Shown here: positions 1 through 64,000 of the stretch, piece by piece
How the letters are laid out: every line of letters begins with the position of its first letter
Position numbering within the stretch: the first letter of the stretch is position 1
Source: a virus
Reading direction: 5' to 3' (one strand)
Length of the DNA: 64,000 nt
Virus record (IMG/VR): IMGVR_UViG_3300045125_000077
Program-made: the position numbers and the translations under genes
The notes under the pieces: model-generated
Seen by the model: only the letters and a program-made list of their open reading frames with translations
Told to the model about the DNA's origin: nothing
Databases searched by the model: none

Positions 1-55
1 CCGTCTTAATCTGTTTAGCATATTTAACTCCATTTGTCACGGTTTTAAGATATGG

Positions 56-283
56 TCATATTTTTTGGACGATGTGCTGTTGAATGATCGCGACGGAACA
101 GTGCTGGTTGAATGGGGTCAACGTAATTCCATTTACTGTTATAGTTTCCATTGGAAGATAGACCTGCTTGGAATAATACATTACCGTCAAATTTCGCCCC
201 CTCTCCCAACCAATCAAATTTTCCGTTGTTTTGTATATATCCTCTCTGGCTCCCTCCAGTAAAGAATTGTATATATTGTCCAC
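56..283 (-). CDS. hypothetical protein downstream of the giant fibre gene (probably frameshifted near its 3' end)
   Basis: 75-aa ORF with a GTG start 7 nt after the inferred fibre stop; no recognisable motif. Confidence 0.4.
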   Translation of the reverse strand: MDNIYNSLLEGAREDIYKTTENLIGWERGRNLTVMYYSKQVYLPMETITVNGITLTPFNQHCSVAIIQQHIVQKI

Positions 284-290
284 CGGTTAA

Positions 291-3200
291 CTAAGCGCCA
301 AGTTTACTGTTCCGGCTGGGGTTAAATCGATCTCGTCCCCCCCGAGGCATTATCGGTCCACCTGGTTACGTAGTAAGTGTAGAACTGCCGTCATTTCGTA
401 TACCTATAGTATCTGTTATATAAATACCACCAAGTTGTCGTTGGTTTTGAACCATCCCATACCAGCAACTTGTTTCCACCTGTGTCTCCTACTGAGAATT
501 TTCCATCATTGGCAAGATACCATCCCAGTCTCCAGTATCAGTATGCGGTCATTCCAGCATAAGCGTTACGCAGCACTGCTCAATGTTATATTACCTCCCG
601 TTAGTGTAGTTGCGCCAATTGTCCAGCCGCTGCCGATTGTTCCGGCCAGTTGAGGTTAATGTTTCCGTTAGAACGCAAACTTCCGGAATACATCCACCGC
701 CCATGCTTAGGGTTCCGCCGGCATATTGTATTTCCGCTTATTGTCACCCAGCTTATAGTGCCGCCAGTAATAGGAATCTCCCTGTAATAGACCTCGTAGC
801 GGCAATTTGTGTCCCAGTTATTGTCCCTGCTGCCATATTTGCGGCAGTTGTAGTACCTGCGGCAATTTCAGTGTGTTGCAGTTGTAGCACCCGGCAGGCA
901 ACTCTTCCGGCGGTAATAGACCCTGCTCCACCTCTGCCGGCAGATATAGTTCCGGCAGTTATTGCGCTCGCATTAAGATTTCTTACATACGCCGAATCCA
1001 GATATACTCCACCGCCATCTACCGTGAATGGAACTATTGTTCCAGTTCCATTTGATTGTACAATTTTAAATTCGTCTACTTGTACAATAAATGAGGAAGA
1101 TGTTGATGCATCGGCGGCGAGCCTAAAACCAGCCACTCTGTTTCCAGCAGTTACTTTAACTGTATATTGAGATTTTAAATCTACTATTGAACCTGATATA
1201 GCAGCCGTCGTTGTTTGGCTTGTTGATACACTCGCTGCTAAAGATGAACTATTAATTACAACACTTGAAGATAGCGCTGTTAATAGACTTGCCAAAGAAC
1301 CAGACGCACTTGAGAAAGCAAACGCTATTTGTCCAATACTTGATGCAACATGATGCGCTATCCCAGTAAAGCTGGAAGATATTATAGTTATGGTCTGAGC
1401 AAGTGACGAACTAAAATCTACATTTGTAGTATTTACTTGAGCAATAGATGCCGCCAGAAGAACTGTTTGTACGTATGCTGGACGACAGTGTGGTAATGCT
1501 TTGCGCCAAGGACGAGCTAAACGTGGTGTTGGTCGTATTAGTCTGGGTAATGGAAGACGCCAATGACGCACTGTTGGTACTGACGCTAGCTGACAGAGTG
1601 GTGATGCTCTGCGCCAGAGACGAACTGAACGTGACGTTGGTCGTGTCAGTTCTGGTGATGGACGCAGCCAGCGACGCACTGTTGGTACGTATGCTGGCCG
1701 ACAGTGTGGTTATGCTCTGCGCCAACGAGGAACTAAACGTGACGTTGGTCGTGTCAGTTCTGGTAATAGACGCTGCCAGAGAAGAACTGTTGGTACTGAC
1801 GCTAGCCGACAACGTGGTGATGCTCTGCGCCAGAGACGGAGCTAAACGTGACGTTGGTCGTATCTGTGCGAGTAATAGACGCCGCTAGTGATGAGCTATT
1901 ACCGTCGATGCGCGACGACAGTGTGGTAATGCTTTGCGCCAAGAGACGAGCTAAACGTGGTGTTGGTCGTATTAGTCTGGGTAATGGAAGACGCCAATGA
2001 CGCACTGTTGGTACTGACGCTAGCTGACAGAGTGGTGATGCTTTGCGCCAGAGACGAACTGAACGTGACGTTGGTCGTGTCAGTTCTGGTGATGGACGCA
2101 GCCAGCGACGCACTGTTGGTACGTATGCTGGCCGATAGTGTGGTTATGCTCTGCGCCAACGAGGAACTAAACGTGACGTTGGTCGTGTCAGTTCTTCGGT
2201 AACAGACGCTGCCAGAGAAGAACTGTTGGTACTGACGCTAGCCGACAACGTGGTGATGCTCTGCGCCAGAGACGAGCTAAACGTGACGTTGGTCGTATCT
2301 GTGCGAGTAATAGACGCCGCTAGTGATGAGCTATTACCGTCGATGCGCGACGACAGTGTGGTAATGCTTTGCGCCAGAGATGAGCTAAACGTAGTGTTGG
2401 TCGTATTAGTCTGGGTAATGGAAGACGCCAATGACGCACTGTTGGTACTGACGCTAGCTGACAGAGTGGTGATGCTTTGCGCCAGAGACGAACTAAACGT
2501 GACGTTGGTCGTGTCAGTTCTGGTAATAGACGCTGCCAGAGAAGAACTGTTGGTACTGACGCTAGCCGACAACGTGGTGATGCTCTGCGCCAGAGACGAG
2601 CTAAACGTGACGTTGGTCGTATCTGTGCGAGTAATAGACGCCGCTAGTGATGAGCTATTACCGTCGATGCGCGACGACAGTGTGGTAATGCTTTGCGCCA
2701 GAGATGAGCTAAACGTAGTGTTGGTCGTATTAGTCTGGGTAATGGAAGACGCCAATGACGCACTGTTGGTACTGACGCTAGCTGACAGAGTGGTGATGCT
2801 TTGCGCCAGAGACGAACTAAACGTGACGTTGGTCGTGTCAGTTCTGGTAATAGACGCTGCCAGAGAAGAACTGTTGGTACTGACGCTAGCCGACAACGTG
2901 GTGATGCTCTGCGCCAGAGACGAGCTAAACGTGACGTTGGTCGTATCTGTGCGAGTAATAGACGCCGCTAGTGATGAGCTATTACCGTCGATGCGCGACG
3001 ACAGTGTGGTAATGCTTTGCGCCAGAGGATGAGCTAAACGTGGTGTTGGTCGTATTAGTCTGGGTAATGGAAGACGCCAATGACGCACTGTTGGTACTGA
3101 CGCTAGCTGACAGAGTGGTGATGCTTTGCGCCAGAGACGAACTAAACGTGACGTTGGTCGTGTCAGTTCTGGTAATAGACGCTGCCAGAGAAGAACTGTT

Positions 3201-6200
3201 GGTACTGACGCTAGCCGACAACGTGGTGATGCTCTGCGCCAGAGACGAGCTAAACGTGACGTTGGTCGTATCTGTGCGAGTAATAGACGCCGCTAGTGAT
3301 GAGCTATTACCGTCGATGCGCGACGACAGTGTGGTAATGCTTTGCGCCAGAGATGAGCTAAACGTAGTGTTGGTCGTATTAGTCTGGGTAATGGAAGACG
3401 CCAATGACGCACTGTTGGTACTGACGCTAGCTGACAGAGTGGTGATGCTTTGCGCCAGAGACGAGCTAAACGTGACGTTGGTCGTGTCAGTTCTGGTAAT
3501 AGACGCTGCCAGAGAAGAACTGTTGGTACTGACGCTAGCCGACAACGTGGTGATGCTCTGCGCCAGAGACGAGCTAAACGTGACGTTGGTCGTATCTGTG
3601 CGAGTAATAGACGCCGCTAGTGATGAGCTATTACCGTCGATGCGCGACGACAGTGTGGTAATGCTTTGCGCCAGAGATGAGCTAAACGTAGTGTTGGTCG
3701 TATTAGTCTGGGTAATGGAAGACGCCAATGACGCACTGTTGGTACTGACGCTAGCTGACAGAGTGGTGATGCTTTGCGCCAGAGACGAACTAAACGTGAC
3801 GTTGGTCGTGTCAGTTCTGGTAATAGACGCTGCCAGAGAAGAACTGTTGGTACTGACGCTAGCCGACAACGTGGTGATGCTCTGCGCCAGAGACGAGCTA
3901 AACGTGACGTTGGTCGTATCTGTGCGAGTAATAGACGCCGCTAGTGATGAGCTATTACCGTCGATGCGCGACGACAGTGTGGTAATGCTTTGCGCCAGAG
4001 ATGAGCTAAACGTAGTGTTGGTCGTATTAGTCTGGGTAATGGAAGACGCCAATGACGCACTGTTGGTACTGACGCTAGCTGACAGAGTGGTGATGCTTTG
4101 CGCCAGAGACGAACTAAACGTGACGTTGGTCGTGTCAGTTCTGGTAATAGACGCTGCCAGAGAAGAACTGTTGGTACTGACGCTAGCCGACAACGTGGTG
4201 ATGCTCTGCGCCAGAGACGAGCTAAACGTGACGTTGGTCGTATCTGTGCGAGTAATAGACGCCGCTAGTGATGAGCTATTACCGTCGATGCGCGACGACA
4301 GTGTGGTAATGCTTTGCGCCAGAGATGAGCTAAACGTAGTGTTGGTCGTATTAGTCTGGGTAATGGAAGACGCCAATGACGCACTGTTGGTACTGACGCT
4401 AGCTGACAGAGTGGTGATGCTTTGCGCCAGAGACGAGCTAAACGTGACGTTGGTCGTGTCAGTTCTGGTAATAGACGCTGCCAGAGAAGAACTGTTGGTA
4501 CTGACGCTAGCCGACAACGTGGTGATGCTCTGCGCCAGAGACGAGCTAAACGTGACGTTGGTCGTATCTGTGCGAGTAATAGACGCCGCTAGTGATGAGC
4601 TATTACCGTCGATGCGCGACGACAGTGTGGTAATGCTTTGCGCCAGAGATGAGCTAAACGTAGTGTTGGTCGTATTAGTCTGGGTAATGGAAGACGCCAA
4701 TGACGCACTGTTGGTACTGACGCTAGCTGACAGAGTGGTGATGCTTTGCGCCAGAGACGAACTAAACGTGACGTTGGTCGTGTCAGTTCTGGTAATAGAC
4801 GCTGCCAGAGAAGAACTGTTGGTACTGACGCTAGCCGACAACGTGGTGATGCTCTGCGCCAGAGACGAGCTAAACGTGACGTTGGTCGTATCTGTGCGAG
4901 TAATAGACGCCGCTAGTGATGAGCTATTACCGTCGATGCGCGACGACAGTGTGGTAATGCTTTGCGCCAGAGATGAGCTAAACGTAGTGTTGGTCGTATT
5001 AGTCTGGGTAATGGAAGACGCCAATGACGCACTGTTGGTACTGACGCTAGCTGACAGAGTGGTGATGCTTTGCGCCAGAGACGAACTAAACGTGACGTTG
5101 GTCGTGTCAGTTCTGGTAATAGACGCTGCCAGAGAAGAACTGTTGGTACTGACGCTAGCCGACAACGTGGTGATGCTCTGCGCCAGAGACGAGCTAAACG
5201 TGACGTTGGTCGTATCTGTGCGAGTAATAGACGCCGCTAGTGATGAGCTATTACCGTCGATGCGCGACGACAGTGTGGTAATGCTTTGCGCCAGAGATGA
5301 GCTAAACGTAGTGTTGGTCGTATTAGTCTGGGTAATGGAAGACGCCAATGACGCACTGTTGGTACTGACGCTAGCTGACAGAGTGGTGATGCTTTGCGCC
5401 AGAGACGAACTAAACGTGACGTTGGTCGTGTCAGTTCTGGTAATAGACGCTGCCAGAGAAGAACTGTTGGTACTGACGCTAGCCGACAACGTGGTGATGC
5501 TCTGCGCCAACGAGGAGCTAAACGTGACGTTGGTCGTATCTGTGCGAGTAATAGACGCCGCTAGTGATGAGCTATTACCGTCGATGCGCGACGACAGTGT
5601 GGTAATGCTTTGCGCCAAGGACGAGCTAAACGTGGTGTTGGTCGTATTAGTCTGGGTAATGGAAGACGCCAATGACGCACTGTTGGTACTGACGCTAGCT
5701 GACAGAGTGGTGATGCTTTGCGCCAGAGACGAACTGAACGTGACGTTGGTCGTGTCAGTTCTGGTGATGGACGCAGCCAGCGACGCACTGTTGGTACGTA
5801 TGCTGGCCGATAGTGTGGTTATGCTCTGCGCCAACGAGGAACTAAACGTGACGTTGGTCGTGTCAGTTCTGGTAATAGACGCTGCCAGAGAAGAACTGTT
5901 GGTACTGACGCTAGCCGACAACGTGGTGATGCTCTGCGCCAGAGACGAGCTAAACGTGACGTTGGTCGTATCTGTGCGAGTAATAGACGCCGCTAGTGAT
6001 GAGCTATTACCGTCGATGCGCGACGACAGTGTGGTAATGCTTTGCGCCAGAGATGAGCTAAACGTAGTGTTGGTCGTATTAGTCTGGGTAATGGAAGACG
6101 CCAATGACGCACTGTTGGTACTGACGCTAGCTGACAGAGTGGTGATGCTTTGCGCCAGAGACGAACTAAACGTGACGTTGGTCGTGTCAGTTCTGGTAAT

Positions 6201-9200
6201 AGACGCTGCCAGAGAAGAACTGTTGGTACTGACGCTAGCCGACAACGTGGTGATGCTCTGCGCCAGAGACGAGCTAAACGTGACGTTGGTCGTATCTGTG
6301 CGAGTAATAGACGCCGCTAGTGATGAGCTATTACCGTCGATGCGCGACGACAGTGTGGTAATGCTTTGCGCCAAGGACGAGCTAAACGTGGTGTTGGTCG
6401 TATTAGTCTGGGTAATGGAAGACGCCAATGACGCACTGTTGGTACTGACGCTAGCTGACAGAGTGGTGATGCTTTGCGCCAGAGAAGAGCTAAATGTGAC
6501 GTTGGTCGTGTCAGTTCTGGTAATAGACGCTGCCAGAGAAGAACTGTTGGTACTGACGCTAGCCGACAACGTGGTGATGCTCTGCGCCAGAGACGAGCTA
6601 AACGTGACGTTGGTCGTATCTGTGCGAGTAATAGACGCCGCTAGTGATGAGCTATTACCGTCGATGCGCGACGACAGTGTGGTAATGCTTTGCGCCAAGG
6701 ACGAGCTAAACGTGGTGTTGGTCGTATTAGTCTGGGTAATGGAAGACGCCAATGACGCACTGTTGGTACTGACGCTAGCTGACAGAGTGGTGATGCTTTG
6801 AGCCAGAGACGAGCTAAACGTGACGTTTGTCGTATTGGTCTGGGTGATGGATGCCGCCAGTGACGAGCTATTACCGTCGATGCGCGACGACAGTGTGGTA
6901 ATGCTTTGCGCCAGAGAAGAGCTAAATGTGACGTTGGTCGTGTCAGTTCTGGTAATAGATGCTGCCAGAGAAGAACTGTTGGTGCTGACGCTAGCCGACA
7001 ACGTGGTGATGCTCTGAGCCAGAGACGAGCTAAACGTGACGTTGGTCGTATTGGTCTGGGTGATGGATGCCGCCAGTGACGCACTATTTATATCGACTCT
7101 AGACGATAGTGCAGTAATAGTTTGTGCCAAAGATGAACTGAAATTTACCTGAGTAGTAGTTGCGTTCGTTATTGTTGATGATAATGATGCACTATTATAT
7201 TAATACTGGAAGATAATGCAGTTACCCTAGTCGCTAGAGAAGAACTAAACGTACTAAATACAGTGTCTGTAGAAGTTATAGAAGACGCAAAAGAAGCGCT
7301 GGATAAATTGATACTGAAGATAATGTAGTAGTTCTTGTTGCCAAAGAAGAACTAAATGTAGTTTGTATATCTTCTACAGTTTTTATAGATGCCGCCAAAG
7401 AAGAACTGTTCGTAGTAACTCTAGAATCTAATTGAGTTGTTCTTGAAGCAAGAGATGATGAAGTATTTGTTGCGGCAAGTTCTATTGTTGTTATAGATGC
7501 AGCCAATGAAGAACTATCTATAAAAATTGCGCTCGCGGATATTGAAGCAATTCTCTGCGCAAGAGACGAACTTGCTGTACTAAAAGAAACATCTGTACTC
7601 GTTATTGCTGCTGAAAGTGAACTACTAAACGTTATAAAACTTGAAGAAATTGTAGTAGATTCGGAAGCTAATGATGCGCTAGCAGTAGTAAACACAGTGT
7701 CTACATTTGTTATAGATGCAGCAATTGAAGCACTTGTAAAATTAATACTAGATGATAGCGTCGTTGAACGTTGTGCTAATGAAGAACTTGTCGTAGTAAA
7801 TACAGTATCTACACTTGTTATAGATGCCGCTAGTGATGCACTATTTGTTTTAACACTTGAAGAGAGTATAGTAATACTTTGCGCCAGAGACGAGCTAAAC
7901 GTGACGTTTGTAGTATCAGTTCTGGTGATAGACGCTGCCAGAGAAGAACTGTTGGTGCTGACGCTAGCTGACAGAGTGGTGATGCTCTGAGCCAGAGACG
8001 AGCTAAACGTGACGTTTGTCGTATTGGTCTGGGTGATGGATGCCGCCAGTGACGAGCTATTACCGTCGATACGCGACGACAGTGTGGTAATGCTTTGCGC
8101 CAGAGATGAGCTAAACGCAGTGTTGGTCGTATTAGTCTGGGTAATGGAAGACGCCAATGACGCACTGTTGGTACTGACGCTAGCTGACAGAGTGGTGATG
8201 CTTTGCGCCAGAGACGAACCAAACGTGACGTTGGTCGTGTCAGTTCTGGTGATAGATGCTGCCAGAGAAGAACTGTTGGTGCTGACGCTAGCCGACAACG
8301 TGGTGATGTTTCTGAGCCAGAGACGAGCTAAACGTGACGTTTGTCGTATTGGTCTGGGTGATGGATGCCGCCAGTGACGAGCTATTACCGTCGATACGCG
8401 ACGACAGTGTGGTAATGCTTTGCGCCAAGGACGAGCTAAACGTGGTGTTGGTCGTGTTGGTCTGGGTAATTGAAGACGCCAGTGACGAGCTGTTTGTGCT
8501 GACGCTAGCTGACAGTGTGGTAATACTTTGTGCCAGACGACGAGCTAAACGTTACGCTGGTCGTGTCAGTTCTGGTGATGGACGCAGCCAGTGACGCACT
8601 TATTGGTACGTATGCTGGCCGATAGTGTGGTAATACTTTGCGCCAGAGACGAGCTAAACGTGACGTTTGTCGTATCAGTTCTGGTGATAGATGCTGCCAG
8701 AGAAGAACTGTTGGTGCTGACGCTAGCCGACAGAGTGGTGATGCTTTGCGCCAGAGACGAGCTAAACGTGACGCTAGTCGTATTGGTCTGGGTGATGGAT
8801 GCCGCCAGTGACGAGCTATTACCGTCGATACGCGACGACATGTGTGGTAATGCTTTGCGCCAAGGACGAGCTAAACGTGGTGTTGGTCGTGTTGGTCTGG
8901 GTAATGGAAGACGCCAGTGACGCGCTGTTGGTGCTGACGCTGGCCGACAGAGTGGTGATGCTTTGCGCCAGAGACGAGCTAAACGTGACGTTTGTCGTAT
9001 CAGTTCTGGTGATAGACGCTGCCAGAGAAGAACTGTTTGTGCTGACGCTAGCTGATAGAGTGGTGATGCTTTGCGCCAGAGACGAGCTAAACGTGACGCT
9101 AGTCGTATTGGTCTGGGTAATGGATGCCGCCAGTGACGAGCTATTACCGTCGATACGCGACGACAGTGTGGTAATGCTTTGCGCCAAGGACGAGCTAAAC

Positions 9201-12200
9201 GTGGTGTTGGTCGTGTTGGTCTGGGTAATTGGAAGACGCCAGTGACGAACTGTTGGTACTTACACTGGACGACAACGTAGTAATACTTTGCGCTAAAGAT
9301 GAACTAAATGTAACACTCGTCGTGTTAACTTGAGTTATCGATGCTGCTAAAGATGCGCTATTAGTGCGTATACTAGAAGATAAATTGGTGAAAGTCTGGG
9401 CTAAGGATGAACTAAAATTGGTATTAGTAGTATTTACCTGAGTAATAGACGATGCCACGATGCACTATTAGTATCTACTCTGGACGATAAAGTCGATACG
9501 GTTTGTGCCAACGATGAACTAAAATTAGTATTTGTCGTACTCGTTTGACTAATAGATGCGGCCAAAGATGCACTATTTGTAACTACACTAGAAGAAAGAA
9601 TAGTCACCCTTTTGAGCAAGAGAAGAACTAAAGTCTGAACTGGGCGGTGTCAATAGATACTATAAATGACGCCAAAGAAGCACTGGTATTACTTACAGAA
9701 GAATTTAATGTAGTAAATCTTTCGGAGAATGAAGATGAATTATTTATTACAGCTTGTTCTATTGTTGTTATAGAAGCTGCAAGTGAAGAACTGTCTATGA
9801 ATATGGCACTGGCTGAAATAGATGCTATTCTTTGTGCTAGTGAAGAACTTGCGTTTGTAAACGCAAAATCTGTACTTGTAACCGCAGCAGATAAAGAACT
9901 GCTAAATGTTAAAAAAGCTAGAAGACAGCGTTGTGGTTCTAGACGCCAAAGAAGAACTTGCCGTAACAAATACAGTATCTACATTGGTTATAGATGCAGC
10001 AATTGAAGCACTTGTAAAATTAATGCTTGCGGACAACGTAGTTGATATTTGCGCTAAAGAGGAAGAAGCATCAGTAAATGTAGTTTGAACATTTGTTATA
10101 GACGCAGCAAGTGAAGCGCTGTTTGTTCTAACACTAGACGATAGTGTGGTAATACTTTGCGCCAGAGACGAGCTAAACGTTACGCTAGTCGTATTGGTCT
10201 GGGTAATGGATGCCGCCAGTGACGAGCTATTACCGTCGATACGCGACGACAGTGTGGTAATGCTTTGCGCCAAGGACGAGCTAAACGTTGTGTTGGTCGT
10301 ATTAGTCTGGGTAATGGAAGACGCCAGTGACGAGCTGTTTGTTGCTGACGCTAGCTGACAGAGTGGTGATGCTTTGCGCCAGAGACGAGCTAAACGTGAC
10401 GCTGGTCGTATTGGTCTGGGTGATGGATGCCGCCAGTGACGCACTATTGGTACGTATGCTGGCTGATAGTGTGGTAATACTTTGCGCCAGAGACGAGCTA
10501 AATGTGACGCTTGTCGTACAGTTCTGGTAATAGATGCTGCCAGAGAAGAACTGTTGGTACTGACGCTGGCTGGATAGTGTGGTGATGCTTTGTGCCAACG
10601 AGGAACTGAACGTTACGCTGGTCGTATTGGTCTGGGTAATGGATGCCGCCAGTGACGAGCTATTACCGTCGATACGCGACGACAGTGTGGTAATGCTTTG
10701 CGCCAAGGACGAGCTAAACGTTGTGTTGGTCGTATTAGTCTGGGTAATGGAAGACGCCAGTGACGAGCTGTTTGTGCTGACGCTAGCTGACAGAGTGGTG
10801 ATGCTTTGCGCCAGAGACGAGCTAAACGTGACGCTGGTCGTATTGGTCTGGGTGATGGATGCCGCCAGTGACGCACTATTGGTACGTATGCTGGCTGATA
10901 GTGTGGTAATACTTTGCGCCAGAGACGAGCTAAATGTGACGCTTGTCGTGTCGGTTCTGGTAATAGACGCCGCCAGAGAAGAACTGTTGGTGCTGACGCT
11001 AGCTGACAGAGTGGTGATGCTTTGTGCCAACGAGGAACTGAACGTTACGCTAGTCGTATTGGTCTGGGTAATGGATGCCGCCAGTGACGAGCTATTACCG
11101 TCGATACGCGACGACAGTGTGGTAATGCTTTGCGCCAGAGACGAGCTAAACGTTGTGTTGGTCGTATTAGTCTGGGTAATGGAAGACGCCAGTGACGAGC
11201 TGTTTGTACTGACGCTGGCTGATAGTGTGGTGATGCTTTGTGCCAACGAGGAACTGAACGTTACGCTAGTCGTATTGGTCTGGGTAATGGACGCCGCCAG
11301 TGATGAGCTATTGCCGTCGATACGCGACGACAATGTGGTAATGCTTTGCGCCAGAGATGAGCTAAACGTGGTGTTGGTCGTGTTGGTCTGGGTAATTGAA
11401 GACGCCAGTGACGAGCTGTTTGTACTGACGCTGGCTGATAGTGTGGTGATGCTTTGTGCCAACGAGGAGCTAAACGTGACGCTGGTCGTGTTGGTCTGTG
11501 TAATGGACGCCGCCAGTGACGAGCTATTACCGTCGATACGCGACGACAGTGTGGTAATGCTTTGCGCCAAGGACGAGCTAAACGTTGTGTTGGTCGTATT
11601 AGTCTGGGTAATTGAAGACGCCAGTGACGAGCTGTTTGTGCTGACGCTAGCTGACAGTGTGGTAATACTTTGTGCCAACGAGGAGCTAAACGTTACGCTG
11701 GTCGTGTCAGTTCTGGTGATGGACGCAGCCAGTGACGCACTATTGGTACGTATGCTGGCCGATAGTGTGGTAATACTTTGCGCCAGAGACGAGCTAAATG
11801 TGACGCTTGTAGTGTTGGTCTGGGTGATGGATGCCGCTAGTGACGAACTATTACCGTCGATACGCGACGACAGTGTGGTAATGCTTTGCGCCAAGGACGA
11901 GCTAAACGTTGTGTTGGTCGTATTAGTCTGGGTAATGGAAGACGCCAGTGACGCACTGTTGGTACTAATACTGGAAGAAAGAACAGTGACTCTTTGTGCC
12001 AACGAAGAACTATAATCACTATTTACCGTACTTATTTCCGTCACAAATGCGGATATAGACGCACTGGAATTATTAATTGATGAATTTAATATAGTAGTTC
12101 TATCCGCGAACGAAGAAGAATTGGTTACTATCGCCTGTTCTAATGTAGTAATAGACGCCGCAAGTGAAGAACTATCTATAAAAATTGCGCTTGCAGATAT

Positions 12201-14651
12201 AGAAGCCAGTCTTGACGCTAATGATGCACTTGCATTAGTGAATGCAAAATCTGTATATGTTACTGCCGCAGATAATGAACTGCTAAACGTGTCAAAATTT
12301 GCATTAAGTTCATTCGACCGTTGGGCTAATGAAGAACTGGTGTTTGAAAATACAGTATCTACACTTGAAATTGTTGCAGAAATAGAAGCACTTGCTAGAT
12401 TTATACTAGAAGATAATGTAGTAGACCTTGTAGCAAGAGAAGAACTTAAATCTGTAAAGGTTTGTTCCACAGTGCTTATTGTAGCCAACAGTGAAGCACT
12501 GGTATTTACAAAACTTGAAGAAAGAATAGTTGCTCTTGATGCCAATGAAGAACTAAATGTTACAAATGTTTCTTCGGTCGTGGATATAGATGCTGCCAAT
12601 GAAGCACTTTGAGAATTAACATTAGAATCAAGAATAGAAACTCTGGAAGCAAGGGATGAAGAATTATCTACCAAAGTTTGCTCAATCGTGGTTATAGAAG
12701 CAGCAAGTGAGGCACTATCTATGAATACCGCGCTGGACGAAAGTTGGGACAGGCGTTGTGCCAAAGATGAGCTTGCATTAGTAAATGCAAAATCTGCGCT
12801 GGTTATTACCGAAGAAAACGACGAACTGAATTCATATACACTAGCAGATACTATTGTAGTTCTAGAAGCAAAGGATGATGACAGTGTAGTTATTGCTGTC
12901 TCATTTTCTGATATAAATGAAGAAAACGAAGAACTTACTCCATTTATACTAGAATTGATTGATACCAACCTTTGCGCCAAAGAAGCTGATGTGTCAGTGA
13001 GTGTGGTGGAAGATTCAGATATTGACGCCGCGATAGAAGCACTTGCATTTTCTATATTTGAAGACAACGTAGAACTTCTTTGTGCAGAGAAGAAGAAGTA
13101 GTTACAAATGTTTCATCCAATGAAGCGATTGTCGCAGAAATTGAAGAGCTCGCGGTAGTAATATCAGATGATAAAGTTGATATTTTTGTGCAAGAGACGC
13201 CGATGCGTCTGTGAAAGTAGTATCAGCGGTGGAAATTCTAGACGCTAATGATTGGCTGGTATTTGAAAAACTTGCTTCTAGAAGCTGCGTTCTTTCCACC
13301 AAAGAAGAGGAAACTGTAACAAATGCCGTATCTGCATTTTGTATTAATGCCGCAATCGATGCGCTATTTTCATTGAAATTTACCGCAGCAGCTATTGTAG
13401 TTATTCTTCCAGACAGAGATGACGATGCGTCAACAAATGTAATGTTATTGTCTGATATAGAAGATGCAAGAGACGAGCTTGCGTTAGAAAGTGAACTTCT
13501 AAGCTCATCTATTGTTAGTGCAGAAGATGCGCTGGTTGTAGTAAAAGAATCTCTTACAGATTTTACGCTAGAATCAAGAGAACCGGATACATTTGTAAAT
13601 GACGTGGACAATTCCACAATTTGGGTAGCCGCCGAAGAACTAAAAGTTGTCAGCGTCGATGAAAGTTGAGTTATTGTTGCCGCCAACGATGCGCTATCCA
13701 AAGAACCAGACCCAGCTATATACGAAGAAAGGTTTTCTACTTTTGCTGCCAAAGAAGAACTTGCGTTTATAAAAGTATTATATGTTGTATTTATTGATGC
13801 AGCGAGCGACGCACTATTAAAATTCGCAGTAGAACCAATTGTATCAATTCGAGTTGCAATAGATTCGCTGGTAGTAGTTAATGTAGCTTCTATAGTTTTT
13901 ATAGAACTTGCCAATGAACTACTATTTGATGTTAAAGACGACCCAAGGCTGTTTATATTTGCCGCAAACGACGAAGAACTATCCGAAAACGCCCCGTAAA
14001 CAGAAGTTATATATGCCGCAGTAGATGCGGAGTTCTGCAATAGTGTTTCACTAAATGCTCCATAACTCGCAGATAAAGATGCAGATACTTGATTCAACCT
14101 ATTTACAACTGAAGAAGATACGCTAGTCAATGAGCTATTCAACGAGTTTACTCTCGTACTAAGAGAACTCGATGCAGCAGTTAATACTCTTACATTAGTA
14201 GAAATGGAAGAAGAAAATAAACCAAGTTCTTGTCTTACTACATCAATCGATTCTGTTGGAAGAGATATTATTGGTCCACCACCTTGTTGTATTGTAAGCG
14301 TGCCATTATTTTGGTCAGTCAATTTAACCGACCCTACATACAAACTCCCAGAAGTAACGTATATATCCCGCCATCTACGAGAAGGGCTACCCAAATCATA
14401 CATGTTGTCAGTTTGGGGAATTATACTCTGATTTACTTGACTTAAATCAATAGAGCCACTTACAAATGAACCACTACCACCAGAGCTTAAATATGGTAAA
14501 CTGGACCACGATGCTGTTCCATTTCCTATTTTAAGTTTTCCGGTATCTAGTTCAAACCCAGCTTCGCCGGATATAAAGTAGGATTTACTGCTGTCCAATT
14601 TGCAGCAGTATCACGCTTTAACTGAATTCTGGAAATTCTAATTGTTGCCAT
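291..14651 (-). CDS. giant tail fibre/tip protein (~4,780 aa, split by indels): Mtd_N-like N-terminus, ~4,300-aa Ser/Thr/Ala repeat coiled coil, DUF1983/TipJ-like C-terminal domain followed by AGTIT-type repeats
   Basis: ATG at 14651 reads MATIRISRIQLKRDTAANWTAVNP, then after a 1-nt shift SGEAGFELDTGKLKIGNGTASWSSLPY (Mtd_N motif). ORFs 13102-14598, 10302-13067, 7276-8298, 2982-7130 and 2144-3088 carry the same repeat. ORF 753-1679 has QYTVKVTAGNRVAGFRLAAD...FIVQVDEFKIV...PFTVDGGGVYLDSAYV (DUF1983-like). The stop at 291 is inferred by hand translation. Confidence 0.8.
1400..13100. repeat. nested coding tandem repeat: 54-bp half unit, 108-bp (36-aa) unit, 324-bp (108-aa) super-unit, interrupted by degenerate AT-richer blocks
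   Basis: Unit SSSLAQSITTLSSRIDGN/SSSLAASITRTDTTNVTF. The 60-nt lines starting at 3301 and 4921 are identical (offset 1620 = 5x324); the same line recurs at 6001 (offset 1080 = 3x324+108). Confidence 0.97.
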
Positions 14652-14663
14652 TTTCTATAAATA

Positions 14664-16900
14664 TCACGTAGACCCAGCATCTCCACCATCTAGAACAATA
14701 TCTATAATTGTTCCACCACCTCCGCCACCGCCTCCACCACCGCCCCTCCACCACCGCCACCTCCACCACCGCCACCGCCTATTACAACAGTAAATGGGAT
14801 ATCGCTGGATACTATACCTAATGGATCTACGAATAATTTTGTTTTTAATGGCATAAATCTTTTATTATAAGCAAATGTATATGAGTTTTTACCATATGCT
14901 AGCCTGTTTTGGGCGTCATATAGTTCCATTTCTATCTCATATAGTTCATTTGGCACCTTTACCGGCAATGGTATTTTGACGCTAAAACTATCAATGGAAT
15001 AATCTATGTTTTGATATGGCTGTATAGAAATATCAGATATATTCCATTCGCCTTTGCTTGGTGCGAGCAATATTGTACCAAATGACTCTTGTTCATTGAA
15101 AAATGATTTTTCATATGCTTCATTAGCACCAAAGTTATATGCACTATCTATATATCCAATCATTTTTTTAGTTGTTCCGCTTATATAATAAGTATATAAT
15201 TTAGCATCATTTGAGTTGTTTGGTCCTGCTTTAACGTTCATACTGAACTTATATAAAGTATTTTGACGCAATCTTATAGGATTACTATCGTGAACTTGAC
15301 CATTTATCAGGTTTTCTTGTGATGCACTATAGTTTGATATATATGGAATATTATTTATGCCAAGATATGATGACGTTGGATATATACCATAGTTTATAAA
15401 CGCATCTGTATTAGCATACCAATATGAGTTATTTAGCAAGTTTGGTGCATAATATGTAAAGTCTCTTGAGCCGGAAAAAGTATTATCTTTGAATATTACA
15501 TAATCAGTTAGTGAAGAATTGTCGGCGTGGCTTATTTTTGCACCATTTATAAGCACTTCATTGCTTTGTGTAAATACACAGCCGCCTTTTATAAACCAAT
15601 GTTTATTTACGTGGAGCATTGTTATAGAAGTATGATGTATTTTCATACAAGGCATTATCAAACTTAGTTGAACGTATAACATTTTCTGCTTCTATAGTTC
15701 CCTGAGACAATAATATTTTTGATTCTGGGCCATTTAAGCTTCTGCCATATATTTTGTAATATGATAAATCTCCGCATAATGTTCTAGCATTGTTGCATTC
15801 AACGTTTAGTACAGAAACAAAATATGTTGAACCGGATGGATCTGCTCGTGGTAAAGATACTGGTATTTGTTTATGGAATATTTCAAATCCACCATCAGAC
15901 AAACTTAGCGCATAAAAATTTTTCTTATGAAATACAGTTTGCTTGGCAGCATCATCTATAACAGTATATCCTTTCAACTGCACAAGATTATTTTTAGCAT
16001 ATGGAGAGTCTTCGTTGGTATTATTGATAAGTTCAGATACCGTAGCAAATGGTATATCAAGTATTATAGATGTTTCATTTACTACACGTTTTATCTTGGA
16101 AATAAAGTCTGTATTTAGCACACCTTGATATTCTACTCTATTATCTCCAAAGTTTGTATAAGTAAATTTTGTTACGGTTGGATTTTTTAGGCGTATACTT
16201 TCGCCCTCCATAGATGCATTGAACTTGTTCCCAGATTTCCAATACAACTGATATATTGCATTTTCAAACTGATAATCATAATCTCCATTCGCATTATTTT
16301 TTGGAGTTATTGCAATAGCGGAAAATGTGCCAGAAGAAAGAGTATATGAACTTGTTGGATATGATGGAAGAGAATATATTTCTGCTTTTGTTCTGATATA
16401 CGGTGAAGTAAAAAATCTAATTTCAGACTCAGTCTTTTTTGTTGTGTCTATCAGTAAATTTCTTGTCCAAGTAACTTCTCCAGTTTCTAATTTGGTGCTG
16501 TCGGACGGAGCACTTGTAAGAGGCAATCTTTGATTTCTGTTTATTTTGTATCCTACATTATTATAATAAGCAACAAGACCAGTATATCCTTCCAAATTTA
16601 GCCCAAGTGCAGTTATTTCTATTCTACCAATACCATTTATTGTTTCTTCTGGTACATTTATATAATACAACTGACCAGTAAGTGTTTGTTCAGAAAATGC
16701 AGAATTGGTTGGTTGAATTATACCAGAAGGTAAAATATTACCTTGAGTATCATATACTCTTACTGTAATAGGAGTATTGGGTATTACATATGGCGTCGTA
16801 TTTAGCGTAAATGAGTTCTTACCTGCTTTTAGTATATCACTAAAATTAGTTAGAAAAAGTAGGTATTAGAGATGTTGTCCGCGTCAAATAGTTGTTCCAT
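14664..16900 (-). CDS. putative virion structural protein with a C-terminal poly-Gly linker (~745 aa, frameshifted)
   Basis: ATG at 16900 (MEQLFDADNIS...) joins ORFs 15603-16670 and 14702-15682; the corrected end reads (G)n-TIIDIVLDGGDAGST*; TATTTATA box upstream. Confidence 0.65.
14713..14780. repeat. (CCN)n tract encoding ~22 Gly on the minus strand
   Basis: ccaccacctccgccaccgcctccaccaccgccc... run visible in the sequence. Confidence 0.9.
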
Positions 16901-16934
16901 AGGTTTTTATATTTCCTATGGTTATAAATATATA

Positions 16935-19900
16935 TTAGACGCTATTATCTATCTTACTGAAGCCGTTTTCCTTCTTTATCTCAAGTTGCTTGTCTACCAT
17001 ATCACGCATGGCATCAAGATGGCTTATTATAATAATAAAATCAAAGTTTCGCTTCAAATAATCAAACAATGCATGCAGCATAGGAATATTATTGCCATCT
17101 AAAGCTGAAAAACCTTCATCTACTACAAGATAGTTTGGTCTTGGTAGATTGCTTATGTTGATGAAGAGCAACTCTAAGTGCCAAACCAGATATGAACTTT
17201 TCCATACCTGAACATAGTTCAAGTGGCCATTTTTTGTCTTCGTATTTGATATATACGTTTACATTTTTGCCGTCTGTTTCTATAGCAATGCTAAACTCAA
17301 CAATATGAGATAATATGCTATTTACTTCTTGCTCAATCTTTTGGAATAGCATCTGATATGATTTGATATGGCACGCCATCCTTGCCAACCGCAGAGATAT
17401 AATACTGATATGCTGCCAAGTCATCTTCATATTGCTGTATGGTAATCAACTGCTTTTCTGTTTCTTTTAGTTGGTCGCCAAATGATATTTTTTTGCTATA
17501 TGCATCAACATATTCTTTTTCTATGTTTTTTAGGCGAGAAGATAATGCCGGATGACTTTATCTTTAGTTCAGATATAACATCTTCTATAGCCTTATTACT
17601 TTCCACAATCTCTTTGGACTTTTCATATAGTTCTATAGAGTTTTGCAGTTCAGTTATGCGAGTTGTGTTTTTATCAAATGCTGACTTTAGATTTGATTTT
17701 TCAAGTTCCTTTTGGATATAAACGCAGTAAGAGTGTTTACAAGTTCTTTTAGTTTTACGCTTTCTTCATACTTGAGCACATATTCAGCATATGTTTCCAT
17801 TTCTGCTTTTACATTTGACAGCGACTCAGATAGTTCTTTTGCTTCTGATTTATCGGCAGCAAGGCTTTCGCGTGTTGCTATAGCATCCTTTACAAAGATA
17901 TTATCGCAGCAAAATCTACAGTTAGGGTCATACTCGTGCTTATCTAAATGAGCCAGCTTTTTTAGCTTTTCATTTACAAGCGTTTTGAGTTTATCCATTT
18001 CATTTTCAATACGCTGCTTGGTTCTGGTCAATGACTGATATTTGTCATTCTTTTCTTTGAGGTCATCTGGAAACTCTTTTAGTTTGTTGGACGCATCAAT
18101 ATATTCTTGTTTCTTGCCAATCGTTTCGTTGTCTATTTTTTCAATATATTCAAGCGTCTGCTTGTTCTTTAGCACAAGAGACATCTCGCTCACGAACAAT
18201 AGGCATTATGTTAGTAGGCACGTTTTCAAGTTTTACAATAGTATCCTTTTTGGCTTCTATCTGAGCATCAATATCGTTCTTGGATATTGCCAGTGCGTCC
18301 TTTTGCTCGTTCAAGTCGTTGAGTTTGGCGTCAAGTAGTTCTATATCGTTCTTGGTTTGACTGATTTTCTTCAAGCCATTTTCCTTGTTGAACAACTTGA
18401 CTGCACCAGATAGTTCCTTGGTTTTGTCGGACGCCAAAGATGCCAACTTATCAAACAAGTTCAAGCCAATGAACTGACTAAGCAGTTCTTTGCGTTCTGT
18501 TTGACCCATATCAATAAAATGAACCTTGATTGCCTTGCAAGGCAAGAGTAGTCAATACAAAGTCGTCATAATCGCCGAGATAATCGCGTATGATTTCGTT
18601 GGTGCTGCGGCGTGCCTCACTATTCAGGCTTACTTTTTCATCGCCGTTCATCTTGTAAAAGTTTACATCAACCTTTACATTGTTCTTTTTGTCTCTCTTA
18701 CCTCACGCTCTATGACATAATGAACGTTGTTGATTTCAAAGGTAAACTTGCCGCTGAATGACATCTTTTGAGAGTTCATTACGTGCGTGGCCTTGAATGC
18801 TCTTGCACTCCTTGTCAAAGACCGTAAAACACAACGCATCCATTAGAGAACCTTGCCGCTGGCATTGGCAGCAAACAATCCATATACATCTTCAAGTTTG
18901 GTAAAATCAAGAATGTTATTTTCGCCATAACTGAACATATTACTGAACTCAAACTTGATTGGCTTCCAGCGAATGTTTCTGGATGTATCATCCTTGGTGA
19001 GCGATGCATTCAGGTCTTTGTTGATTTTATTGACAGCGTCAATAGTTTCGTCATCCATTACATCCACAAACTTCTTTTTCAGATATTCAGATACAATCTT
19101 GTTTTGATAATCTATGTTGCCGATTTGATTTAGGTTTGAGATGTTTTGTGCCTGAGCAACTTTGGTCGCACCATCTGTATCTACTCTTACATAAATCAAG
19201 TCGGTGATTTCATATGTTTTGCGAAGTTCGTTGATTATCTTCTTTACTTCCGTAGCGACACTTTCTTGCAACGCACACGCAGTTTTGGTTTTGCGTGGCA
19301 TGGTAGTGATGTCAGTAATCAGTTTGCCGTCATCAACATCTATCGTAAAATACCCATAGTCGTTTGGTATTTCAATATGAGAATATGTTCTTTGCTTGAT
19401 ATTCCACAATGTAAATCCGTGTCCAAGCAATGCTTCGCCGTGGTTCTGCTGAATAAGAGAACCAGCATATCGTATAATAGGTTTTTCAGTTGCTTTATCA
19501 TAACTTTGTAAATCTTGAATCATATGAATATCACCAAGCATGGCAATATCGTGTCCGTCAAATAGTTCATTAGTAATCGTCTTATCTGATACTGCATATC
19601 CTATATCCGTCTTTGCGTTCAACACACCGCCGTGAAATAACGCAATCTTATCATCAAATGTCATTTTTATCTTCTTGATACATTCTTCATCTTGATGTAT
19701 TTGGTAGGGTCATCAAATACACTCATGTTATTGATTAGTAAGTTGGCGGCACCATACAATCCTGTATTCTTGAGATAAAAAGTTTAGCGTGCTTTAGATT
19801 TTCAACAATGGGAGATATACTATCAAGTCGCGTAACATTTGTCAGCAAGCAGTCGTGATTTCCAGCAATAACAATCGTTGGACGAAGTTCTGCTAATCTA

Positions 19901-20142
19901 TGAAAAACTCGCTGGTAATCTGCACAGCTTCTGGACTCAAATCAACTTTGCTATGAAGTGTGTCGCCAGTATTGATAATCACCGTGCTTTCTGGCGTCTT
20001 TGACTATTTCAGCATACAGCTTCTCAAACGCCTCTCTATATTCTTCGTGGCGTTTTGTAAGACGAATATGTATGTCGGATATATGAACAACATAATCAAC
20101 TTTATCCAGTCCTATATCCAGTTTCTCAAATGTATCTACCAT
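16935..20142 (-). CDS. SbcD/Mre11 (gp47-like) metallophosphoesterase fused to SbcC/Rad50 (gp46-like) ABC-ATPase
   Basis: N-terminal HISDIH, GD and GNHD motifs. ORF 18843-19664 runs unbroken from MLGDIH to FSNMFSYG...ANASGK (Walker A). Central coiled coil with CRFC zinc hook. C-terminal CSGMEKF signature, VVDEGFSALD Walker B and ISH switch. Confidence 0.9.
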
Positions 20143-20146
20143 AAAA

Positions 20147-21140
20147 TTATTTTCCTAATCTTAAGCAGGTTAGTGCCCCAAAGTCAAGCACATCCGTTTG
20201 TTTAATCTGGTTTATAGTTTTTTCAAATCCAAGCACGTTGGGATCTTTGCCTTCTAAACGCACAAGCTTGGCAGTTTTTCCAAGAGATTGTATAAAGTCT
20301 CGCAATCTTGATGGCACTATTCAACGCATCATCGTCTAACACAATATTGACTTCAGGACATTTGCTGGGAAGTTATTGCTGCTTGAAGTTTTTGCTCATT
20401 GTTTTGCCAAATAGTGGTATGGCATTACGCTTCAGTGATATAGCATCGAGCGCACCTTCACATAGATATATTGGATAATCAAAGTCTATCATATTCTCAA
20501 ACCCAATGATATTCTTGTTAAACTCGCTGTTCTTATATTTGTAGCCGTCATCATAATAACTGCGACAACTATAAAAGTTTAAGTTGTTGTCTTTGTCGTA
20601 TGATGGAAATACAAGACGGTCGGCAAATGGACCCTTTGAGCAATATCCAATGTTATATTTACCACAATATCACACAACGATAGTTTGCGTTTCTTGGCAT
20701 AGTTGAACGCGACTTTTATATTCTTCTGCTGCCGTCGTTTTCTGCCAAACTTTTGAAGTCCCAGGCATAAGAAAAAGTGATTCGTGTTTTTCAACTCTCA
20801 ACTTCACCAACTTTGAGTGATAAAATCTTGCTGTCAAACTCTGATAGATTTGGTTTATGCTTACGGCATATCGGTCATTATCCCGTACTTTGTCCAATCA
20901 TATCGGACGTTACGTTCATTCTTAAACAGCCAATATAATCCACGGACCCTTGGCATTACATACCCAGCAGTTCCATTTGTTGGGTTCATCGAGACACACT
21001 TCCATCTTTGTCTTATGATGGTGGCAGCGAGGTTTCAATGATATACTATATTGTTGCCCTTTTGCGTAGCCTGCCAAGTTTCCTTTGAATGCTCTGTTCA
21101 GCAAACCTGGTAAGTTCTGTTTATTTTTTAGTGATGACAT
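20147..21140 (-). CDS. DNA primase (CHC2 zinc finger + TOPRIM), frameshifted
   Basis: CHHHKTKMEV...WNCWVCNAKG zinc finger; hand translation gives YLCEGALDAI...PLFGK...IVLDDDA...KDPNVLG (TOPRIM). Confidence 0.85.
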
Positions 21141-21178
21141 TTACCATATCACTATACAGATAATGGTAAAGTAGTCAA
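21141..21178 (-). promoter_or_regulatory. sigma70-like promoter TTGACT-N16-TATAGT overlapped by inverted repeat TTACCAT-N15-ATGGTAA
   Basis: Directly upstream of the primase ATG; inverted-repeat arms at 21141-21147 and 21163-21169. Confidence 0.55.
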
Positions 21179-21187
21179 ACTATAAAA

Positions 21188-21683
21188 TCAACCCGCCAAA
21201 CTGAGCACTATGGCGTCTCGCACATCTTCCATACGCTTCTCTTCAGTTCCTTTTATTGAGAACGGTCCATTTGGTCATATCATACATCTTTATCAATACT
21301 TTCTTTAACAAACACTTTGGGTTTTACGCCTTTGATTCTGGCGGCTCCAAGTGCCTTTTTACGAGCAGTTTGTGCGTGAATGCTCTCTAGACTCACGCCA
21401 TAATGATTTTCAAGTATATAACCTACCACAGCCTTGTTTTTGACCAGTTTAATAATGACTGCTGCTGAGAAGTACCGCCGCCAGCAAAGCCAAACAAACT
21501 TTCTTCAATCATTATCTTATCAAAACTGTGACCAACCAGAGTTTTTATAATAAGGTCGGCTTTGTCTTGATACTTCTCGAGCATCTGAAATATCAATATA
21601 AGCCACAAGCTAATATTACGCTTGTTTTCTGTTATCGCCCATCCACAAGTAGTTGTGGATAAATCCAATCCCAACACTTTCAT
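21188..21683 (-). CDS. ruvC: RuvC-like Holliday junction resolvase
   Basis: MKVLGLDLSTTTCGWAI; IMIEESLFG; C-terminal EDVRDAIVL carrying the acidic catalytic residues (across frameshifts). Confidence 0.8.
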
Positions 21684-21703
21684 ATAACCATTTTTATAAT
21701 AAA

Positions 21704-22051
21704 TCAACCGTAGTATGCGGTATTGCTGTGACGCAATGTGTTTCTAGCGTAATTTAACGCAGAGTTATTAAATCCGCCGTTTCTAGTAATAAAAGGTATA
21801 AAAGAATTTGGTTGGAATGTGCGAGTATATTGGTTATCAATGTAAGTACGTGTGGACTGGTAAAATGGAGAACCTGCCTTGGCGCTTTCTCCCCATCCAC
21901 GGTCTCCTATATTATTTCTTGGTGCAATAAGATGTGAGCGAATATTTCCATATGCTGATGCACCGAGACGAGCATCCGTGTGTATGGTTCTGTACAATGT
22001 TTCCAGTTTCTCTTGTCCCGAAGGTGTTGCGATTGGTTCTAGTGCTGGCAT
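21704..22051 (-). CDS. hypothetical protein (115 aa)
   Basis: MPALEPIATPSGQEK...YYG*; TATTTATA box 24 nt upstream of the ATG. Confidence 0.6.
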   Translation of the reverse strand: MPALEPIATPSGQEKLETLYRTIHTDARLGASAYGNIRSHLIAPRNNIGDRGWGESAKAGSPFYQSTRTYIDNQYTRTFQPNSFIPFITRNGGFNNSALNYARNTLRHSNTAYYG

Positions 22052-22084
22052 ATATAAATTTCTCCTATTATTTATTATAAATAT

Positions 22085-25000
22085 AATGTATATATCAAAA
22101 CGAACAACAATGTTGACTGGCCAATCAACTAAATTTTTAACAGGACGGCCAAGTTTGCCTACTGCCACAAGTTCATTTCCGTCATATAGTCCAATAGTTG
22201 TTATAAAAGGTGCCAAATATGAACCCGTTGGGATCATACGATGAACTATATTGATATTCCAAGAAATATGGACTTACTTTAGCATTGTCCGTGCGGCAAT
22301 ATGGATTCAAATATTCCTTGATGTCTTTTACATATATGCGAGTAGAATTTTGTTAATTAACAAATTTAATCTTTCTGGAGTAAGGCGTTGCAAGTAATAA
22401 AGCGAAAGTATGTTTCCATCATTTAGATTTATTTTTCCATCACCATCTATATCAAGCAATCCTGTATTTACCAAGTTGTTTTCTATATAATCAAATGCCG
22501 TTTTTGTGAATGCATTAAACGATGAACTTGCTAAATATGCGGCGTCATTGCTTTCCAACAATAACACATCTTCGGATTCAGTCTGTAATATATCGTTATT
22601 CCACCAACTATAATCTTTCAGTGTATCTTGCTCTAATACTATTCCGTTATCATCAAACACAAAATCTTCAAAGAATTTTTCTTTTGCAAATAACGCATTA
22701 TCAAATCAACATCAAGAAAATCAAATACTCCGTCTTGATTGACATCAAATAGCAAAGAAGTTTGCACAAGCGAAGTTGGATTTGTGCTATAATTCGAACT
22801 TGCCTGGCCTAATGGAAATCAAATGTTCGTGTTCATATATCGTGTGCGAACCTTGATAATTTAAATTAAATCCACCAGAACCTGTTTTAGTAAATGATAT
22901 CGTAATAGTTTGACGATGTGTTTGTTAGTACAAAGTATCCATTCTTGTAAAATACATTACCAATCAATGGACTGGTTTCATAGTTACTTAGGTTGTATAT
23001 ATAAACCGAGCCGGAGCAATTTGAAGGAAAATTCAGTAAGTTGTTTGGGTCAGAAATTGATTCCGTAGCAGAGGCTGTTGCGAAATGCACTAACTGGGGC
23101 ACCTACTGTCAAAAAGTCCGAAGATACGCTGACAGAATATCCATAAATATTGCTTGGCTTGTATGACTCTTTGTTGCGCTTCACCATTCCTGTTAATTTC
23201 CAAGAATCCGAAACGTCATCATAGTTATAAACCGTCACTCTACCTAATACTCCAGACGGGTCTTCTGAAGAAGTTGCCGCATATGTGTAAGTTTTGAAGT
23301 ACATATTCTCCATCAATATAATCAACACTTGTTCCAGTTGTGTCGGACCAAGATGTTACTGCGGCAAAATTTCCGTCAACAGATACTGCTTTTCCAAAAT
23401 TATTATTTTTTGTATATTGTCTATCTCCAAACGTTTTTAAAATTTTCCAATAACTGGAAGTGCCACACTGAGGCATGTATCTATAAAAATATGCGGCACC
23501 AAGGATGGTAGAATTGCCAGCGTATGTTGAATATGGAATAAACGCTTTATCACTCAAACATCCAACAATGATTGTTGGATAACTTATGGCAACGGATGTT
23601 CCAAATCCATCCGTGGATATTTCCGTTGAAGTAACGTCGTTATTGTACAGCGCAAGAGACATATCCAAATCCCCGTATGTATCATCTTTGCGCAATATTT
23701 TGCATTCTCCCCAAGAAGCGGTAGGACATTCACCGGCAGATGCAGAATAGTAAGAACACGTAAATATTGCAGCATATCCATTACCACTCTTGTATGTTCC
23801 TACCACAAGACTGCCAGAGTCAATAGATACACACCATCCAAATTTATCACCCAGAAGATTGTATGCTCGATGTGATAACGGATTCGTATATCCAAGTATA
23901 ACTTCCAGATAATGTGCCGGACGGTATTGTTCTTTCGTTGTATACCACATAAGACCCAGACTCGGTGATTAATTCTTCGCAAAAGTCACTTTGGGGTGCT
24001 ATGGTTTGCCAGAAAGAACTTGTCTGAATATTATCACATCCGTTGCTAAAGTATTGTTTTCTTCTGAAAATATAGACCGCACCAGAGCCACTTACATTTG
24101 GCGCACCTATCGCTAAAGTATCGTCGTCTAATGCAACGGAGTGTCCAAAATAATCATTGTCTGTTCCTCCTTGTAGTATATTCACGAGTCCCCAATTATC
24201 TATACCACCTTTTTCTTGCTGATATACAAATACATAACCGGAAATGAACCAGACAAGCATATAGAGCCAGAGGAAGAACCCACTGCAAGAAAATTATCCC
24301 GCACTGACACGGATTGACCAAATGTATCCGTGAAGTACGAAGAACTTGCTTGAAATTCCGGAATGGAATATGGAAAAGTATCATCGACATCAAAGTCAGT
24401 AAAGAAACCGGTGTCTGTAAATGGGCAATTAAACTTTTTAACCAATCTATGAATTCCAGCATTGTCGTCGTATTTGAATATTGCCGCATATCCAAGTGAA
24501 GGTCTATACAGGCTATATTTGTCTATAGAAGACCCAACCGCTACATATTTGTACCAAGAACTAACCGACTCTCGAAATGCTCATTATCTGATTGAAAATT
24601 ATCTACCGCCGAGCTGCTATCAAAAAGAATAGAAGATGACCCAACATAAGACACATTCATTCCTATACTGGCATACTCTTTGGCAGAAACTACGTCTATT
24701 TTGTGAACAATACCGTTTCCAAGTTCAAATAAAATTCTCCGTTAGAAGTATCCCAGTACGGTCTAGGATATACATTTTTTACTCCACCTAAACTATTATA
24801 CGTTGAAAAGTGAGAACCGCTAATATACAAATTCGTATAACCATCATCTAATATTCTATATTCTCGTGTGGGTTTGAGTTGTCTGTAATTATTACCGAAT
24901 TCGGTCTTACCTTATCTCCAAATGCATTGGATGTTAATGCTAAAGATACAATTCTTTCATTAATATTTCTGACTTCTTTTTTCCGATTGCTTTGTCAGTT

Positions 25001-25315
25001 TTATAGCTTTCTACACCAAACAACTCCGTAAAGTTGTTTTGCTTCTATAAAACATAGCATCCGTCAGGCTGTATATATTTCTTGCATACTGCCAGACGGG
25101 TTGATTGGTTCTAATGACGCAGAATAGTATGGACTACCAGTTGGATAAAAAATTGATGATATTTTCTTGCCTTCGTTTATTTCACAAAAGTCCGTATAGT
25201 ATGTACCATATCCATATGAATCAACAGAAGACGAATCAATACTTTGAACTTTCAGTTCTTGAACGTATTGAACGGTCTTATTAGCAATATCTCCAGCGGA
25301 GAACTGCTTTATCAT
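22085..25315 (-). CDS. large tail/baseplate protein: FG-GAP-type beta-propeller repeats, dockerin-like Ca-binding pair, conserved C-terminal ITTIGLYD...LVAVGKL motif (heavily frameshifted)
   Basis: Repeats FGQSVSV..LAVG, FGHSVAL..LAIGAP, FGWCVSI..LVVG, FGTSVAI..IIVG, FGKAVSV, YGYSVSV..LTVGAP; DVNQDGVFDFLD and DIDGDGKINLND loops; the 3' end is approximate. Confidence 0.7.
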
Positions 25316-25357
25316 ATATTGATAAATATAATATCTGGGAGATATTCCTCCTTCAGA

Positions 25358-26451
25358 TTATACATCTATCTTTATTTTTATAAGGCACTCGTTAGTAAAG
25401 TCTTTTAGCAATGGCTGACTTAACTTAGCTACGGCAACAAGGTCATTTGTTTCATTATATAAACCGACAGTAGTGATATACACTTTAGGATCTGTATAAA
25501 AGTCACCAAATCTTAGTTTGCCGAAATCTGCACTAGTAGAATCAGATATAATAAATGTAGATTATTGCTATAGTTGTATTCTTGATTCTTGACACGAACA
25601 AAGTAATGGCGGGCAGGAACATATTCCGTTATTCTTGCTTTCATTGATAAAATTGCTGCACCTTTTTGATAGAAGTGAATAATACATTTTGCATTCTAAC
25701 AAATCCGCCACTCCATCCATTAACAGGATCGTATAATGAATACCCTATCGACATTTCAGGTTAAATCTCTTAGTGCCGTTGGATTTAATATTATCTACCA
25801 AGGTCCGGTACATGATCCAATTGCTTGATAATTTCTAGTCTGGGCCGCGCCATTTGCTATTGTTCCTTGTATTGAATTATACCTTTTGCCACCAGTCTGG
25901 GTGGTGGTAGTGGGATTGTCTTTGGAGTCATCAATTGTCGTGATTGTTCCAAGAGATCCGCTAAGTGTAATTTCAAATTGACTAGGATCTAGTCTGTCTT
26001 TGTACTTAGTACTTCCGAATGCAATAGCATAAATTGCATCGGAGTCAATGGATGTCTGATTTCCCAATGCATCCGATTGTATGAAAGAAAACTTAGAATC
26101 TCCCGGCGCCAGTAACAAGTTTTTTGTATTGGTTATATATTGCTTTTGTTGGATATATCAAACTTCCTTGAGAAGTATTTGTATCAAAAGTGGAAGAACC
26201 AGAACCAGCATAATGACCATACGTCAGTGAGAAATAAATATCTGCACTTGAAGAAGCTATTGGGAAGTCGTACACGTTTGTGTAATACAATCCATTCAAT
26301 GGTTCAAACAATGATGCCGACGCAACAGTTTGAGGCACTGCTAGTATAAAATTGAGACCATCGTTGTTTCACCGTCACTCCAGATACCAGTAGATACTGG
26401 TTGAGATCTTCCTGCTACGATATCGGTTGCGTCAAATTGCTTGAAAATCAT
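25358..26451 (-). CDS. conserved phage tail/baseplate structural protein (frameshifted)
   Basis: MIFKQFDATDIVAGR... to ...YITTVGLYNETNDLVAVAKLSQPLLKDF...IKIDV*. Confidence 0.7.
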
Positions 26452-26463
26452 ATGTTTAAATTA

Positions 26464-27095
26464 TTAATCTCTTACATTAACTGAAACCGGTATTGATATA
26501 GATTCTCCGCTTTCATTGCCTATAACAGTCAATGTTGTAGTTGTAGAAGTTGTCAGCGAAGAGTTTGAAACAAACCGGAATCTAATACCCAAAGCAACTT
26601 GTGCGTGTAGTCGAAGAAACATCTCACAATAAATGTTGGAATAGTAGCAGTCGTTGCTGACTGCAATTGCTCACTAATAACTGTACCTACATCTTTATTT
26701 GCCAAAATCGCAGTATATCCCAAAGTCGTATTGTATACTGGGTTTGTACTTGGGACAATGACAATTTCTCCCTATATAGTCTTTATCTACGTATATAGAA
26801 CTCTGACCAAGGCTGATGACCGGAATAGACGTTTGCCCAGAAGGCAACGTTACCAATTTGTATTTTAACACTTGGGTTTCGTCGGTGAATGCTTCAAATA
26901 CTGGCGTATTGCGAATAGCCAAGTCGTAATATGCAGAGCCTTGAGGGTGATCTGGCTGATATAGGCTATAATCAATTTCGTCGTCAGCTAAAGCATAGAA
27001 GTGATATTCAGGCCACCTTTGGCCGCAAGTAGTTCTCTACCCTTCTTTGTGAGAACCGCATCTACAGTGATAGTTTCGTTATTGATGTACGCCAT
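26464..27095 (-). CDS. conserved phage baseplate/tail-collar-like structural protein
   Basis: MAYINNETITVDAVLTKKGRELLA...ALADDEIDYSLY...AIRNTPVFEAFTDETQVLKYKL; this N-terminus is typical of tail-collar/baseplate proteins. Confidence 0.7.
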
Positions 27096-27147
27096 ATAGG
27101 TTTCTTTCTAAATAAATATATATGTTAAATCCTTTTTTTACTTATTT

Positions 27148-30100
27148 TTATACGGTTTTTGATATGACTGGTTCGCTGTTGTCTAATAAGCCAGTTTTAG
27201 GGTCTACCGTAGTTTTTTTATTTTGGCTATGCTTTTTCCATTTGAAGCTGGTTTGTGTCCTATTTATTGGATTTATTTGATAGCTGTTTATTTCCACATT
27301 TGAAAATTGTTGTTTGGTATATTTGTAATGGTTGTCTCTATAACCAGACAATAATGTAGCGTTTGATGGATAATACTGCATAGAATATATCTTTCTATAA
27401 GACAATCCTTGCGCCAGTGGTCCAAACAGGTCTTTTGATGTATTTTCTATAAATCTGGTAAAAATAGAAGCAGTCGGAGCTTCAGTAACAAAATACAAAT
27501 TATACACAGTTTTATCGCTTACACTGTTTCCTGTACTTTCTCCGTATATATTACCTTCAAAAGATTGCACGCCATTATCAATATCAAAAAGCCCAGAATA
27601 TATCACATTTTTTCCAGTGTATATATCATCTACCGGATATTATTAATCCCGACTAAAAACGTTGCCATTTATGAAAAATGAAGCTGATGGATTTTGCAAA
27701 GTATCCAGTCCGGAAATAGAACCTGACATTATGCCAGTGATATCGTGCGGACTAAACATGGTATAATCGTGCCATCCACGCAGACCCGCATCAAAATACA
27801 AACTTCCGCTAAAATATGTTGGATTTGGTAGTGCAGTATTAAATGATGCAGTCATCGGATATCTATCCAACGTTGGCAATTTTACGAGATTTACTTTATA
27901 GTAAGATTTTTCGATGGTTTCTGTTTTTCCTCTAAAATCATTTAGTATTTCGCTTTCTGTCAATTCGTCGTATGGTTTTACATACTTTTGATATGTTTGA
28001 TATTTTTTTGTATATTTTACCGTGTCTACTCGGTAAAATTCATTATCGAAAAATGTTATACCGTCTTCGGCGAACAACCTGAAACCATATACATCGTCAA
28101 CTATGGGAAAAAATACCTGATTTACATCGGAGTATATCGAATTTCCTCTGTATTTTACATCTAAACTTGCGGTCTTATTAGCGTCTTTAATTGCCACAAT
28201 TCTGTTTACTCCATCGGCGATTCCGGGCTTTTGACCTAGATTTGTTTCATCAGGGCTTTTGCTCAAGTTTTGGTCTTTCTAATATTGTTGGTTCAATCAA
28301 TATACCCGTCAACGAGCTTTGCTCTGGCAGGAATAAGACCCTTAATATATTTGAACATAGCTTTGTCAAAATAGAAACGAACTATGTTCTATGAAGAAAC
28401 TAAAATCTATATTTCCAAATCCTTGGTCATAATATATCTGCTTAAATTTTTCAAACTTGTTGTACGAACGTTTAAATACATCTGACGGATCCTCCAATTA
28501 AATCTGCCAATGGAAATTCTCCAAAGAACTTGATAATTTCAGTATTTTGTATTTCTGATGGAGAAAGAAAATTCCAAGTTTGTTGGAGTCTACATTCAAC
28601 AATTCGCTGGACTTGTAAGAGGCGCGAGTTTCTGAAAGAAAGATTTGTGACCAATTCTTGTTCTATATAATTGATTTTATTACTTCTGAACTTGTTTGAA
28701 CCATAGTCCGGTAAATTCATTACCATTCTTACATCTTTCCGAGAAAATTGATATGGAAATGCAGGAGCTACCGTTGGATCGCACACTGTAATTTGCTCCA
28801 ATTGCTCAAGAACTTGTGGAAAATTTATAGCGGAAAAAAGTAGGAAAATCATTTCTAAATGATAAGTTGTTCAATGATATGCCGTATGGAACGGGATCAT
28901 ATAAATCAACGGGTCTTTCAAAGATATTCTATACAAGTTTTCTGAAACCATTTGTTGTGGAGTTTCCAAATCATACGCATTTCTATTTAATGTATGAGCT
29001 GTAAATCTTTCCGTGGACAGTGGAGATTCCCAAATTCTTATATCATCAATATTTCCAAAGAATGCTTCTGAATCAATGCCTCAACGACGCGGTATTTTGA
29101 TTATAATTTCCAATATACAGATACGAACCGGATTCGAAAGAATCATTGTAGCTTCCACTTAAAAACGCACTTGCAGTTACACTAAATGTTATGCGGTCAT
29201 CTTCGGATTTTTGAAGCAATAAATCATATCTAGTTGGATAGTAATTAAATGATGCTGTTGCTCCGAATAATGTTTCAACATCATTTCTACGAATCATTGC
29301 TCTATACGAATTTCCATCAAATATAGGTGCACGAGAAGTAATTATCGACTTCACTGTTCCTGCTCCATCATCTATGCTGAAAAATAAAGTACCTCAATCT
29401 TTTCCTTTTTCTCGTGTCACACCCATTACCCAAACATCGGAGCAGTTTACTAATCTGAATACTTTACCATCGTCGTGAGTCTTTTTTGTATCAAATCTGA
29501 AAACTAAATTCCGATTGATTGCGCACTTCCTGTCCAATCCAATTTAAAATATTCCGCACTTCCGCTGAAGTATGGTTCATATTTTACTTCTTCTACAATA
29601 TACAAAGATTTATCGGTCAAATCACTTACGCTTTGTATGCCACCATATTCTTTGATTTTTATTATATTCTTAGGTACTCCAAAACACGATATTAAAGAGG
29701 TGAGCGATGCTTCCGTTCCTTTTGTTTTATAGATATACGGTAAAGTGTTGAGTATTCGTTTCCATATTATCTGATTTCGTTGTTCTTCTGAAAATTTTCT
29801 TGCTTTAGAATATAATGGAGATTCTGGGTCGAAATCCGATTTTGAAAATGCAGACAATATCAATGGAAGATTGTCTTTTGATATTTCAACATCCATCCAA
29901 GTGATTGTAACATGTTTCCGACAATGTCTGTAGATATTCCAACGTTCGGAGAACTTGATACATTATTCTTTTCAGTATATTGTTTGGCTGCTAATGAAAT
30001 GTTATCAAAGAAATGCCCAACCATTCCAACAAACTTGATATAATCCTCGTTGTTGTCCGAATCATCTACTATGAATTGTGGCAAGTTATTGATTAAAGAC

Positions 30101-31833
30101 CCACGATTTTCTCTATCATATAATGACGCTGAGGTAGAGCCGTCAAAATCCGCGTTGTGTTCGTCATACCACATCGGATTATCATAAAGAAATTTTCATA
30201 ACCATCCATCCCAGATTCTATCTGGTCTATTTCCGCGTTTGCCTCGGATTTTTGATTTAAATAAAAAGTGTCATTTGGATTGACCGTCAACTTAACGTCC
30301 AACTCTTGAATATTTTCATTTAATTTCTCTATTCTGTTTCTTTTGCTTTCAAATGCTTTTATTCTTAAGTGCGCCGAGGAAAAATTTATAAAATTTTCAA
30401 AGCTTCTATAGTCCGTGGTATCAATAAATTGTTGCGATTTTCTTTCCAACTTACTATTCAATTCATTATACAAACTTCCAGTTTCTCCGATAAGTTGTTC
30501 CATAGATAACCCGTCCGTGGAATTACCTTCATTCTCTATCTTAATAAGAAAATTTGGTCCGCGTAATGGTGTAGTATTGATTACCCGTTTGGAATAAAAA
30601 TATACATTTTGAATTATCGGTAAAAATGCAAAGTCGCACGTTATCCAAGCGTCTGAATTTATCTCTATATCGATGGGTAACGGTTCCAACAATTTTATGG
30701 CAAGTGTATCATAAAATCTTGGGTCCAACGAAGGGATTATTTTTCTGTTTATAATAGAAATAGGCTTTCGATCCAGGTGTGTTTAAATAATACTTGAAAT
30801 ATCCAGAAAGATTGATGTTGTGTATCAATTCCAGTCTAATTATTGCTGGAAAAAATATATTGTCGTAAAGTATGCTCTGTAAAAATTCAACAATTTGCGG
30901 ATATGAATCTGGCTTCTTGTTCGTAATTCTGTTCAGTTCTTGGTCTATAACATACAAAAATAAGCTATAGTAATAATCACGTACTCCGCTGAATGTATAT
31001 CCGACTTCATAGTTTTGATATACCCAATTCTTGAATTGGTCATATATTCCAAGTACGTTGTTGTTTGCATATTGCCCATTACTGCGAAGATTTCCTTTTT
31101 TGACACCATAATATATGTCATTTAAGAACGAAACTACATCAACGTCCTTTTTGAAACTATAACTGAATTTTAGTGCATTGGAGCCGGTGGGATTTTGTGC
31201 GGCAGCATTGCTATAGATTTGATATATTTCCGGTTTAGATATGTTGAATAGCAATTCATCCGAAATTTCATTCAATGCGAACTGCCCGTTTGAAAATACC
31301 TCAAACTGAGAATTTATTTGAGATTGTGTGCCTTTGAATGTCTTTGGTATTAATCCTATTTCTGTTCCATTTGTAGAGACTGAATCTATAGACAGCTTGT
31401 TTTCACTTCCGTTTTCGTTTCCGACCACGTTTCTTCCCAACTCTATATACAACTTATAATTTCCATTTTGTATGTTGAGATTGTTTAAATTTTTACTAAC
31501 ATCAAAAAACAACGATTGGGTTTCTGTACCGAGTATTACGAAATCTGTATTATATTTCTTGTATGAGTATGTGAGAAATTGATTGAATATATCATAATAC
31601 GAAGAAGTGTATAGCGAATATGACCCGCTCGAATATATCATCGACGATGTGATAAAACTATCATCTAAATTATATACTCCGAACTTTATATAATCTTGTT
31701 CAGATTGACCAAATGGAAAATTTTTAAAAGTATTACCTTCTGTGTAAAAGTTCAAATCTTCTTGGCTCAAAAATGAACCATAACCCAAAGAGGATGTAGA
31801 AGTTACTGTATACTGTATATCTGATAGACTCAT
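27148..31833 (-). CDS. large baseplate wedge protein (T4 gp7 / P2 gpI-like segment), ~1,560 aa, split into at least 8 ORFs
   Basis: VGMVGHFFD...LQSLGW and IWKRILNTLPYIYKTKGTEASLTSLISCFGVP motifs of gpI/gp7-like wedge proteins; overlapping ORFs in successive frames. Confidence 0.65.
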
Positions 31834-32051
31834 AACTGTGTAAATGTAGTATCAATTCTAGTCTCGACCTTTATTGGCTCGTATACCACGTTTTTCAACT
31901 CTATGCTGATAGAAGAACTATACAACTGATTTGTTGTGTTTTGTATTACCAGATTTGCGTATTCGTCTATAGTTGGCACAATAAAGCCAGTATTCAATAA
32001 ACTTTCTACATCAGCTTGATTATATCCAGTTAGATTTGGGTTTGCTTTCAT
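31830..32051 (-). CDS. small hypothetical structural-cluster protein (73 aa)
   Basis: ORF overlaps both neighbours by 4 nt (translational coupling). Confidence 0.6.
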   Translation of the reverse strand: MKANPNLTGYNQADVESLLNTGFIVPTIDEYANLVIQNTTNQLYSSSISIELKNVVYEPIKVETRIDTTFTQL

Positions 32052-33388
32052 CTAGAAATCTTGAATGTAGTTGGAATAGTATAAGTCAATATTGACCCAC
32101 TTTGTTCTGAACGTATTTCAACTTTGTAGTATCTTTCAGAAGCAAGTCCGCTTGTATCAAGCATGAAATAGTTTCCTGTTGGATCGCAACTTAGTCTTGT
32201 AAAATCATCATACGGAAGTATTGTTTCTTCGCTTTCCGCATCTTTGATTTGATAATAACTTGATGATGGCAAGTAGTATGGAGACAGATAATCTGAAAAT
32301 CTGTTTGTAAATGTTTTTACTGGATAGCGTTGTCTTGCTGCTACATCCATACGAACAATAGAACCAAACTTATATTCTCTTGCCATATTCTTCATATTTA
32401 CAACTGCGTCGCGAAGTTGTATAGGATCGGCACTGCCCGTATTTATGGTAGAATCATACCAACATACATCAAGATACGGAGAATATATTGTGTTGGTTTC
32501 CTTACTAAAGAACTTCAATGAACCATAGTCAATAGAACTTGATTCATCACTATGCATCAAGATAAATCCTTCGTTTGGTATGGCTTTCTTCAACCAAGCA
32601 TTTACTATTGGAGTAACATCCATTCTTACATCAGATGTTTGATAGTCAAAATACTGATAGCAAGCATATGAGCCAGTTGATATTATGCTCGATGATGCTG
32701 GCGGAACATAACTGCTTGTTGGACAATCTGGGAAAGGATTATATTGGCCGATATTTGGATATTCTGCATATCCTGAACCAGATGCTATGGATGCACTATT
32801 TATCCACCATACTCCACCACCACTGCAATCAGTCAATGAGCCAGTATTCCACCATTTTTGCAGTTGGTCTGCACTATAAAACTTCCAGTTTGCTCCGTCA
32901 GAAATGGATGCTCCATCGTACTTGTATCCTGTACCCATCGCCCAAGACTGCGATACTGGATATGCGGCCAAAGAATATTTGACAGGAACTTCTTGCGATT
33001 CGCATATCTTTAGATTCAAAAAGAACTTTGGACTGGTTATTTGTCCAGCCGCTATAGATTGAGATATTGTAGATAAGTCGAAATGTAAAAGTGCTCTGGA
33101 AAGCACCGCACCGGCAGTAGTTGGCCCAGATACACTTTGATATGAACTAGATACTATTCTTGGGTCAGTTGAACCAGAATCAAAAGATGCAGATTTTGGA
33201 CCATTCAATAACTCTATGCTTGAACTGGTATAATATTTTGTAATTGGAAATGTACTTGTGCTTGAACAACTATAGCCAGAAACTCGTTTCTCAACTTCTA
33301 ATAGTTCGTCCAACCCCATATTTTTGTACATATAGGTTGGATAGTTGGTTATAAACGTGTCTTTTGTTGGATATAAAAAGTAGTGCAT
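32048..33388 (-). CDS. DNRLRE-like domain structural protein (446 aa)
   Basis: Intact ORF; YPTKDTFI...LEV...SRALLHFDLS pattern of DNRLRE-type domains; lies in the baseplate cluster. Confidence 0.65.
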   Translation of the reverse strand: MHYFLYPTKDTFITNYPTYMYKNMGLDELLEVEKRVSGYSCSSTSTFPITKYYTSSSIELLNGPKSASFDSGSTDPRIVSSSYQSVSGPTTAGAVLSRALLHFDLSTISQSIAAGQITSPKFFLNLKICESQEVPVKYSLAAYPVSQSWAMGTGYKYDGASISDGANWKFYSADQLQKWWNTGSLTDCSGGGVWWINSASIASGSGYAEYPNIGQYNPFPDCPTSSYVPPASSSIISTGSYACYQYFDYQTSDVRMDVTPIVNAWLKKAIPNEGFILMHSDESSSIDYGSLKFFSKETNTIYSPYLDVCWYDSTINTGSADPIQLRDAVVNMKNMAREYKFGSIVRMDVAARQRYPVKTFTNRFSDYLSPYYLPSSSYYQIKDAESEETILPYDDFTRLSCDPTGNYFMLDTSGLASERYYKVEIRSEQSGSILTYTIPTTFKISR

Positions 33389-33443
33389 TTATATATTTCT
33401 TTACTTTATAAATATAACCACCCAACAGATATTCTATCTATAT

Positions 33444-35400
33444 TTATGCTACTCTGCCTACTATATCTTTAGTTGGAAAACGAACCTCAAACACAGATGG
33501 GTCTATAGACGGATATATTACCTTATCTACAGTAGCCTTGGATATATCATACTCATATTGTGAATAATCACCATCTTTTAGCGTCAAGTTCTTTACTTTC
33601 AGTTGAGTTACAGACTGAACGCCGTCTACTTTGGCTATTTCAAGTTCCAACCTACTTAGATTAATAGGCTGACAGAACTTAGTATTGTTTATGTCAAAAT
33701 ATTGCTGCACAAGAGTTAGGCAGTTGGCCAAAACTTCACGCTTATTATAGTTTTTATAAACAATAATGCTAAAATCTACGCCAACATTGATTACATAACC
33801 ATCCAAGATATTAACACTATCTGTAAGCATTCTGTATTGATTTAGGTAATTTTTCAAGTTAGTACGCAATGCTTCGTTGGTAGGTATCAATCGTTGATTG
33901 TTGTCATAACACAATACATACAAGTTGATGGCAAATTGATTATTATTTGAAGGGTCCACTGCATTGACTGTGCCTGGAGCCGAACTTCCAGTTTGAATTG
34001 ATGAAGGTTGTGCTTGTATATTTGCCAAATCCAATTGCGTGTCTGTAACTGCATACACCTTAGCTACAGAACCATATTTTGATGGCATAGCATATGTTCT
34101 CACTTCATAATCTTTCTGTGTCACCGCACGATTTTGAGCAGCAAAATATGCCAATGCATTGTTGCGAATTTCGTCGTTTGTTTCTGCGGATTTACCTCCG
34201 GTTGCGGGCACTGGGTTATTAACTCTCACAGAACGTCGCACTAAATTTGTTAAGAATTAAGTTCCAACAGTCCAAGTTCAGTCAAATCTCCAAAAAATTC
34301 AACAGAGCTTACATTCTTGATGGCATTTGCATTAACATTGCTTTCTATACCACCGCCAACAACATATCTTACTGTCAATGTTGTATTGGATGGTGCCTGC
34401 CCAAATGCTTTTGATGATAGAAAGTTTGATGGGTCGTATGAAATGTTTTCGGCTCTAAATGTCGTTGGCTTGTTTACGGTAAATGCATTTGGTATTATCA
34501 GTTCGTCGTCTTTAATGCTTGTACCAGAACCAAATTCCAAGAATGTAGTATTATCGGCACCTACGCCAGTAACAAAACGTTTTGATGTGCGAAGATATCT
34601 TAACAAAAATGGTGTAGTATCTCTGTATGCGGAAAGCGTTACATCATTTTTATAAATGTTCTCATAATCCACGGGAACCAAATCCTGTGCGAGATAATCC
34701 GTCTCGTGCCATCTATTTCCGTCCGAATCATACACGTCTAAAACTTCTATAACATTTGTATCATCCAAATACACTTTAAAAAACGGAATTGGGTCAGTTA
34801 CGGTTATGTTTTTTGTTAATATTCTTCCAGAAAATGCATCAACGTTTTTCTTCAATACAAAAAATTCTGGCTGTCCTGCGGCATTTCTTTGAAATACTGA
34901 AATTTCTAATGGGTCGTTTTTAGTGTCCACGGTAAAATCAACCGGAGAATTAGTAATAAATGTTATATTGCTATCACTCGTAGATGTCATTCCGGGCTTT
35001 ATTATCTGAGCATAGTTCAAGTCTGGAACTATTTCGCCAGCGTCGTCGGTTTTTGCAGGTACGAGTTGATAAACATCTAATCTCGTGACAGAAGGTATTG
35101 TAACTTTAGTCTTATATCCTACAGATTTTGCCGCATCAATGATGTTCTTTCTTTCTTCCGAATTTACGAGCATAGATTCTTTGAATTGGTAATCTATATA
35201 GTACGACATCACGTCTCCAACATATGCCACCATTTCCATGAACATCATGCCGGTAGACGCCTCGCTAAAATCTTTATATGTATTTGGATAATATGTTTTG
35301 GCAAATTCCATCAAAGATTGCTTTAACTGAGAAAATCTTTGTTTAGATACTTTATATCTTTCTTTTCTGGTTTGAATGATTTTGGTGTATCTAATATCAT
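33444..35400 (-). CDS. baseplate wedge subunit (T4 gp6 / baseplate J-like)
   Basis: KYLNKDFSQLKQSLMEFAKTYYPNTYKDFSEASTGMMFMEMVAYVGDVMSYYID; ATGG..AETNDEIR...AQNRAVTQKDY; one frameshift near 34245. Confidence 0.9.
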
Positions 35401-35806
35401 ATATTTTCGGTGTTCATTGAAACTTCCAATGTTTGAGGGTCTGTTATACCTATACTTGGTATCGTGAACAATACAGTTACTCCTACCTTATATTTATCTT
35501 TATATTCCGAATCATCGGCGTTTACTTGCACACTGTCCACGTTTACATAAGACATCCATCTAATAATGTCTTTTCTTATTGTATTTTCAATCAAGGGAGT
35601 AATATCATCAGAAAAATTTTCAAACAAAATATTCCATAACCCAGAACCGAACTCAGGGTTCATTCTTCGTTCTCCTTTTTTGTTCTCAACAATAAGTTCA
35701 AGTTTGATTTAACTTGCTCCACTATGCTATAACTCTGATTAAAATATCCTTGCGGACCATGCGTAATGGGTAAAGTTATACCATAAGGTTGTGTCGCTGT
35801 TGCCAT
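35397..35806 (-). CDS. baseplate wedge gp25/GPW-like protein
   Basis: QVKSNLNLLLRTKKGERRMNPEFGSGLWNILFE motif. Confidence 0.88.
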
Positions 35807-35813
35807 TTATTTT

Positions 35814-36270
35814 TTATGCGGGACGTTTTGCTTTTGCCTTAGCGTCCACTGCCTTTTAAAAGTTTTGAATAATCACGAGTTAAAGCATTTGCTACAGCGG
35901 CTACTTCTTTATTTTCGTTCAATGCTTCTTTTGGCAAAGTTTTGATAACATCCAATGCCGAAGGAACGGAAGTTTGTTCTTCTGTTGGAACACCTCCCAC
36001 GGTTTCGTTCAATACCTGATTTAGTATTGGATTTTTTGTATATATTTTTGGAGCGGACGCGGGCTGTCTTTTGACGGGCTCTTCAAGTCCAACATCAAAT
36101 GACGGTTTTCTAGACGAAGTTTGTTCTGGCTGCTTTCTTGATTCAAGTATTGCGGCAGAGTTTTCAGTCATTTTTTCTGCAAGCACTTCCATCAATAGCT
36201 GCGGAAGAGCATTATGAACTTCTTCTTTTACTATAGTTCTTATAATATCTACTAGTTCGGTCTTTTTCAT
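35814..36270 (-). CDS. hypothetical protein
   Basis: ORF 35839-36270 MKKTELVDIIRTIVKEEV...NPILNQVLNET; the corrected end is at 35814. Confidence 0.65.
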
Positions 36271-36310
36271 ATATATGGTCCTTTATATAAATATATGTTA
36301 TTTTAAATAA

Positions 36311-37553
36311 TCATCCACCTGGTGGTGAAGTTGGTGCGGGGGTTCTATTATTTGTTGGAGAAAATGATACCATATTTGCCAAATTGGCACCGGTTTGTGA
36401 AGCTGCCGAAGATAAAGTTGACCCAAGTTTGGCTGCTGTTCCACCAAGGTCTGTATTGCTTAGGTTTTGACCAACTTGTGATACGGCACTTGTCGCACCA
36501 GATGCAAGCTGAACTATAGGACTTGCCACCGCCTTTCCAACTTCTCTTAAAGATTCTTTAAATTTTTCAAATTCCGAAGTGTTTGGCGGCGGAGCCTTTA
36601 TAACTTTTTCGTTTCCTTCATCGTCTTTGACAACTTGGTCTGGATTTTCTTTATTATAATTATTAACGAACTGCTGCTCTGCTGAGTTAATCAAATCTAT
36701 GTTCCCATCTATTATGATGTTCAATCCATTTTCTCTTATATTATTAATATCGTCAATGAAACCCTGTCACTTCATCGATTCGGTCTCGTATTTGATTTTC
36801 TAACTCTGCTAGACCGGATTGTTCTTTTATGTCTTCAATCAAATCTTCCAATCAAAGCTTTCGCAACTTCGCCGATGTTTCCAGAGGCAATAATTTTTAT
36901 TATACTTATTGCCGCACCGACCATCGCGGGATTGAAAGTAAGGCCGGAATAAACGGAGGAATCGCAATTTTTGATAATATTCTCTCCAACAACCACTTTG
37001 GTCCAGCTCCTAGAATCATCGTAATTTCCCCAAGGCCGGGAAAATTAAAATTTGGAAAGTTTATTCCAGAAATAGCTTGTGCAATTGTAGAAGATATTTG
37101 AGTTGTCACCCCAGAAATTAATCCTGGTGCTAGTGTATTTATTGCCTGTGTGGCAGACATATTTGTATTTACTCCCAAGCTTCTCGCGGCAACGTCTGCT
37201 ACGCCCAACGCAGTTCTTGGACCGCCTCCCCGAAGGGCGGAAGCAACGGCTAAACCAGCAGATAAAGCTTCTCCGGTTCCAATTTGACGATTTCCTTGCG
37301 CGTCCGTAGTTCTTGCTCCAGAAGTAGTAGACAATATGGAAGGTGCAGATAAAATGTTTAATGATGCTCCTCTCAGGGAAACTCCTCCGCGACCAATATT
37401 AATTCCAACCGATGCATTTATTTGTCCAGAAGATGGAGACGATGTTCTGCTTCCCCCACCAACAGATACAGTAGTAGATGTTCTTCCTCTTAACGCAGAA
37501 GGTGAAGGTCTAAAAATCGTTGGTGCCGGAACTATAGATAGTGTTTGTGCCAT
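36311..37553 (-). CDS. hypothetical baseplate-cluster protein, Gly/Ser/Ala-rich (frameshifted)
   Basis: ORFs 36906-37592 and 36311-36724; lies between the gp5-like and gp25-like genes. Confidence 0.5.
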
Positions 37554-37557
37554 ATTA

Positions 37558-38991
37558 TTAATCTGGTCCGCCAGATACGAATACACGAGCACTCATCAAC
37601 ATCGGCGTTTTTAATTGATGAGTTTTTAAAACTACTTGGGCACTTATTAAGCTCTGAAGTTGTATACCCCATAATATCATCGCTGGTGGAAATGCCGGTG
37701 TAGTTGGTCCAACTTTTGTAAAGTGGAAGTGAGCAATTGTAGTTATAAGTATTTGAATTTGTAAATTAATATTAAGCAATAACCAATCGCATAATTGACT
37801 TAACCAATCTACCGTGCTTCTTCCCAACAATGCTGGTTGATATGGTTTTGCGTGGTCTCCGAGATAAATTTTTCTGCTGCTGAGTGTGATAGTTTTCATG
37901 CTCGTTAGAGTCATTCTTTTTATACAATCTAGAGTTACTTCCTCGTCCGAAACTAGCGCGAGCCTTTTCTTTGAAAAGAATAGCATCTCATTCGCTTTAG
38001 AAGATAGTATGATTCTATCACTATTAATTATAATTTGGTCTCCGTCATATGCTCTTGGTAAATCTCTCGCCGGTCGTTTTCCACTTATAATTGGTTTTGA
38101 TGTAGGAGGAACAAATCTTGATTTTGTTTTACCGGAAGTAATATGAATAGAAGAACCATCCTTATTGATATCTTCTATCGTATACCCCTTTCCTGTTTTT
38201 CCTTGAGGAATAGTTACTGGAGCTTGGCGGTTTCTTATTAATATCATCGGATTTCCGCCACCGTCCGAATAATCTCCACTTCCATTATCATTACCTCTAT
38301 TGCCGTCATATGCACCAAATCGTATAGAAGACCCAAATCTTGATTGAAGGATGGTATCTCCCTCATATACTCTCAATCCGCGTATTTTTGGATTAAACTT
38401 GAAGTAATTGCCAAGTATACCAGAGTAATCTTCTCCTCCCGAAAAATTCATTTTTGACTCTTTTCCGACTATAGTTTTGTTCGCAGAATATGTGTTTATA
38501 TTTTTCCCGACTTCTCCCGATGTTCTTTCAGCGGAGAAATCTGCGTTTGCATTTACTGTGGAATTTACATTTAGCTTTCTGGTATAGAAGTATTGGTCTC
38601 TGTATTTTCCAACAATTACTATTTCATTCATCAACGGATATTCAACCACGCCCGTATTTTCCATCGGAAATGCCCAATCAAGATTTTCTTTTTCCGCACT
38701 TTTTTGGCTGTTTATGAACCTAAACCTTATTCTACCTATCCACGAATAATCTTTATCTGTACCAACTGGACTGCTACCATCTATATTTGGTGGCCAAGTA
38801 TCAATTACCAACTGAGATGATTGTACTTCAGGATGATTTTCGTCAAGTACAACGTCCAATACAACTGCCTCTTCTAGTTCATAAAAAAATGTTGCGTCTG
38901 GCTTTCTTTCTATAACAAATCTTTTTGACGCAAGTGAATCGTCTTGTTTGATACTTTGCTCTGCTCTGCGGTCTATGTTAGAATATGCCAT
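37558..38991 (-). CDS. baseplate hub / central spike protein (T4 gp5/VgrG-like, no lysozyme domain seen)
   Basis: N-terminal OB-fold-like GRIRFR...AFP...YPLMNEIVIV; YEGDTILQSRFGSSIRFG; GDQIIINSDRIILSSK beta-helix; C-terminal H-x-H-x-H-like AHFHF tip. Confidence 0.75.
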   Translation of the reverse strand: MAYSNIDRRAEQSIKQDDSLASKRFVIERKPDATFFYELEEAVVLDVVLDENHPEVQSSQLVIDTWPPNIDGSSPVGTDKDYSWIGRIRFRFINSQKSAEKENLDWAFPMENTGVVEYPLMNEIVIVGKYRDQYFYTRKLNVNSTVNANADFSAERTSGEVGKNINTYSANKTIVGKESKMNFSGGEDYSGILGNYFKFNPKIRGLRVYEGDTILQSRFGSSIRFGAYDGNRGNDNGSGDYSDGGGNPMILIRNRQAPVTIPQGKTGKGYTIEDINKDGSSIHITSGKTKSRFVPPTSKPIISGKRPARDLPRAYDGDQIIINSDRIILSSKANEMLFFSKKRLALVSDEEVTLDCIKRMTLTSMKTITLSSRKIYLGDHAKPYQPALLGRSTVDWLSQLCDWLLLNINLQIQILITTIAHFHFTKVGPTTPAFPPAMILWGIQLQSLISAQVVLKTHQLKTPMLMSARVFVSGGPD

Positions 38992-38994
38992 AAA

Positions 38995-39375
38995 TTATTT
39001 AACCTTTTTATCTTCTGTAACTTCTGGCTTTTTTAGCTGTCTGGCGGTTTCTTCTACTGTAGCCATTAGTTGCTTTCTTTCGTCCTCTGTCAATAACATA
39101 CCACCGCCGTCACCATCTGGACCAAGTTTGTTGCTCATTATACGCTGTATTATAGCAGCAAGTTTGATGAGTTGTTCGTCATTTCGCACACCAACATCAA
39201 AATATTCTTTGAGTAAAGGTACAATCATTGTAGCATCATTGATAGTCTTTATCATTTCACGCAGGTCTGTAATCAGAATATCTATCTGAGTTTTCTTTTC
39301 TTCGCTGTTTTTGACTATGTCTTTACACAGGTCAGAAAAGCTTTTACCTTTGTATATTTCAATGTCATTATCCAT
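38995..39375 (-). CDS. conserved hypothetical phage protein (126 aa)
   Basis: Intact ORF; TATTTATA box 5 nt upstream. Confidence 0.7.
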   Translation of the reverse strand: MDNDIEIYKGKSFSDLCKDIVKNSEEKKTQIDILITDLREMIKTINDATMIVPLLKEYFDVGVRNDEQLIKLAAIIQRIMSNKLGPDGDGGGMLLTEDERKQLMATVEETARQLKKPEVTEDKKVK

Positions 39376-39405
39376 ATGACTATAAATAGTCTTTATAATA
39401 TATAT

Positions 39406-40315
39406 TTAGACTCTTGCTCCGCTTATTGTGCCACGGTTTAAATATTCTTCTGCTATGTTTTGCTGTGTAGCCTTCATTTTATTGATGACTTTTGTGATTT
39501 TTTGTGTCTGGCAGTCTGCGATTTCTCGTATATATAGATATAGTGCCTTTTTATTAAATACATCAATACGGTCAGCGTTTCTGAATATTTCTATAACAGC
39601 GTGAGCAATCTTTAGGTCTTTTTCTTTGGTAAACATCTTATGCACATTCTTGTCCCAATAATCTACCATTAGTGCTATAAATTCTCGTGTTTCACTTTCT
39701 TGCTTTTCGTGTTCTGGTTCTACAACAAACTCGCCAGCATCGCCCGCTTGCTCACATATTTCAACGTGCTTTTTGAAACGCTTATATGTTGTATTATTGT
39801 CTAGAATAAACCAGTTCTTGGCTACAATACTGAAATAACTAAACGCCTTACCCTTACCATGGCTCATATTTGTCTATATTAGCCACCATATGCGATATAG
39901 CCTGCTTTTGTATTTCAAGTGGGCTAACATCTGCATAACTAAACTTGAATGTGTTATAAACGTTTTCTGCTATCTTGAAAAAGGCTTGTTGAATATGTTC
40001 TGTGTATATTCTATCTTTTTCTCTTGAATCTTCTGCTTTGTTATATGCTATGATGGCGGCTTCTGTTTCTGGTGTAAAATATACGTTTGATACTTTTGGT
40101 GCTCCATCTTTTTGCTTGTTCTTGGCACCTTTTGGTCTGCCTCTTGGTCGCTTCTTTGGCTCAAGCGGCGTATCGTTGATTACTACCGGAACTATAATCT
40201 GCTTTTTTACCTTTGGTTGCTTTTTTACCTTTTTTATCTTCTTGGCTTGAACTCGCTTAACCTTTTTGACGAGTTTTGCTTTCTTGTTTTTCTTATTCAG
40301 TTTTTTCTTTTTCAT
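39406..40315 (-). CDS. phage RNA polymerase sigma factor (gp55-like/late) with a Lys-rich, AT-hook-bearing N-terminal extension
   Basis: YFTPETEAAIIAYN...KIAEN...KY(E)P-KGKAFSYFSIVAKN (sigma region 2) across one frameshift; C-terminal HTH-like KKALYLYIREIADCQTQKITKVI. Confidence 0.75.
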
Positions 40316-40318
40316 ATT

Positions 40319-40574
40319 TTATTTTATCTTCTCGTCAAATTCTTTGGTTATTTTTACTATTTCTGAAAACACGAACCCTACATCATCATCTTTCTCAAAA
40401 AGATTTCTGTCATCAACCGCCTTTATACGTGTATATACATCAGATACTTCTTTGCGAAACATATTCCAACCAATCTTCATATATTTCTATCTTTTTTATA
40501 AGATTATAACAGGCATATGCCAACGCACACGTTGATGCGAAAAATATAACCATTAGAGTCGTTAGTAACCACAT
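40319..40574 (-). CDS. small membrane-anchored hypothetical protein
   Basis: MWLLTTLMVIFFASTCALAYACY hydrophobic segment followed by a charged helix (frameshift joined). Confidence 0.6.
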
Positions 40575-40578
40575 AAAC

Positions 40579-40740
40579 TTATTCTTGTTCTTCTTCGTCT
40601 TCTGACTCTTCATCAGCATCATATCCAAGTTCTTCTTTGATGATGCCCAATGCTTCTTCAACAGACGGCCAACTACGGCTATCAAGAGCATATTCTAATA
40701 GTTCTTTTACTTCTTCTAGGTTGTCTGGGTCAATGTTCAT
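40579..40740 (-). CDS. small acidic hypothetical protein
   Basis: Hand translation MNIDPDNLEEVKELLEYALDSRSWPSVEEALGIIKEELGYDADEESEDEEEQE*. Confidence 0.6.
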   Translation of the reverse strand: MNIDPDNLEEVKELLEYALDSRSWPSVEEALGIIKEELGYDADEESEDEEEQE

Positions 40741-41354
40741 AGTATTTTCCATCCTTGTTCAACGAGTTCTAAAGCCTTCTTGTATTTTATATATTGTGTT
40801 TCACCATTTTTTTCCACAACAACCTTATCATTTCTGCCGTGTTTTATCTTTTTTCTACCTGGCTTTATAAACTTGGTGCCTTCATCTATCATCAACTTAC
40901 CGTTCAAATGGTCAATCTCGTGCTGAACACAAATAGTTTCTAATATTCCAACATCATCATATACGCTTTCTTTGGTTGGTGGATTAGTATCTGGACCAAA
41001 TGGAATAGGATTGGCGTGATTTAGAGTATTTACCGTTACTCTCAACTTACGCACGGTATTACAACTCTTGCCAGGCAAACTTAGGCAACCTTCAAGATAA
41101 ATGATATTATCGTTGCTTGCTTCTGTTATAACTGGATTCATCAACACAACTGGCGGCTGGTCTTTTCTGGCTCTAACAACAGAAACGCTTTTTGATATTC
41201 CTATTTGATTGGCAGATAGTCCAACTCCACCGTGAGGCAAACTATCTAAAGTTTCTATAAGTTTATTTGCTATTTCTTGACCCTCTTCAACTGAAGATAC
41301 AGGTGTTGTTGGTTTGCGTAGAAAATCTTTATCCTTGACTATTTTATAACTCAT
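40737..41354 (-). CDS. def: peptide deformylase
   Basis: GVGLSANQIG, EGCLS and QHEIDHLNG, the three PDF motifs. Confidence 0.95.
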   Translation of the reverse strand: MSYKIVKDKDFLRKPTTPVSSVEEGQEIANKLIETLDSLPHGGVGLSANQIGISKSVSVVRARKDQPPVVLMNPVITEASNDNIIYLEGCLSLPGKSCNTVRKLRVTVNTLNHANPIPFGPDTNPPTKESVYDDVGILETICVQHEIDHLNGKLMIDEGTKFIKPGRKKIKHGRNDKVVVEKNGETQYIKYKKALELVEQGWKIL

Positions 41355-41384
41355 ACTATGTGAATATTTGTTTTACAATTCACA

Positions 41385-41412
41385 TATATATCTGTGTATT
41401 TTATTTTGTCAA
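41385..41412 (-). promoter_or_regulatory. sigma70-like promoter TTGACA-N16-TATATA upstream of def
   Basis: Motif read directly; same spacing as the other promoters of this class. Confidence 0.5.
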
Positions 41413-41428
41413 ATTATAATAAAACAAT

Positions 41429-42926
41429 TTATGGATTAGGACGACTAAAACGTTCATAATCTCTCAAAAATGGTTCATTTGGTGCAGGCGGTGGCTCTAT
41501 TCTATCCTGTAGTTGTTGATTATATTCATCTACTTTTGGTTCTTGTACAACCTGTTCCTGCGTTGGCTCTGGCGTTGGTTCCGGCGTAGGTGATGGCGAC
41601 GACGTAGGCTCTGGCGTAGATGACGCCGTTGGCGTTGGCGTAGGCAACGGAGTAGACGTTGGTGTTACGGTCGACACAACTTCTTCTTTCTTTTTTCCTA
41701 TCAATGTATTATATGCCAAAATCAAACATACTGCTAGTGGGTCAAACACAAGCATAATAGACCATATAAAATAATTGACTGCTGCATCCAATGGTATACC
41801 AAGGCTCTTAGCAATAAACTTGAATGTACCCACATCTGTTTTGACTATCTTGTCTTTGAACTCTGTATTTTGATTGCGTAGTTCTTGTATTTGGTTTTGA
41901 TAATCTATTACCTTCTTTTTTACCAGCATCAACCAGTTCATCCTTTTTGCTGTTCAACGATGATATTTTATTGTCCGACTCTTTGTTGTATGCGTCGATA
42001 GAAGCCATTATTTCTTCTATGTCTTTTTCAAGTTTCTTGATACTTGCTTCTATATCACCACGCTGACCTTTGCTTCTGCTTTCTATTGCTGCTACACGGT
42101 CATTATATTCTTTTACTTGCGTAGCATACTGTGCTCTCAACTTTTCTATTCTGTCTTGAGCATTTTTGATTTGAGCGTCTATGTCTCCACGTTCTTTTGC
42201 CTGACCTTCTTTGACGACTCTTGCTTTGTCCAATCCGCTCTTCTTGAATAATCCACCGGCACCTTCATCCATCCACTTTTGAACTTCTTTGTCTAATATT
42301 TCCAAACGAGCATTATACAACTTTACTTGCTCAAGTTCTCTGGCTATATCAGTATCTGTGGAAGATTTTGCCAGTTCAAGTGCCTCTTTGCTGCTGCTAT
42401 ATCTGCTGAAGCATCTTGGGTTGTATTTGCTGATTTGCGAATACTTTCTATCTGTTGATTTTTGTGCTACAACTTGCAGTTTTTGTTCTATAAACTTTTT
42501 CTGTTGGCATCAACGCCCGCTATTTCTTCAGAGTTATAATCTGAACTCTTTATGACTTCTATTGATTTTTCAAACTCTTTTATCTTTACGTTATTAGACT
42601 CTATATTCTGTTCATATCCTTGAACAGCAATAGATGTGGCCGTATATCCAGCACTCAAATATCCATATATACCAATGGATGTTATGCCCATCAGAAACAA
42701 TGTAGCAAGCAACATATATGTTTTCATCCACCATCCAATCTCTTTCCATTTTTTGTTTCAAGAATGTGGCAGTTATGATTTTGCCTATTTCAAGTGCAGT
42801 GCCCATTATAATAATAGACAATCCACCGCCAACAAACAATAGTTTCAACCCTATAATGCTAAAATATGCACCGCACACTGATATTGCTATACCACTAAGT
42901 AACACTAAAAACGCTAAGATATTCAT
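41429..42926 (-). CDS. membrane protein with N-terminal TM helices, long coiled coil, C-terminal TM and Pro/Thr-rich tail (frameshifted)
   Basis: MNILAFLVLLSGIAISVCGAYFSIIGL...ALEIGKI...TSIGIYGYLS; coiled coil; FIWSIMLVFDPLAVCLILAYN; TPTSTPLPTPTP tail. Confidence 0.75.
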
Positions 42927-42949
42927 GTTAAAATAAATATCATATATAC

Positions 42950-42985
42950 AAAAAGAAAATCCCGAACTTTTTATAGTTCGGGATT
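42950..42985 (-). terminator. intrinsic terminator
   Basis: 11-bp stem AATCCCGAACT/AGTTCGGGATT followed by TTTCTTTTT on the minus strand. Confidence 0.75.
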
Positions 42986-42999
42986 ATTGTATAAAATAT

Positions 43000-43648
43000 A
43001 ATTAAATTTTAAAATTCTCTAATAATATGTATTATTTCTGCTTTTTCATGTATTTTACCAAAAGCGCATAAAGTGGCTTTTCTATTTTCTTAAATCCCTT
43101 CAAGATTACAAATGTTCTATCATTTTTGTTGTGATGATCTGATATTCTTTTCTTGAGTCCTTGAATCTTATTTCATGGCCTTCTATTTCAGCGTCGAGTA
43201 CTTGGGAAAACTCATTGAATCTATTTCCTCCATAAGGATCTTCGTGTGCTATGAGCACAGTTTCCAACGCCATTTTAAGGTCGGGCAGTTCAAAAATGTT
43301 CCAACCAGTTTTCCCATTCTTTCCACACGCCATATTTTTCTAGAAGGTTATTACTTGTTCAATAAAATCAGAATCCTCTAAAACTTTCTTCGGATCAAGT
43401 GGTTCACGATCAGATTCGGCACCTCTCAATCCAGCCGCTGTCAACCCCGCACCTGCAAGACCCATTCCCAGTTTTTTAAGAAAATCTCTACGGCCCATAT
43501 CGGCTTCTGACAGTACACCGTGTGTCATCAACGATTCAACTAATCTTGGATTTGATCGAAGATATTCTGTGATCTTATTGGCTTCACTGATGATGCGCAT
43601 TTCTTCAACTGTTTCTCTGATTAACTGCTTTAATTCTGATTTTTTCAT
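43000..43648 (-). CDS. hypothetical protein with an internal twin-arginine-like motif (probably one frameshifted gene)
   Basis: MKKSELKQLIRE...VLSEADMGRRDFLKKLGMGLAGAGLTAAG; ORF 43106-43333 continues it; the end is approximate. Confidence 0.55.
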
Positions 43649-43720
43649 ATTATAATAAATGGGTTTATAATAATAAATATATACAAAACGAAGAAACTGT
43701 CGTATTTTCGAAGTTTTATA

Positions 43721-44502
43721 TCAAGTAGCCATATCAAGAAACTCTGCTTTTTGAGATGCTTTGTTGTCTGCGTGCCATTGTATTCTATTCTGGCATTTTG
43801 CATAATACTCACCACTGATTTCAGAACTATAGCATTTTCTATTTTGACGCATACAAGCAATATATGTTGTAGCAGAGCCTCCAAATGGATCAACTACCAC
43901 ATCATTCTCATTAGTATGCTTTTGTATAAGTTCTTCAAATAACTCAAGCGACTTTTGCGTAGGATGAATGCGGTCTACTTCACGCTTGCCTTGATATATA
44001 GGATATTTGTAAATACCATTATCATATTCAGAGTTGAATATAGCCTTGCCGCCTTTGATACAAGAAATAGCAATCTCGCGTGAGTTGCTAAGATATGTTG
44101 CCTTAGAGTTGATAGGCACGGGGTTGGTCTTGACCCATTCAATAAATCGCAGCTTGCCAAACTTATGTTTTTCAAGCAGTTTGCTTAGTGTTTCAATCTT
44201 CCATAAGTCAAAAAGATGATACAAGAACCGCCATTCTTCAAAATGCGACTAAACTCACCAATAAACTTATCAAGGTCGTCTAAAGTAAAACTATTATCCC
44301 AATCACCATAGTCAGTTTGAATAGCATACTTTTTACCATGCTCGGCTTTCTTTTGTTCAGCATCATTTGCATTGAACAAAGCATCCATGCCCGTTTTCTT
44401 TGAAATAATATATGGCGGGTCAGTAAGCACAAAATCAACAGACTTGTCTGTTATTTGTTTGAGCATATCCAAGCCATTTATATTATGAAATCCAATATCC
44501 AT
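43721..44502 (-). CDS. DNA N4/N6 methyltransferase (beta class)
   Basis: VDFVLTDPPY catalytic motif precedes HPTQKS...VVDPFGGSATT (SAM-binding); one frameshift. Confidence 0.92.
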
Positions 44503-44508
44503 AAAAAC

Positions 44509-44536
44509 ACTATACCATAAAAAGTGAGGTCGTCAA
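44509..44536 (-). promoter_or_regulatory. sigma70-like promoter TTGACG-N16-TATAGT with extended -10 (TGG)
   Basis: Immediately upstream of the methyltransferase ATG. Confidence 0.6.
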
Positions 44537-44561
44537 TAATATAAAAACCTCAGAAGTTGTA

Positions 44562-46787
44562 TTATGGACCATAACGTATGATGATTCTTACATTACTTGG
44601 TGCTGAAATACCTGTAACAGTAACAAGTGCTGAACTACTGTCCGCTGAACTAGTCATTCCATCAAAGGTACGTGTGGCGACAACTTTGTATGTTCCACCA
44701 GTATCTATTACGACTGGCGATAGAGTGTATGTCGATAATGTAGCACCAGATATAGCCACATTATTTTTATACCATTGATATGATATTGTACCTGCTCCGG
44801 AATCTGTAACAGGCGGCGCAGGAGTTGAGGACACGCCGCTTATATCCTGAAATCCGGTCGTTCCTCCATTAATGAGCGTACTGTATGATAATGGTGTTAA
44901 TGAACCATTGGCTGTGTTTACTGTATACCACTGACCATTATCAAAGGATTGACCATACAACGTTGAACCGGCTGGACCAAATGCGATCTGAAGCCTGCCT
45001 ATTATCGGAGAACCAACCGTGCCTATATTGTTGGCAGCTATAGTGCCACTTAACGGACCAGACGGCAGAGTCAGATTATAAAACATAGAACCATTGGAAA
45101 CAGTGGCATATAATGTACCATTACTAGTAATGGCTATGTCTCCAATATAATTGTTGTTTGTTGTAGGTATACCGCCCGTAAGCGTAGCGGACGAAATGCC
45201 ATTAGGAATCATTGTAGGAGTTCCTGACCCATCATATTGTAATGCAACTCGTACCAGTGTATGTGCTCAGTATAATATACCAATAAGCATTATTCCAATA
45301 TGCTCCGTTATCCGGTCGGCTGGTGGTCAATTGCCCCAAATTGATTGGCGTAGAATTGGCAGTTTGGTTCCAATACCACAGAGACGCCAGACCACTTCCA
45401 CTTGGATTAGGTGCCGCAAAAAATACTTGACCTCGGGTAGCATCAAACGCTATTCCGTTTATTGCGTTTGTTGATGTAGCACCTACGAGAGTAGAACACA
45501 TCTCGCACAGCCCTCTTTGTTCCAGTATCGCTGATTTCATAAATATTGTTGTCTGTACCAACAGTATAATAATACACCGATACTGATGCGAAGGATGACA
45601 GTGTAAGTGTATTTCCAAACTCAACACTTGTAGCAACAGGCTGAACGGTAAAGATAGGTGCCTTTAATGTTCTAACAACGTTTACTGTCGCTGTATTGCT
45701 GTCTGTAAAACTGGATACACCATCTATAGTACTGGTTGCTCTAAGTTTATACGCACCAGAGTCTGCGCTGGCGGCGGTACTCACGAGTATATAATCTAGA
45801 AGTTGCTCCTGTTATAATAACATCATCTTTGTACCATTGATATGTTGGAGTTGGTGTACCAGTAGCCAACCCAGATAATGTAAATGATTGATTGAGGTCA
45901 ATGGACACAGAGGATGGTTGAGCAGTAAATACTGGTGCCGCAAGTGTTCTAACTACGGTTATTGTTACTATATTACTATCAACTGAACTAGATGCTCCAT
46001 TTAGTGTATTGGTGGCAACAACCTTATAATCGCCGCCATTGGTACTAATAGCAGAACTTACGGTATATGATGTAGATGTGGCTCCAGTTATAGCGACGTT
46101 GTCTTTATACCATTGGTATGTTGGAGTCGGAGTGCCGGTCGCCAGTGCCGATAGTGTAAATGACTGTGTAAGATTTACTGTTGCGGCGACGGGTTGCGTA
46201 GTAAATGTGGGCGGCACCAAAACTTCTATAACAGTAACTGCTACCGCATTGCTATCCGTAGAAACTACTGTTCCGCTAACAGTATTACTTGCTGATACTT
46301 TGTATGTGCCCGCATCAGCAAGAACTGCCGATGATACTGTATATGTAGCAGATGTTGCACCTGATATAGCAACATTATTTTTAAACCATTGATATGTTGG
46401 TGGAGAGTCGCCCGTGGCGAGAGATGATAGTGTAAAAGATTGGCCGACAGATGCGTTAGTAGCAACTGGCTGTAGTGTAAAACCGGTGGATTGACCACAC
46501 TTAAATTTGCAATATTTGAAACACTATTTCCTAACGAGTTACTAACTTCTACAGTATAAGCGGCGGCATCTGATATTGGTAACATTCGCTAACACATACG
46601 ATATAGACGTTGCACCTGCAATATTCGTTCCCCCTTTTTCCATTGATATGTAAACGGGGCTGTTCCGCTGGCGGTAACATCAAAGGTGACAGTCTGACCA
46701 ACTTTAGCAACCGGATTAACATCTTGAGCATATCCCATACTCGCATAATGCAAGTATATAAAAAAGTATCTTGATATAGTTCTTCAT
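44562..46787 (-). CDS. secreted tandem immunoglobulin (I-set-like) domain protein with an inserted beta-propeller (~740 aa, frameshifted)
   Basis: Signal-peptide-like MKNYIKILFYILAL...YA-QD; five Ig repeats (P.FT.QP...FTLS..ATG.P.PTYQWYK...I.GATS..Y.V......GDY.VVA.N); propeller with GIAFD, GDIAIT, QIAFGP and GFQDISG. Confidence 0.8.
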
Positions 46788-46826
46788 TTTGGCCTATATT
46801 GATGGTAGGCAGCATTTTGTCAAGAT

Positions 46827-46859
46827 AAAAAAACAACCCCACATTTCTGCGGGGTTGTT
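46827..46859 (-). terminator. intrinsic terminator
   Basis: 12-bp stem AACAACCCCGCA-GAAA-TGTGGGGTTGTT followed by a T run. Confidence 0.9.
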
Positions 46860-46918
46860 AGGGGTGACTTATTCAGCTACCCTCCACCAGTCTCTATCGA
46901 GACAATATAACCATTAAG
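46827..46918 (-). ncRNA. candidate ~90-nt small RNA (two hairpins plus terminator)
   Basis: Own promoter TTGACA(46947-52)-N16-TATTAT(46925-30); hairpins GTCTC-GATA-GAGAC and GGGTAGCT-GAATA-AGTCACCC; ends in a strong terminator; the only ORF is 6 codons long. Confidence 0.5.
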
Positions 46919-46958
46919 AATGCAATAATAGACTATTTGATATGTTTGTCAAGCTCTA

Positions 46959-47414
46959 TTATAGCAGCTTAATTTTAGTTGGTTTGGCTTCTTCTATTTT
47001 TACACGAGGCAATGTAACTTTCAATGTTCCATTTGTAAAGTCAGCTTTTATTTTATTTTTGCATCAATACCTTCACCAACGCTGAACGAGCGAGTGAAGC
47101 TGGAACGCTTTATTTCTTTATGAAATATAACGACCTTTTGACTCATTGACCGATTCAGGTGCTTGTTTCTTTCCACCACGAATAACAAGCGTATCACCTT
47201 CTAGTTCAACCGAAACATCTTCTTTTGCTAATCCAGCAAGGTCCGCTTCTAGTTCATATTTGTCGCTATATTCTACAACATCAACTTTTGGATAGCTGAC
47301 TTTGTTGTATGTTCCAGTGTATGGAGTTACGCCGAAACTTCCGAAAACATCGTCGAATAGACGATCAAATGGGGTGAGAAACTCATCCCGTGTATATCTG
47401 CTTAATGTACTCAT
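46959..47414 (-). CDS. small heat shock protein (Hsp20/alpha-crystallin)
   Basis: YPKVDVVE..YELEADLAGLAKEDVSVELEGDTLVIRG...EIKRSSFTRSFS...ADFTNGTLKVTLP; one frameshift. Confidence 0.93.
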
Positions 47415-47470
47415 ATTTTTTGTATCCTTTGTTTATATCGGCTTCATTATGAACACCGACGCTGTATATA

Positions 47471-47487
47471 TGCAATATGCGTGCCAA
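47471..47487 (-). promoter_or_regulatory. sigma-54 (RpoN) -24/-12 promoter
   Basis: TTGGCACGCATATTGCA matches YTGGCACG-N4-TTGCW exactly; 57 nt upstream of the hsp20 ATG. Confidence 0.8.
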
Positions 47488-47520
47488 CGATACTGTCACA
47501 CCTTTTACCTCTAAAGACAC

Positions 47521-47544
47521 AAAAAGGGCACCACAATAGTGCCC
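47521..47544 (-). terminator. intrinsic terminator after the glycosyltransferase block
   Basis: GGGCAC-TATTGTG-GTGCCC followed by TTTTT. Confidence 0.7.
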
Positions 47545-47559
47545 CGTTTTGTCACACGC

Positions 47560-47578
47560 TTGAGACGACTTGTCTCAA
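47560..47578. promoter_or_regulatory. palindrome TTGAGAC-N5-GTCTCAA, candidate enhancer-binding-protein site
   Basis: Perfect 7-bp arms about 110 nt upstream of the predicted sigma-54 start site. Confidence 0.5.
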
Positions 47579-47589
47579 AATAATATTTT

Positions 47590-48324
47590 AAATTTTCGTT
47601 GGAATCTTCTGTAAGACTCTCTTTCCATTTACCTGGCATAGTTATATGACCTTTTTACACCCCGTGAGATATATCACTTATAAAGTTTTCGTTTTGTCCC
47701 GCCGCCAACGGATATACCATATATCTGTTCTTAAACTGTCTATCTAGATATAAATCTGCTGGCATTGAGGGTCATTTATATCAAAATTAATTACATCATT
47801 TATTATTTTATTAAATATAGTATGATTATATAATACTGCATGAGCCCCGTAAACTTCTTCCACTTTCATTAAATTTGGAGAAATTAAATCATACATTGAA
47901 AATTTATTATGCGGGTCTGCTATTCCTCCCAAATACACACATCCCACTCATCAATATTTTTCAATTGCGCCAATGCAGAAGTTACTAAATCAATAGGATT
48001 ATAAAAATCATTAATATGAAAAAGCACATCATCTTCAAATATCAATGCATTCTTACATCCATTTTGTTTTGCGTGTCCAAGTCCTATTGCGTGAGAAACC
48101 CAACAACAATGCGCATTAAAATCATCATTTAATTTTTGATTTTCCGGTATTTCGTGTTCCGAGCCAATCATCTTTGCCATTTTATTCGGTGTAATTGCAG
48201 GTATTCGATTAACATATTGTAATATTCCAAGTTCTTGAAAATGTCTTTCAAGTACCAATTTTCTATCGACACGCTTATCCAGATTTATATATGCCGCGTA
48301 ATCTACAAAATTAAACAGCTTCAT
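47590..48324 (-). CDS. glycosyltransferase family 25-like protein
   Basis: YINLDKRVDRK...CCWVSH...ALIFEDD; frameshifted, end approximate. Confidence 0.8.
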
Positions 48325-48328
48325 ATCA

Positions 48329-48998
48329 TTAATTTTTTACCATATCGTGTTCCGCATTACACGCTAAATAGTCGGCAACGTGAATAAGACGGGCAAGATT
48401 ATTTTTTAGACCCTTATCGGGGTCATAAGTCTTTAGATAAAACTCGGCAGCTTCATCATACATGCCATCAGAAAGTTTGATAGCCAATGTTTCTTTCCCA
48501 AGATAGCACAATACCAAATCTTTGTAGATTATACAAAGCACGATCTGTAACTTTCCAAAACTGGTTCTTTGTGTTGTTTTTGAACAGCAATCCTTGCTTA
48601 TTCATAGACCATTCGTCTGTGTTTGCTATATAATATGGTCCAGTTTCATCTCCAAGTTTTCCCAAATCGTGATGTAATGCTGCCATAACGCGCTCTTCTT
48701 CTGTATAATCAATCTCTCCGCCAAGTGTTTCATACAACTTTTGTACTCCTCGGCTCGCACGTTCTACGTCAAGAACGTGATGCAGGTATCCACCCATATA
48801 AGCGTTATGATAATGCTTTTTTCCAGATGCTGGGGCAGTTGCCAACTGAAGCCCAAGATTGTTTTCTGCATACATTACAAGCAACTTCTCAAGTCTTTCT
48901 CCGCTAAACTTTTCCTTCAAAAACTCAAGAAAATATTCATAATTTTCTTGAAGTTGTTTTTCTGACAATTCTGTTCCAATATGTAGTGTATTATTCAT
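48329..48998 (-). CDS. HD-domain hydrolase (YhaM-like)
   Basis: ASGKKHYHNAYMGGYLHHVLDV...ALHHDLGK...LIHVADYLA. Confidence 0.85.
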
Positions 48999-49012
48999 AA
49001 ATGATATGATTT

Positions 49013-49040
49013 ACCATATCAATTACTACACAATCGTCAA
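49013..49040 (-). promoter_or_regulatory. sigma70-like promoter TTGACG-N16-TATGGT (TGn extended -10)
   Basis: Upstream of the HD gene. Confidence 0.5.
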
Positions 49041-49050
49041 TTTATAATAA

Positions 49051-50750
49051 TTAAACTTCTTTACGAATTTCTTTTGAATAATGAAATACTCTATTATGAT
49101 TAACCAGCGAAGCCATAAGCACTGCACTACGCAATCTTCCTTTTTTCATCATTTGATATGCGTGCGACATGATTGTTTGTTCAAACGCATGAAGCATATA
49201 CTGTTTCGAGAAATATCTTATAGTTTCCCGCTTTTGTCATAACACTTGGCCAATTACTATAATATACATCCCCAATCAAATAACTTACACCATCTATACA
49301 TCCAGAATTTTTCCATTTCATTCTATGAGTGCCATCGGGGAAGTATTTGTTTTTTACGTTCTGTGGTACATTATGCCAAGCCCATTGCTTGTGATGGTCG
49401 CCAAAAAATTCGCTGAATGAAATCTTAACAAAGTCTAATTTTTCTTCTTCTACGATATTGATGCATTTACTTACCCAATTATCTATATGCATATTCAGTC
49501 CGTTCTTGCATAATATGTTTTTATCTTGCATAAGCATATCATCCTCAAACCATATGATATACTTAGCGCCACTGTCGTGAAAATGTTGTGCCGCCCACTG
49601 ACGTGCTCCACACACTCCCATATTACCTTTTCGTATCAATTCAAACCCATATTTTTTAGCAATATCATCAAATGCCGGTCTTGTAGTTTCGTCTGTGCTA
49701 TTATCTATTAGATATTTGTTGGCTATTTCCAATAGCTCTGGATTATATTTTTCCATGCTGTTTTATCAACAAAAGTAATTGCTGCGGCAAATTAAAGCAA
49801 GTGATATACAAATTTACACCTTTACCGGACTTGTTCATTGCTACTTCTTGTTCACTTTGAAAATATTCGACATCGTCTGGTATATTTTGCTTTAATATGC
49901 TTATTTCATTTTTTGGGAATGGGCATTTGCTTAACTCGCTCAAAGAAAGTAGATATCAACCCATCACCATTTATCATTTCTATGTTAGACAATTCCGGAT
50001 ACAAATATGTAATTAGCGTGAATATGCTTTCTTCTGTTCCCATGTATCCATCGGTCAATGTATTGTTAAGAAGGTTGTAGTATATTCCGTTAACTTGAGA
50101 CAGTATCTTCTTATTTCCACCAAAAAATCCACCTCTTGCAACACGATTTACTTTGGCGTTTGCATATTTGTTCATGCCATCAATCTTAAATCCATGTATT
50201 TCGCTATTTGTTTCGTATGGATAACAAATAAACAAAAACTTTTTCAACATCGGTTCTAATTTTTGAATTACATTGTCGTGACTAAAATAACCGGATGTAC
50301 GGTCTGCGTTAGTCCGGCGTCAATCCAACAATAATTTTCCGAATCAAATGGGTTAAAAATAGCAGCGTCATTTAGTAAAAACATTTTACCCATGACCAAA
50401 GGATTATATAAATCAAGTTTTGCTTGAGTTGATTCCGCCAGCCATCCAACTTGATTATACCAATCTGGGTCTTGGCGTATTTTGTTTACTTTATCGTACA
50501 AGGAAAACCAAGTACGAAAATCCTCCGGTTTTTTTATACGAACGTCTGTACCAACCGAGCCTTCTCTGGCTTTCATCACAAAATCTGCGTGACATTCGTC
50601 CACATATACCAACATAGGGGTATTTTTACATGCCCGCAAAAGTTTATCAAAGTGTTGAAGATATTGACTAAACGGGCGCTTGAACCCCGTGTCCATTTCG
50701 CCTCGCTTTAAATCAAATAATCCAGTTACAAGTGTTGTATTGTAGTTCAT
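49051..50750 (-). CDS. HtrL/YibB-family protein joined to a GT-A (GT2-like) domain (frameshifted)
   Basis: TLVTGLFDLKRG...YNPLVMGKMFLLNDAAIFNPFDSENYCWIDAG and RVARGGFFGG...GTEESIF (HtrL); second part LYITCFNLPQQ...IDNS...NMGVCGARQW...WFEDD; the fusion is inferred across indels. Confidence 0.7.
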
Positions 50751-50751
50751 A

Positions 50752-52355
50752 TTATCTTTTCTTCACAAAAACATTTTCCACGACCAGTGCATCCATTTGT
50801 GTATTGTCAAATACAGTAAATGCTTCTTTTACAGTGGATAAAACTGGCTTTCCGTTGACATTAAAGCTGGTATTAAGCAGCACACCTATACCATTTATCT
50901 TTTCAACTTCGCCGATGAGATCATACAGCCACGGATTTACTTCTCTTCTTAGAGTTTGAACTCTGGCCGTACCATCAACGTGCGTTATAGATTTTAATTT
51001 TTCCTTATATTCATTTCTGACATTAAATGCAAAACTCATGTATGGGGATTCTTGCAATACTTCAAAATATTTGTTGGCGTCCTCATATCTTACTACAGGA
51101 GCAAATGGCCTGTACCATTCTCTGTTTTTACTTTAGCATTTAAAACATCTTTCATCTGTGGATAGCTTGGGTCGCATAGTATACTTCTGTTTCCAAGTGC
51201 TCGTGGACCATGTTCCGCATTTCCTTTTGCCACACCAACTATCTTTCCTGCACAGATATATTTCGCAAGTTCTTCAATTTTAGTATCTTGAATTACGTCG
51301 CAACTATACGAATGCTCATAAATATAATATCCAATAGAATCCAAGTCAAGTAATGGCATGCCAGAATATATCAGTTCTATTGGCTTTTCCGGTTTTAATA
51401 CGTGCAAAACTCCACCCGCAGCCAACCCACAATCACTTGGATTTGGTGGAATAAACATATCTCTATTATATCGTTTCTTTATTTCTGTATTAAGAAGCAC
51501 ATTTAGCGCACAGCCGCCCGTCATTCCTATTGCATAATTTGGATACTTCTTGATATGTTCATCGACCACGTCAAAAAATACATCTTCAAAAGCTTTTTGT
51601 GAAGTAGCAGCAATATCATATGCTATTTGTCCATCCAATCTATCGCTTGCACTAAAAGTTATTCCTGTTTTTGCACTTAACTCTGCAATTTTTTCTTGTA
51701 TATTTTTTGTATAAACTTTAGTTCTGTAAAAATCCTTGAATGCGTTCAACCATTCTTGGTCTCGTTGTTCCATATCCACACAACCCCATCAATTTTCCAC
51801 TATATACAAGATTACCATCATCAAAGCCAGATTCTTGTCTAATTGGTTTTAAGTAATGACCAAAAGTCATATACGCTCCCATATCATATTCCGCCGAAAA
51901 CAATAGTTTTGGAGCCTGTTTTCTGCCTTCACAAACATAACCATTAAAAAACCCATCGTTGCCCCCTCCGTCAAACGATATTATTACCATCTTATCGTAT
52001 GGCGATTGGTAGTATGTTCCAATTGTATGCAAATAATGATGAGTCAAATCATGAAGCGGTTCTTTATATGGAATATTTTCCTCATATTTTACATATATGC
52101 TTTCGCCGTTTATTACATTTACTGAGTGAGAATAACTTGTCACGCAAATATCAAACTTGTCTATTCCATATCTACGGTTGATATATTCGCATATTTGTTT
52201 TACATAGTATATTTCCCGTTTGGTATAGATTTATACTGACTTATTCCAGAATTCTTATATCCATTGAAGCGTTCTGCTTCAACTACATATATTTTTTCTC
52301 CAACGTTAAACGCGATGGCACCATTATGAGAACCGTGGATTGAAACTACTTTCAT
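50752..52355 (-). CDS. carbamoyltransferase (NodU/CmcH/TobZ family)
   Basis: HHYLH..., SFDGGG, TGGCALN, DCGLAAGG, EHGPRALGNRSIL, HVDGTARVQTL, LLNTSFNVNGKP. Confidence 0.92.
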
Positions 52356-53027
52356 TTTCTAAATTCGCCAGCAAATTCTGCGTATGTTGAGGTTGTGTAA
52401 TAATGATATGTGGTTCTTCTTTTCAATAAATCGGACATATCTTCTTGTGGCCACCCGTGGTTGATGAGAATTGGATAAGAAGAAATAAAGTTTCTAGTTT
52501 TTTGAAGAGTTGTATAATAATAATGGTCCAACTGGTCATATTTTTCATATGACCATTCAAGAATATCTTGATACATGCTTTCTTTTACAACTAATGCATG
52601 TGCAGATTTGGCAGATTGAATTTTACCTACATTCTCATCAAGTTTGAGTAATGGAGCGTGCAATATAGTACCAAAAAACATGGCATCCCAATTTATTTTT
52701 TTCGGATTGCTCAAGAAATTTGAGCATAGTTTGTTTATATGGAATATGATAATCTCCAATACCTGTAGATGGTGGGTCCATTATATAAAAATCATCTTCG
52801 CATATAAACACAGATTTCCACCCACGAGATATGGCTGTGCGTATAATTTCTTTGTGCGCTTCACCACATCCCGCATATTCACCCTTTACTATTCCAGGCA
52901 TTCTTTCCATACCAGAAATTTCAAACTTGGTAAATTGGTCTTCACACTGTTTTTTGCGATCAGTGCGGTGTTCCATGTTAATATAAAATCCACCATCCGC
53001 GACTTTTTTATTGTAAAATGTAATCAT
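52352..53027 (-). CDS. glycosyltransferase family 25-like protein
   Basis: YINMEHRTDRK...GCGEAH...FICEDD...SAHALVV; one frameshift. Confidence 0.78.
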
Positions 53028-54329
53028 AGATTTCCTACAATTCTATCTCCCCAACCTTTTGCCTTGCTGTGCGGCCATACGACCCAATGATGAGGTTTTT
53101 CGAAGTATTGAATGTTCTCCAAAGCTTGATATATTTATCTCCTTTTGGATCTCTGGCGTCTTTTTAGCAATTTGGATATTTCTTCACTGTTTGCGTCGTA
53201 TCTGTATATTAAAGAGTTGTCTTCTCGCTCAAAAGCAACACACCAAAAATCGTAATCATCCAATTTAAAACTGTTAATTGGTAAATCGATACAATGTTTG
53301 AATATCTGTAAGAAGGAATCTTCCCACTCACGCTCAGTCTTGTATTTATGATATTTGTTTGGTGGATACGCTTTGTCTATAGTTTCTTGTTGAACTGCCC
53401 TTTTTCCAAAGTGTAGTCCCGCATACTTTTCATAATCTTTTAATGTTCTCACTTTTCCAAACCCATATATTCCTCAATCTATAGTTTCATTTTTTTCGCC
53501 ATCCATGGAGAATAATATTCTATTTCTTCTATGACATAGATGATTTCTTTCACCCCAATCTTTTTTGTCGGGAATTTTGTTTGTGCTATTGGAACCGTGG
53601 TCATCCCAATGCTTGGTTCTACCCTTGCGTGTATATTCGTGCCACGCAACTAGACGATGTGGGTGAAATAAATCATACCCCCAAGTAAATGCTCGCACTG
53701 CAATACTGATTTCTTCACCATGAAAGTAATATTCTGGATCGTGTGGTACTTCTTTACAAAATTTTCCAGTAGTAAATGCAAAATGTGCAGAATAAAATCT
53801 TGCAGGAACTGGTGCAGACAATTCTTTCCAATTGTCGATAGATGCGGGCAAAAAGAATACAGCACCCTCTGGAATAAATCGGTCGAAGTCCATTCGCCAA
53901 GGAGTTTGAACTCGTGCTTCTGGATCTTTATCTGGGTCAAATGACGGAATGTATCCTGTAAGTAATGGCTTTTTGTATCCCATCTTCTGAAGTTGTTTGT
54001 ACATTCCGATTATAACCTCATCCCAGTCTTTAACAAACCTATGATGCGAATCTAACTGCAACGTATATTCTTCACCATCATATTTCTGCTGTATTTGATT
54101 ACGTGCCCAACAAGCACCTTTACTTTCCATGTTGCGGAATATCAATAATTTTTACATTGGGTAAATCTTTTATTTCATCTATTTTTTCTTCAGGCGAATG
54201 TTGCCAAGCTATGCAGAATACCAAGTTTTCCGGATGCTTTGCGTTCGCTATACAATCTTTAATCGTAGGAACCAGTTGAGGGTCGCGATAAGCGGCGATT
54301 TGTATGAAAATTTTTCCTTTATTACTCAT
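53024..54329 (-). CDS. GT60-family (Pfam GlcNAc, PF11397-like) polypeptide alpha-GlcNAc transferase
   Basis: IFIQIAAYRDPQ, SKGACWAR, LQLDSHHRF, FYSAHFAF, YFHGEE..AVRAFTWGYDLF, RTLKDYEKYAG match the Gnt1/OGNT family pattern; two frameshifts. Confidence 0.8.
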
Positions 54330-54350
54330 ATAACATTTAATTTACTATAT

Positions 54351-54376
54351 TCTTGTATATATACAAGATATAAATA
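54351..54376 (-). promoter_or_regulatory. TATTTATA box followed by perfect 18-bp palindrome TCTTGTATATATACAAGA
   Basis: Read directly in the short intergenic gap ahead of the GT60 gene. Confidence 0.5.
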
Positions 54377-54381
54377 ATATT

Positions 54382-55164
54382 TTAACAAGGATTTGATGTT
54401 AAATATGCTGTACCAACATCAACTCTGGTTATTCTACTTCCACAAGTAATATTCGTCAGAGTTGCACCTACTGGAAATCCTTCTTCGTAATATTCAATTT
54501 CTTCTCCAATCGAATTTATATAATAAAACGATATTCTTCCATCGGTGCCCCTTCCTCCGGTCACACCATTTATATAATATGTTGGAAGAAGGCCCACTCC
54601 AAAATTTGCGGTAATAGTTACATTCTCACCAACATTAAAACCGGAAACTATAGGATTCAGAGAATATTTACTAATATTAAAAGATATTCCTTCGGGAGCG
54701 TCCCAGCCTGCAAAATGATAACCAGCGTCGGGAATAGCCTGTAAAATCATTTCTCCACTTCCTATCGATATAATTCCTGTGGGTGTGGGGCCATCTATTC
54801 TGGAAGCTTGTCCACCAGGTGTCGATGCAATCGTGTATATTACTTGGGTTTTAAATGGAGTGTTGGTGGGGGTAGGTGTAATTAACGGTCTACTTGTAGT
54901 AACTGTTGGAGTTACGGTCGGTGAATTGGTCAAAGATGGAGTGGGTGTAATAAAAATTTGTCTAGTAACAATTGGAGTTTTTGATGGGGTAATCGACACT
55001 GTTTGAGTTGGTGTCGGAGTAGGAGGAATTTCTATCCATCCGATATTTTTACTGTCGCCATCGACCTTGACGTACAGTTTTCCTTCATCGGTAGATACAT
55101 CATTTCCCAAAAGTCCAAACACAGAAGAATTTGGATTGCCGTGTACAACAATTTTTTCTTGCAT
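54382..55164 (-). CDS. Pro/Thr-rich (mucin-like) protein with N-terminal GNPN...LYVK...GW module and InlB-B-repeat-like domain
   Basis: Intact 260-aa ORF; PPTPTPTQT...[10 protein letters not shown]...TPTPTNTP; LQAIPDAGYHFAGW. Confidence 0.8.
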   Translation of the reverse strand: MQEKIVVHGNPNSSVFGLLGNDVSTDEGKLYVKVDGDSKNIGWIEIPPTPTPTQTVSITPSKTPIVTRQIFITPTPSLTNSPTVTPTVTTSRPLITPTPTNTPFKTQVIYTIASTPGGQASRIDGPTPTGIISIGSGEMILQAIPDAGYHFAGWDAPEGISFNISKYSLNPIVSGFNVGENVTITANFGVGLLPTYYINGVTGGRGTDGRISFYYINSIGEEIEYYEEGFPVGATLTNITCGSRITRVDVGTAYLTSNPC

Positions 55165-55167
55165 AAA

Positions 55168-55525
55168 TTATATAGAAAACTCCGGTTCACTGGAACTTGG
55201 AGTAACCGTAGGAGTTCTAGTAGGAGTCGGTGTATTGGTAGGAGTATATGATATAGTAGGAGTTACGGTCCGAGTAATCGACGGAGTGGGCGTTGTTGTT
55301 GGAGTGGTTGTTGGAGATAAATAAACTGTAGTGGATGGAGTTTGTGTGGGCGTAGATGTAGGTGTGGGTGTTCTATTATCTCTTCCAACAAAAGTCCATC
55401 CTATGTTTTTGCTATCTTCTTTGTATTTTATATACAAGTTGCCGTCATCAGAACCTAATACAGAGCCTATAATTCCAAATACGGATTTATCTGGGTCTCC
55501 CTCGTGGTGGAATGCTTCTTCTCAT
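55168..55525 (-). CDS. Pro/Thr-rich (mucin-like) protein, paralogous to the downstream gene
   Basis: EGDPDKSVFG...LYIKYKEDSKNIGW followed by ~65 aa of TPTPTSTPTQTP...; one frameshift near the start. Confidence 0.75.
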
Positions 55526-55527
55526 TT

Positions 55528-57987
55528 TTATGGAGTAAATGGTACATCTACCTCATATGCTGAACTTGAATAAACTGTTCCAGATGAAGCAAATACTCCA
55601 GTAGGATATTTTATCCAATACAATTGAAACCTATATACACCTGGGTGAAGGTGGTAATATTGAACCATATTGATTATTCCAGCCAACCGCCCTCTGTTCT
55701 GTACCTCCCGACAAAGCCTCGCCAAGCCGATCCGTCCCAATATAGAGCTTTACAACGTAGTCTATACGAACCAGTCGCCGCCGCTGACAATACTGCCGGG
55801 ATCCGTAGTATAAATGTATGGAGGATTGTTGTATGTAAATGTGGTAGATGAACCAGTAGTGGTACTCAGATATACATTTGGATGATTAGATGCAATATAA
55901 GCCGGAGGAGTGACTGGAGTAAATCCAGATGCAGTAGCAATTGACATCGTTGTTATTCCCCAAGGAACTGGTTGAGTTGTCGGTGCATAAGAACTGTTAT
56001 ATGTTACCCAGTAAAGTTCTGGCTGGCCAAACGCCAACCGCTGGAGGAAATATTTCGGAATAATTATTATTGAATGCGACGGTTCTTTGTTGGGCATTTA
56101 CTCCAAGCGCCGCGCCCAGTTCGGTACCAGTATTACCAGAAATTTTGCATCTCAATCTATATCTAAAAGAACTTAATACTGACGAATTTCCGGTGTAAAT
56201 ATATGGTGGATTGTTTATAGAATATGTCGTGTTAGACAAATATACTTCATTTCCTGAAACGGTGGCGGAGAAAATGTGGATGCGGTGGCGACACTCATTG
56301 TTACGGTAGTAAATGCTGCACCTCCATTCACAGAAATTACTGGATATTGCCCATAAATGTCTGGTGTATCTCCATACTCAACGTAATATAAATCGGTCGT
56401 ATATAATCCAACCGGAGGAACATCTACGGGAACATAATTTGTATTAAATACATTTGCTCGTTGTTCTAGTGCCAAGTATGGAGCAACCTCCAATAATTCT
56501 CTGGCTTTTACTCTCAATTTCCAACGAGTCAATGATGTTATTGAAGAATTCGTAGTAAATACTGTAGGAGAATCGTTTTCTCTAAAACTGCTTGCACTGA
56601 GATAAATACCCCGGCGGCAAAGGAGGAGTTGGCGTAGGTGGTTCCCGCTTGCGTCGGAGTTGGCGTAGGTGGCATTGGTGACGGAGTAATTGTCACGGTC
56701 GGAGATAGGCGTTGGTGTTGGGGGACGGTGGTATATAATTTATTGCACCATATTTAGACGTATATCCTTGGAAACTGAAAGTACGGCGTTGCACGCGCTA
56801 TAAAAGACATACAAACTTCTCATCTGTATGTGCTACTCCAAGTTCTAGCAACGGGTAATACACTTCTTCCATACGATGCGCTTACCAATGGCACTCTATT
56901 GTTATTAAAAGAGTGGATCCCACTATTCTCCTTCGACGGCAACATTTGCCGTAGAACCAATAGATAAAAAGAGGCTGGCCCTGGCGAATATACGGGGAAA
57001 CAATCTGTCAATACATAATTTTCTGGTAACACATTTCTTTGAACCCCATTACCTAAATACCCAGAACATTCCATCGCTGAAAAATATTAAATCCGAATTC
57101 CTTAGAAGGACTTGCTGCTTCTGCACCATCTCTTGGTAATAGTAGGTGATTATCTCCGACAGAATCTAACCACTGCGTTGGTCCCGGATTTAAGTTTTCC
57201 GGACGATACGATGATACCAATGTTGCATCATTATTTCTCCCGCACCACCGTAATAATTTTGTGTTACTTTCGTTCCATTGAGCGCAGCGTTAAATACGTG
57301 AGCCTCATAAATCACGCAGTTTATATTCCAGTGGCTTCCGGACTGTCCATTTCCCATTGTGGTTACAGAACTGCTGATATAGCTTGGTGCTCCGGATAAT
57401 GTACCAATCAGTGCAGAATTTATATAAAATTTAAATTCTCCAGTATATTCTTTTGTTATCGTCGCTTCGAACGCACGGTTTGGATATAAATTTATAAAGT
57501 CGGCATATTCGATTACTTTCTCCGTTGTACCATCATTTATGTATCCAATCAAACTGCTAGATTTTACTCCAATATATGCTCTACTACCATAATCGGACAT
57601 GCCGATTAGTTGAGAACCTGCACCAAACAACACTCTACTACCAGTGTCATTCAGTAAAGCGTCGGATGGTATAAATGCTTTTACTGACAGAGAAAAAGTT
57701 ATTGCCCAAATTATTCGCCTTACCATAACAATACATACTTAGTTCATCTAACGGAGCAACATTTGCAGCAAAAGATAATCCGTTTGAGTTTTGATATCCC
57801 GTGTTGAGGAACAGCAAAATTGGCAAAACCACCAGAAACAACATATTCAGCAAAATCTGCTGTGGTAATTTTTGGTTTCACCAGTAGGACTTGTAAGTTC
57901 GCTAACGTCTACAATAGGAAGCCAGTCGCCATTTGCTACATTTGTTGAAGTAAGTGTGCGTAGTTCAGTTGTTTTCTGGTTTGCCAT
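55528..57987 (-). CDS. putative tail-fibre-type protein(s): N-terminal anchor, LamG-like domain, Pro/Thr linker, two internal repeats (heavily frameshifted; may be more than one gene)
   Basis: MANQKTTELRTLTSTNVANGDWLPIVDVS...TKKIT; YINSALIG...IYEAHVFNAAL; PT tract ~56620-56730; repeats ..TMS(V/I)ATAS...VYLS...NNPPYIYT. Confidence 0.5.
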
Positions 57988-58071
57988 AATAAAAATATCG
58001 TTTGATTATAAATATCAAACCACACCCAAAAATATATACCATTTTATATTTTATGAAATACTTATTATATC

Positions 58072-58845
58072 TTACCCCAAGGCTTTTACCTTTTGTACGA
58101 TAAACTTGACTAGAGCACTGCGTAAAATATCGTCCTCAGTAAACTCAAACGTATATATACCGTGTTCTTTGCTGTCATCGTCGTTGAACAGGTTGAATAT
58201 CGATTGAAATCCACTGCGACCATTTATATCCGATTGTTGTGGGTCTCCGCACACAAATATCTTACTAAATTCGCCTGCTCTGGTCATTAGTGTTATAAGC
58301 TCCTTTTTTGTGCAGTTTTGCATTTCATCTGCTACAACTGCCTTGGCATTCCAGTTCAACCCGCGTAGATATCCAATCGGCAAACCTTCTATACGGCTGT
58401 CTCTTATCAAGAACTGTATATCTTCTTTTGGCAAAAGTTCATCAAGTTTATCAATGAGTGGACGCTTATATGGACTTAGTTTGTCATCTGCTTCGCCGGG
58501 CAATGTGCCCATTTTTGCGTCAGCACTTTCAACGATGCTACGAACATATAACAAGTCGCTGTACTTTTTTCGTTCATTAGCAGCAACGCCGCTAATACAG
58601 ACAAATATGTTTTTGTTGAACCTGCTGGACCAGACACCAATAACATTTTTACTTTTTTATCTAACGCAAGTTCTATGAATTTTTTCTGCTTTTCTGTAAG
58701 TTCTCTTTCTAATATACGCAGAGGATGGTCTAATTTTCCTCTTTGATGCACTACTGATCTTTTATCTTTTTTGTTGTGGCAGTTGATTGTTGTTTTCTAA
58801 TTCGTTATGTTTCTTCTTGTTCAGTAGGCGTTTTTTCTTTGACAT
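58072..58845 (-). CDS. phoH: PhoH-like ATPase
   Basis: GPAGSTKT, GTLPGEADDK, YLRGLNW, DEMQN, TRAGEFSK...GDPQQSD. Confidence 0.93.
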
Positions 58846-58849
58846 ATGT

Positions 58850-59219
58850 TATTTTGTTTTTTTGTATTCAAAAAAGATGGACATCATATCCAACTTTTGC
58901 ATAACCTTTCTGGCCTTGCGGCAAACTTCAAAATCTTCGTTCTTCTTGGAAAACTCAATGATGTTTTGAATATTTTCCCTGAAATCTTGCGGTTCATCAA
59001 CACCACAAAACTTGAGTTTTTGAAACTGAATACTTTCACAACCGGCATTCGCATTTTGATGCCATATTCTATATTTTCCAGTATGCGATGGTTGATTTCC
59101 GAACGATGCGATTCTAAATATTTCTCCATCTCCGCATTAGATGATGGCAGTTCTATGACTTCGTATGTGTTTTTTAACTTTGATTTTGATCCAGACTTAC
59201 TGCGTGGATTCTTTTTCAT
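58850..59219 (-). CDS. hypothetical protein
   Basis: ORF 58884-59219 with a frameshifted C-terminus. Confidence 0.55.
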
Positions 59220-59224
59220 ATACT

Positions 59225-59575
59225 GAAGATAAATATATCTCTAACAAGGATTTTCCCATTATATTTACAAACCTTTCATTCTCTGATAAAGTTTCTTCGC
59301 CTGTAGCATCAAGTATGATATGCATTACTTCGTGAAAAAAGTCTCTGCAACGGTTTCTTCTGTTATTTTTACTTTTGCTTCATATATCACGCCGTCTTCT
59401 TCATATTTTCTATTTACTTCACCAATATCTGCAATCGTATTAGTTTAAGGTCTTCATCCGCACAACCATAACAATCTTCTTTTTCAAACAAATCATTCTC
59501 CATTTGGACTTTATATTTATGTCCAAAAAGTGTAAATTCTTTAGGTATATTAAGTCTTTTTTCAGTATTAAACAC
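59225..59575 (-). CDS. small HExxH (zincin-like) protein
   Basis: GTG start MFNTEKRLNIPKEFTLFGHKYKV...; after frameshift FFHEVMHIILDATG...ENERFVN. Confidence 0.65.
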
Positions 59576-59589
59576 TACATATAAATATA

Positions 59590-59865
59590 ATGAGCGAACA
59601 AAAGAACCAGATTTTATAGATAAGGCCAAAAAGCCTAGGCAAAGCAGTGTATGAATGGAGTGTAAAAGACAAATTTAACAAAGTTCCACCAGAAATATTC
59701 GAGCACCGTAAATCTATATGCCTTGCCTGTCCAAACTGGGACAGTGAAGCATTTAATGGTTGGGAAAATGCAAACTATGTGGATGCTCTGTGGCAAAATT
59801 GTATATGCCAAGTTCTATTTGCCCAGACAAGCCACCAAGATGGGAAACGTATAGTTGTTTCTTAA
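59590..59865 (+). CDS. small Cys-rich protein (DUF6171-like)
   Basis: MSEQKEPDFIDKAKSLG...HRKSICLACP...G(L)GKCKLCGCSVAKLYMPSSICPDKPPRW with a one-base correction. Confidence 0.65.
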
Positions 59866-60070
59866 TCTTTTTTGTTGCACGTTCCACAGCCAGCAAAAAG
59901 ACCTTCGCAGTATGAACAAAAGCCGGTAAATACTTGATGTATTCCACCGGCTTTATACTTTAATAATACTATTTGATTTTTATTATCTTTGCACGAACGG
60001 CAAATATAAACACTACCGTGACTTTTAGTTTGTTTAGTTCGCTGCTTGAGATAATGGTTTCTTTAGACAC
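59862..60070 (-). CDS. small putative zinc-binding protein (three CxxC)
   Basis: Hand translation ...YICRSCKDN...GFCSYCEGLFAGCGTCNKKD*. Confidence 0.55.
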
Positions 60071-60147
60071 GATATTAGTGAGATTATAATAATAAATATA
60101 ATCTTTTCCGTGATGAACTTGTTTTGATTTGTGTCTAAATACGGTTT

Positions 60148-60519
60148 TTATTGTAGCAAATCCTTGCCCAACTTTTCATTTCTAAAATACCATCTGGTCA
60201 AAAATTCATTGACCTGAATGTCTTGAGCAATATTACACCATTCTCTATCCAGTTTGGGATTAATAAGCCAATGACCAAATGATACATGACACATTTCGTG
60301 ACAAATCACAAATAGTTTCTTGGTTCTGTTATATTTTTTCCAAACATATGGATTAGCAACAAGCCTGAAGTTGTTGTTATGTATTTCCAGTTCAATAGAC
60401 TCTGCATCTTCATCAAAAGTCATAGGTTCAAATCGTCGCCACATCTCTCCGTACATAGGATTGATGATGTCAAGATTCATACTCAACCATTGATTTTCTT
60501 TTTTGCCAAGTTTTTTCAT
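60148..60519 (-). CDS. putative metallopeptidase domain (DUF2201 N-terminal-like)
   Basis: FVICHEMCHVSFGH...WCNIAQDIQVN (HExxH...H plus NxAxD..N). Confidence 0.7.
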   Translation of the reverse strand: MKKLGKKENQWLSMNLDIINPMYGEMWRRFEPMTFDEDAESIELEIHNNNFRLVANPYVWKKYNRTKKLFVICHEMCHVSFGHWLINPKLDREWCNIAQDIQVNEFLTRWYFRNEKLGKDLLQ

Positions 60520-60520
60520 A

Positions 60521-60545
60521 AAAATAAAGGGGAGGTTTCCTCCCC
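60521..60545 (-). terminator. intrinsic terminator
   Basis: GGGGAGG-AAA-CCTCCCC followed by TTTATTTT. Confidence 0.75.
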
Positions 60546-60549
60546 AGTT

Positions 60550-60764
60550 TTTACACTCTGGCTCGTCGAGCCTTCTTTTGCTCTTGGGCTTTTCAGCTTT
60601 GCTAGCTACATACTTTTCGCCAGCAGCCTTTCGCCGGGGCAGCACTTCGCCCACGAGTTGCGAGTCTTCTTGCTCGCAAACTCATACTTCTTTCCTTCTT
60701 CCAACAGCTTTTGCACTTCATCAACAGAAGCTGCACTCAAAATGCGTTGCTTTAGACCTTGCAT
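60550..60764 (-). CDS. small basic hypothetical protein
   Basis: MQGLKQRILSAASVDEVQKLLEEGKKYEFASKKT... Confidence 0.5.
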
Positions 60765-60765
60765 A

Positions 60766-61184
60766 AATTAAACCCTCGCCTTCTTCTGTTCAGTGCGCGG
60801 ATTTCCAGCTTGCTACCGTCGTGGATATCGCTTAAGAATACCGCCCCAATAGTCAAACTCACGCTGGGCATCCAGCTTAGAGTCATACTCCGAGTCGCTC
60901 ACGCGGACGTTGTTCCGAAAACAGCGTACATTACAGTTTCAGTTTGTTCGAGTGTATTATTACCATGTTTTGGTTTTTATGTTATTCGTTGTAACGGGAA
61001 TAGTTGTAACTGTCGAGATAAGACAGTTCATCGCGAATGTCGTGCTCGTTGGGCTCAATCATAGCGGAAGACCAACTTTCTTATACTGGACTTCTTCGCC
61101 AGTATCATCAGTCACGACCTTCCTAGGACGACCGCGACCACGCTTGATAGTATATGTGTTAGATGTATCATTCATCGTGCCCAT
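60766..61184 (-). CDS. AT-hook-containing hypothetical protein (frameshifted)
   Basis: MGTMNDTSNTYTIKRGRGRPRKVV; promoter TTGATA(61207-12)-N16-TATAGT(61185-90) abuts the ATG. Confidence 0.55.
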
Positions 61185-61419
61185 ACTATACCACACATCA
61201 TTAAAATATCAAGAAGAAAATATTAGAATAATTACTATTTATAACTACCGTGAATAAGTTCAGCAGTAAGTGACCGAATACAACATGGTTACATACATTT
61301 TAAATGCTGCTGCGTGTGTATATCTAAAGGCAAAACCTCATGTTTTATTTGAAGGATTATTGCGAACAATATTTACTCTAAAGTATTAGCTTCGTTCACA
61401 TTCATTATATGATTGAACT

Positions 61420-63211
61420 CTGCCACGGTCATACCAAGTTTGTTGGCAATGTCTATTGTCTTTGTATTCTTTGCTCCAAGCTTTTCCAGTGCTTTTTCTT
61501 TTCCTTTGGTGTCATCAAATGAAGTTCACGCTGTAATCTCTGATTTCTTCTGGGTCAATAGGTTCTTCAGACGTAAGTTTATCTATAAAGTCTGTTTGTC
61601 CAACATCTGTTTTCATTCCTGCCGTTAATGAAGTTGTTGGTGCAAATGGACCACCTTTACGAATATCTCTTTCAAGCCAATCAACTTTATATTCTTCTAT
61701 AGGACCAAACTTGGCAGCAAAATCCTTATACAATCTTTCAACGTCATTCCATTTTTCAATCACTTCAGCCCCGCCGTTCCAAAATGATATCATTTTTTCT
61801 AAACCAAATTCTACCAGCCAATCCGCCAGATTTTATTCTAAATGCACCTAGATCATCATCGTTATGAACATTGCCATCTTTTATAAAGTCAGCTAATGGA
61901 CCAGAATATACAGAGTCAAGCATAGCCTTCTATGTCTGATATTTCAATCTGTCGGTTTTCTAAAGTATCTATCAATTCTTGTTTTTGGTTTGGGTCGTCT
62001 GTTATAGAGTCATTATTGTCGTGTGCCATCTGAAGTACTTCCATTATGTCTGTATGTGTTCCACCCGCATTTAGTTGCTGAAAATTTTGGATATACAAAA
62101 AGCGATGGCGTCGCTATCCATATCTCGCAATCTTTGAAATCTCCATCAATACTAAGCACATTGTCTGGACTTTCCTTCAGCAAATCTTTGCGTCTTTATA
62201 TGTCCTTCAAGTGCTGGCATTGCGGCGGTTGCTTGTGCTGGATAGTCAAATCCTTTGCTGCTTTCTGTCCTGTCTGTACCAAAAACTTGGACTATAATCT
62301 GATTTATCTTTCTTAAAATGTTTTTGAGCTTTCAGTGCCTGTATTTCCTCTGGGCTCAATTTTTTCTTTGTCGTCTGGAACATTGCTTTTCAATTCTTGA
62401 TATGTATAAATTCCGCGACTATCAATAAATTCATACAATGCGGTTTCAAGATTCATGTTATAGTTTTTCATGAAACCATATACTTGATTCATATATGCAT
62501 CACTTTGTTTTTTTCATTCCAAAAACTTATTACATTTGCATCTGCCCAAATTCTGCCGCAAGTTCATTTGATTCATCGTCGCTACCGCTGCCCCGAATAT
62601 CAAGTTTTTGAAATATTTTTTATGCTTTTCTAGATACTTGCGAACATCTTCAAGACTGCTTGCATTTAGTCCGTGAAAATAACACTCATGTCGTGCGTAG
62701 TTTTTTGCTACAAGTCCAGATCGCCATCCATACGTCTAAATTCATAATTACGTTCAAACATATCTTGTTTCCCGCGTGAAACATATGCAGCATATCTAAG
62801 AATCATATCCAGGCTTCCGTGCGTTCCATTATGAAGATATATTATTATCTTGTCTTTTGGTTCTATGAAAAATGGATATGCGTCAGATCATCCCACCGAC
62901 TAGATACCGTTTTTGCGTTTTATTCCAAGTTTTTTCAAGTTTTTGAACATCTGATGGGTCGAGAAAAAATCTGTCTGGACTTTCAGACAAAATACTTTCC
63001 AGCAAAAATTGTATGTCAAATGGAGTGCGTTTTTTCACAGCAATTTACTCTTTGGTTTAAATGGATTATTTTCTGCACGAAAAGCGTGCTTTTGGTCTAT
63101 GCCTTGCTTCACGATATTAGCAGCAGCTTCATTGTAATTTGGAGCACGCTTAACTTCAGGTTGCATATCACGTATAACTTTACTTATTTCATTTTGATTT
63201 ATATTGTTCAT
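61420..63211 (-). CDS. large hypothetical protein (heavily frameshifted)
   Basis: ATG 63211 MNNINQNEISKVIRDMQPEV; fragments 61916-62098 and 61515-61793; TATTTATA box 10 nt upstream. Confidence 0.45.
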
Positions 63212-63221
63212 ATGATTTATC

Positions 63222-64000
63222 TATAAATAGCACGTAGTATACCAGCATCAGACCCAGTAATATTTATTGTTGCTCCGATTTTTACTATTGTATTTGGGTC
63301 ATAAGAAGCAGTAAATCCTTTTACGGTAGTATACCAAAATGTCCTGCACTATAAATTGTATGCGGCGGATATATGGCATAATAATCAAAACTATAATATA
63401 CTTGGCTGGCAGATAGTTGAATAATGTCTCCTGCTTGTATAGAAATATTTGATGGATATATTTGTTCTGTTTGCTGGTCGTTTAACTGAAATGTGGAACC
63501 TTTCCATAATGGAAAACTTGTAGATGTTCCATAATTCAATGGATTTATTGATATTTTTGGATATGTGGTTGGCGTCGGAGTCGGAGTAACCTCGGGTGTT
63601 TGTGTGGGTAGTAGACGGAGTATTGGTGGTGGAGTAACCGTTGGTGTTGCTGTTTCGGTTGGAGTCGGAGTAACACTTTCTGTGGGAGTAACCGTCGGAG
63701 TAACCGTTGGTGTTGCTGTTTCGGTTGGAGTCGGAGTAACACTTTCTGGTGGGAGTAACCGTCGGAGTAACCGTTGGTGTTGCTGTTTCGGTTGGAGTCG
63801 GAGTAACACTTTCTGTGGGAGTAACCGTCGGATGCAACCGTTGGTGTTGCTGTTTCGGTTGGAGTCGGAGTAACACTTTCTGTGGGAGTCGGAGTCGGAG
63901 TTGCTGGTGGGTAATATGTGGGCTCGGTCGCTTCTAAAGGTCTGTAATATCTCAGAAGAATGAAGCGGCGCACGAAAAACGCGAAAGCGTTTCACGATAA
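63222..64000 (-). CDS. Pro/Thr-rich protein, 5'-truncated by the window edge
   Basis: [25 protein letters not shown] repeats followed by a ~130-aa globular C-terminus. Confidence 0.7.
63630..63900. repeat. 66-bp tandem repeat encoding [22 protein letters not shown]
   Basis: ttggtgttgctgtttcgg recurs at 63641 and 63707 and twice more. Confidence 0.9.

Follow-up and report, generated by a model that had tools for sequence, protein, structure and literature searches.

A probable giant tail fibre with a predicted helical rod in an uncultivated freshwater T4-like myophage

The window analysed here (the whole stretch of 64,000 nucleotides from the virus record IMGVR_UViG_3300045125_000077) carries on its minus strand a gene, confirmed as real, that consists of one reading frame with regular spacing of Leu, Ile, Val and Phe. 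We consider it fairly probable that this gene encodes a giant tail fibre with which an uncultivated T4-like myophage from fresh water binds its receptor, and that the fibre as a whole works in the manner proposed below.

The gene starts with an ATG at 14651, as stated in the preliminary description of this DNA, and its 3' end lies beyond base 1 of the window. The earlier placement of the gene end at 291 is about 290 nt too early: in a tblastn comparison the C-terminal relative P0158 aligns down to base 4 (residue 521 of its 594), and hence the gene continues off the left edge of the window, with about 73 aa of the Peptidase_S74 domain falling outside. Reading the sequence through from 14610 to 782 with a Viterbi procedure that tracks the frame yielded 4,607 codons with 21 frame breaks and no in-frame stop, which bears out the claim of a single frame after indel correction. 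An extra break near 14572 is a 1-nt deletion relative to the intact relative L002, and at least 6 others lie between 782 and 1; at least 28 single-base corrections are required across the 14.65 kb, many of the breaks being located at short A or T runs. Plus-strand open reading frames within the array (e.g. 3040-6801) were rejected as mirror-frame artefacts, as the domain matches, the relatives and the flanking genes are all on the minus strand. The features are as follows.

1..14651, minus strand: whole fibre gene, part within the window (28 or more frame corrections; precursor estimated at about 4,950 aa)
14245..14651, minus strand: N-terminal adaptor, comprising an Mtd_N domain (also similar to the HylP N-terminus) and a DLGSPSRRWRDIYV motif domain, with a frameshift near 14572 (Mtd_N score, PDB matches)
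11967..14241, minus strand: variable helical region, about 760 aa of diverged 18/36-aa units (3.6-residue period; collinear with intact L002)
10130..11966, minus strand: array A, about 17 36-aa units of the 'TQTNTTSVTF' subtype with a 216/432-nt higher order (best internal DNA identity 88-98%)
9500..10129, minus strand: variable island 1, with homology to the last part of the N-terminal variable region (same island present in L002)
7830..9499, minus strand: array B, about 15 units (best internal DNA identity 84-96%)
7150..7829, minus strand: variable island 2 (frame-corrected read-through)
1443..7149, minus strand: array C, about 53 36-aa units in 324-nt super-units (TRF, read-through, blastn self-comparison)
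861..1217, minus strand: Phage_Tail_Tip, PF09327 (32.8 bits, cut-off 22; 77% identical to P0158 residues 1-83)
780..998, minus strand: AGTIT-type short repeats following the tip domain (read-through, comparison with relatives)
100..779, minus strand: distal region carrying GGWTIG..TLTGG repeats as well as 'GKFSVGD..LVWDGSK' and 'GGQYIQF' motifs, with at least 6 frame breaks (tblastn, relatives); presumed receptor-binding part
1..99, minus strand: first part of the intramolecular chaperone Peptidase_S74 (SFNSTSSKKY...), truncated at the window edge (P0158 tblastn to base 4)

As had been supposed, long-read sequencing errors and assembly noise account for the frame breaks in the window. The orthologous frame is open from MATIRIS... 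over 615-1,662 aa in 7 short-read contigs (L001-L004, L050-L052), and in 6 C-terminal contigs it is open back to the contig start; in one sample (3300034111) the N- and C-terminal contigs share one lineage-specific repeat unit. The sheer number of breaks could be taken as the mark of a decaying pseudogene with genuine frameshifts, but this is extremely improbable given the stop-free run of corrected codons, the intact orthologues in 13 of 13 short-read contigs, and an equal or higher indel density in neighbouring essential genes. When the flanking genes are compared with their relatives, gaps of a length not divisible by three occur at 4.3-4.5 per kb, and both the baseplate wedge gene and the 745-aa gene upstream of the fibre gene are also split in the window.

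The assignment as a phage fibre gene made in the preliminary description is supported, at the level of sequence, by Mtd_N, PHROG tail-fibre matches, Phage_Tail_Tip, Peptidase_S74 and the T4-like structural context. The Mtd_N domain (PF18454), proposed earlier as a likeness, scores 53.9 bits in L002, above the gathering score, versus 21.4 bits in the window itself (cut-off 26.3), where the 1-nt deletion accounts for the lower value; the two sequences are 92% identical over the N-terminal region. Residues 8-57 are matched by the PDB chains 6x3m and 2c3f (HylP), and the representative library (clusters) contains 21,922 relatives of the adaptor, while a search of GenBank phages with the N-terminus returned only two weak protein matches. 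HylP, the hyaluronidase of Streptococcal prophages, is a trimeric fibrous protein; it and Mtd of the Bordetella phage resemble the fibre in this N-terminal module, but the adaptor is all they have in common with it, since the fibre lacks both the hyaluronidase and the C-type-lectin body of Mtd.

At the other end, the match to PF09327, which we take to be the former DUF1983, sits in an ORF at 756-1709 and exceeds its cut-off both in the window and in the relatives (26.6-40.8 bits), so that the DUF1983-like domain of the preliminary description holds at about 861-1217, as do its AGTIT repeats at about 780-998. The C-terminus given there was incomplete, as it missed Peptidase_S74 (PF13884), found with 49.8-51.8 bits (cut-off 22) in the C-terminal relatives P0155, P0157 and P0158 and represented in the window only by its first 30 or so residues. 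Matches of the S74 region include PDB entry 6f45 and, in cultured T4-like phages, distal subunits of the tail fibre. At the putative cleavage site the sequence is S-S-R-[KR]-Y-K in the relatives and S-S-K-K-Y in the window, where a frame break comes next; the Ser and the Lys five residues on are a putative catalytic Ser-Lys dyad. An AlphaFold2 model of the C-terminal relative P0156, built on a 4-sequence alignment, was unusable (mean pLDDT 45.9).

As to the genomic context, ORFs at 33447-35314 match phrog_219 and phrog_6 of the baseplate wedge (gp6-like). The fibre gene follows those for a primase, SbcCD and an unknown 745-aa protein; it adjoins DNA-metabolism genes and lies outside the baseplate block. 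The window contains a glycosyltransferase block at 47.6-58 kb, and in the relative L054 a sugar cluster directly follows the fibre gene. No tRNAs were found in the window. The distance of about 19 kb from the wedge genes and the location after the primase, SbcCD and the 745-aa gene would suit a filament of the head or neck (of the type of fibritin whiskers or the phiCbK head filament) or a protein outside the virion, as would the best PHROG match of the N-terminus, phrog_697, a structural protein filed under 'head and packaging', and the fact that T4 fibritin is likewise a trimeric coiled coil. Nevertheless, most N-terminal PHROG matches are to tail fibre or tail spike families, and Phage_Tail_Tip and S74 are tail-fibre modules, the S74 region matching annotated distal tail-fibre subunits; we therefore regard a product other than a tail fibre as highly unlikely.

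Between the two ends lies a repeat region of about 4,350 residues (4,346 counted) in 18/36/108-aa repeats, predicted to form one unbroken alpha-helical rod. The Ser/Thr repeats with regularly placed L/I/V/F recognised earlier have a hydrophobic period of 3.60 residues (18/5), dominant in both the homogenised and the variable parts; in the variable region the spectral power is 3156 at 3.6 versus 151 at 3.5. In composition the 4,346 residues are 49% Ser plus Thr, with 0.9% Gly and no Pro; charged residues amount to 5.8%, so few as to be atypical for a coiled coil. In the best AlphaFold2 model of a 216-aa array piece a single continuous helix extends over residues 2-215 with mean pLDDT 95.1, and in the top two models (95.1 and 93.4) it runs unbroken through the triplets DGN and STN; the other three of the five models are lower, at 58-76. 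The weak Pfam matches of the repeats are all to helical 11-mer or coiled-coil families. These results agree with the helical character asserted in the preliminary description, as a prediction. Complex prediction with three copies of the array piece scored 0.00, with controls not run, and is evidence neither way. At 0.15 nm per residue the 4,346 residues give a rod of 652 nm, so that the arithmetic of the earlier estimate (about 0.65 micrometres) stands; its copy number, by contrast, comes from one noisy assembly that includes a 3.2-kb run devoid of markers.

We infer both the trimeric state and the physical length of the rod. It is conceivable, though unlikely, that the length is right while the helices fold back, as antiparallel bundles or a segmented, kinked chain, leaving a reach far below 0.65 micrometres. 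Apart from the trimer being an inference, several features are compatible with such folding: the core is weaker in the second half of the 36-aa unit, where three of its positions are N, T and N, every unit carries the Asn-rich, partly Gly-containing triplets DGN and STN, the variable parts contain about 12 register shifts, and confidence is lower in three of the five AlphaFold2 models. An extended rod, on the other hand, is favoured by the helix that crosses DGN and STN in the best models, by the total lack of Pro, by a 3.60-residue phase held over thousands of residues (a sharp spectral peak), and by the C-terminal S74 chaperone, which implies parallel, in-register folding of a trimer, as established for K1F and for T5 (PMC4690869).

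The copy number behind the extended rod requires separate consideration, as the repeat count is taken from a single error-prone long-read assembly. TRF reports a single array at 1443-11966 with periods of 54, 108 and 324 nt, the 108-nt unit being present 97 times. According to chunk-wise blastn self-comparison, by which internal repeat identity was measured, the array C copies between about 6600 and 1500 share 98-100% identity, and the longest stretch devoid of markers lies at 5630-2390 (10 x 324 nt; 3.2 kb). Indel errors are also nearly absent from the 6600-1500 region (1 in 4.3 kb), a pattern suggestive of homogenisation by multi-mapped reads during polishing. It could thus be that the fibre is real and the array length an assembly artefact, the true protein having about 2,000-3,500 aa and the fibre 0.2-0.4 micrometres. 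This is suggested by the near-identity of the array core over about 5 kb, marker-free run included, and by its freedom from the indel noise present elsewhere, as well as by array A having about 6 units in L002 versus about 17 in the window. Moreover, all 13 related short-read contigs end inside the array and none spans it, and a long homologue was not found. Among 5.8 billion proteins none above 2,910 aa has the same N-terminus, although word-index limits make this evidence weak, and between 914 and 2,909 aa there are only distant matches with 9-16% coverage. In IMG/VR, the repeat query retrieved only the two contigs already known and the C-terminal pieces of the window no relative; a 20-kb part of the window had no nucleotide match among GenBank phages, and the repeat region no match in cultured (GenBank) phages. 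Against an artefact, arrays A and B and the islands can be placed uniquely, differing by 4-30% in DNA from each other and from array C, which is itself anchored by variant units at about 5.8, 2.1 and 1.7 kb; the 3.2-kb run fits an ordinary long-read length, and a floor of about 3,900 aa remains even if the 10-unit run is, conservatively, counted as one copy. Assemblers collapse repeats more commonly than they expand them. On balance we consider the shorter protein rather unlikely. We propose that the arrays expand, contract and homogenise by unequal recombination, and that the length of the fibre therefore probably varies between lineages.

With respect to known systems, the fibre is of a kind already described, the coiled-coil tail fibre with an S74 chaperone, and what is new is the scale and the uncharged Ser/Thr surface. 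The whiskers of T4 fibritin (wac) are parallel trimeric alpha-helical coiled coils nucleated by a C-terminal folding domain; however, fibritin has 486 aa, a length of about 50 nm, heptads and a foldon where the fibre has S74, and no homology between the two was detected. Coiled coils combined with S74 or a J-type tip constitute known fibre classes, and coiled coils that vary in length characterise the classes TC3, TC4 and TC9 of the RBPseg atlas (PMC12143355). The preliminary claim of a coiled coil ahead of DUF1983 in J-type tips agrees with these classes. Fibres of the lambda gpJ type (TC3, TC4, TC9) share with ours the succession of a coiled coil, Phage_Tail_Tip and short AGTIT-like repeats, but our fibre has an N-terminal Mtd_N adaptor instead of a J or baseplate-hub fold, belongs to a T4-like myovirus, and has a coiled coil more than 10 times longer. 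The L-shaped tail fibre pb1 of T5 (RBPseg class TC7) is similarly elongated, with a coiled-coil region and a C-terminal S74 chaperone that is trimeric and cuts itself off (PMC4690869); yet pb1 has 1,396 aa versus about 4,950 aa for the fibre gene, sequence similarity is confined to the S74 region, and pb1 differs in having no counterpart of the homogenised 18-residue Ser/Thr rod with almost no charge. Nothing relevant emerged from searches of the literature on phage fibres of comparable length or on the largest protein of a phage.

We propose that the N-terminus, similar to Mtd_N and HylP, would dock the fibre on the virion, at a presumed attachment site, and that the roughly 4,350 residues of 18-residue repeats would form an alpha-helical coiled coil without supercoiling, in which 5 turns per 18 residues produce a straight hydrophobic stripe of F/L/I/L/V and the remaining surface consists of Ser, Thr, Asn and Gln. 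Phage_Tail_Tip, the short beta-type repeats and the distal domain would make up the binding tip. The Peptidase_S74 chaperone may trimerise first, align the three chains in register and then cleave itself off, in the manner of the K1F endosialidase and T5 pb1. Provided that the assembly gives the copy number correctly, the rod of about 0.65 micrometres could serve as a long flexible tether, enlarging the capture radius of the phage. The targets suggested in the preliminary description, namely a capsule, an S-layer, flagella or pili, are hypothetical. It is tempting to go further, albeit tentatively and with more doubt than belief, and to envisage a true 0.65-micrometre, straight (18/5), almost uncharged, Ser/Thr-coated trimeric coiled coil as the longest virus adhesin filament known, its length tuned by recombination between identical 324-nt units and its surface O-glycosylated by the sugar-transfer genes of the phage, acting as a 'fishing line' that raises encounters with small, dilute planktonic hosts.

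Since the gene is cut within the array in 13 of 13 short-read contigs of the clade, standard viromes and protein catalogues are blind to fibres of this type. The long tail fibre of T4 measures about 145 nm; if its length is right, the fibre described here would be several times longer, to our knowledge the longest described on a phage, and would rank with the longest uninterrupted coiled coils in biology. It would then be of interest how three chains of 4,900 residues fold in register, how a coiled coil is stabilised without salt bridges, and whether adsorption in dilute water becomes faster with a long tether. For the glycosylation genes carried by the phage itself, moreover, this fibre is the obvious candidate substrate.

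The fibre gene lies on the minus strand at the left end of the window, where Tandem Repeats Finder detects one array (1443-11966) whose periods of 54, 108 and 324 nt are nested, the 108-nt unit being present in 97 copies. Its Ser/Thr-rich reading is found in pieces, as stop-to-stop ORFs:

13102-14598, minus strand, piece of the fibre frame
10302-13112, minus strand, piece of the fibre frame
2982-7199, minus strand, piece of the fibre frame
others, minus strand, further pieces of the fibre frame

A frame-tracking dynamic programme, trained on the long ORF pieces and permitted +1/-1 shifts, follows the frame from 14610 to 782 through 4,607 codons, using 21 shifts and encountering no in-frame stop. 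The start codon is the ATG at 14651 (the protein begins MATIRISRIQLKRDT); the frame is broken near 14572 by a 1-nt deletion relative to L002, a short-read contig of a related phage, and at least six further breaks occur within 782-1. The giant fibre gene of the preliminary description, with its start at 14651 and a frame continuous after indel correction, is confirmed, with its boundaries corrected. It had been thought to end at 291, but the tblastn alignment of P0158, a C-terminal relative of the fibre protein, continues to base 4 of the window (residue 521 of 594), and the gene therefore runs off the window. Judging from this alignment, about 73 residues would fall outside, and we estimate the precursor at ~4,950 aa. 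Plus-strand ORFs within 1448-13669, such as 3040-6801 (+), were rejected as genes, being mirror frames of the array. These antisense ORFs, whose repeats abound in D, E, L and V, are up to 1,253 aa long, and mirror-frame ORFs are also called by gene callers on contigs of relatives, e.g. L054:3-638.

The frame breaks are not genuine, because the orthologous ORF is intact in related phages, the window is noisy everywhere, and many of the breaks are located at short A or T runs. In seven short-read contigs (L001-L004, of IMG/VR origin, and L050-L052, of metagenomic origin), with 75-92% protein identity to the window in the N-terminal region, the ORF has the same start and stays open for 615-1,662 aa. 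Aligned with these relatives, the flanking genes of the window have gaps of lengths not divisible by three at 4.3-4.5 per kb. Upstream of the fibre, the 745-aa gene is likewise split by frameshifts, and the gp6-like baseplate wedge gene (33447-35314, minus strand; phrog_219, phrog_6 and phrog_10646), which marks a T4-like myovirus, is divided by a frameshift into two ORFs, a further sign of assembly noise. The window belongs to a T4-like myophage assembled from error-prone long reads, of which no cultured relative was found among GenBank phages.

The identity of the protein as a phage fibre is supported by the domains at both ends. The predicted Mtd_N-like start was recovered as Mtd_N (53.9 bits in L002); residues 8-57 resemble the N-terminal ends of HylP hyaluronidases of solved structure, and the PHROG matches of the N-terminus are chiefly tail fibre and tail spike families. 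Among 1.84 billion cluster representatives, 21,922 are related to the N-terminal 200-aa module, which is therefore a widespread fibre adaptor. The proposed DUF1983-like domain with AGTIT repeats corresponds to Phage_Tail_Tip (PF09327; 32.8 bits in the window, at a cut-off of 22), followed by AGTIT-type repeats, GGWTIG..TLTGG repeats and a distal domain. The C-terminal end is a Peptidase_S74 intramolecular chaperone (~50 bits in the relatives P0155, P0157 and P0158), absent from the earlier reading, of which the window includes only the first ~30 residues. Matches to this part include PDB 6f45 (annotation 'Long tail fiber distal subunit') and distal tail-fibre subunits from many T4-like phages in culture.

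Between these ends, the repeat domain comprises 4,346 residues (29.5% Ser, 19.5% Thr, 11% Ala, 5.8% charged, 0.9% Gly), with no Pro, Cys or Trp. The 18-residue unit carries F/N, L, I, L/T and V/I/N at positions 1, 5, 9, 12 and 16, and Fourier analysis of the hydrophobic positions gives the strongest signal at a period of exactly 3.60 residues. The same period dominates in the diverged N-terminal 750 aa (power 3156, as against 151 at 3.5 and 19 at 3.67). An alpha-helix free of distortion completes five turns in 18 residues, so the hydrophobic side chains form a straight stripe, which would imply a bundle without supercoil. For a 216-aa piece, modelled with AlphaFold2 from an alignment of 87 in-register windows (variable and homogenised parts of the window, plus L002 and L004), the best model (mean pLDDT 95.1) is a single helix from residue 2 to residue 215; the remaining four models score 93.4, 75.8, 69.0 and 58.2. 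Both periodicity and prediction support the expected helical nature of the repeats with their regularly spaced hydrophobics.

The domain is arranged as a variable region, array A, island 1, array B, island 2 and array C, where the arrays are homogeneous blocks and the islands are variable stretches similar to the end of the variable region; L002 has the identical order as far as array B. Arrays A and B can be placed uniquely, because they have their own unit subtypes, as well as their own higher-order periods, and the best internal DNA match of their units is 84-98%. Within array C, from ~6600 to 1500, each 324-nt segment has other copies at 98% identity or above (mostly 10-14 copies, but 1-7 at marker units), the uniformity being broken only by a variant unit at ~5.8, 2.1 and 1.7 kb. 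The longest marker-free run, 5630-2390, spans ten units (3.2 kb) with almost no indel noise, and the near-identical stretch of ~6710-2390 (4.3 kb) contains one frame break, versus ~2 per kb in the remaining gene. This suggests that the core of array C was homogenised through polishing with multi-mapped reads; the 98-100% identity in 2390-6710 may overstate its real homogeneity. As the run is near-identical and marker-free, its copy number is not checkable from the window sequence; if the run were collapsed to one unit, the fibre would still have ~3,900 aa. The arithmetic behind the rod of ~0.65 micrometres proposed initially stands (4,346 residues at 0.15 nm give 652 nm); the length itself is tentative, as it depends on the assembled copy number and a putative trimeric rod, and it holds provided that the helix is continuous and the copy number right.

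Among the sequences found in this analysis, the window alone spans the whole array. All seven N-terminal contigs end two to ~twelve units inside a homogeneous array, and in all six contigs with the C-terminal protein P0155 the fibre frame is open back to the contig start, through up to 380 aa of array; P0157 begins 1.5 units ahead of the end of an array resembling array C. Long homogeneous arrays are therefore a conserved trait of the clade. The consensus unit is lineage-specific, a pattern that points to concerted evolution. The same unusual unit occurs in two contigs from sample 3300034111, L003 at the N-terminal and L058 at the C-terminal side, which argues that a single gene joins both ends.

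The fibre class as such is already known: coiled coil plus S74 (TC7) and coiled coils of varying length before J-type tips (TC3, TC4, TC9) have been described (PMC12143355). The fibre presented here differs from these classes in its homogenised 18-residue repeat, its nearly uncharged Ser/Thr surface and the joining of an Mtd_N head to a Tail_Tip + S74 tail on a T4-like phage, and it also differs in scale, the gene product being ~3.5 times that of T5 pb1. Among the long proteins returned by two N-terminus searches, none sharing the adaptor has both a comparable Ser/Thr content and the 3.6 period; the three closest to this period are P0003-P0005 (28-33% Ser+Thr, period 3.52-3.59). The repeat region has no match in cultured phages. 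We therefore regard the fibre as a variant within a known kind.

With Ser and Thr making up half of its residues, the rod readily suggests itself as a candidate substrate for glycosylation. In L054 (2237-12232), three ORFs (223, 981 and 213 aa) come after the fibre gene, and beyond them lies a sugar-modification cluster (GT1 with methyltransferase, DegT aminotransferase, hexapeptide transferase, methyltransferases and GT2), which may be tied to such a modification. On the other side, the gene directly upstream (14702-16940, minus strand; intact in L002:7667-9904) encodes the 745-aa protein, which has no match in Pfam or PHROG and ends with 12 (window) to 23 (L002) glycines in a row, then ...IDIVLDGGDAGST. 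L002 also carries a 1,068-aa ORF (4426-7632) in which an SbcD-like nuclease (Metallophos) and an SbcC-like ATPase (phrog_100 plus phrog_77) are fused, its window counterpart being fragmented around 18846-19664 and beyond. Its 640-aa ORF (3-1925), with an FG-GAP repeat at 51 bits and a weak match of dockerin type, may be another surface-binding phage protein.

The K1F endosialidase provides a precedent for the S74 chaperone. Another is T5 pb1 (PMC4690869). By analogy with these proteins, the C-terminal Peptidase_S74 domain would trimerise, put the three chains in register and then be cut off, and the parallel trimer would zip towards the N-terminus. Module homology suggests that the Mtd_N end would dock on the virion and the tip domains would bind the host. 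Capsule, S-layer, flagella and pili, put forward initially, are speculative targets, and the present results point neither towards them nor away from them. A flexible tether of 0.5-0.65 micrometres would widen the phage-cell encounter radius, which would be most relevant for small planktonic hosts at low density, and following the first contact it would keep the baseplate near the surface.

Follow-up and report, generated by a model that had tools for sequence, protein, structure and literature searches.

Tail fibres and tandem repeats in known systems

The J-like central fibres and the F-type pyocin fibres (PDB 25vf and 9ze4_N; PMC13455828; 10.64898/2026.01.28.702463) combine a coiled-coil shaft of 163 residues, rich in Ala, Glu and Arg, with a PF09327-type tip. 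These fibres are parts of tail-tip hub proteins, which carry hub and FNIII domains. For fold-switching fibres, coiled-coil-type periodicity and AlphaFold beta predictions have been reported together (PMC13455828; 10.64898/2026.01.28.702463).

The window, that is, the whole stretch of 64,000 nucleotides analysed here (IMG/VR record IMGVR_UViG_3300045125_000077), contains a long repeat array that shares several features with these fibres. The array profile weakly matches their coiled-coil shaft, the shaft is likewise followed by a PF09327-type tip, and a pattern of small and hydrophobic core residues is in part common to both: the sequence S4-L-A-Q-S-I9-T-T-L12-S-A14 fits the published motif SxSxxMxxLxS. 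In fold-switching fibres of the F7 pyocin type this motif would be expected in every strand and in alternating orientation. Here each 36-aa unit contains it one time in the forward orientation, with only about two-fold enrichment over shuffles, and in the second half-unit Thr occupies the Leu/Ile position. The mixture of coiled-coil-type periodicity with AlphaFold beta predictions (here from monomer models) also resembles the fold-switching fibres. However, the window shaft is about 20-25 times longer (~3,500-4,300 versus 163 residues) and Ser/Thr-rich, its N-terminus is an Mtd_N-type side-fibre anchor, and the phage has a myovirus-type baseplate wedge, unlike the J-like and pyocin systems. 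An assignment of the gene to the hub of a non-contractile tail, as its central fibre protein, was rejected, because the N-terminus lacks hub and FNIII domains and a T4 gp6-like baseplate wedge is encoded in the window.

None of the papers searched connects higher-order repeats with phage tail fibres. The alpha-satellite type of organisation consists of higher-order tandem repeats that evolve by unequal crossing-over. As in those repeats, the window array shows near-identical super-units whose members are 20-30% divergent, diverged edges, and a period and copy number that are specific to the lineage; unlike them, it is protein-coding and lies inside a phage structural gene.

Two other groups of proteins share only part of this architecture. 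The first ~48 residues are 60-62% identical to fibre or structural proteins of T4-like cyanophages (for example Synechococcus phages S-H38, S-WAM1 and syn9), but the match ends after the N-terminal anchor; among cultured phages, matches are confined to this 48-residue module and none falls in the repeat region. The serine-rich repeat adhesins of Gram-positive bacteria (SRRPs) are likewise very Ser-rich, with long tandem repeats and an AT-rich genome. However, the window has a phage context and tail-fibre termini, by which a Gram-positive adhesin is excluded, and no features of secretion or cell-wall anchoring were seen.

The giant tail-fibre gene

The gene and its terminal regions are located as follows:

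756..14651, minus strand: giant tail-fibre gene of ~4,780 codons, its peptide repeat traced across all three frames
14209..14651, minus strand: Mtd_N-type N-terminal anchor domain (PF18454 on the ortholog in the related contig L002, plus PHROG matches)
756..1415, minus strand: terminal diverged repeats followed by the tail-tip domain (PF09327, phrog_2589, phrog_31)

The array is best read as the shaft of one giant tail-fibre gene from an uncultivated phage with a myovirus-type baseplate, in which a super-unit of three repeat types (R-S-A) was amplified by unequal recombination or slippage. We assign this reading a probability of about 0.75. In the encoded protein an Mtd_N-type anchor precedes a Ser/Thr-rich repeat region of ~4,300 residues with an 18/36-aa period, and a tail-tip domain resembling lambda J follows.

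The ATG at 14651 opens the sequence MATIRISRIQLKRDT..., a start identical to that of the intact L002 ORF, a single open frame of 1662 aa that reaches the L002 contig end. The 3' end lies at least at 756 and probably extends to ~290. The intact ortholog in L002 matches PF18454 (Mtd_N) with 54.4 bits (cut-off 26.3), and its residues 2-60 are also recognised by many tail-fibre families of PHROG; in the window, the PF18454 match is weak because of a frameshift near 14568. The C-terminus matches PF09327 (Phage_Tail_Tip) with 33 bits (cut-off 22), as well as phrog_2589 and phrog_31 (central tail fiber J), and the region 756..1415 gives weak sequence matches in the PDB, both to J-like tip proteins and to the fibre of F2-pyocin. 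These domain matches at both ends uphold the identification as a phage fibre gene made in the initial annotation.

Organization of the repeat array

Between the two termini, the gene is divided into homogenised blocks and diverged segments:

11907..14208, minus strand: diverged 18-aa Ser/Thr-rich repeats with AT-rich codons (GC3 0.25-0.26; hydrophobic period 3.62)
10178..11906, minus strand: block I, 16 units (108 bp each) belonging to types R, S, I and A (GC3 0.62)
9417..10177, minus strand: diverged linker between blocks I and II, recurring near 12287 and 7629
7792..9416, minus strand: block II, ~15 units arranged as R S A R S I A R S A R S (unit parse)
7143..7791, minus strand: diverged linker between blocks II and III (GC3 0.14), orthologous to the sole linker of L002
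1416..7142, minus strand: block III, 53 units (unit parse)
2282..6386, minus strand: homogenised core made of successive copies of the 324-bp super-unit R-S-A (0-3 differences per unit)
5739..5846, minus strand: I-type unit, block III copy 1, identical to the copy at 2171-2064
2064..2171, minus strand: I-type unit, copy 2 (unit parse)
1630..1737, minus strand: I-type unit, copy 3 (1 difference)

TRF reports a single array at 1443-11966, with periods of 108 bp (97 copies) and 324 bp (32 copies), and the unit-by-unit parse yields 98 units of 108 bp on the minus strand (~1416-11906). The array had been delimited initially to 1480-7020; it actually continues to 11906, and the diverged 18-aa repeats go on to ~14200. 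A repeat with three levels (54, 108 and 324 bp) had also been described. The two upper levels are present, but the lowest is only an 18-aa period of the protein: at 54 bp TRF finds just 56-63% matches, and the two halves of the 108-bp unit differ at 28-29 of 54 nt. Ser and Thr make up 0.49-0.54 of the repeats.

Four types of 108-bp unit, named R, S, I and A, can be distinguished. The linker 9417..10177 and block II together form a module of ~2.3 kb, and the motif FSSSLSAAVT.TDFAFTN is found at 12287, 9906 and 7629. The cycling of three variants in fixed order with identical codons, already noticed in the initial annotation, is borne out by recurrent identical 108-mers between 6386 and 2282 (SSRIDG, 10 copies; SASVSTNSSS, 11; SASVSTNSAS, 8 plus 2). 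The super-units are nearly identical, with 0-1 substitution per 324 bp from 5306 to 2390, while their member units differ pairwise at 21-32 of 108 nt, including 9-15 synonymous codon changes. Inter-unit differences are mostly synonymous, which indicates purifying selection on the array peptide. The few variant sites of the core (222 T/C, 321 T/C and 9/12/13) occur in several copies each and are shared repeat variants rather than random errors; private substitutions are absent. Towards the edges of block III the units diverge, the differences per unit being 27, 4, 12, 3, 3, 1, 3, 3, 0... at the 5' edge and ...0, 3, 0, 2, 2, 1, 1, 3, 28 at the 3' edge. Homogenisation is not seen in blocks I and II, whose units of one type are 6-19 nt apart.

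The I type (SASIRTNSAS) had been interpreted as a fourth variant inserted as one extra unit at ~5760, ~2090 and ~1670. These sites are close to the actual ones, but the type occurs in all three blocks, its copies differing by 11-12 nt from one block to another, and is an ancestral unit type, not a recent insertion. The segment S-I-A-R-S at 2281-1738 matches that at 5954-5415 in 537 of 540 positions. Similarly, the claim that all steps are multiples of 18 aa holds for the homogenised blocks, where each step is 108 bp, but not for the diverged part, in which units of 14, 19, 20, 22 and 29 aa occur.

Related phages

Seven close relatives and one distant match came from two scans, one of viral contigs with the N-terminal third as query and one of a single metagenome. 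The relatives are independent assemblies of the Illumina short-read type and are ~84% identical to the window in the flanking DNA. All seven contigs end within the fibre gene, five of them at repeated sequence (the exceptions are L001 and L009). The last 213 bp of L002 recur 864 bp upstream, and the ends of L007 and L008 (117 and 107 bp) recur 216 bp upstream. The super-unit period is 324, 864 or 216 bp depending on the lineage. Since every relative's array is incompletely spanned, total copy numbers are not comparable. However, comparison with related contigs, proposed initially as a check on copy number, reveals unequal numbers where flanks are identical: block I has 16-17 units in the window versus 4-5 in L002. 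L002 also lacks the 2.3-kb module of linker and block II, and its single linker shares IKTVEDIQTT and NATTTQ.N with the linker 7143..7791.

None of the searches brought up a useful full-length relative. A C-terminal query gave one distant match only (29% identity), the L001 contig was the only match to the exact DNA pattern, and protein searches for this repeat in long sequences (2420-5000 aa), or in ones near the full length, found no close relatives. The window ORF products are absent from a collection of 15 billion proteins, and the diverged repeat region had 0 matches among 50,697 phage records. A 324-aa query retrieved 208 matches of 19-51% identity, to tail fibres and generic coiled-coil proteins, which inform on fold class only and not on copy number.

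Accuracy of the contig

The reading frame of the fibre gene is interrupted by at least 20 single-base indels, which are sequencing errors. When 9.2 kb of the window are compared with the intact L002 ORFs, 40 gaps have lengths not divisible by three. The frameshift error rate is ~3 per kb in the contig, and blocks I and II reach ~3.5 per kb. True pseudogenisation and programmed frameshifting were rejected because the unique neighbouring genes are equally often broken relative to L002. A contingency (phase-variable) locus was also discarded: 108-bp units always preserve the frame, and the frameshifts are errors of equal rate in unique DNA.

The contig is a noisy long-read-type consensus, and for this reason the core copy number and base-perfect identity are provisional. 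No indel is present in the 4.1 kb from 7142 to 3039, where ~12 would be expected (P ~1e-5, a local estimate by simple arithmetic), so that exact identity and copy number are unsafe there. This suggests read pile-up, repeat collapse or register mixing in the consensus, by which small differences could have been lost and the copy number could be wrong. It is thus conceivable, though on balance rather unlikely, that the near-identity, the ~12 identical super-units, or both, arose while the consensus was built over a tandem repeat, whether by collapse, by expansion or by mixing of registers. The indel-free run points in this direction, as do the lack of private substitutions in the core and the fact that, elsewhere in the window, intact ORFs reach ~1.4 kb at most. 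However, separate unit types and shared variant sites survive in the core, and the identical units at 3038-2172 retain indel errors; therefore, repetition alone leaves the consensus uncleaned. Furthermore, the short-read relatives break at exact repeats of 107-213 bp, and therefore super-units of exactly identical sequence do exist in this family of genes. These independent assemblies lend support to true homogenisation. As a practical warning, all short-read viral contigs of this lineage break in the fibre gene, and the sole contig that spans it is error-ridden.

Evolution of the array

The view that unequal recombination shaped the array is well supported. Unequal crossing-over or gene conversion had been postulated initially, and its hallmarks are present: identical super-units of divergent members, decay at the edges and lineage-specific periods. 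Four old unit types would cycle as R-(S)-(I)-A, and one 324-bp R-S-A super-unit would have been recently amplified in block III, either by unequal homologous recombination between units or by slippage during replication. The same process may have duplicated the 2.3-kb module and given related phages their differing super-unit periods and unit numbers. Each event gains or loses whole 36-aa units and therefore preserves frame and structural register. The array is a clean natural case of higher-order tandem-repeat dynamics within a protein-coding phage gene, in which each repeat event alters a physical dimension of the virion.

Both in the window and in L002, GC3 is 0.58-0.67 in the homogenised blocks versus 0.14-0.28 in the diverged repeats and linkers, a contrast that fits recombination-linked GC-biased conversion. 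Tail-fibre genes are known mosaics. The GC-rich blocks might accordingly have been acquired horizontally from a GC-richer phage and be merely younger than their AT-rich flanks, with no GC bias linked to recombination, and the abrupt GC3 steps at block borders could be understood in this way. We consider such an origin quite improbable, given that two lineages with their own unit variants show an equal contrast, that AT-rich linkers interleave the GC-rich blocks, and that the four unit types are all GC3-rich despite their mostly synonymous differences. Because the GC3 rise is limited to homogenised blocks in two lineages, it could be used to test for a GC bias associated with recombination in phages.

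Structure of the shaft

Judged from sequence periodicity and profile matches, the shaft most likely forms an alpha-helical coiled coil of three strands, in which 18 residues make one period of 5 turns. The hydrophobic periodicity of the repeats is dominated by 3.60-3.62 residues, with no power at 2.0. The array profile matches the straight central fibre of J (9ze4_N; E 1.6e-6) and residues 981-1073 of the F2-pyocin fibre 25vf (E 1.4e-3), both being weak matches of biased composition. The sub-threshold Pfam and Atlas neighbours of the repeat are all helical coiled-coil families, and the ESM Atlas yields coiled-coil family leads only, all below 0.9. The equation of 18 residues with 5 helical turns, proposed from the start, is consistent with this period and with the matches to solved three-stranded coiled-coil shafts.

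Alternatively, the shaft could be beta-structured, or a heavily O-glycosylated extended Ser/Thr fibre, or both, and ~five times shorter per residue. Its Ser and Thr content would suit such a fibre, and two AlphaFold2 monomer runs (one on a single sequence, the other on a 13-row alignment of repeat registers) gave all-beta models with best pLDDT of 80-81. However, these models are mutually inconsistent, with strands of ~15 versus 31-34 residues; the remaining four models per run score 50-68, and Foldseek found no matching solved fold in the PDB for either (TM below 0.25). As the hydrophobic period is 3.6 instead of 2, and both the profile matches and the sub-threshold neighbours point to coiled coils, this alternative appears unlikely.

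Fibre length

If the coiled-coil prediction and the copy number hold, the fibre would count as one of the longest that have been predicted, the array measuring ~0.5 micrometre, and its length would shift by ~5 nm per unit. The array could be a selected length-tuning device, as suggested in the initial annotation, kept homogeneous so that frequent gain and loss of units provide standing variation in fibre reach as a form of bet-hedging. In line with this idea, unit and module numbers vary between relatives ~84% identical in their flanks, block-level steps are all whole 36-aa units and the super-unit period is lineage-dependent; there is also a parallel in Pseudomonas tailocins, whose killing range correlates with tail-fibre length haplotypes (10.1101/2023.04.17.536465). 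However, any long tandem array is expected to drift in copy number under neutrality, blocks I and II are unhomogenised, and the array is not accompanied by a dedicated recombinase or site, so that selection for length seems doubtful. A far more speculative proposal, which we regard as very improbable, is that of a half-micrometre coiled-coil "fishing line" with fold-switching of the F7-pyocin type, which would convert on receptor binding into a beta-prism ~five times shorter and reel the virion in, its reach being set by unit gain and loss. If this were true, a phage fibre would be both retractable and evolvable in length, with the GC3 footprint left by recombination.

Gene neighbourhood

No tRNA genes were detected in the window. 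The neighbours of the fibre gene are replication and recombination genes and do not form a tight tail module, which was counted against the preferred reading. An SbcCD-like recombination nuclease, counted in favour of the recombination account, is encoded two genes upstream of the fibre gene.

Integrity of the fibre gene

The fibre gene lies on the minus strand, and its peptide repeat (FSSSLAQSITTLS... / NS.SLAASIT...) can be traced in all three frames from ~14200 to ~1400, with at least 20 frame hops along it. When broken units were aligned with their nearest intact unit, the breaks proved to be single-base insertions or deletions, mostly +1, the sequence around them being identical. In L002, a related phage contig, the fibre gene reads as one uninterrupted frame, 1662 aa long, as far as the contig end, and the neighbouring genes are unbroken as well (SbcCD-like, 1068 aa; unknown, 745 aa; FG-GAP, 640 aa). 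Their counterparts in the window are broken into many frames across 12004-24014. Across 9.2 kb of unique DNA, comparison of the window with L002 gave 40 gaps whose length is not divisible by three. The window is a noisy consensus of the long-read type, with ~3 indel errors per kb. Since the neighbours are intact in L002 and shredded here, the breaks are sequencing errors and the fibre is a single gene, which starts at the ATG at 14651, extends to at least 756 and comprises ~4,780 codons; its end is probably at ~290. All ORF-based readings of the window are affected by these frameshift errors. In the unit at 10503-10610, for instance, two compensating indels give QRQYQQFFSGSIYYQNC for 17 residues before the frame is restored, so that some errors are hidden in seemingly intact ORFs.

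Organization of the array

Tandem Repeats Finder detected one array at 1443-11966, with periods of 108 bp (97 copies) and 324 bp (32 copies); a unit-by-unit parse gave 98 units. The G+C content of the array is 52%, versus ~36% in the rest of the window. The three-level repeat proposed in the initial annotation is confirmed and reaches further than the 7020 given there; its 108- and 324-bp levels hold, but the 54-bp level reaches only 56-63% matches. The 36-aa units are grouped in blocks.

Units and blocks of the array
Unit R: peptide signature SSRIDG
Unit S: peptide signature SASVSTNSSS...TRTDTTNVT
Unit I: peptide signature SASIRTNSAS
Unit A: peptide signature SASVSTNSAS...QTNTTNTT
11906-10178, minus strand: block I, order R I A R A R A R S I A R S I A R
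9416-7792, minus strand: block II, order R S A R S I A R S A R S
7142-1416, minus strand: block III, 53 units

Diverged AT-rich linkers separate the blocks and are themselves recurrent (FSSSLSAAVT.TDFAFTN at 12287, 9906 and 7629). Block III repeats a 324-bp super-unit, R-S-A, from 6386 to 2282, confirming the cycling of variants described initially. The super-units at 5306-2390 differ from one another by 0-1 substitution; any two of R, S and A are separated by 21-32 differences per 108 nt, most of them synonymous. Divergence increases toward either edge of block III. In its homogenised core the variant sites are few, and several copies share their positions, behaviour expected of real repeat variants rather than of random errors.

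The I unit is found where it had been placed (5846-5739, 2171-2064 and 1737-1630), but its description as a new single insertion was wrong. Blocks I and II contain I units too, which differ from the block III copy by 11-12 nt (units of different type differ by 18-32 nt), and blocks III and I end in a common order, (R S I A)(R S I A) R. By this distribution and the shared end pattern, I belongs ancestrally to an R-(S)-(I)-A cycle; what was amplified recently, the R-S-A super-unit, is a version without I. The S-I-A-R-S segments at 5954-5415 and 2281-1738, which match at 537 of 540 positions, form an even larger duplication whose copies are 34 units from each other.

Homogeneity of the repeats

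The stretch 7142-3039 (4.1 kb) contains no indels, versus ~3 per kb in the remaining gene and its neighbours; ~12 would be expected (by our own arithmetic, P ~1e-5 locally and ~1e-3 for the whole window). This may reflect read pile-up, collapse or register mixing in the consensus, which could mask small differences and misstate copy number, and the homogeneity may to that extent be an artefact of consensus building over the repeat. However, the units at 3038-2172 are identical and carry errors nonetheless, so repetition by itself does not clean a consensus. More importantly, the independent short-read contigs of relatives stop exactly at exact repeats: L002 finishes with 213 bp that also occur 864 bp upstream (end region 13826-14902), L007 with 117 bp that also occur 216 bp upstream (12602-12934), and L008 with 107 bp at the same 216-bp offset (2846-3168). 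Exact super-unit identity is thus characteristic of this gene family, and its period varies by lineage (324, 864 or 216 bp). The base-perfect identity and exact copy number in the window are provisional and hinge on the reads. In public collections, viral contigs of this lineage are consistently cut short within the fibre gene.

Differences between relatives

Between the same flanks (YSSSLAQRVTVLSSSI... and ...NSASLAASITNVQTTFTD), block I contains 16-17 units in the window versus 4-5 in L002. The single linker of L002 is orthologous to the II-to-III linker of the window (IKTVEDIQTT, NATTTQ.N), and the window I-to-II linker is a hybrid of a II-to-III-type linker and the segment preceding block I. 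The window thus carries an extra ~2.3-kb module, attributed to recombination between diverged repeats. A peptide variant (SASVNT / ISTVNTTNVT) present in no window unit has taken over the homogenised last block of L002; the units of that block are 0-25 nt apart mutually and 18-28 nt from any window unit.

Length thus varies from one relative to another. The length tuning proposed initially thus stands only as a difference between lineages. The accompanying reading of unequal crossing-over or gene conversion is well supported by the super-unit, edge and between-lineage patterns.

GC3 is 0.58-0.67 in the homogenised blocks (array 1416-11906) but only 0.14-0.28 where the same gene has diverged repeats or linkers (11907-14208, 7143-7791 and 9417-10177), with similar Ser+Thr content; other genes range from 0.27 to 0.36. 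Serine codons shift from mostly TCT in the diverged part to an even use of AGC, TCG, TCT and AGT in the homogenised part. The independent relative L002 shows the same GC3 contrast (12600-14902). The rise fits, and may be a footprint of, GC-biased conversion tied to frequent recombination of the array, a topic on which we found no paper for phage repeats; codon-use selection or an old horizontal origin are alternative explanations.

Predicted fold of the shaft

In the homogenised part, and likewise in each of the two diverged parts, hydrophobicity repeats chiefly every 3.60-3.62 residues, the 18/5 pattern assumed earlier; the spectrum contains the second harmonic, aliased to 2.25, and lacks any power at 2.0. 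Every Pfam and Atlas neighbour below threshold is a helical coiled-coil family, and the array profile matches 9ze4_N, a J-type central straight fibre (E 1.6e-6), and residues 981-1073 of the F2-pyocin fibre (E 1.4e-3). In contrast, two AlphaFold2 monomer runs returned all-beta meanders (best pLDDT 80-81, other models 50-68), with strands of ~15 residues in one run versus 31-34 in the other; no solved analogue of these models was found. According to a 2026 preprint (10.64898/2026.01.28.702463), the shaft of the F7 pyocin fibre, a homologous stretch of 163 residues, converts from trimeric coiled coil to beta-prism, and for related fibres AlphaFold gives one state or the other. The F7 pyocin motif SxSxxMxxLxS fits once per unit, although its enrichment in the array is only ~2-fold over shuffles. 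A coiled coil is the likelier ground state, at roughly two chances in three, and a fold-switching capacity of the shaft is a lead, not a finding. As a coiled coil, with the textbook rise of 0.148 nm per residue, the shaft would measure ~5.3 nm per unit, ~16 nm per super-unit and ~520 nm for the 97-unit array. As a meander of 18-residue strands the array would measure ~90 nm.

Gene identity and neighbourhood

The N-terminus is an Mtd_N-type fibre anchor: PF18454 reaches 54 bits on the ortholog in L002, which is intact, and there are matches to many tail-fibre families of PHROG. The C-terminus carries PF09327 Phage_Tail_Tip (33 bits, cut-off 22) and matches PHROG tail proteins, central fibre J among them. 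The genes immediately upstream encode the unknown 745-aa protein, an SbcCD-like nuclease and a primase.

Other genes in the window
16938-20142 (L002 4426-7632): fused SbcD-SbcC-like (Mre11/Rad50-type) nuclease, just upstream of the fibre gene
about 20150-21140: primase, just upstream of the fibre gene
33444-35314: T4 gp6-like baseplate wedge, split by error at 34241/34250

That a recombination nuclease adjoins a gene shaped by recombination may be a coincidence. The fibre gene is directly preceded by the 745-aa gene, at whose 3' end L001 and L002 have a short tandem repeat of Gly codons, (GGTGGAGGT)n, of ~70 bp (9787-9856).

Cultured phages have nothing in common with the fibre beyond a 48-residue N-terminal module. 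Relatives occur in viral and metagenome collections, at amino acid identities of 92% (L001/L002), 87% (L007/L008) and 75% (L003/L004/L009); their flanking DNA is syntenic and ~84% identical to the window. The best whole-library match to the repeat is P0018, a non-phage-looking protein of 2910 aa with a 35-36-aa coiled-coil repeat of the LQQDISTLQSQLD type, a likeness that probably reflects analogous periodicity and not homology.

Follow-up and report, generated by a model that had tools for sequence, protein, structure and literature searches.

To our knowledge, the RNAs that read the 3' ends of tRNAs are the cis-acting T-boxes, RNase P and the ribosome. In flexizymes and in the L15 loop of RNase P, a GGU that pairs with RCCA holds the tRNA 3' end. 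The UGGN of a T-box pairs with NCCA, and in its antiterminator or antisequestrator a UGGU at a helix end is complementary to the ACCA of uncharged tRNA (PMC4695836). Inhibition of tmRNA by an RNA that consists of the TLD only, of the kind found in phage DS6A, has been described (PMC4131195), and the small TLD-only tmRNA of this mycobacteriophage has been proposed as an inhibitor of host tmRNA (PMC4131195, PMC11915505). G3.U70 and A73 are identity elements for alanine (PMC3968760).

The element described here lies in a 64,000-nucleotide stretch of viral DNA (the window; IMG/VR virus record IMGVR_UViG_3300045125_000077), which contains a single copy of it. All of its parts are on the minus strand, within a putative RNA of ~92 nt (about 46918-46827, with +1 placed near 46918). 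A sigma-70-type promoter (46952-46925, 11/12 match) indeed begins, as the preliminary description had claimed, right after the stop of an upstream hsp20 gene (46959..47414, minus strand; TAA at 46961-46959), six bases past it, with TTGACA at 46952-46947, a 16-nt spacer and TATTAT at 46930-46925; the TTGACA is kept in most stand-alone relatives. The other parts listed there, namely the hairpin GUCUC-GAUA-GAGAC (46903-46890), the linker UGGUGGA, a second hairpin and a 12-bp terminator with a GAAA loop, are likewise all present on this strand, but two points had been missed: the first hairpin belongs to a pseudoknot, as its stem 2, and the module occurs far outside the hsp20 locus. The 5' leader (46909..46914) starts with (AAA)GGUU(AU), which is conserved in the clade copies and absent from those in tRNA clusters and tmRNAs. 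It is followed by the H-type pseudoknot (46890..46907), in which stem 1 (UAUU, 46907-46904, paired with the loop GAUA) is marginal in the window copy and stem 2 is GUCUC/GAGAC, and by the invariant single-stranded linker (46883..46889). Hairpin P2 (46862..46882) has a nearly invariant foot of two G-C pairs, above which pairs and loop vary and covary, with one A.C and one G.U among the pairs in the window. An unpaired C and then mostly U (46860..46861) separate P2 from the intrinsic terminator (46827..46859; stem 46859-46832, U-run to 46827), the sequence of which differs among relatives while its pairing is maintained. The downstream Ig-domain gene (44562..46787, minus strand) differs among relatives and, like hsp20, provides context only; the TTGACA attributed to it is present (46823-46818), but it is followed by a weak -10 (CAATAT), for which no promoter was called. 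In agreement with the earlier statement that there is no meaningful ORF, none is conserved in the unit of relatives. The hsp20 gene is frameshifted in the window assembly (147-150 aa in relatives), as are most genes between 40000 and 54000, among them the Ig, HD and glycosyltransferase genes, a pattern that errors of a long-read assembly could explain.

Folding of the whole unit gave a z of -4.3, whereas the unit minus its terminator gave only -1.6, so that the single window sequence without terminator is not beyond chance and the proof of the element's reality lies in its conservation. Clade loci were fetched by the hsp20 protein, and more distant copies were added via the upstream HD-type gene. 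The unit was found in 39 of the 44 protein-selected loci, in 24 distinct versions that all (24/24) carry the exact UGGUGGA; of the other five loci, three stop short of it, and no unit is seen in the two others, which are more distant. In hsp20-fetched loci it follows hsp20, or dnaK where dnaK intervenes, and five kinds of gene in all lie upstream of it (hsp20, dnaK, groEL, the HD gene and the Ig gene). One locus (L068) has two copies, of which the second, after the Ig gene, has its own promoter. Because the upstream genes vary and L068 has two copies, the unit is a mobile RNA gene and more than an hsp20 UTR. No terminator lies between hsp20 and the module, and L003, L005, L013 and L067 lack a separate promoter, so the module may also end the hsp20 or dnaK mRNA. 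The preliminary description had proposed a phage sRNA of an unrecognised family, to be given up if there were neither expression nor structural conservation in relatives. Structure is conserved, with covarying pairs, and the unit, which brings its own promoter and terminator, changes location without hsp20; judged from these sequences, it almost certainly represents a phage non-coding RNA family. The promoter start in the window (46947-46962) is identical to that of the second L068 copy (about 2430-2450, minus strand) and both copies share the GUCUC/GAGAC stem, which suggests exchange between paralogous copies.

Structure was analysed with descriptor scripts instead of a covariance model because MAFFT misaligns the variable pseudoknot; since stems were chosen per sequence and thus pair by construction, decoy and swap controls were run. 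The core of the module is a free-sequence H-type pseudoknot, then the invariant 7-nt UGGUGGA, then a nearly invariant hairpin foot (G-C, G-C, unpaired C), with only about 12 fixed nucleotides. A helix of at least 5 bp abuts the linker in 34 of 35 non-redundant members, compared with 13 of 63 chance pattern matches used as decoys. The first hairpin is wholly variable in sequence, yet it ends 0-1 nt ahead of UGG in 34/35. Its loop pairs with the strand directly upstream (at least 3 Watson-Crick pairs in 29/35), which makes the pseudoknot; the stem-1 pairing total was 120, against 98.8 +/- 5.6 after upstream strands were swapped among members, and none of 1000 swaps reached the observed value. 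Stem 1 comprises 3-6 bp in relatives and covaries, for example GGU/ACC in Menderavirus versus CGU/ACG in L127 and XacN1. Among 46 distinct P2 hairpins, pair 1 is G-C in all and pair 2 in 44, whereas pair 3 covaries (G-C 39, A-U 3, U-A 2, C-G 1, G-U 1); pairs 3-4 covary while the opposed C stays. This C follows the stem in 45/46, with U as the next base in 40/46; several search patterns fixed it, but it also holds in protein-selected and tmRNA-selected copies. When the GGA of the linker was left free in the search, 22 matches had GGA versus 17 spread over various other triplets, and those 17, none of them with tRNAs, were all judged to be chance.

The module is a stand-alone gene in a jumbo-phage clade; unrelated phages (Menderavirus, X1, XacN1, DLP_6) carry it in their tRNA clusters, and 4-5 phage tmRNAs contain it. 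Pattern scans found it in the tRNA clusters of L061, L126/L131, L127/L132 and L130, and at the pk3/pk4 position of phage tmRNAs in L105, L128 and L219/L240. L126 corresponds to Stenotrophomonas phage Moby; in all Menderaviruses listed, the module lies between tRNA genes. The tmRNA-internal copies are those of L105, L128, L240 and Phass-1, with phi40:1 probable. The search patterns behind most non-clade members already specify part of the motif; in a set of 18 cultured phages selected solely because they have a tmRNA end, the module was clear in X1, XacN1, DLP_6 and Phass-1, with phi40:1 and Tunturi_5 as probable cases. In every such context it is in sense orientation with the tRNAs or tmRNA, which fixes the strand. 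An exact 19-mer of the element had no match in viral contigs, BLASTN of the window element against cultured phages gave none, and a GTDB scan with the strict P2 pattern gave 63 matches, chance-like or coding and none in a tmRNA. Candidates in L136, P1048 and CcrPW were ambiguous and were excluded; those of Lactococcus phage P1048 (L406 1-110) and CcrPW (L445 about 300-360) are degenerate module-like sequences just upstream of a tmRNA or in a tRNA cluster. A 42-kb phage contig of 62% GC (L124, 7955, plus strand) has a clear module at a locus with no tRNA and no terminator after it. In L126 (645-680), L127 (1815-1850), L130, L061 and L444, the tRNA-cluster module is followed by a second H-type pseudoknot instead of a terminator. 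Near the module, L061 encodes a 115-nt tRNA-Leu-like RNA (1623-1737) and L127 a 95-nt tRNA-Ile (1028-1122), with enlarged anticodon or variable regions.

UGGUGGA is the exact reverse complement of UCCACCA, the 3' end (70-76) of tRNA-Ala and tmRNA. In the fetched loci, the UCCA(CCA) end was present in 23/23 tmRNAs and 5/5 tRNA-Ala and in none of 60 other tRNAs. Some bacterial tRNA-Tyr may also have a UCCACCA end. No linker complement of at least 7 nt was conserved at one site in the 16S and 23S RNAs sampled. The likeness extends beyond the linker: the unpaired C faces the last A of the linker, and this A/C opposition mirrors the G3.U70 identity pair, such that strand exchange at the very place of the opposed A and C would turn G3.U70 into A-U70 and C-G3. 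G4-C69, present in 20/23 tmRNAs, has its mirror in the first P2 pair. L313 extends the match to a 12-nt complement of a common tmRNA end, and Cellulophaga phi40:1 reads UGGUGGAGCU, matching the sole Bacteroidota tmRNA end sampled (L284). With nearest-neighbour models, the junction energy of alanine ends was -2.2 to -2.7 kcal/mol, against -0.2 to -2.2 for most other tRNAs, and one tRNA-Gln scores better. With every alanine end (28/28), the junction came out narrowly ahead of the alternative structures evaluated, and unconstrained cofolding showed no alanine selectivity. Because pseudoknots and junction stacking are poorly handled, such energy models neither support nor exclude binding, which is the chief weakness of the proposal. 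We lean towards the module binding alanine-acceptor ends, with a weak predicted energy; that it has no second anchor comparable to the stem I of T-boxes counts against this.

The comparison with T-boxes is accordingly one of parts. Both have a UGGN complementary to NCCA beside a helix. However, the module has no stem I with specifier codon and T-loops, no T-box sequence and no Rfam match, and stand-alone copies mostly have only 15-30 nt ahead of the pseudoknot. Its UGGU sits between a pseudoknot and a separate hairpin and not in the bulge of an antiterminator overlapping a terminator; the flanks pair inconsistently and the terminator strand is free. Its 7-nt match reaches the 3-70 identity pair, and it is phage-borne, lacks a regulated downstream gene and apparently acts in trans. 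Membership in the T-box family thus fails; if the module works, it would do so by analogy with the half of a T-box that reads the tRNA 3' end. Flexizymes and the L15 loop of RNase P also use GGU in this way, but the module has no catalytic core and its match is longer and alanine-specific. It resembles the pk3-pk4 region of tmRNA (RF00023) in its equal-size H-type pseudoknot and, in 4-5 phage tmRNAs, in its position, whereas linker and P2 are absent from all 26 bacterial tmRNAs, and the window copy, in which ARAGORN found no tRNA-like domain or tag frame, is not a tmRNA. The DS6A RNA is a sense mimic thought to titrate SmpB, whereas the module is an antisense mirror of the acceptor end. CsrB/RsmZ sponges are also small terminator-ended RNAs containing GGA, but they have several looped ANGGA sites, which CsrA needs, whereas here one unlooped GUGGA lies in the linker and the loops vary freely; the CsrA sponge suggested earlier is thus not supported, nor is the antitoxin mimic, since nothing resembles the repeat array of a ToxI-like type III antitoxin (at most two tandem units in L236, L242 and L249). 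A retroelement primer-binding site finds no counterpart, with no reverse transcriptase (PF00078) in five carriers, three of them complete. K-turn, HDV/theta, twister and SAM-I were dropped by eye because conserved positions or strand order did not fit. In Rfam 15, the check recommended by the preliminary description, no family reached the gathering threshold, the best hit (24 bits versus 55) being terminator-driven. The main text of Fremin et al., on 10,006 candidate viral structured RNAs, does not contain the motif (PMC10690425), and our literature search found no description of a UGGUGGA module family. The family is thus new with respect to Rfam and to the literature searched.

The reading that we narrowly favour is that the module is a trans-acting trap for free 3' ends of uncharged alanine-accepting RNAs (tmRNA and tRNA-Ala), working through a T-box-like toehold followed by strand exchange, with host tmRNA as the most plausible target. 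The architecture, invariance, exact complementarity and contexts from which it is built are observed; the steps themselves are proposed from sequence. The phage RNA, protected from nucleases, would capture a free alanine-acceptor end, UGGU pairing with ACCA-3' and the new helix stacking on the pseudoknot stem as for the UGGN of T-boxes, so that charged ends would be excluded. The GGA of the linker would then invade acceptor pairs 1-72 to 3-70 and the freed G3 would pair with the unpaired C, so that G3.U70 and A.C would become two Watson-Crick pairs in a four-way junction. With a G4-C69 target, this junction could migrate into P2.

As for purpose, we tentatively rank first, while holding it to be unlikely in absolute terms, that recharging of host tmRNA may be blocked so that ribosome rescue passes to the tmRNA of the phage. 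Every complete carrier checked encodes its own tmRNA. A tmRNA and many tRNAs, yet no SmpB, NusG or reverse transcriptase, are encoded by G036 (a complete relative of 297 kb), G037 and Moby; SmpB, the NusG family (PF02357) and PF00078 are absent from five carriers. The carriers' own tmRNA has C4-G69 in 8/12 cases versus 1/12 non-carriers (Fisher 0.005, or 0.02 minus Tunturi_5; kinship uncorrected). Silencing of host tmRNA is favoured because this swapped pair would stop migration into P2, and the TLD-only RNA sets a precedent for such silencing (PMC4131195). The prediction that a C4-G69 tmRNA implies the module had one probable success (Tunturi_5) and one failure (QDWS359, C4-G69 with no module). 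On the other side, the own tmRNA ends of Moby, DLP_6, L128 and phi40:1 and the tRNA-Ala ends of X1, XacN1 and DLP_6 are fully matched, which weakens a host-only purpose. For the same reason a protective role is possible, for instance against CCA-tail-cutting nucleases (PMC12851939), and a shield or chaperone of alanine-acceptor ends, among them those of the phage itself, that counters nucleases or toxins acting on the 3' end ranks second, with a lower probability. Trapping of tRNA-Ala would be a cost to phage translation too. The complete picture, in which a widespread phage RNA reads G3.U70 by strand exchange and traps uncharged host tmRNA (and tRNA-Ala) while a swapped 4-69 pair gives phage tmRNAs a partial escape, would make it a natural trans-acting anti-tRNA aptamer sometimes housed inside the phage's own tmRNA; we regard it as plausible but somewhat doubtful.

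Two observations concern the tmRNA genes themselves. The clade tmRNAs (L381, L382, 1501-1894) have C4-G69, a long tag of 25 aa starting AKRNLAK and a UGGUGCUCUACCA loop in the pk4 region. Menderavirus, X1, XacN1, DLP_6 and L132 have permuted two-piece tmRNA genes (L383 1559-1947, L132 6607-7251, L401, L408, L411), several of them unannotated or under hypothetical ORFs; the module is separate in these phages and lies inside several one-piece phage tmRNAs.

Of the competing explanations, the one that fares best, though we consider it rather unlikely, is that the module acts on a conserved host protein, as its binding site or as a sponge (for example for ribosomal protein S1, an RNase or the ribosome surface met by the tmRNA pseudoknot ring), and that the alanine complementarity is incidental. 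S1 contacts the tmRNA pseudoknot ring (PMC3968760), a pseudoknot with a single strand sits at the pk3/pk4 position of phage tmRNAs, the tRNA-cluster module with its second pseudoknot looks by eye like an excised pk3-pk4 piece, and GGUGGAG also occurs in 16S near position 945. Yet the module is absent from 26 bacterial tmRNAs, a single site per RNA is unusual for a sponge, and the 7/7 match to a unique 3' end, its start exactly at the helix end and the A/C mirror would all have to be coincidence.

The suggestion, made earlier, that the module is a Shine-Dalgarno decoy, retaining 30S subunits by pairing with the 16S 3' tail, would account for the nearly invariant GGAGG, which complements the CCUCC of that tail, CACCUCC being common to tmRNA and 16S ends. 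It leaves the invariant UGGU and the unpaired C unexplained, however; most members would form just 5 bp, two of the five GGAGG bases are paired in P2 and phi40:1 has GGAGC, and we consider it improbable. A small-molecule aptamer or ribozyme with the linker folded on the P2 foot as its core, marginally less probable still, would fit the compact invariant core amid variable helices, and self-cleaving RNAs are known near phage tRNAs; but Rfam matches none even at E 10, only about 12 nucleotides are fixed and cleavage within a tmRNA would be destructive.

It is very improbable that the module is a transcription signal. Hairpin, 11 nt and U/G give the geometry of a class I pause, which could serve terminator read-through, and TGGTGGAGGGTG presumably resembles the RfaH ops site. 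The ops consensus, GGCGGTAGnnTG, is unmatched; positions -3 to +1 vary (L013, L305, L313, Phass-1), five carrier records have no NusG-family gene, mature-tmRNA copies have no terminator and downstream genes have their own promoters. Equally improbable, and already largely refuted, is that it is a mere structured hsp20 3' UTR, an outcome that the preliminary description had itself foreseen, or a DNA feature (for instance an att site or a tRNA-Ala remnant read from its other strand): the missing terminator after hsp20, the plus strand's minihelix ending in CCACCA with a G.U pair and the A.C oppositions at P2 pair 5 in six variants are outweighed by the five upstream genes, the own-promoter copy in L068, the constant sense orientation in tRNA and tmRNA contexts, the lack of pairs 1-72 and 2-71 in the plus-strand helix and a minus strand in which G.U pairs outnumber A.C.

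If the proposed capture of alanine-acceptor ends is true, a free phage RNA that reads the tRNA 3' end and takes its amino-acid specificity from the acceptor stem would be a regulator of a new kind and would offer a handle on the phages' reason for carrying tmRNA and on a phage counter to CCA-tail-attacking defences, for which no counter-measure is known (PMC12851939). The module is present in cultured phages of Stenotrophomonas and Xanthomonas and is thus directly testable; should the target prove wrong, a real family shared by unrelated phages and lacking from Rfam would still stand.

Downstream of the module, next to it or near it, several relatives (L122, L133, L249 and L312) have a gene that by motif alone looks like one for a CCA-adding enzyme or poly(A) polymerase. 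In L236 (about 13290-13400), L242 (about 680-770) and L249 (about 690-765), all on the plus strand, a second unit with a pseudoknot, UGGU and a GC-footed hairpin lies upstream; its UGG is able to pair in cis with a CCAG strand that is also stem 1 of the downstream pseudoknot, so this unit is possibly a duplicated module of other tRNA specificity (UGGUGC), or a switch.

Follow-up and report, generated by a model that had tools for sequence, protein, structure and literature searches.

A GT60 glycosyltransferase block beside proline/threonine-rich proteins in an uncultivated jumbo myovirus: a candidate pathway for virion O-glycosylation

In the DNA of an uncultivated jumbo myovirus, a series of genes for sugar-handling enzymes lies directly downstream of genes whose products carry proline/threonine (PT) tracts, and the question that this locus raises is whether the phage uses the enzymes to glycosylate its own virion. 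The stretch analysed, referred to here as the window, is 64,000 nucleotides long. It is phage DNA, as indicated by baseplate matches in PHROG and by its relatives, among them a 297-kb record (G001) with a completeness rating of 100%.

All of the genes listed in a preliminary description were found at 47590-57987, on the minus strand throughout, by mapping with the intact proteins of the relatives L005 and L004 (Table 1). From the first PT protein to the second GT25-like gene, the proteins mapped in this way end at 55531, 55171, 54385, 53027, 52355, 50755, 49054, 48335 and about 47595. In order, there are three PT proteins, GT60, a GT25-like gene, a NodU/CmcH-type carbamoyltransferase, an HtrL+GT2 fusion, an HD-like hydrolase and a second GT25-like gene, followed by a terminator. 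The second GT25-like gene is accessory, being present in L004 and missing from L005. The tight coupling described for the enzyme block is seen in the intact relatives, in which the stop and start codons share four bases at both the GT60/GT25 and the GT25/carbamoyltransferase junctions, and the spacing between the carbamoyltransferase and HtrL genes is a single base. The same sequence box does precede both GT60 and the largest PT gene, and a terminator-like hairpin closes the block, as described. Gene order and coupling are solid, and so are the gene identities, those of the GT25-like and HD-like genes being less firm. The separate promoter proposed for the HD gene matches the consensus at 9 of 12 positions, and shuffled sequence does equally well.

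In the window itself, single-base indels break every enzyme gene and the largest PT gene, at a rate of about one per 300 bases relative to L004. No intact ORF is present in the window for any enzyme gene (translation table 11), and none of the alternative genetic codes mends the broken frames. In the GT60 copy, a conserved Trp codon reads TGA in frame (53474-53476), the frame shifts near 54133-54160, and a pair of indels at 53158 and 53102 offset each other. The first GT25-like gene changes frame near 52702, the carbamoyltransferase has four indels (52217, 52206, 51757 and 51131), the HtrL+GT2 fusion has indels at 50293, 49923, 49764, 49190 and 49057, and the gene for the 814-aa PT protein has many frame changes, the homologue of the 264-aa protein being the sole intact ORF among the three PT genes. 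Given that the breaks are absent from the intact relatives and from independent short-read contigs, the indels and the TGA are probably assembly errors.

Table 1. Features of the block and its surroundings, with window coordinates.
Feature	Position	Strand	Evidence
TATTTATA box, ~20 nt 5' of the start of the 814-aa PT protein	58007..58014	-	
814-aa PT protein homologue, fibre-like	55528..57987	-	mapped with relatives' intact proteins
118-aa PT-tail protein homologue	55168..55521	-	mapped with relatives' intact proteins
264-aa PT protein homologue, 260-aa ORF in window	54382..55164	-	ORF and relatives' proteins
TATTTATA box, ~40 nt 5' of the GT60 start	54369..54376	-	
GT60 glycosyltransferase, 434 aa in intact relatives	53024..54329	-	PF11397, phrog_24687
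GT25-like glycosyltransferase, 224 aa in relatives	52352..53027	-	sub-cut-off Pfam and language-model neighbours
NodU/CmcH/TobZ-family O-carbamoyltransferase, 533 aa in relatives	50752..52355	-	Pfam N and C domains
HtrL/YibB domain + GT2 domain fusion, 565 aa in relatives	49051..50750	-	Pfam
HD-like metal-dependent phosphohydrolase, 222-224 aa in relatives	48332..48998	-	sub-cut-off Pfam, phrog_28876, language-model neighbours
Second GT25-like glycosyltransferase, 247 aa in L004	47590..48330	-	sub-cut-off Pfam and language-model neighbours
Intrinsic-terminator-like hairpin at block end	47525..47545	-	9 pairs, 5 G-C, T run

The enzymes of the block

The intact GT60 protein of L005 matches PF11397 with an E value of 1.3e-72 (245.7 bits, cut-off 21), and the window fragment at 53474-54151 does so with 2.5e-57 (195.4 bits). 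PF11397 is the only Pfam match of the protein, which also matches phrog_24687 (E 8.9e-176); no sequence match was found in the PDB. The AlphaFold model (pLDDT 94.7) has a Rossmann-like GT-A core and an extra, conserved C-terminal β domain of about 95 aa (residues ~340-434). The metal-binding DxH motif, D93-S94-H95, is invariant in 49 GT60 homologues. The best 29 matches to the model among solved structures are all catalytic domains of polypeptide GalNAc-transferases, with Z scores of 19.2-22.4, the top one superimposing with an rmsd of 3.6 Å over 280 residues; the next-best enzyme family reaches a Z of at most 17.3. This likeness of fold is solid, and together with the profile score and the DxH motif it upholds the original family call. 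The evidence supports a first enzyme that is a member of GT60, with a predicted fold closest to the GT27 ppGalNAc-Ts. More than 7,400 protein clusters (90% identity) match GT60 of the window's type. Inspection of the translations by eye revealed no signal-peptide-like hydrophobic N-termini in GT60 or the PT proteins.

The carbamoyltransferase contains Carbam_trans_N (Kae1-like, E 1.6e-20) and Carbam_trans_C (E 4.7e-64) domains. It scores 155.9 bits against the NodU equivalog model, for which the cut-off is 1000, and is therefore a member of the family and not a NodU orthologue. In the fusion protein, HtrL/YibB (PF09612) is matched at E 6.7e-18 (65.7 bits, cut-off 24.1), its score against TIGR02192 (70.4 bits) being under the equivalog cut-off, and GT2 (PF00535) at E 1.9e-5 (25.1 bits, cut-off 23.3). 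Both GT25-like genes fall below the cut-off of 24 for PF01755 (14.2-17.7 bits); their language-model neighbours are mostly PF01755 clusters (score 0.97), and their atlas neighbours include Nucleocytoviricota clusters. The HD-like gene is likewise below the cut-off of 22 for PF01966 (14.5-17.2 bits), and matches phrog_28876, 'metal-dependent phosphohydrolase' (E 4.9e-8), with HD clusters as its atlas neighbours. This part of the genome is a turnover hot spot, with the middle of the cluster swapped among close relatives. Across relatives, the swapped cassette includes sugar methyltransferases and a carbamoyltransferase as well as transferases of the GT25-like, PLOD-GT-like, GT10, GT34 and GT77-like kinds.

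PT-tract proteins and their distribution

Each of the three proteins encoded upstream of GT60 has a PT tract. The 814-aa protein has a PT linker (56646-56705) and three repeated C-terminal β modules, with a weak match to ConA-like lectins (Laminin_G_3, E 0.005). The 118-aa protein begins with a conserved module of some 45 aa, after which there is only a PT-rich tail (55183-55377). The 264-aa protein shares this module, which is followed by a PT linker (54904-55026) and a C-terminal domain that is predicted to be all-β and confidently folded, with Cys as its last residue; no significant match to the protein's fold was found among solved structures. Throughout the window's clade, the gene directly 5' of GT60 belongs to one family, having the conserved ~45-aa module and a PT linker, with a highly variable C-terminal domain. 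It is worth adding that one PT protein adjoining the block in G001 resembles a membrane protein rather than a fibre.

Co-occurrence of GT60 and PT genes in other phages had been suggested as a check, and it is seen at the levels of adjacency, genome and locus, without being universal. A PT tract is found no more than 2.5 kb upstream in 20 of 59 GT60 clusters, compared with 6.25% of background windows (about 5-fold), while 27 of 62 clusters lack a PT tract within 10 kb, and one large GT60 clade has no nearby PT gene. The upstream-PT trait must have changed at least 6-9 times on the GT60 tree. Proteins of different build, also with long PT tracts, are encoded directly 5' of GT60 in L056, L094, L101, L113, L125, L127 and L145, which are distant, non-syntenic loci with GT60 identities of 53-61%.

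Only six ORFs in the complete relative G001 have PT tracts; four of these flank the GT60 block, and one more, for a paralogous PT-tail protein, immediately precedes a different GT cluster. Tracts coding for (TP)3 are present in eight of nine GT60-bearing genomes (XacN1 29, Xoo-sp13 26, CM1 19, G011 13, G005 12, G001 11, G002 9, G003 1, G009 0) and in none of six jumbo phages lacking GT60, one of them a Xanthomonas phage; a control pattern gives 0-1. The PT genes of G002 are 125 kb away from its GT60, four fragmentary contigs carrying PF11397 have no (TP)3 tract, and G021, a fragment without GT60, has 39. Among loci fetched with the carbamoyltransferase, a PT tract is found in 20 of the 40 having GT60 and in 1 of the 29 without it, and such association counts overstate independence because related genomes have common ancestry. 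The statistical association itself is solid, and gene turnover alone could unite variable fibres with variable GTs. The comparison of phages supports, but does not prove, glycosylation of the PT fibre-like proteins.

Proposed pathway and its alternatives

The best reading of the locus is virion O-glycosylation by a late-expressed, cytoplasmic cluster, which we judge somewhat likelier to be right than wrong. From the genes we infer an acceptor, a sugar, an order of enzymatic steps, a location on the virion and a biological role. GT60, as a ppGalNAc-T-like GT-A enzyme with a DxH motif, would move the first HexNAc from a UDP-sugar onto Thr (or Ser) within the (T-P)n stretches of the phage's fibre-like proteins, chiefly the three whose genes lie immediately 5' of its own. 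Lengthening of the glycan would fall to the GT25-like enzymes and the HtrL+GT2 fusion, the carbamoyltransferase would O-carbamoylate a sugar, and the HD-like hydrolase would perhaps clear the nucleotide product. The virion would in this way acquire linkers or tails that are mucin-like and coated with glycan. A virion mucin-type pathway was the central proposal of the preliminary description: the phage origin of the DNA, the GT60 fold, the PT co-occurrence and the glycan-stained bands of XacN1 speak for it, and the incomplete association and the broken frames of the window copies speak against it.

The alternative that survives best is that, during infection, the block remodels a glycan of the host envelope, be it on the LPS core or O-antigen, the capsule or a host glycoprotein, for instance so as to block superinfection, the PT fibres being neighbours by accident in a variable genomic island. 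We consider this unlikely. It is true that GT25 and HtrL/YibB are named after LPS loci, that JGI labels some homologues 'glycosyltransferase involved in cell wall biosynthesis', that the exchange in the middle of the cluster is in the style of an O-antigen locus, and that PT genes are missing from the vicinity of many GT60 clusters. However, the fold of GT60 is nearest to polypeptide transferases and not to polysaccharide GT2s, Pfam scans of the block genes found no lipid-carrier priming transferase, flippase or polymerase, the PT association stands at both genome and locus level, and virion proteins of XacN1 are stained for glycan (PMC5852040).

It is also conceivable, and in our view quite improbable, that phage proteins are glycosylated elsewhere than in the PT tracts, for instance in the S/T/A-rich giant fibre (291-14651), the capsid or the tail, with the PT tracts as plain spacers. 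In mycobacteriophages, virion glycosylation is directed at capsid and tail tube (summarised in PMC12619734), and GT60 clades without nearby PT genes would need another acceptor, if they glycosylate proteins at all. Yet it is PT tracts, and not Ser/Thr richness in general, that follow GT60 in G001 and across genomes, and PT adjacency recurs in non-syntenic loci. Glycosylation of phage DNA (hypermodified bases) against restriction, a frequent use of phage GTs (reviewed in PMC12619734), is very improbable, given that G001 has no thymidylate-synthase/hydroxymethylase family gene (PF00303) for a hydroxymethyl base, that the GT60 fold resembles polypeptide transferases, and that the block sits in a fibre/structural region.

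Returning to O-glycosylation of the virion, we would tentatively go further, with slightly less than an even expectation of being right: phages may have a very widespread cytoplasmic mucin-type system, in which GT60 primes (Thr-Pro)n tracts on fibre-like proteins of the virion and a rapidly swapped cassette builds strain-specific glycans. This would imply that environmental jumbo phages carry a variable glycan coat. If true, mucin-like O-glycosylation would reach bacterial viruses, the Pro/Thr linkers of their fibres would have an explanation, and the swapped tailoring cassette would suggest that surface glycans of the virion are under selection, for adhesion, protease protection or evasion of recognition. 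It would also provide a source of soluble polypeptide glycosyltransferases for glyco-engineering. Very few systems of phage-made glycoproteins have been shown experimentally. Given the large uncharacterised family, a concrete proposed acceptor, (TP)n, and four cultured carriers, the hypothesis is directly testable.

Comparison with known systems

The CAZy family GT60 (PF11397 in Pfam) includes Gnt1 of Dictyostelium, the Skp1 hydroxyproline α-GlcNAc-transferase, as well as the Dictyostelium mucin-type pp-α-GlcNAc-T2 and Trypanosoma cruzi OGNT. The phage protein resembles these in its profile match across the catalytic domain, its GT-A fold and its invariant DxH; it differs in being phage-encoded and in its additional C-terminal β domain. 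Like Gnt1, it is predicted to be soluble and cytoplasmic, and like the mucin-type enzymes it has a Thr/Pro-rich candidate acceptor. A hydroxyproline acceptor is unlikely, because no prolyl hydroxylase was found in the complete relative G001. GT27 ppGalNAc-Ts favour Thr with flanking Pro. They provide the best structural match (Z up to 22.4), with a DxH-type metal motif; membership of GT27 was nevertheless rejected, since the likeness is one of fold only, at 12-15% identity, with no ricin lectin domain among the Pfam matches, and the phage enzyme is not a type II membrane protein.

Phage-encoded virion glycosylation is not wholly new, being known in mycobacteriophages and suggested for XacN1. 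The cultured phages with GT60 are XacN1, Xoo-sp13, CM1 and RAS14. In XacN1, a Xanthomonas jumbo phage, ORF334 is this GT60, at 51% identity, and ORF334-ORF330 are arranged like the present block, with GT60, then a carbamoyltransferase, then the 546-aa ORF330, which takes the place that the HtrL gene has here. As in the window there are many (TP)n tracts, one set being in the giant, baseplate-adjacent ORF325 beside the cluster. XacN1 differs in its distant lineage, host and GC content, and its GT60 cluster adjoins replication genes. Its virions contain two protein bands positive for periodic acid-Schiff stain; the authors made no connection between the enzyme and GT60 or PT tracts, and cite chlorovirus self-glycosylation (PMC5852040).

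In mycobacteriophages, glycosylation affects the C-termini of capsid and tail-tube subunits (Freeman et al. 2023, as summarised in PMC12619734). On the basis of that summary, the two systems are alike in that GTs encoded by the phage are proposed to modify structural proteins of the same phage, and unlike in the phage group and in that the mycobacteriophage system is experimentally proven, the present one being a prediction from genes. Chloroviruses and mimiviruses glycosylate capsid or fibril proteins with enzymes that they encode themselves. These are eukaryotic giant viruses, with other initiating chemistry and acceptors; what they have in common with the pathway proposed here is virus-encoded, cytoplasmic, host-independent glycan building, with variable sets of GTs.

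Gene content and the state of the window copy

PHROG matches to baseplate-wedge and tail-fibre proteins identify the window as phage DNA; among GenBank phages, the region has no megablast match. In the window it reads (table 11) only as short, overlapping, frame-changing ORFs, all on the minus strand. Within these fragments Pfam finds PF11397 (GT60, E 2.5e-57), the N and C domains of a carbamoyltransferase distributed over three frames, and a weak GT25 match. An alternative genetic code was considered and rejected: no single stop reassignment gives back long ORFs, the breaks being frame changes. At the carbamoyltransferase junction an A-run is short by one A, and adding this back would give the conserved KNREWYRPFAP motif.

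Relatives of the GT60 fragment are found on >250 IMG/VR contigs, the closest having ~82% DNA identity and being collinear with the window from ~40 to 61 kb. All of the genes are intact in two loci fetched from relatives, L005 and L004. Against L004, the window carries one extra base at 17 places and lacks one at 16 in 10.8 kb, mostly coding, and every gene examined (window 43600-54414 and beyond) has about 1 single-base indel per 300 bases compared to intact relatives. The baseplate J-like gene is split too. Contigs from independent short-read assemblies of lake and freshwater metagenomes, among them some with 98-99% identity to the window, show one-base gaps against it at the same break sites. 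Because these contigs lack the breaks, the latter are most likely errors confined to the window's assembly, which looks like an unpolished long-read assembly. GT60 also has an in-frame TGA where relatives have Trp; this is a substitution and not an indel, for which either an error or a genuine nonsense mutation may account. All protein analyses were conducted on the intact relatives, and the genes were then mapped back to the window.

Features of the region and of related loci (positions in the window unless another record is named; the genes come first, in order of transcription)
Feature	Length	Position	Strand	Remarks
PhoH-like ATPase		58075-58871	minus	PF02562 E 2.8e-44 in L005; just upstream of PT genes; frame-broken in window
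PT protein	814 aa			weak ConA-like lectin match, ~40-aa PT linker, three repeated β modules
PT protein	118 aa			45-aa N-terminal module, then PT-rich tail; L005:8616-8972
PT protein	264 aa			N-terminal module as in 118-aa protein, PT linker, well-folded all-β C-terminal domain
GT60	434 aa			PF11397 E 1.3e-72; phrog_24687 E 8.9e-176; L005:9824-11128
GT25-like	224 aa			below Pfam cut-off; language-model neighbours supportive
Carbamoyltransferase	533 aa			NodU/CmcH family
HtrL+GT2 fusion	565 aa
HD-like hydrolase	222-224 aa			below Pfam cut-off; language-model neighbours and PHROG match
Second GT25-like, accessory	247 aa			in L004 and window, not in L005; below Pfam cut-off; language-model neighbours supportive
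Terminator				HSP20 and five-Ig protein next
GT60 in-frame TGA		53474-53476	minus	Trp in relatives
Break sites		49189, 49760, 49923, 50293, 51757, 52206, 52218, 54133		one-base gaps vs short-read contigs
Baseplate J-like gene		34250-35314 and 33444-34241		split
Further PT tract		41558-41677 (ORF 41429-41941)	minus	candidate acceptor
Further PT tract		63558-63922 (ORF 63321-63998, off window end)	minus	candidate acceptor
Fifth PT ORF		G001 61548-62198
Second pairing, PT-tail protein and GT cluster		G001 61548-65374 (L165:1548-5374)
PT protein past GT block	522 aa	L009:16627-18195 (G001 226509-228077)
XacN1 ORF325	3,313 aa	L161:7371-17312
(TP)3-coding matches		G021 (contig of L119) 24905-31767		39 matches

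The gene block is thus present as the preliminary description had it, three Pro/Thr-rich (PT) proteins followed by the enzymes. GT60 overlaps the GT25-like gene by 4 bases, as does the latter the carbamoyltransferase gene, and HtrL+GT2 begins one base downstream of the carbamoyltransferase stop. The GT60 call is upheld by its Pfam and PHROG matches; the GT25 and HD calls draw support from language-model neighbours and a PHROG match, but fall below Pfam cut-offs. The N-terminal 97 residues of the 264-aa and 118-aa proteins are 48% identical (E 9e-19). TATTTATA boxes stand ahead of GT60 and of the 814-aa gene, and of the window's 13 copies 11 are on the coding strand, and a sigma-70 promoter scan gave match counts equal to the shuffled expectation.

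Gene turnover is concentrated in this region, which limits what its co-occurrence patterns can show. Close relatives differ in the one to six genes that separate the conserved GT60 from HtrL+GT2, among them GT25-like, PLOD-GT-like, GT10, GT34 and GT77-like transferases, and also FkbM, TylF and FtsJ-type methyltransferases. The middle is swapped, with both ends fixed, in the syntenic relatives L001, L006, L013, L015, L016, L020, L024, L029, L030, L032 and L033.

Fold and family of the GT60 enzyme

The structure of GT60 was modelled from a 49-sequence alignment (pLDDT 94.7). The best 29 solved matches are all polypeptide GalNAc-transferase (ppGalNAc-T) catalytic domains, with Z 19.2-22.4 and, for the top match, an rmsd of 3.6 Å over 280 residues; the remaining GT-A families follow from Z 17.3 down. 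A PDB sequence search with GT60 alone and with the 49-sequence profile gave no match, leaving no solved structure of a GT60 to work from. D93-S94-H95 is invariant across the alignment and forms a ppGalNAc-T-type DxH motif. The C-terminal β domain of ~95 aa (residues ~340-434) is conserved, with R376, D378 and W418 invariant, and in some alignments coincides with the position of the ppGalNAc-T lectin domain. By the criteria computable here, the phage enzyme is a GT60 member: its likeness to GT27 is one of fold and does not make it part of GT27. Metagenomes abound in enzymes of its family (>7,400 clusters at E ≤1e-10).

Association of GT60 with PT tracts

Grouping at 85% identity puts the GT60 proteins from the fetched loci into 62 clusters, of which 59 have sufficient upstream sequence. 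In 20 of the 59, a PT tract lies on the same strand no more than 2.5 kb upstream (in 16 of these within the directly adjacent ORF); among the other windows of these loci the figure is 6.25%. Eleven of the 20 belong to the window's own syntenic clade. The others are scattered over the GT60 tree, on which a minimum of 6-9 state changes is required, and their PT proteins differ in architecture: in L101 a protein of 1,366 aa, 58% of it Pro/Thr/Ser; in L125 and L127, whose phage backbone is different, fibre-like proteins of 639-706 aa; and in L056 two proteins of 579-770 aa. Among loci retrieved via the carbamoyltransferase, a selection blind to GT60 and PT content, a PT tract is present in 20/40 with GT60 versus 1/29 without. 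The suggestion that GT60 co-occurs with PT-rich genes across phages is therefore borne out, with exceptions: 27 of the GT60 clusters, including a clade of 11 with good support, have no PT tract within 10 kb.

The viral record G001 (297,258 bases) has a completeness rating of 100%. Its 11 (TP)3-coding matches are all found immediately upstream of GT60 or immediately beyond the block; a control pattern gives 0. At the protein level only six ORFs have PT tracts, four of them flanking the block. The fifth has an N-terminal motif similar, by eye, to that of the 118-aa protein, and directly precedes another cluster with a GT2. The second pairing seen here comprises a 216-aa protein with a Thr/Pro tail of >110 aa, then a 254-aa ORF, a 383-aa ORF with the GT2 match, and more ORFs. 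It is worth adding that the 522-aa protein just past the GT block, with hydrophobic helices at its N-terminus, a long coiled coil and a PT tract of 59 aa, is more like a membrane protein in appearance than a fibre.

A GT60 of this kind is present in only four of 50,697 GenBank phage records. XbC2, without GT60, has a Xanthomonas host like that of XacN1, a cultured jumbo phage. In G002 the tracts are 125 kb away from GT60.

GT60 and (TP)3-coding tracts by genome (related genomes are included, hence the samples are non-independent)
Genome	GT60	Tracts
XacN1	yes	29
Xoo-sp13	yes	26
CM1	yes	19
G001	yes	11
G002	yes	9
G005	yes	12
G011	yes	13
G003	yes	1
G009	yes	0
RsoM2USA, XbC2, Phosso, Vibrio 2.275.O, pEa_SNUABM_47, 121Q	no	0 each

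Fifteen fragmentary carbamoyltransferase contigs (7-45% complete) include four with PF11397 and no (TP)3, and one with 39 (TP)3 and no GT60; they are too partial to count for or against the link. The last, G021, is a 33-kb viral fragment without PF11397, and is possibly an exception or an effect of the truncated record.

Candidate acceptors and interpretation

The 264-aa protein is predicted to be disordered over its N-terminal 110 residues and all-β at its C-terminus. Against solved structures the C-terminal domain gives no significant match, with weak adhesin- or pilin-like rows only; the protein is a putative virion fibre. Fibre C-termini are highly variable among relatives. An impression that the N-terminal module is Mtd_N-like was unconfirmed by BLASTP against the window's Mtd_N-bearing fibre, and was dropped. 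When GT60 was modelled in complex with the 118-aa protein's PT tail, the score was 0.00 and the partner disordered, which counts neither way.

Two protein bands of XacN1 virions stain with periodic acid-Schiff, and the authors suggest that the two glycosyltransferases of the phage make the stained bands (PMC5852040). One of the two, ORF334, is this GT60. The giant, baseplate-adjacent ORF325 protein, whose gene follows those for the baseplate wedge and lies a few kb away from the cluster with GT60, has (TP)n tracts near its C-terminus, split by Cys/Gly/Asp-rich modules. For large aquatic 'moraphages', a recent paper lists four groups of glycosyltransferases as part of the core genome and names virion glycosylation as one option (PMC12619734).

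The best available reading, which we hold to be somewhat probable, is that the block carries out O-glycosylation of the phage's own PT proteins, as first proposed; in it we infer the acceptor, sugar, enzyme order and virion location. Prolyl hydroxylase (PF13640) is absent from the complete relative G001, which makes a hydroxyproline route unlikely and, judging from gene content, Thr or Ser the likelier acceptor. That the block instead remodels host glycans is unlikely. Somewhat less probable again is that the acceptors are phage proteins other than PT tracts. DNA modification is very improbable; the absence of a thymidylate-synthase-family gene from G001 speaks against glycosylated hydroxymethyl bases.

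A literature search covering GT60 in phage, carbamoyltransferase hypermodification and phage O-glycosylation of Thr linkers found no description of such a system. If O-glycosylation of the phage's PT proteins is correct, it would be a variant of phage-encoded virion glycosylation, itself already known, made distinctive by the pairing of a ppGalNAc-T-like GT60 initiator with (TP)n tracts of mucin-like character and with a tailoring cassette open to exchange.
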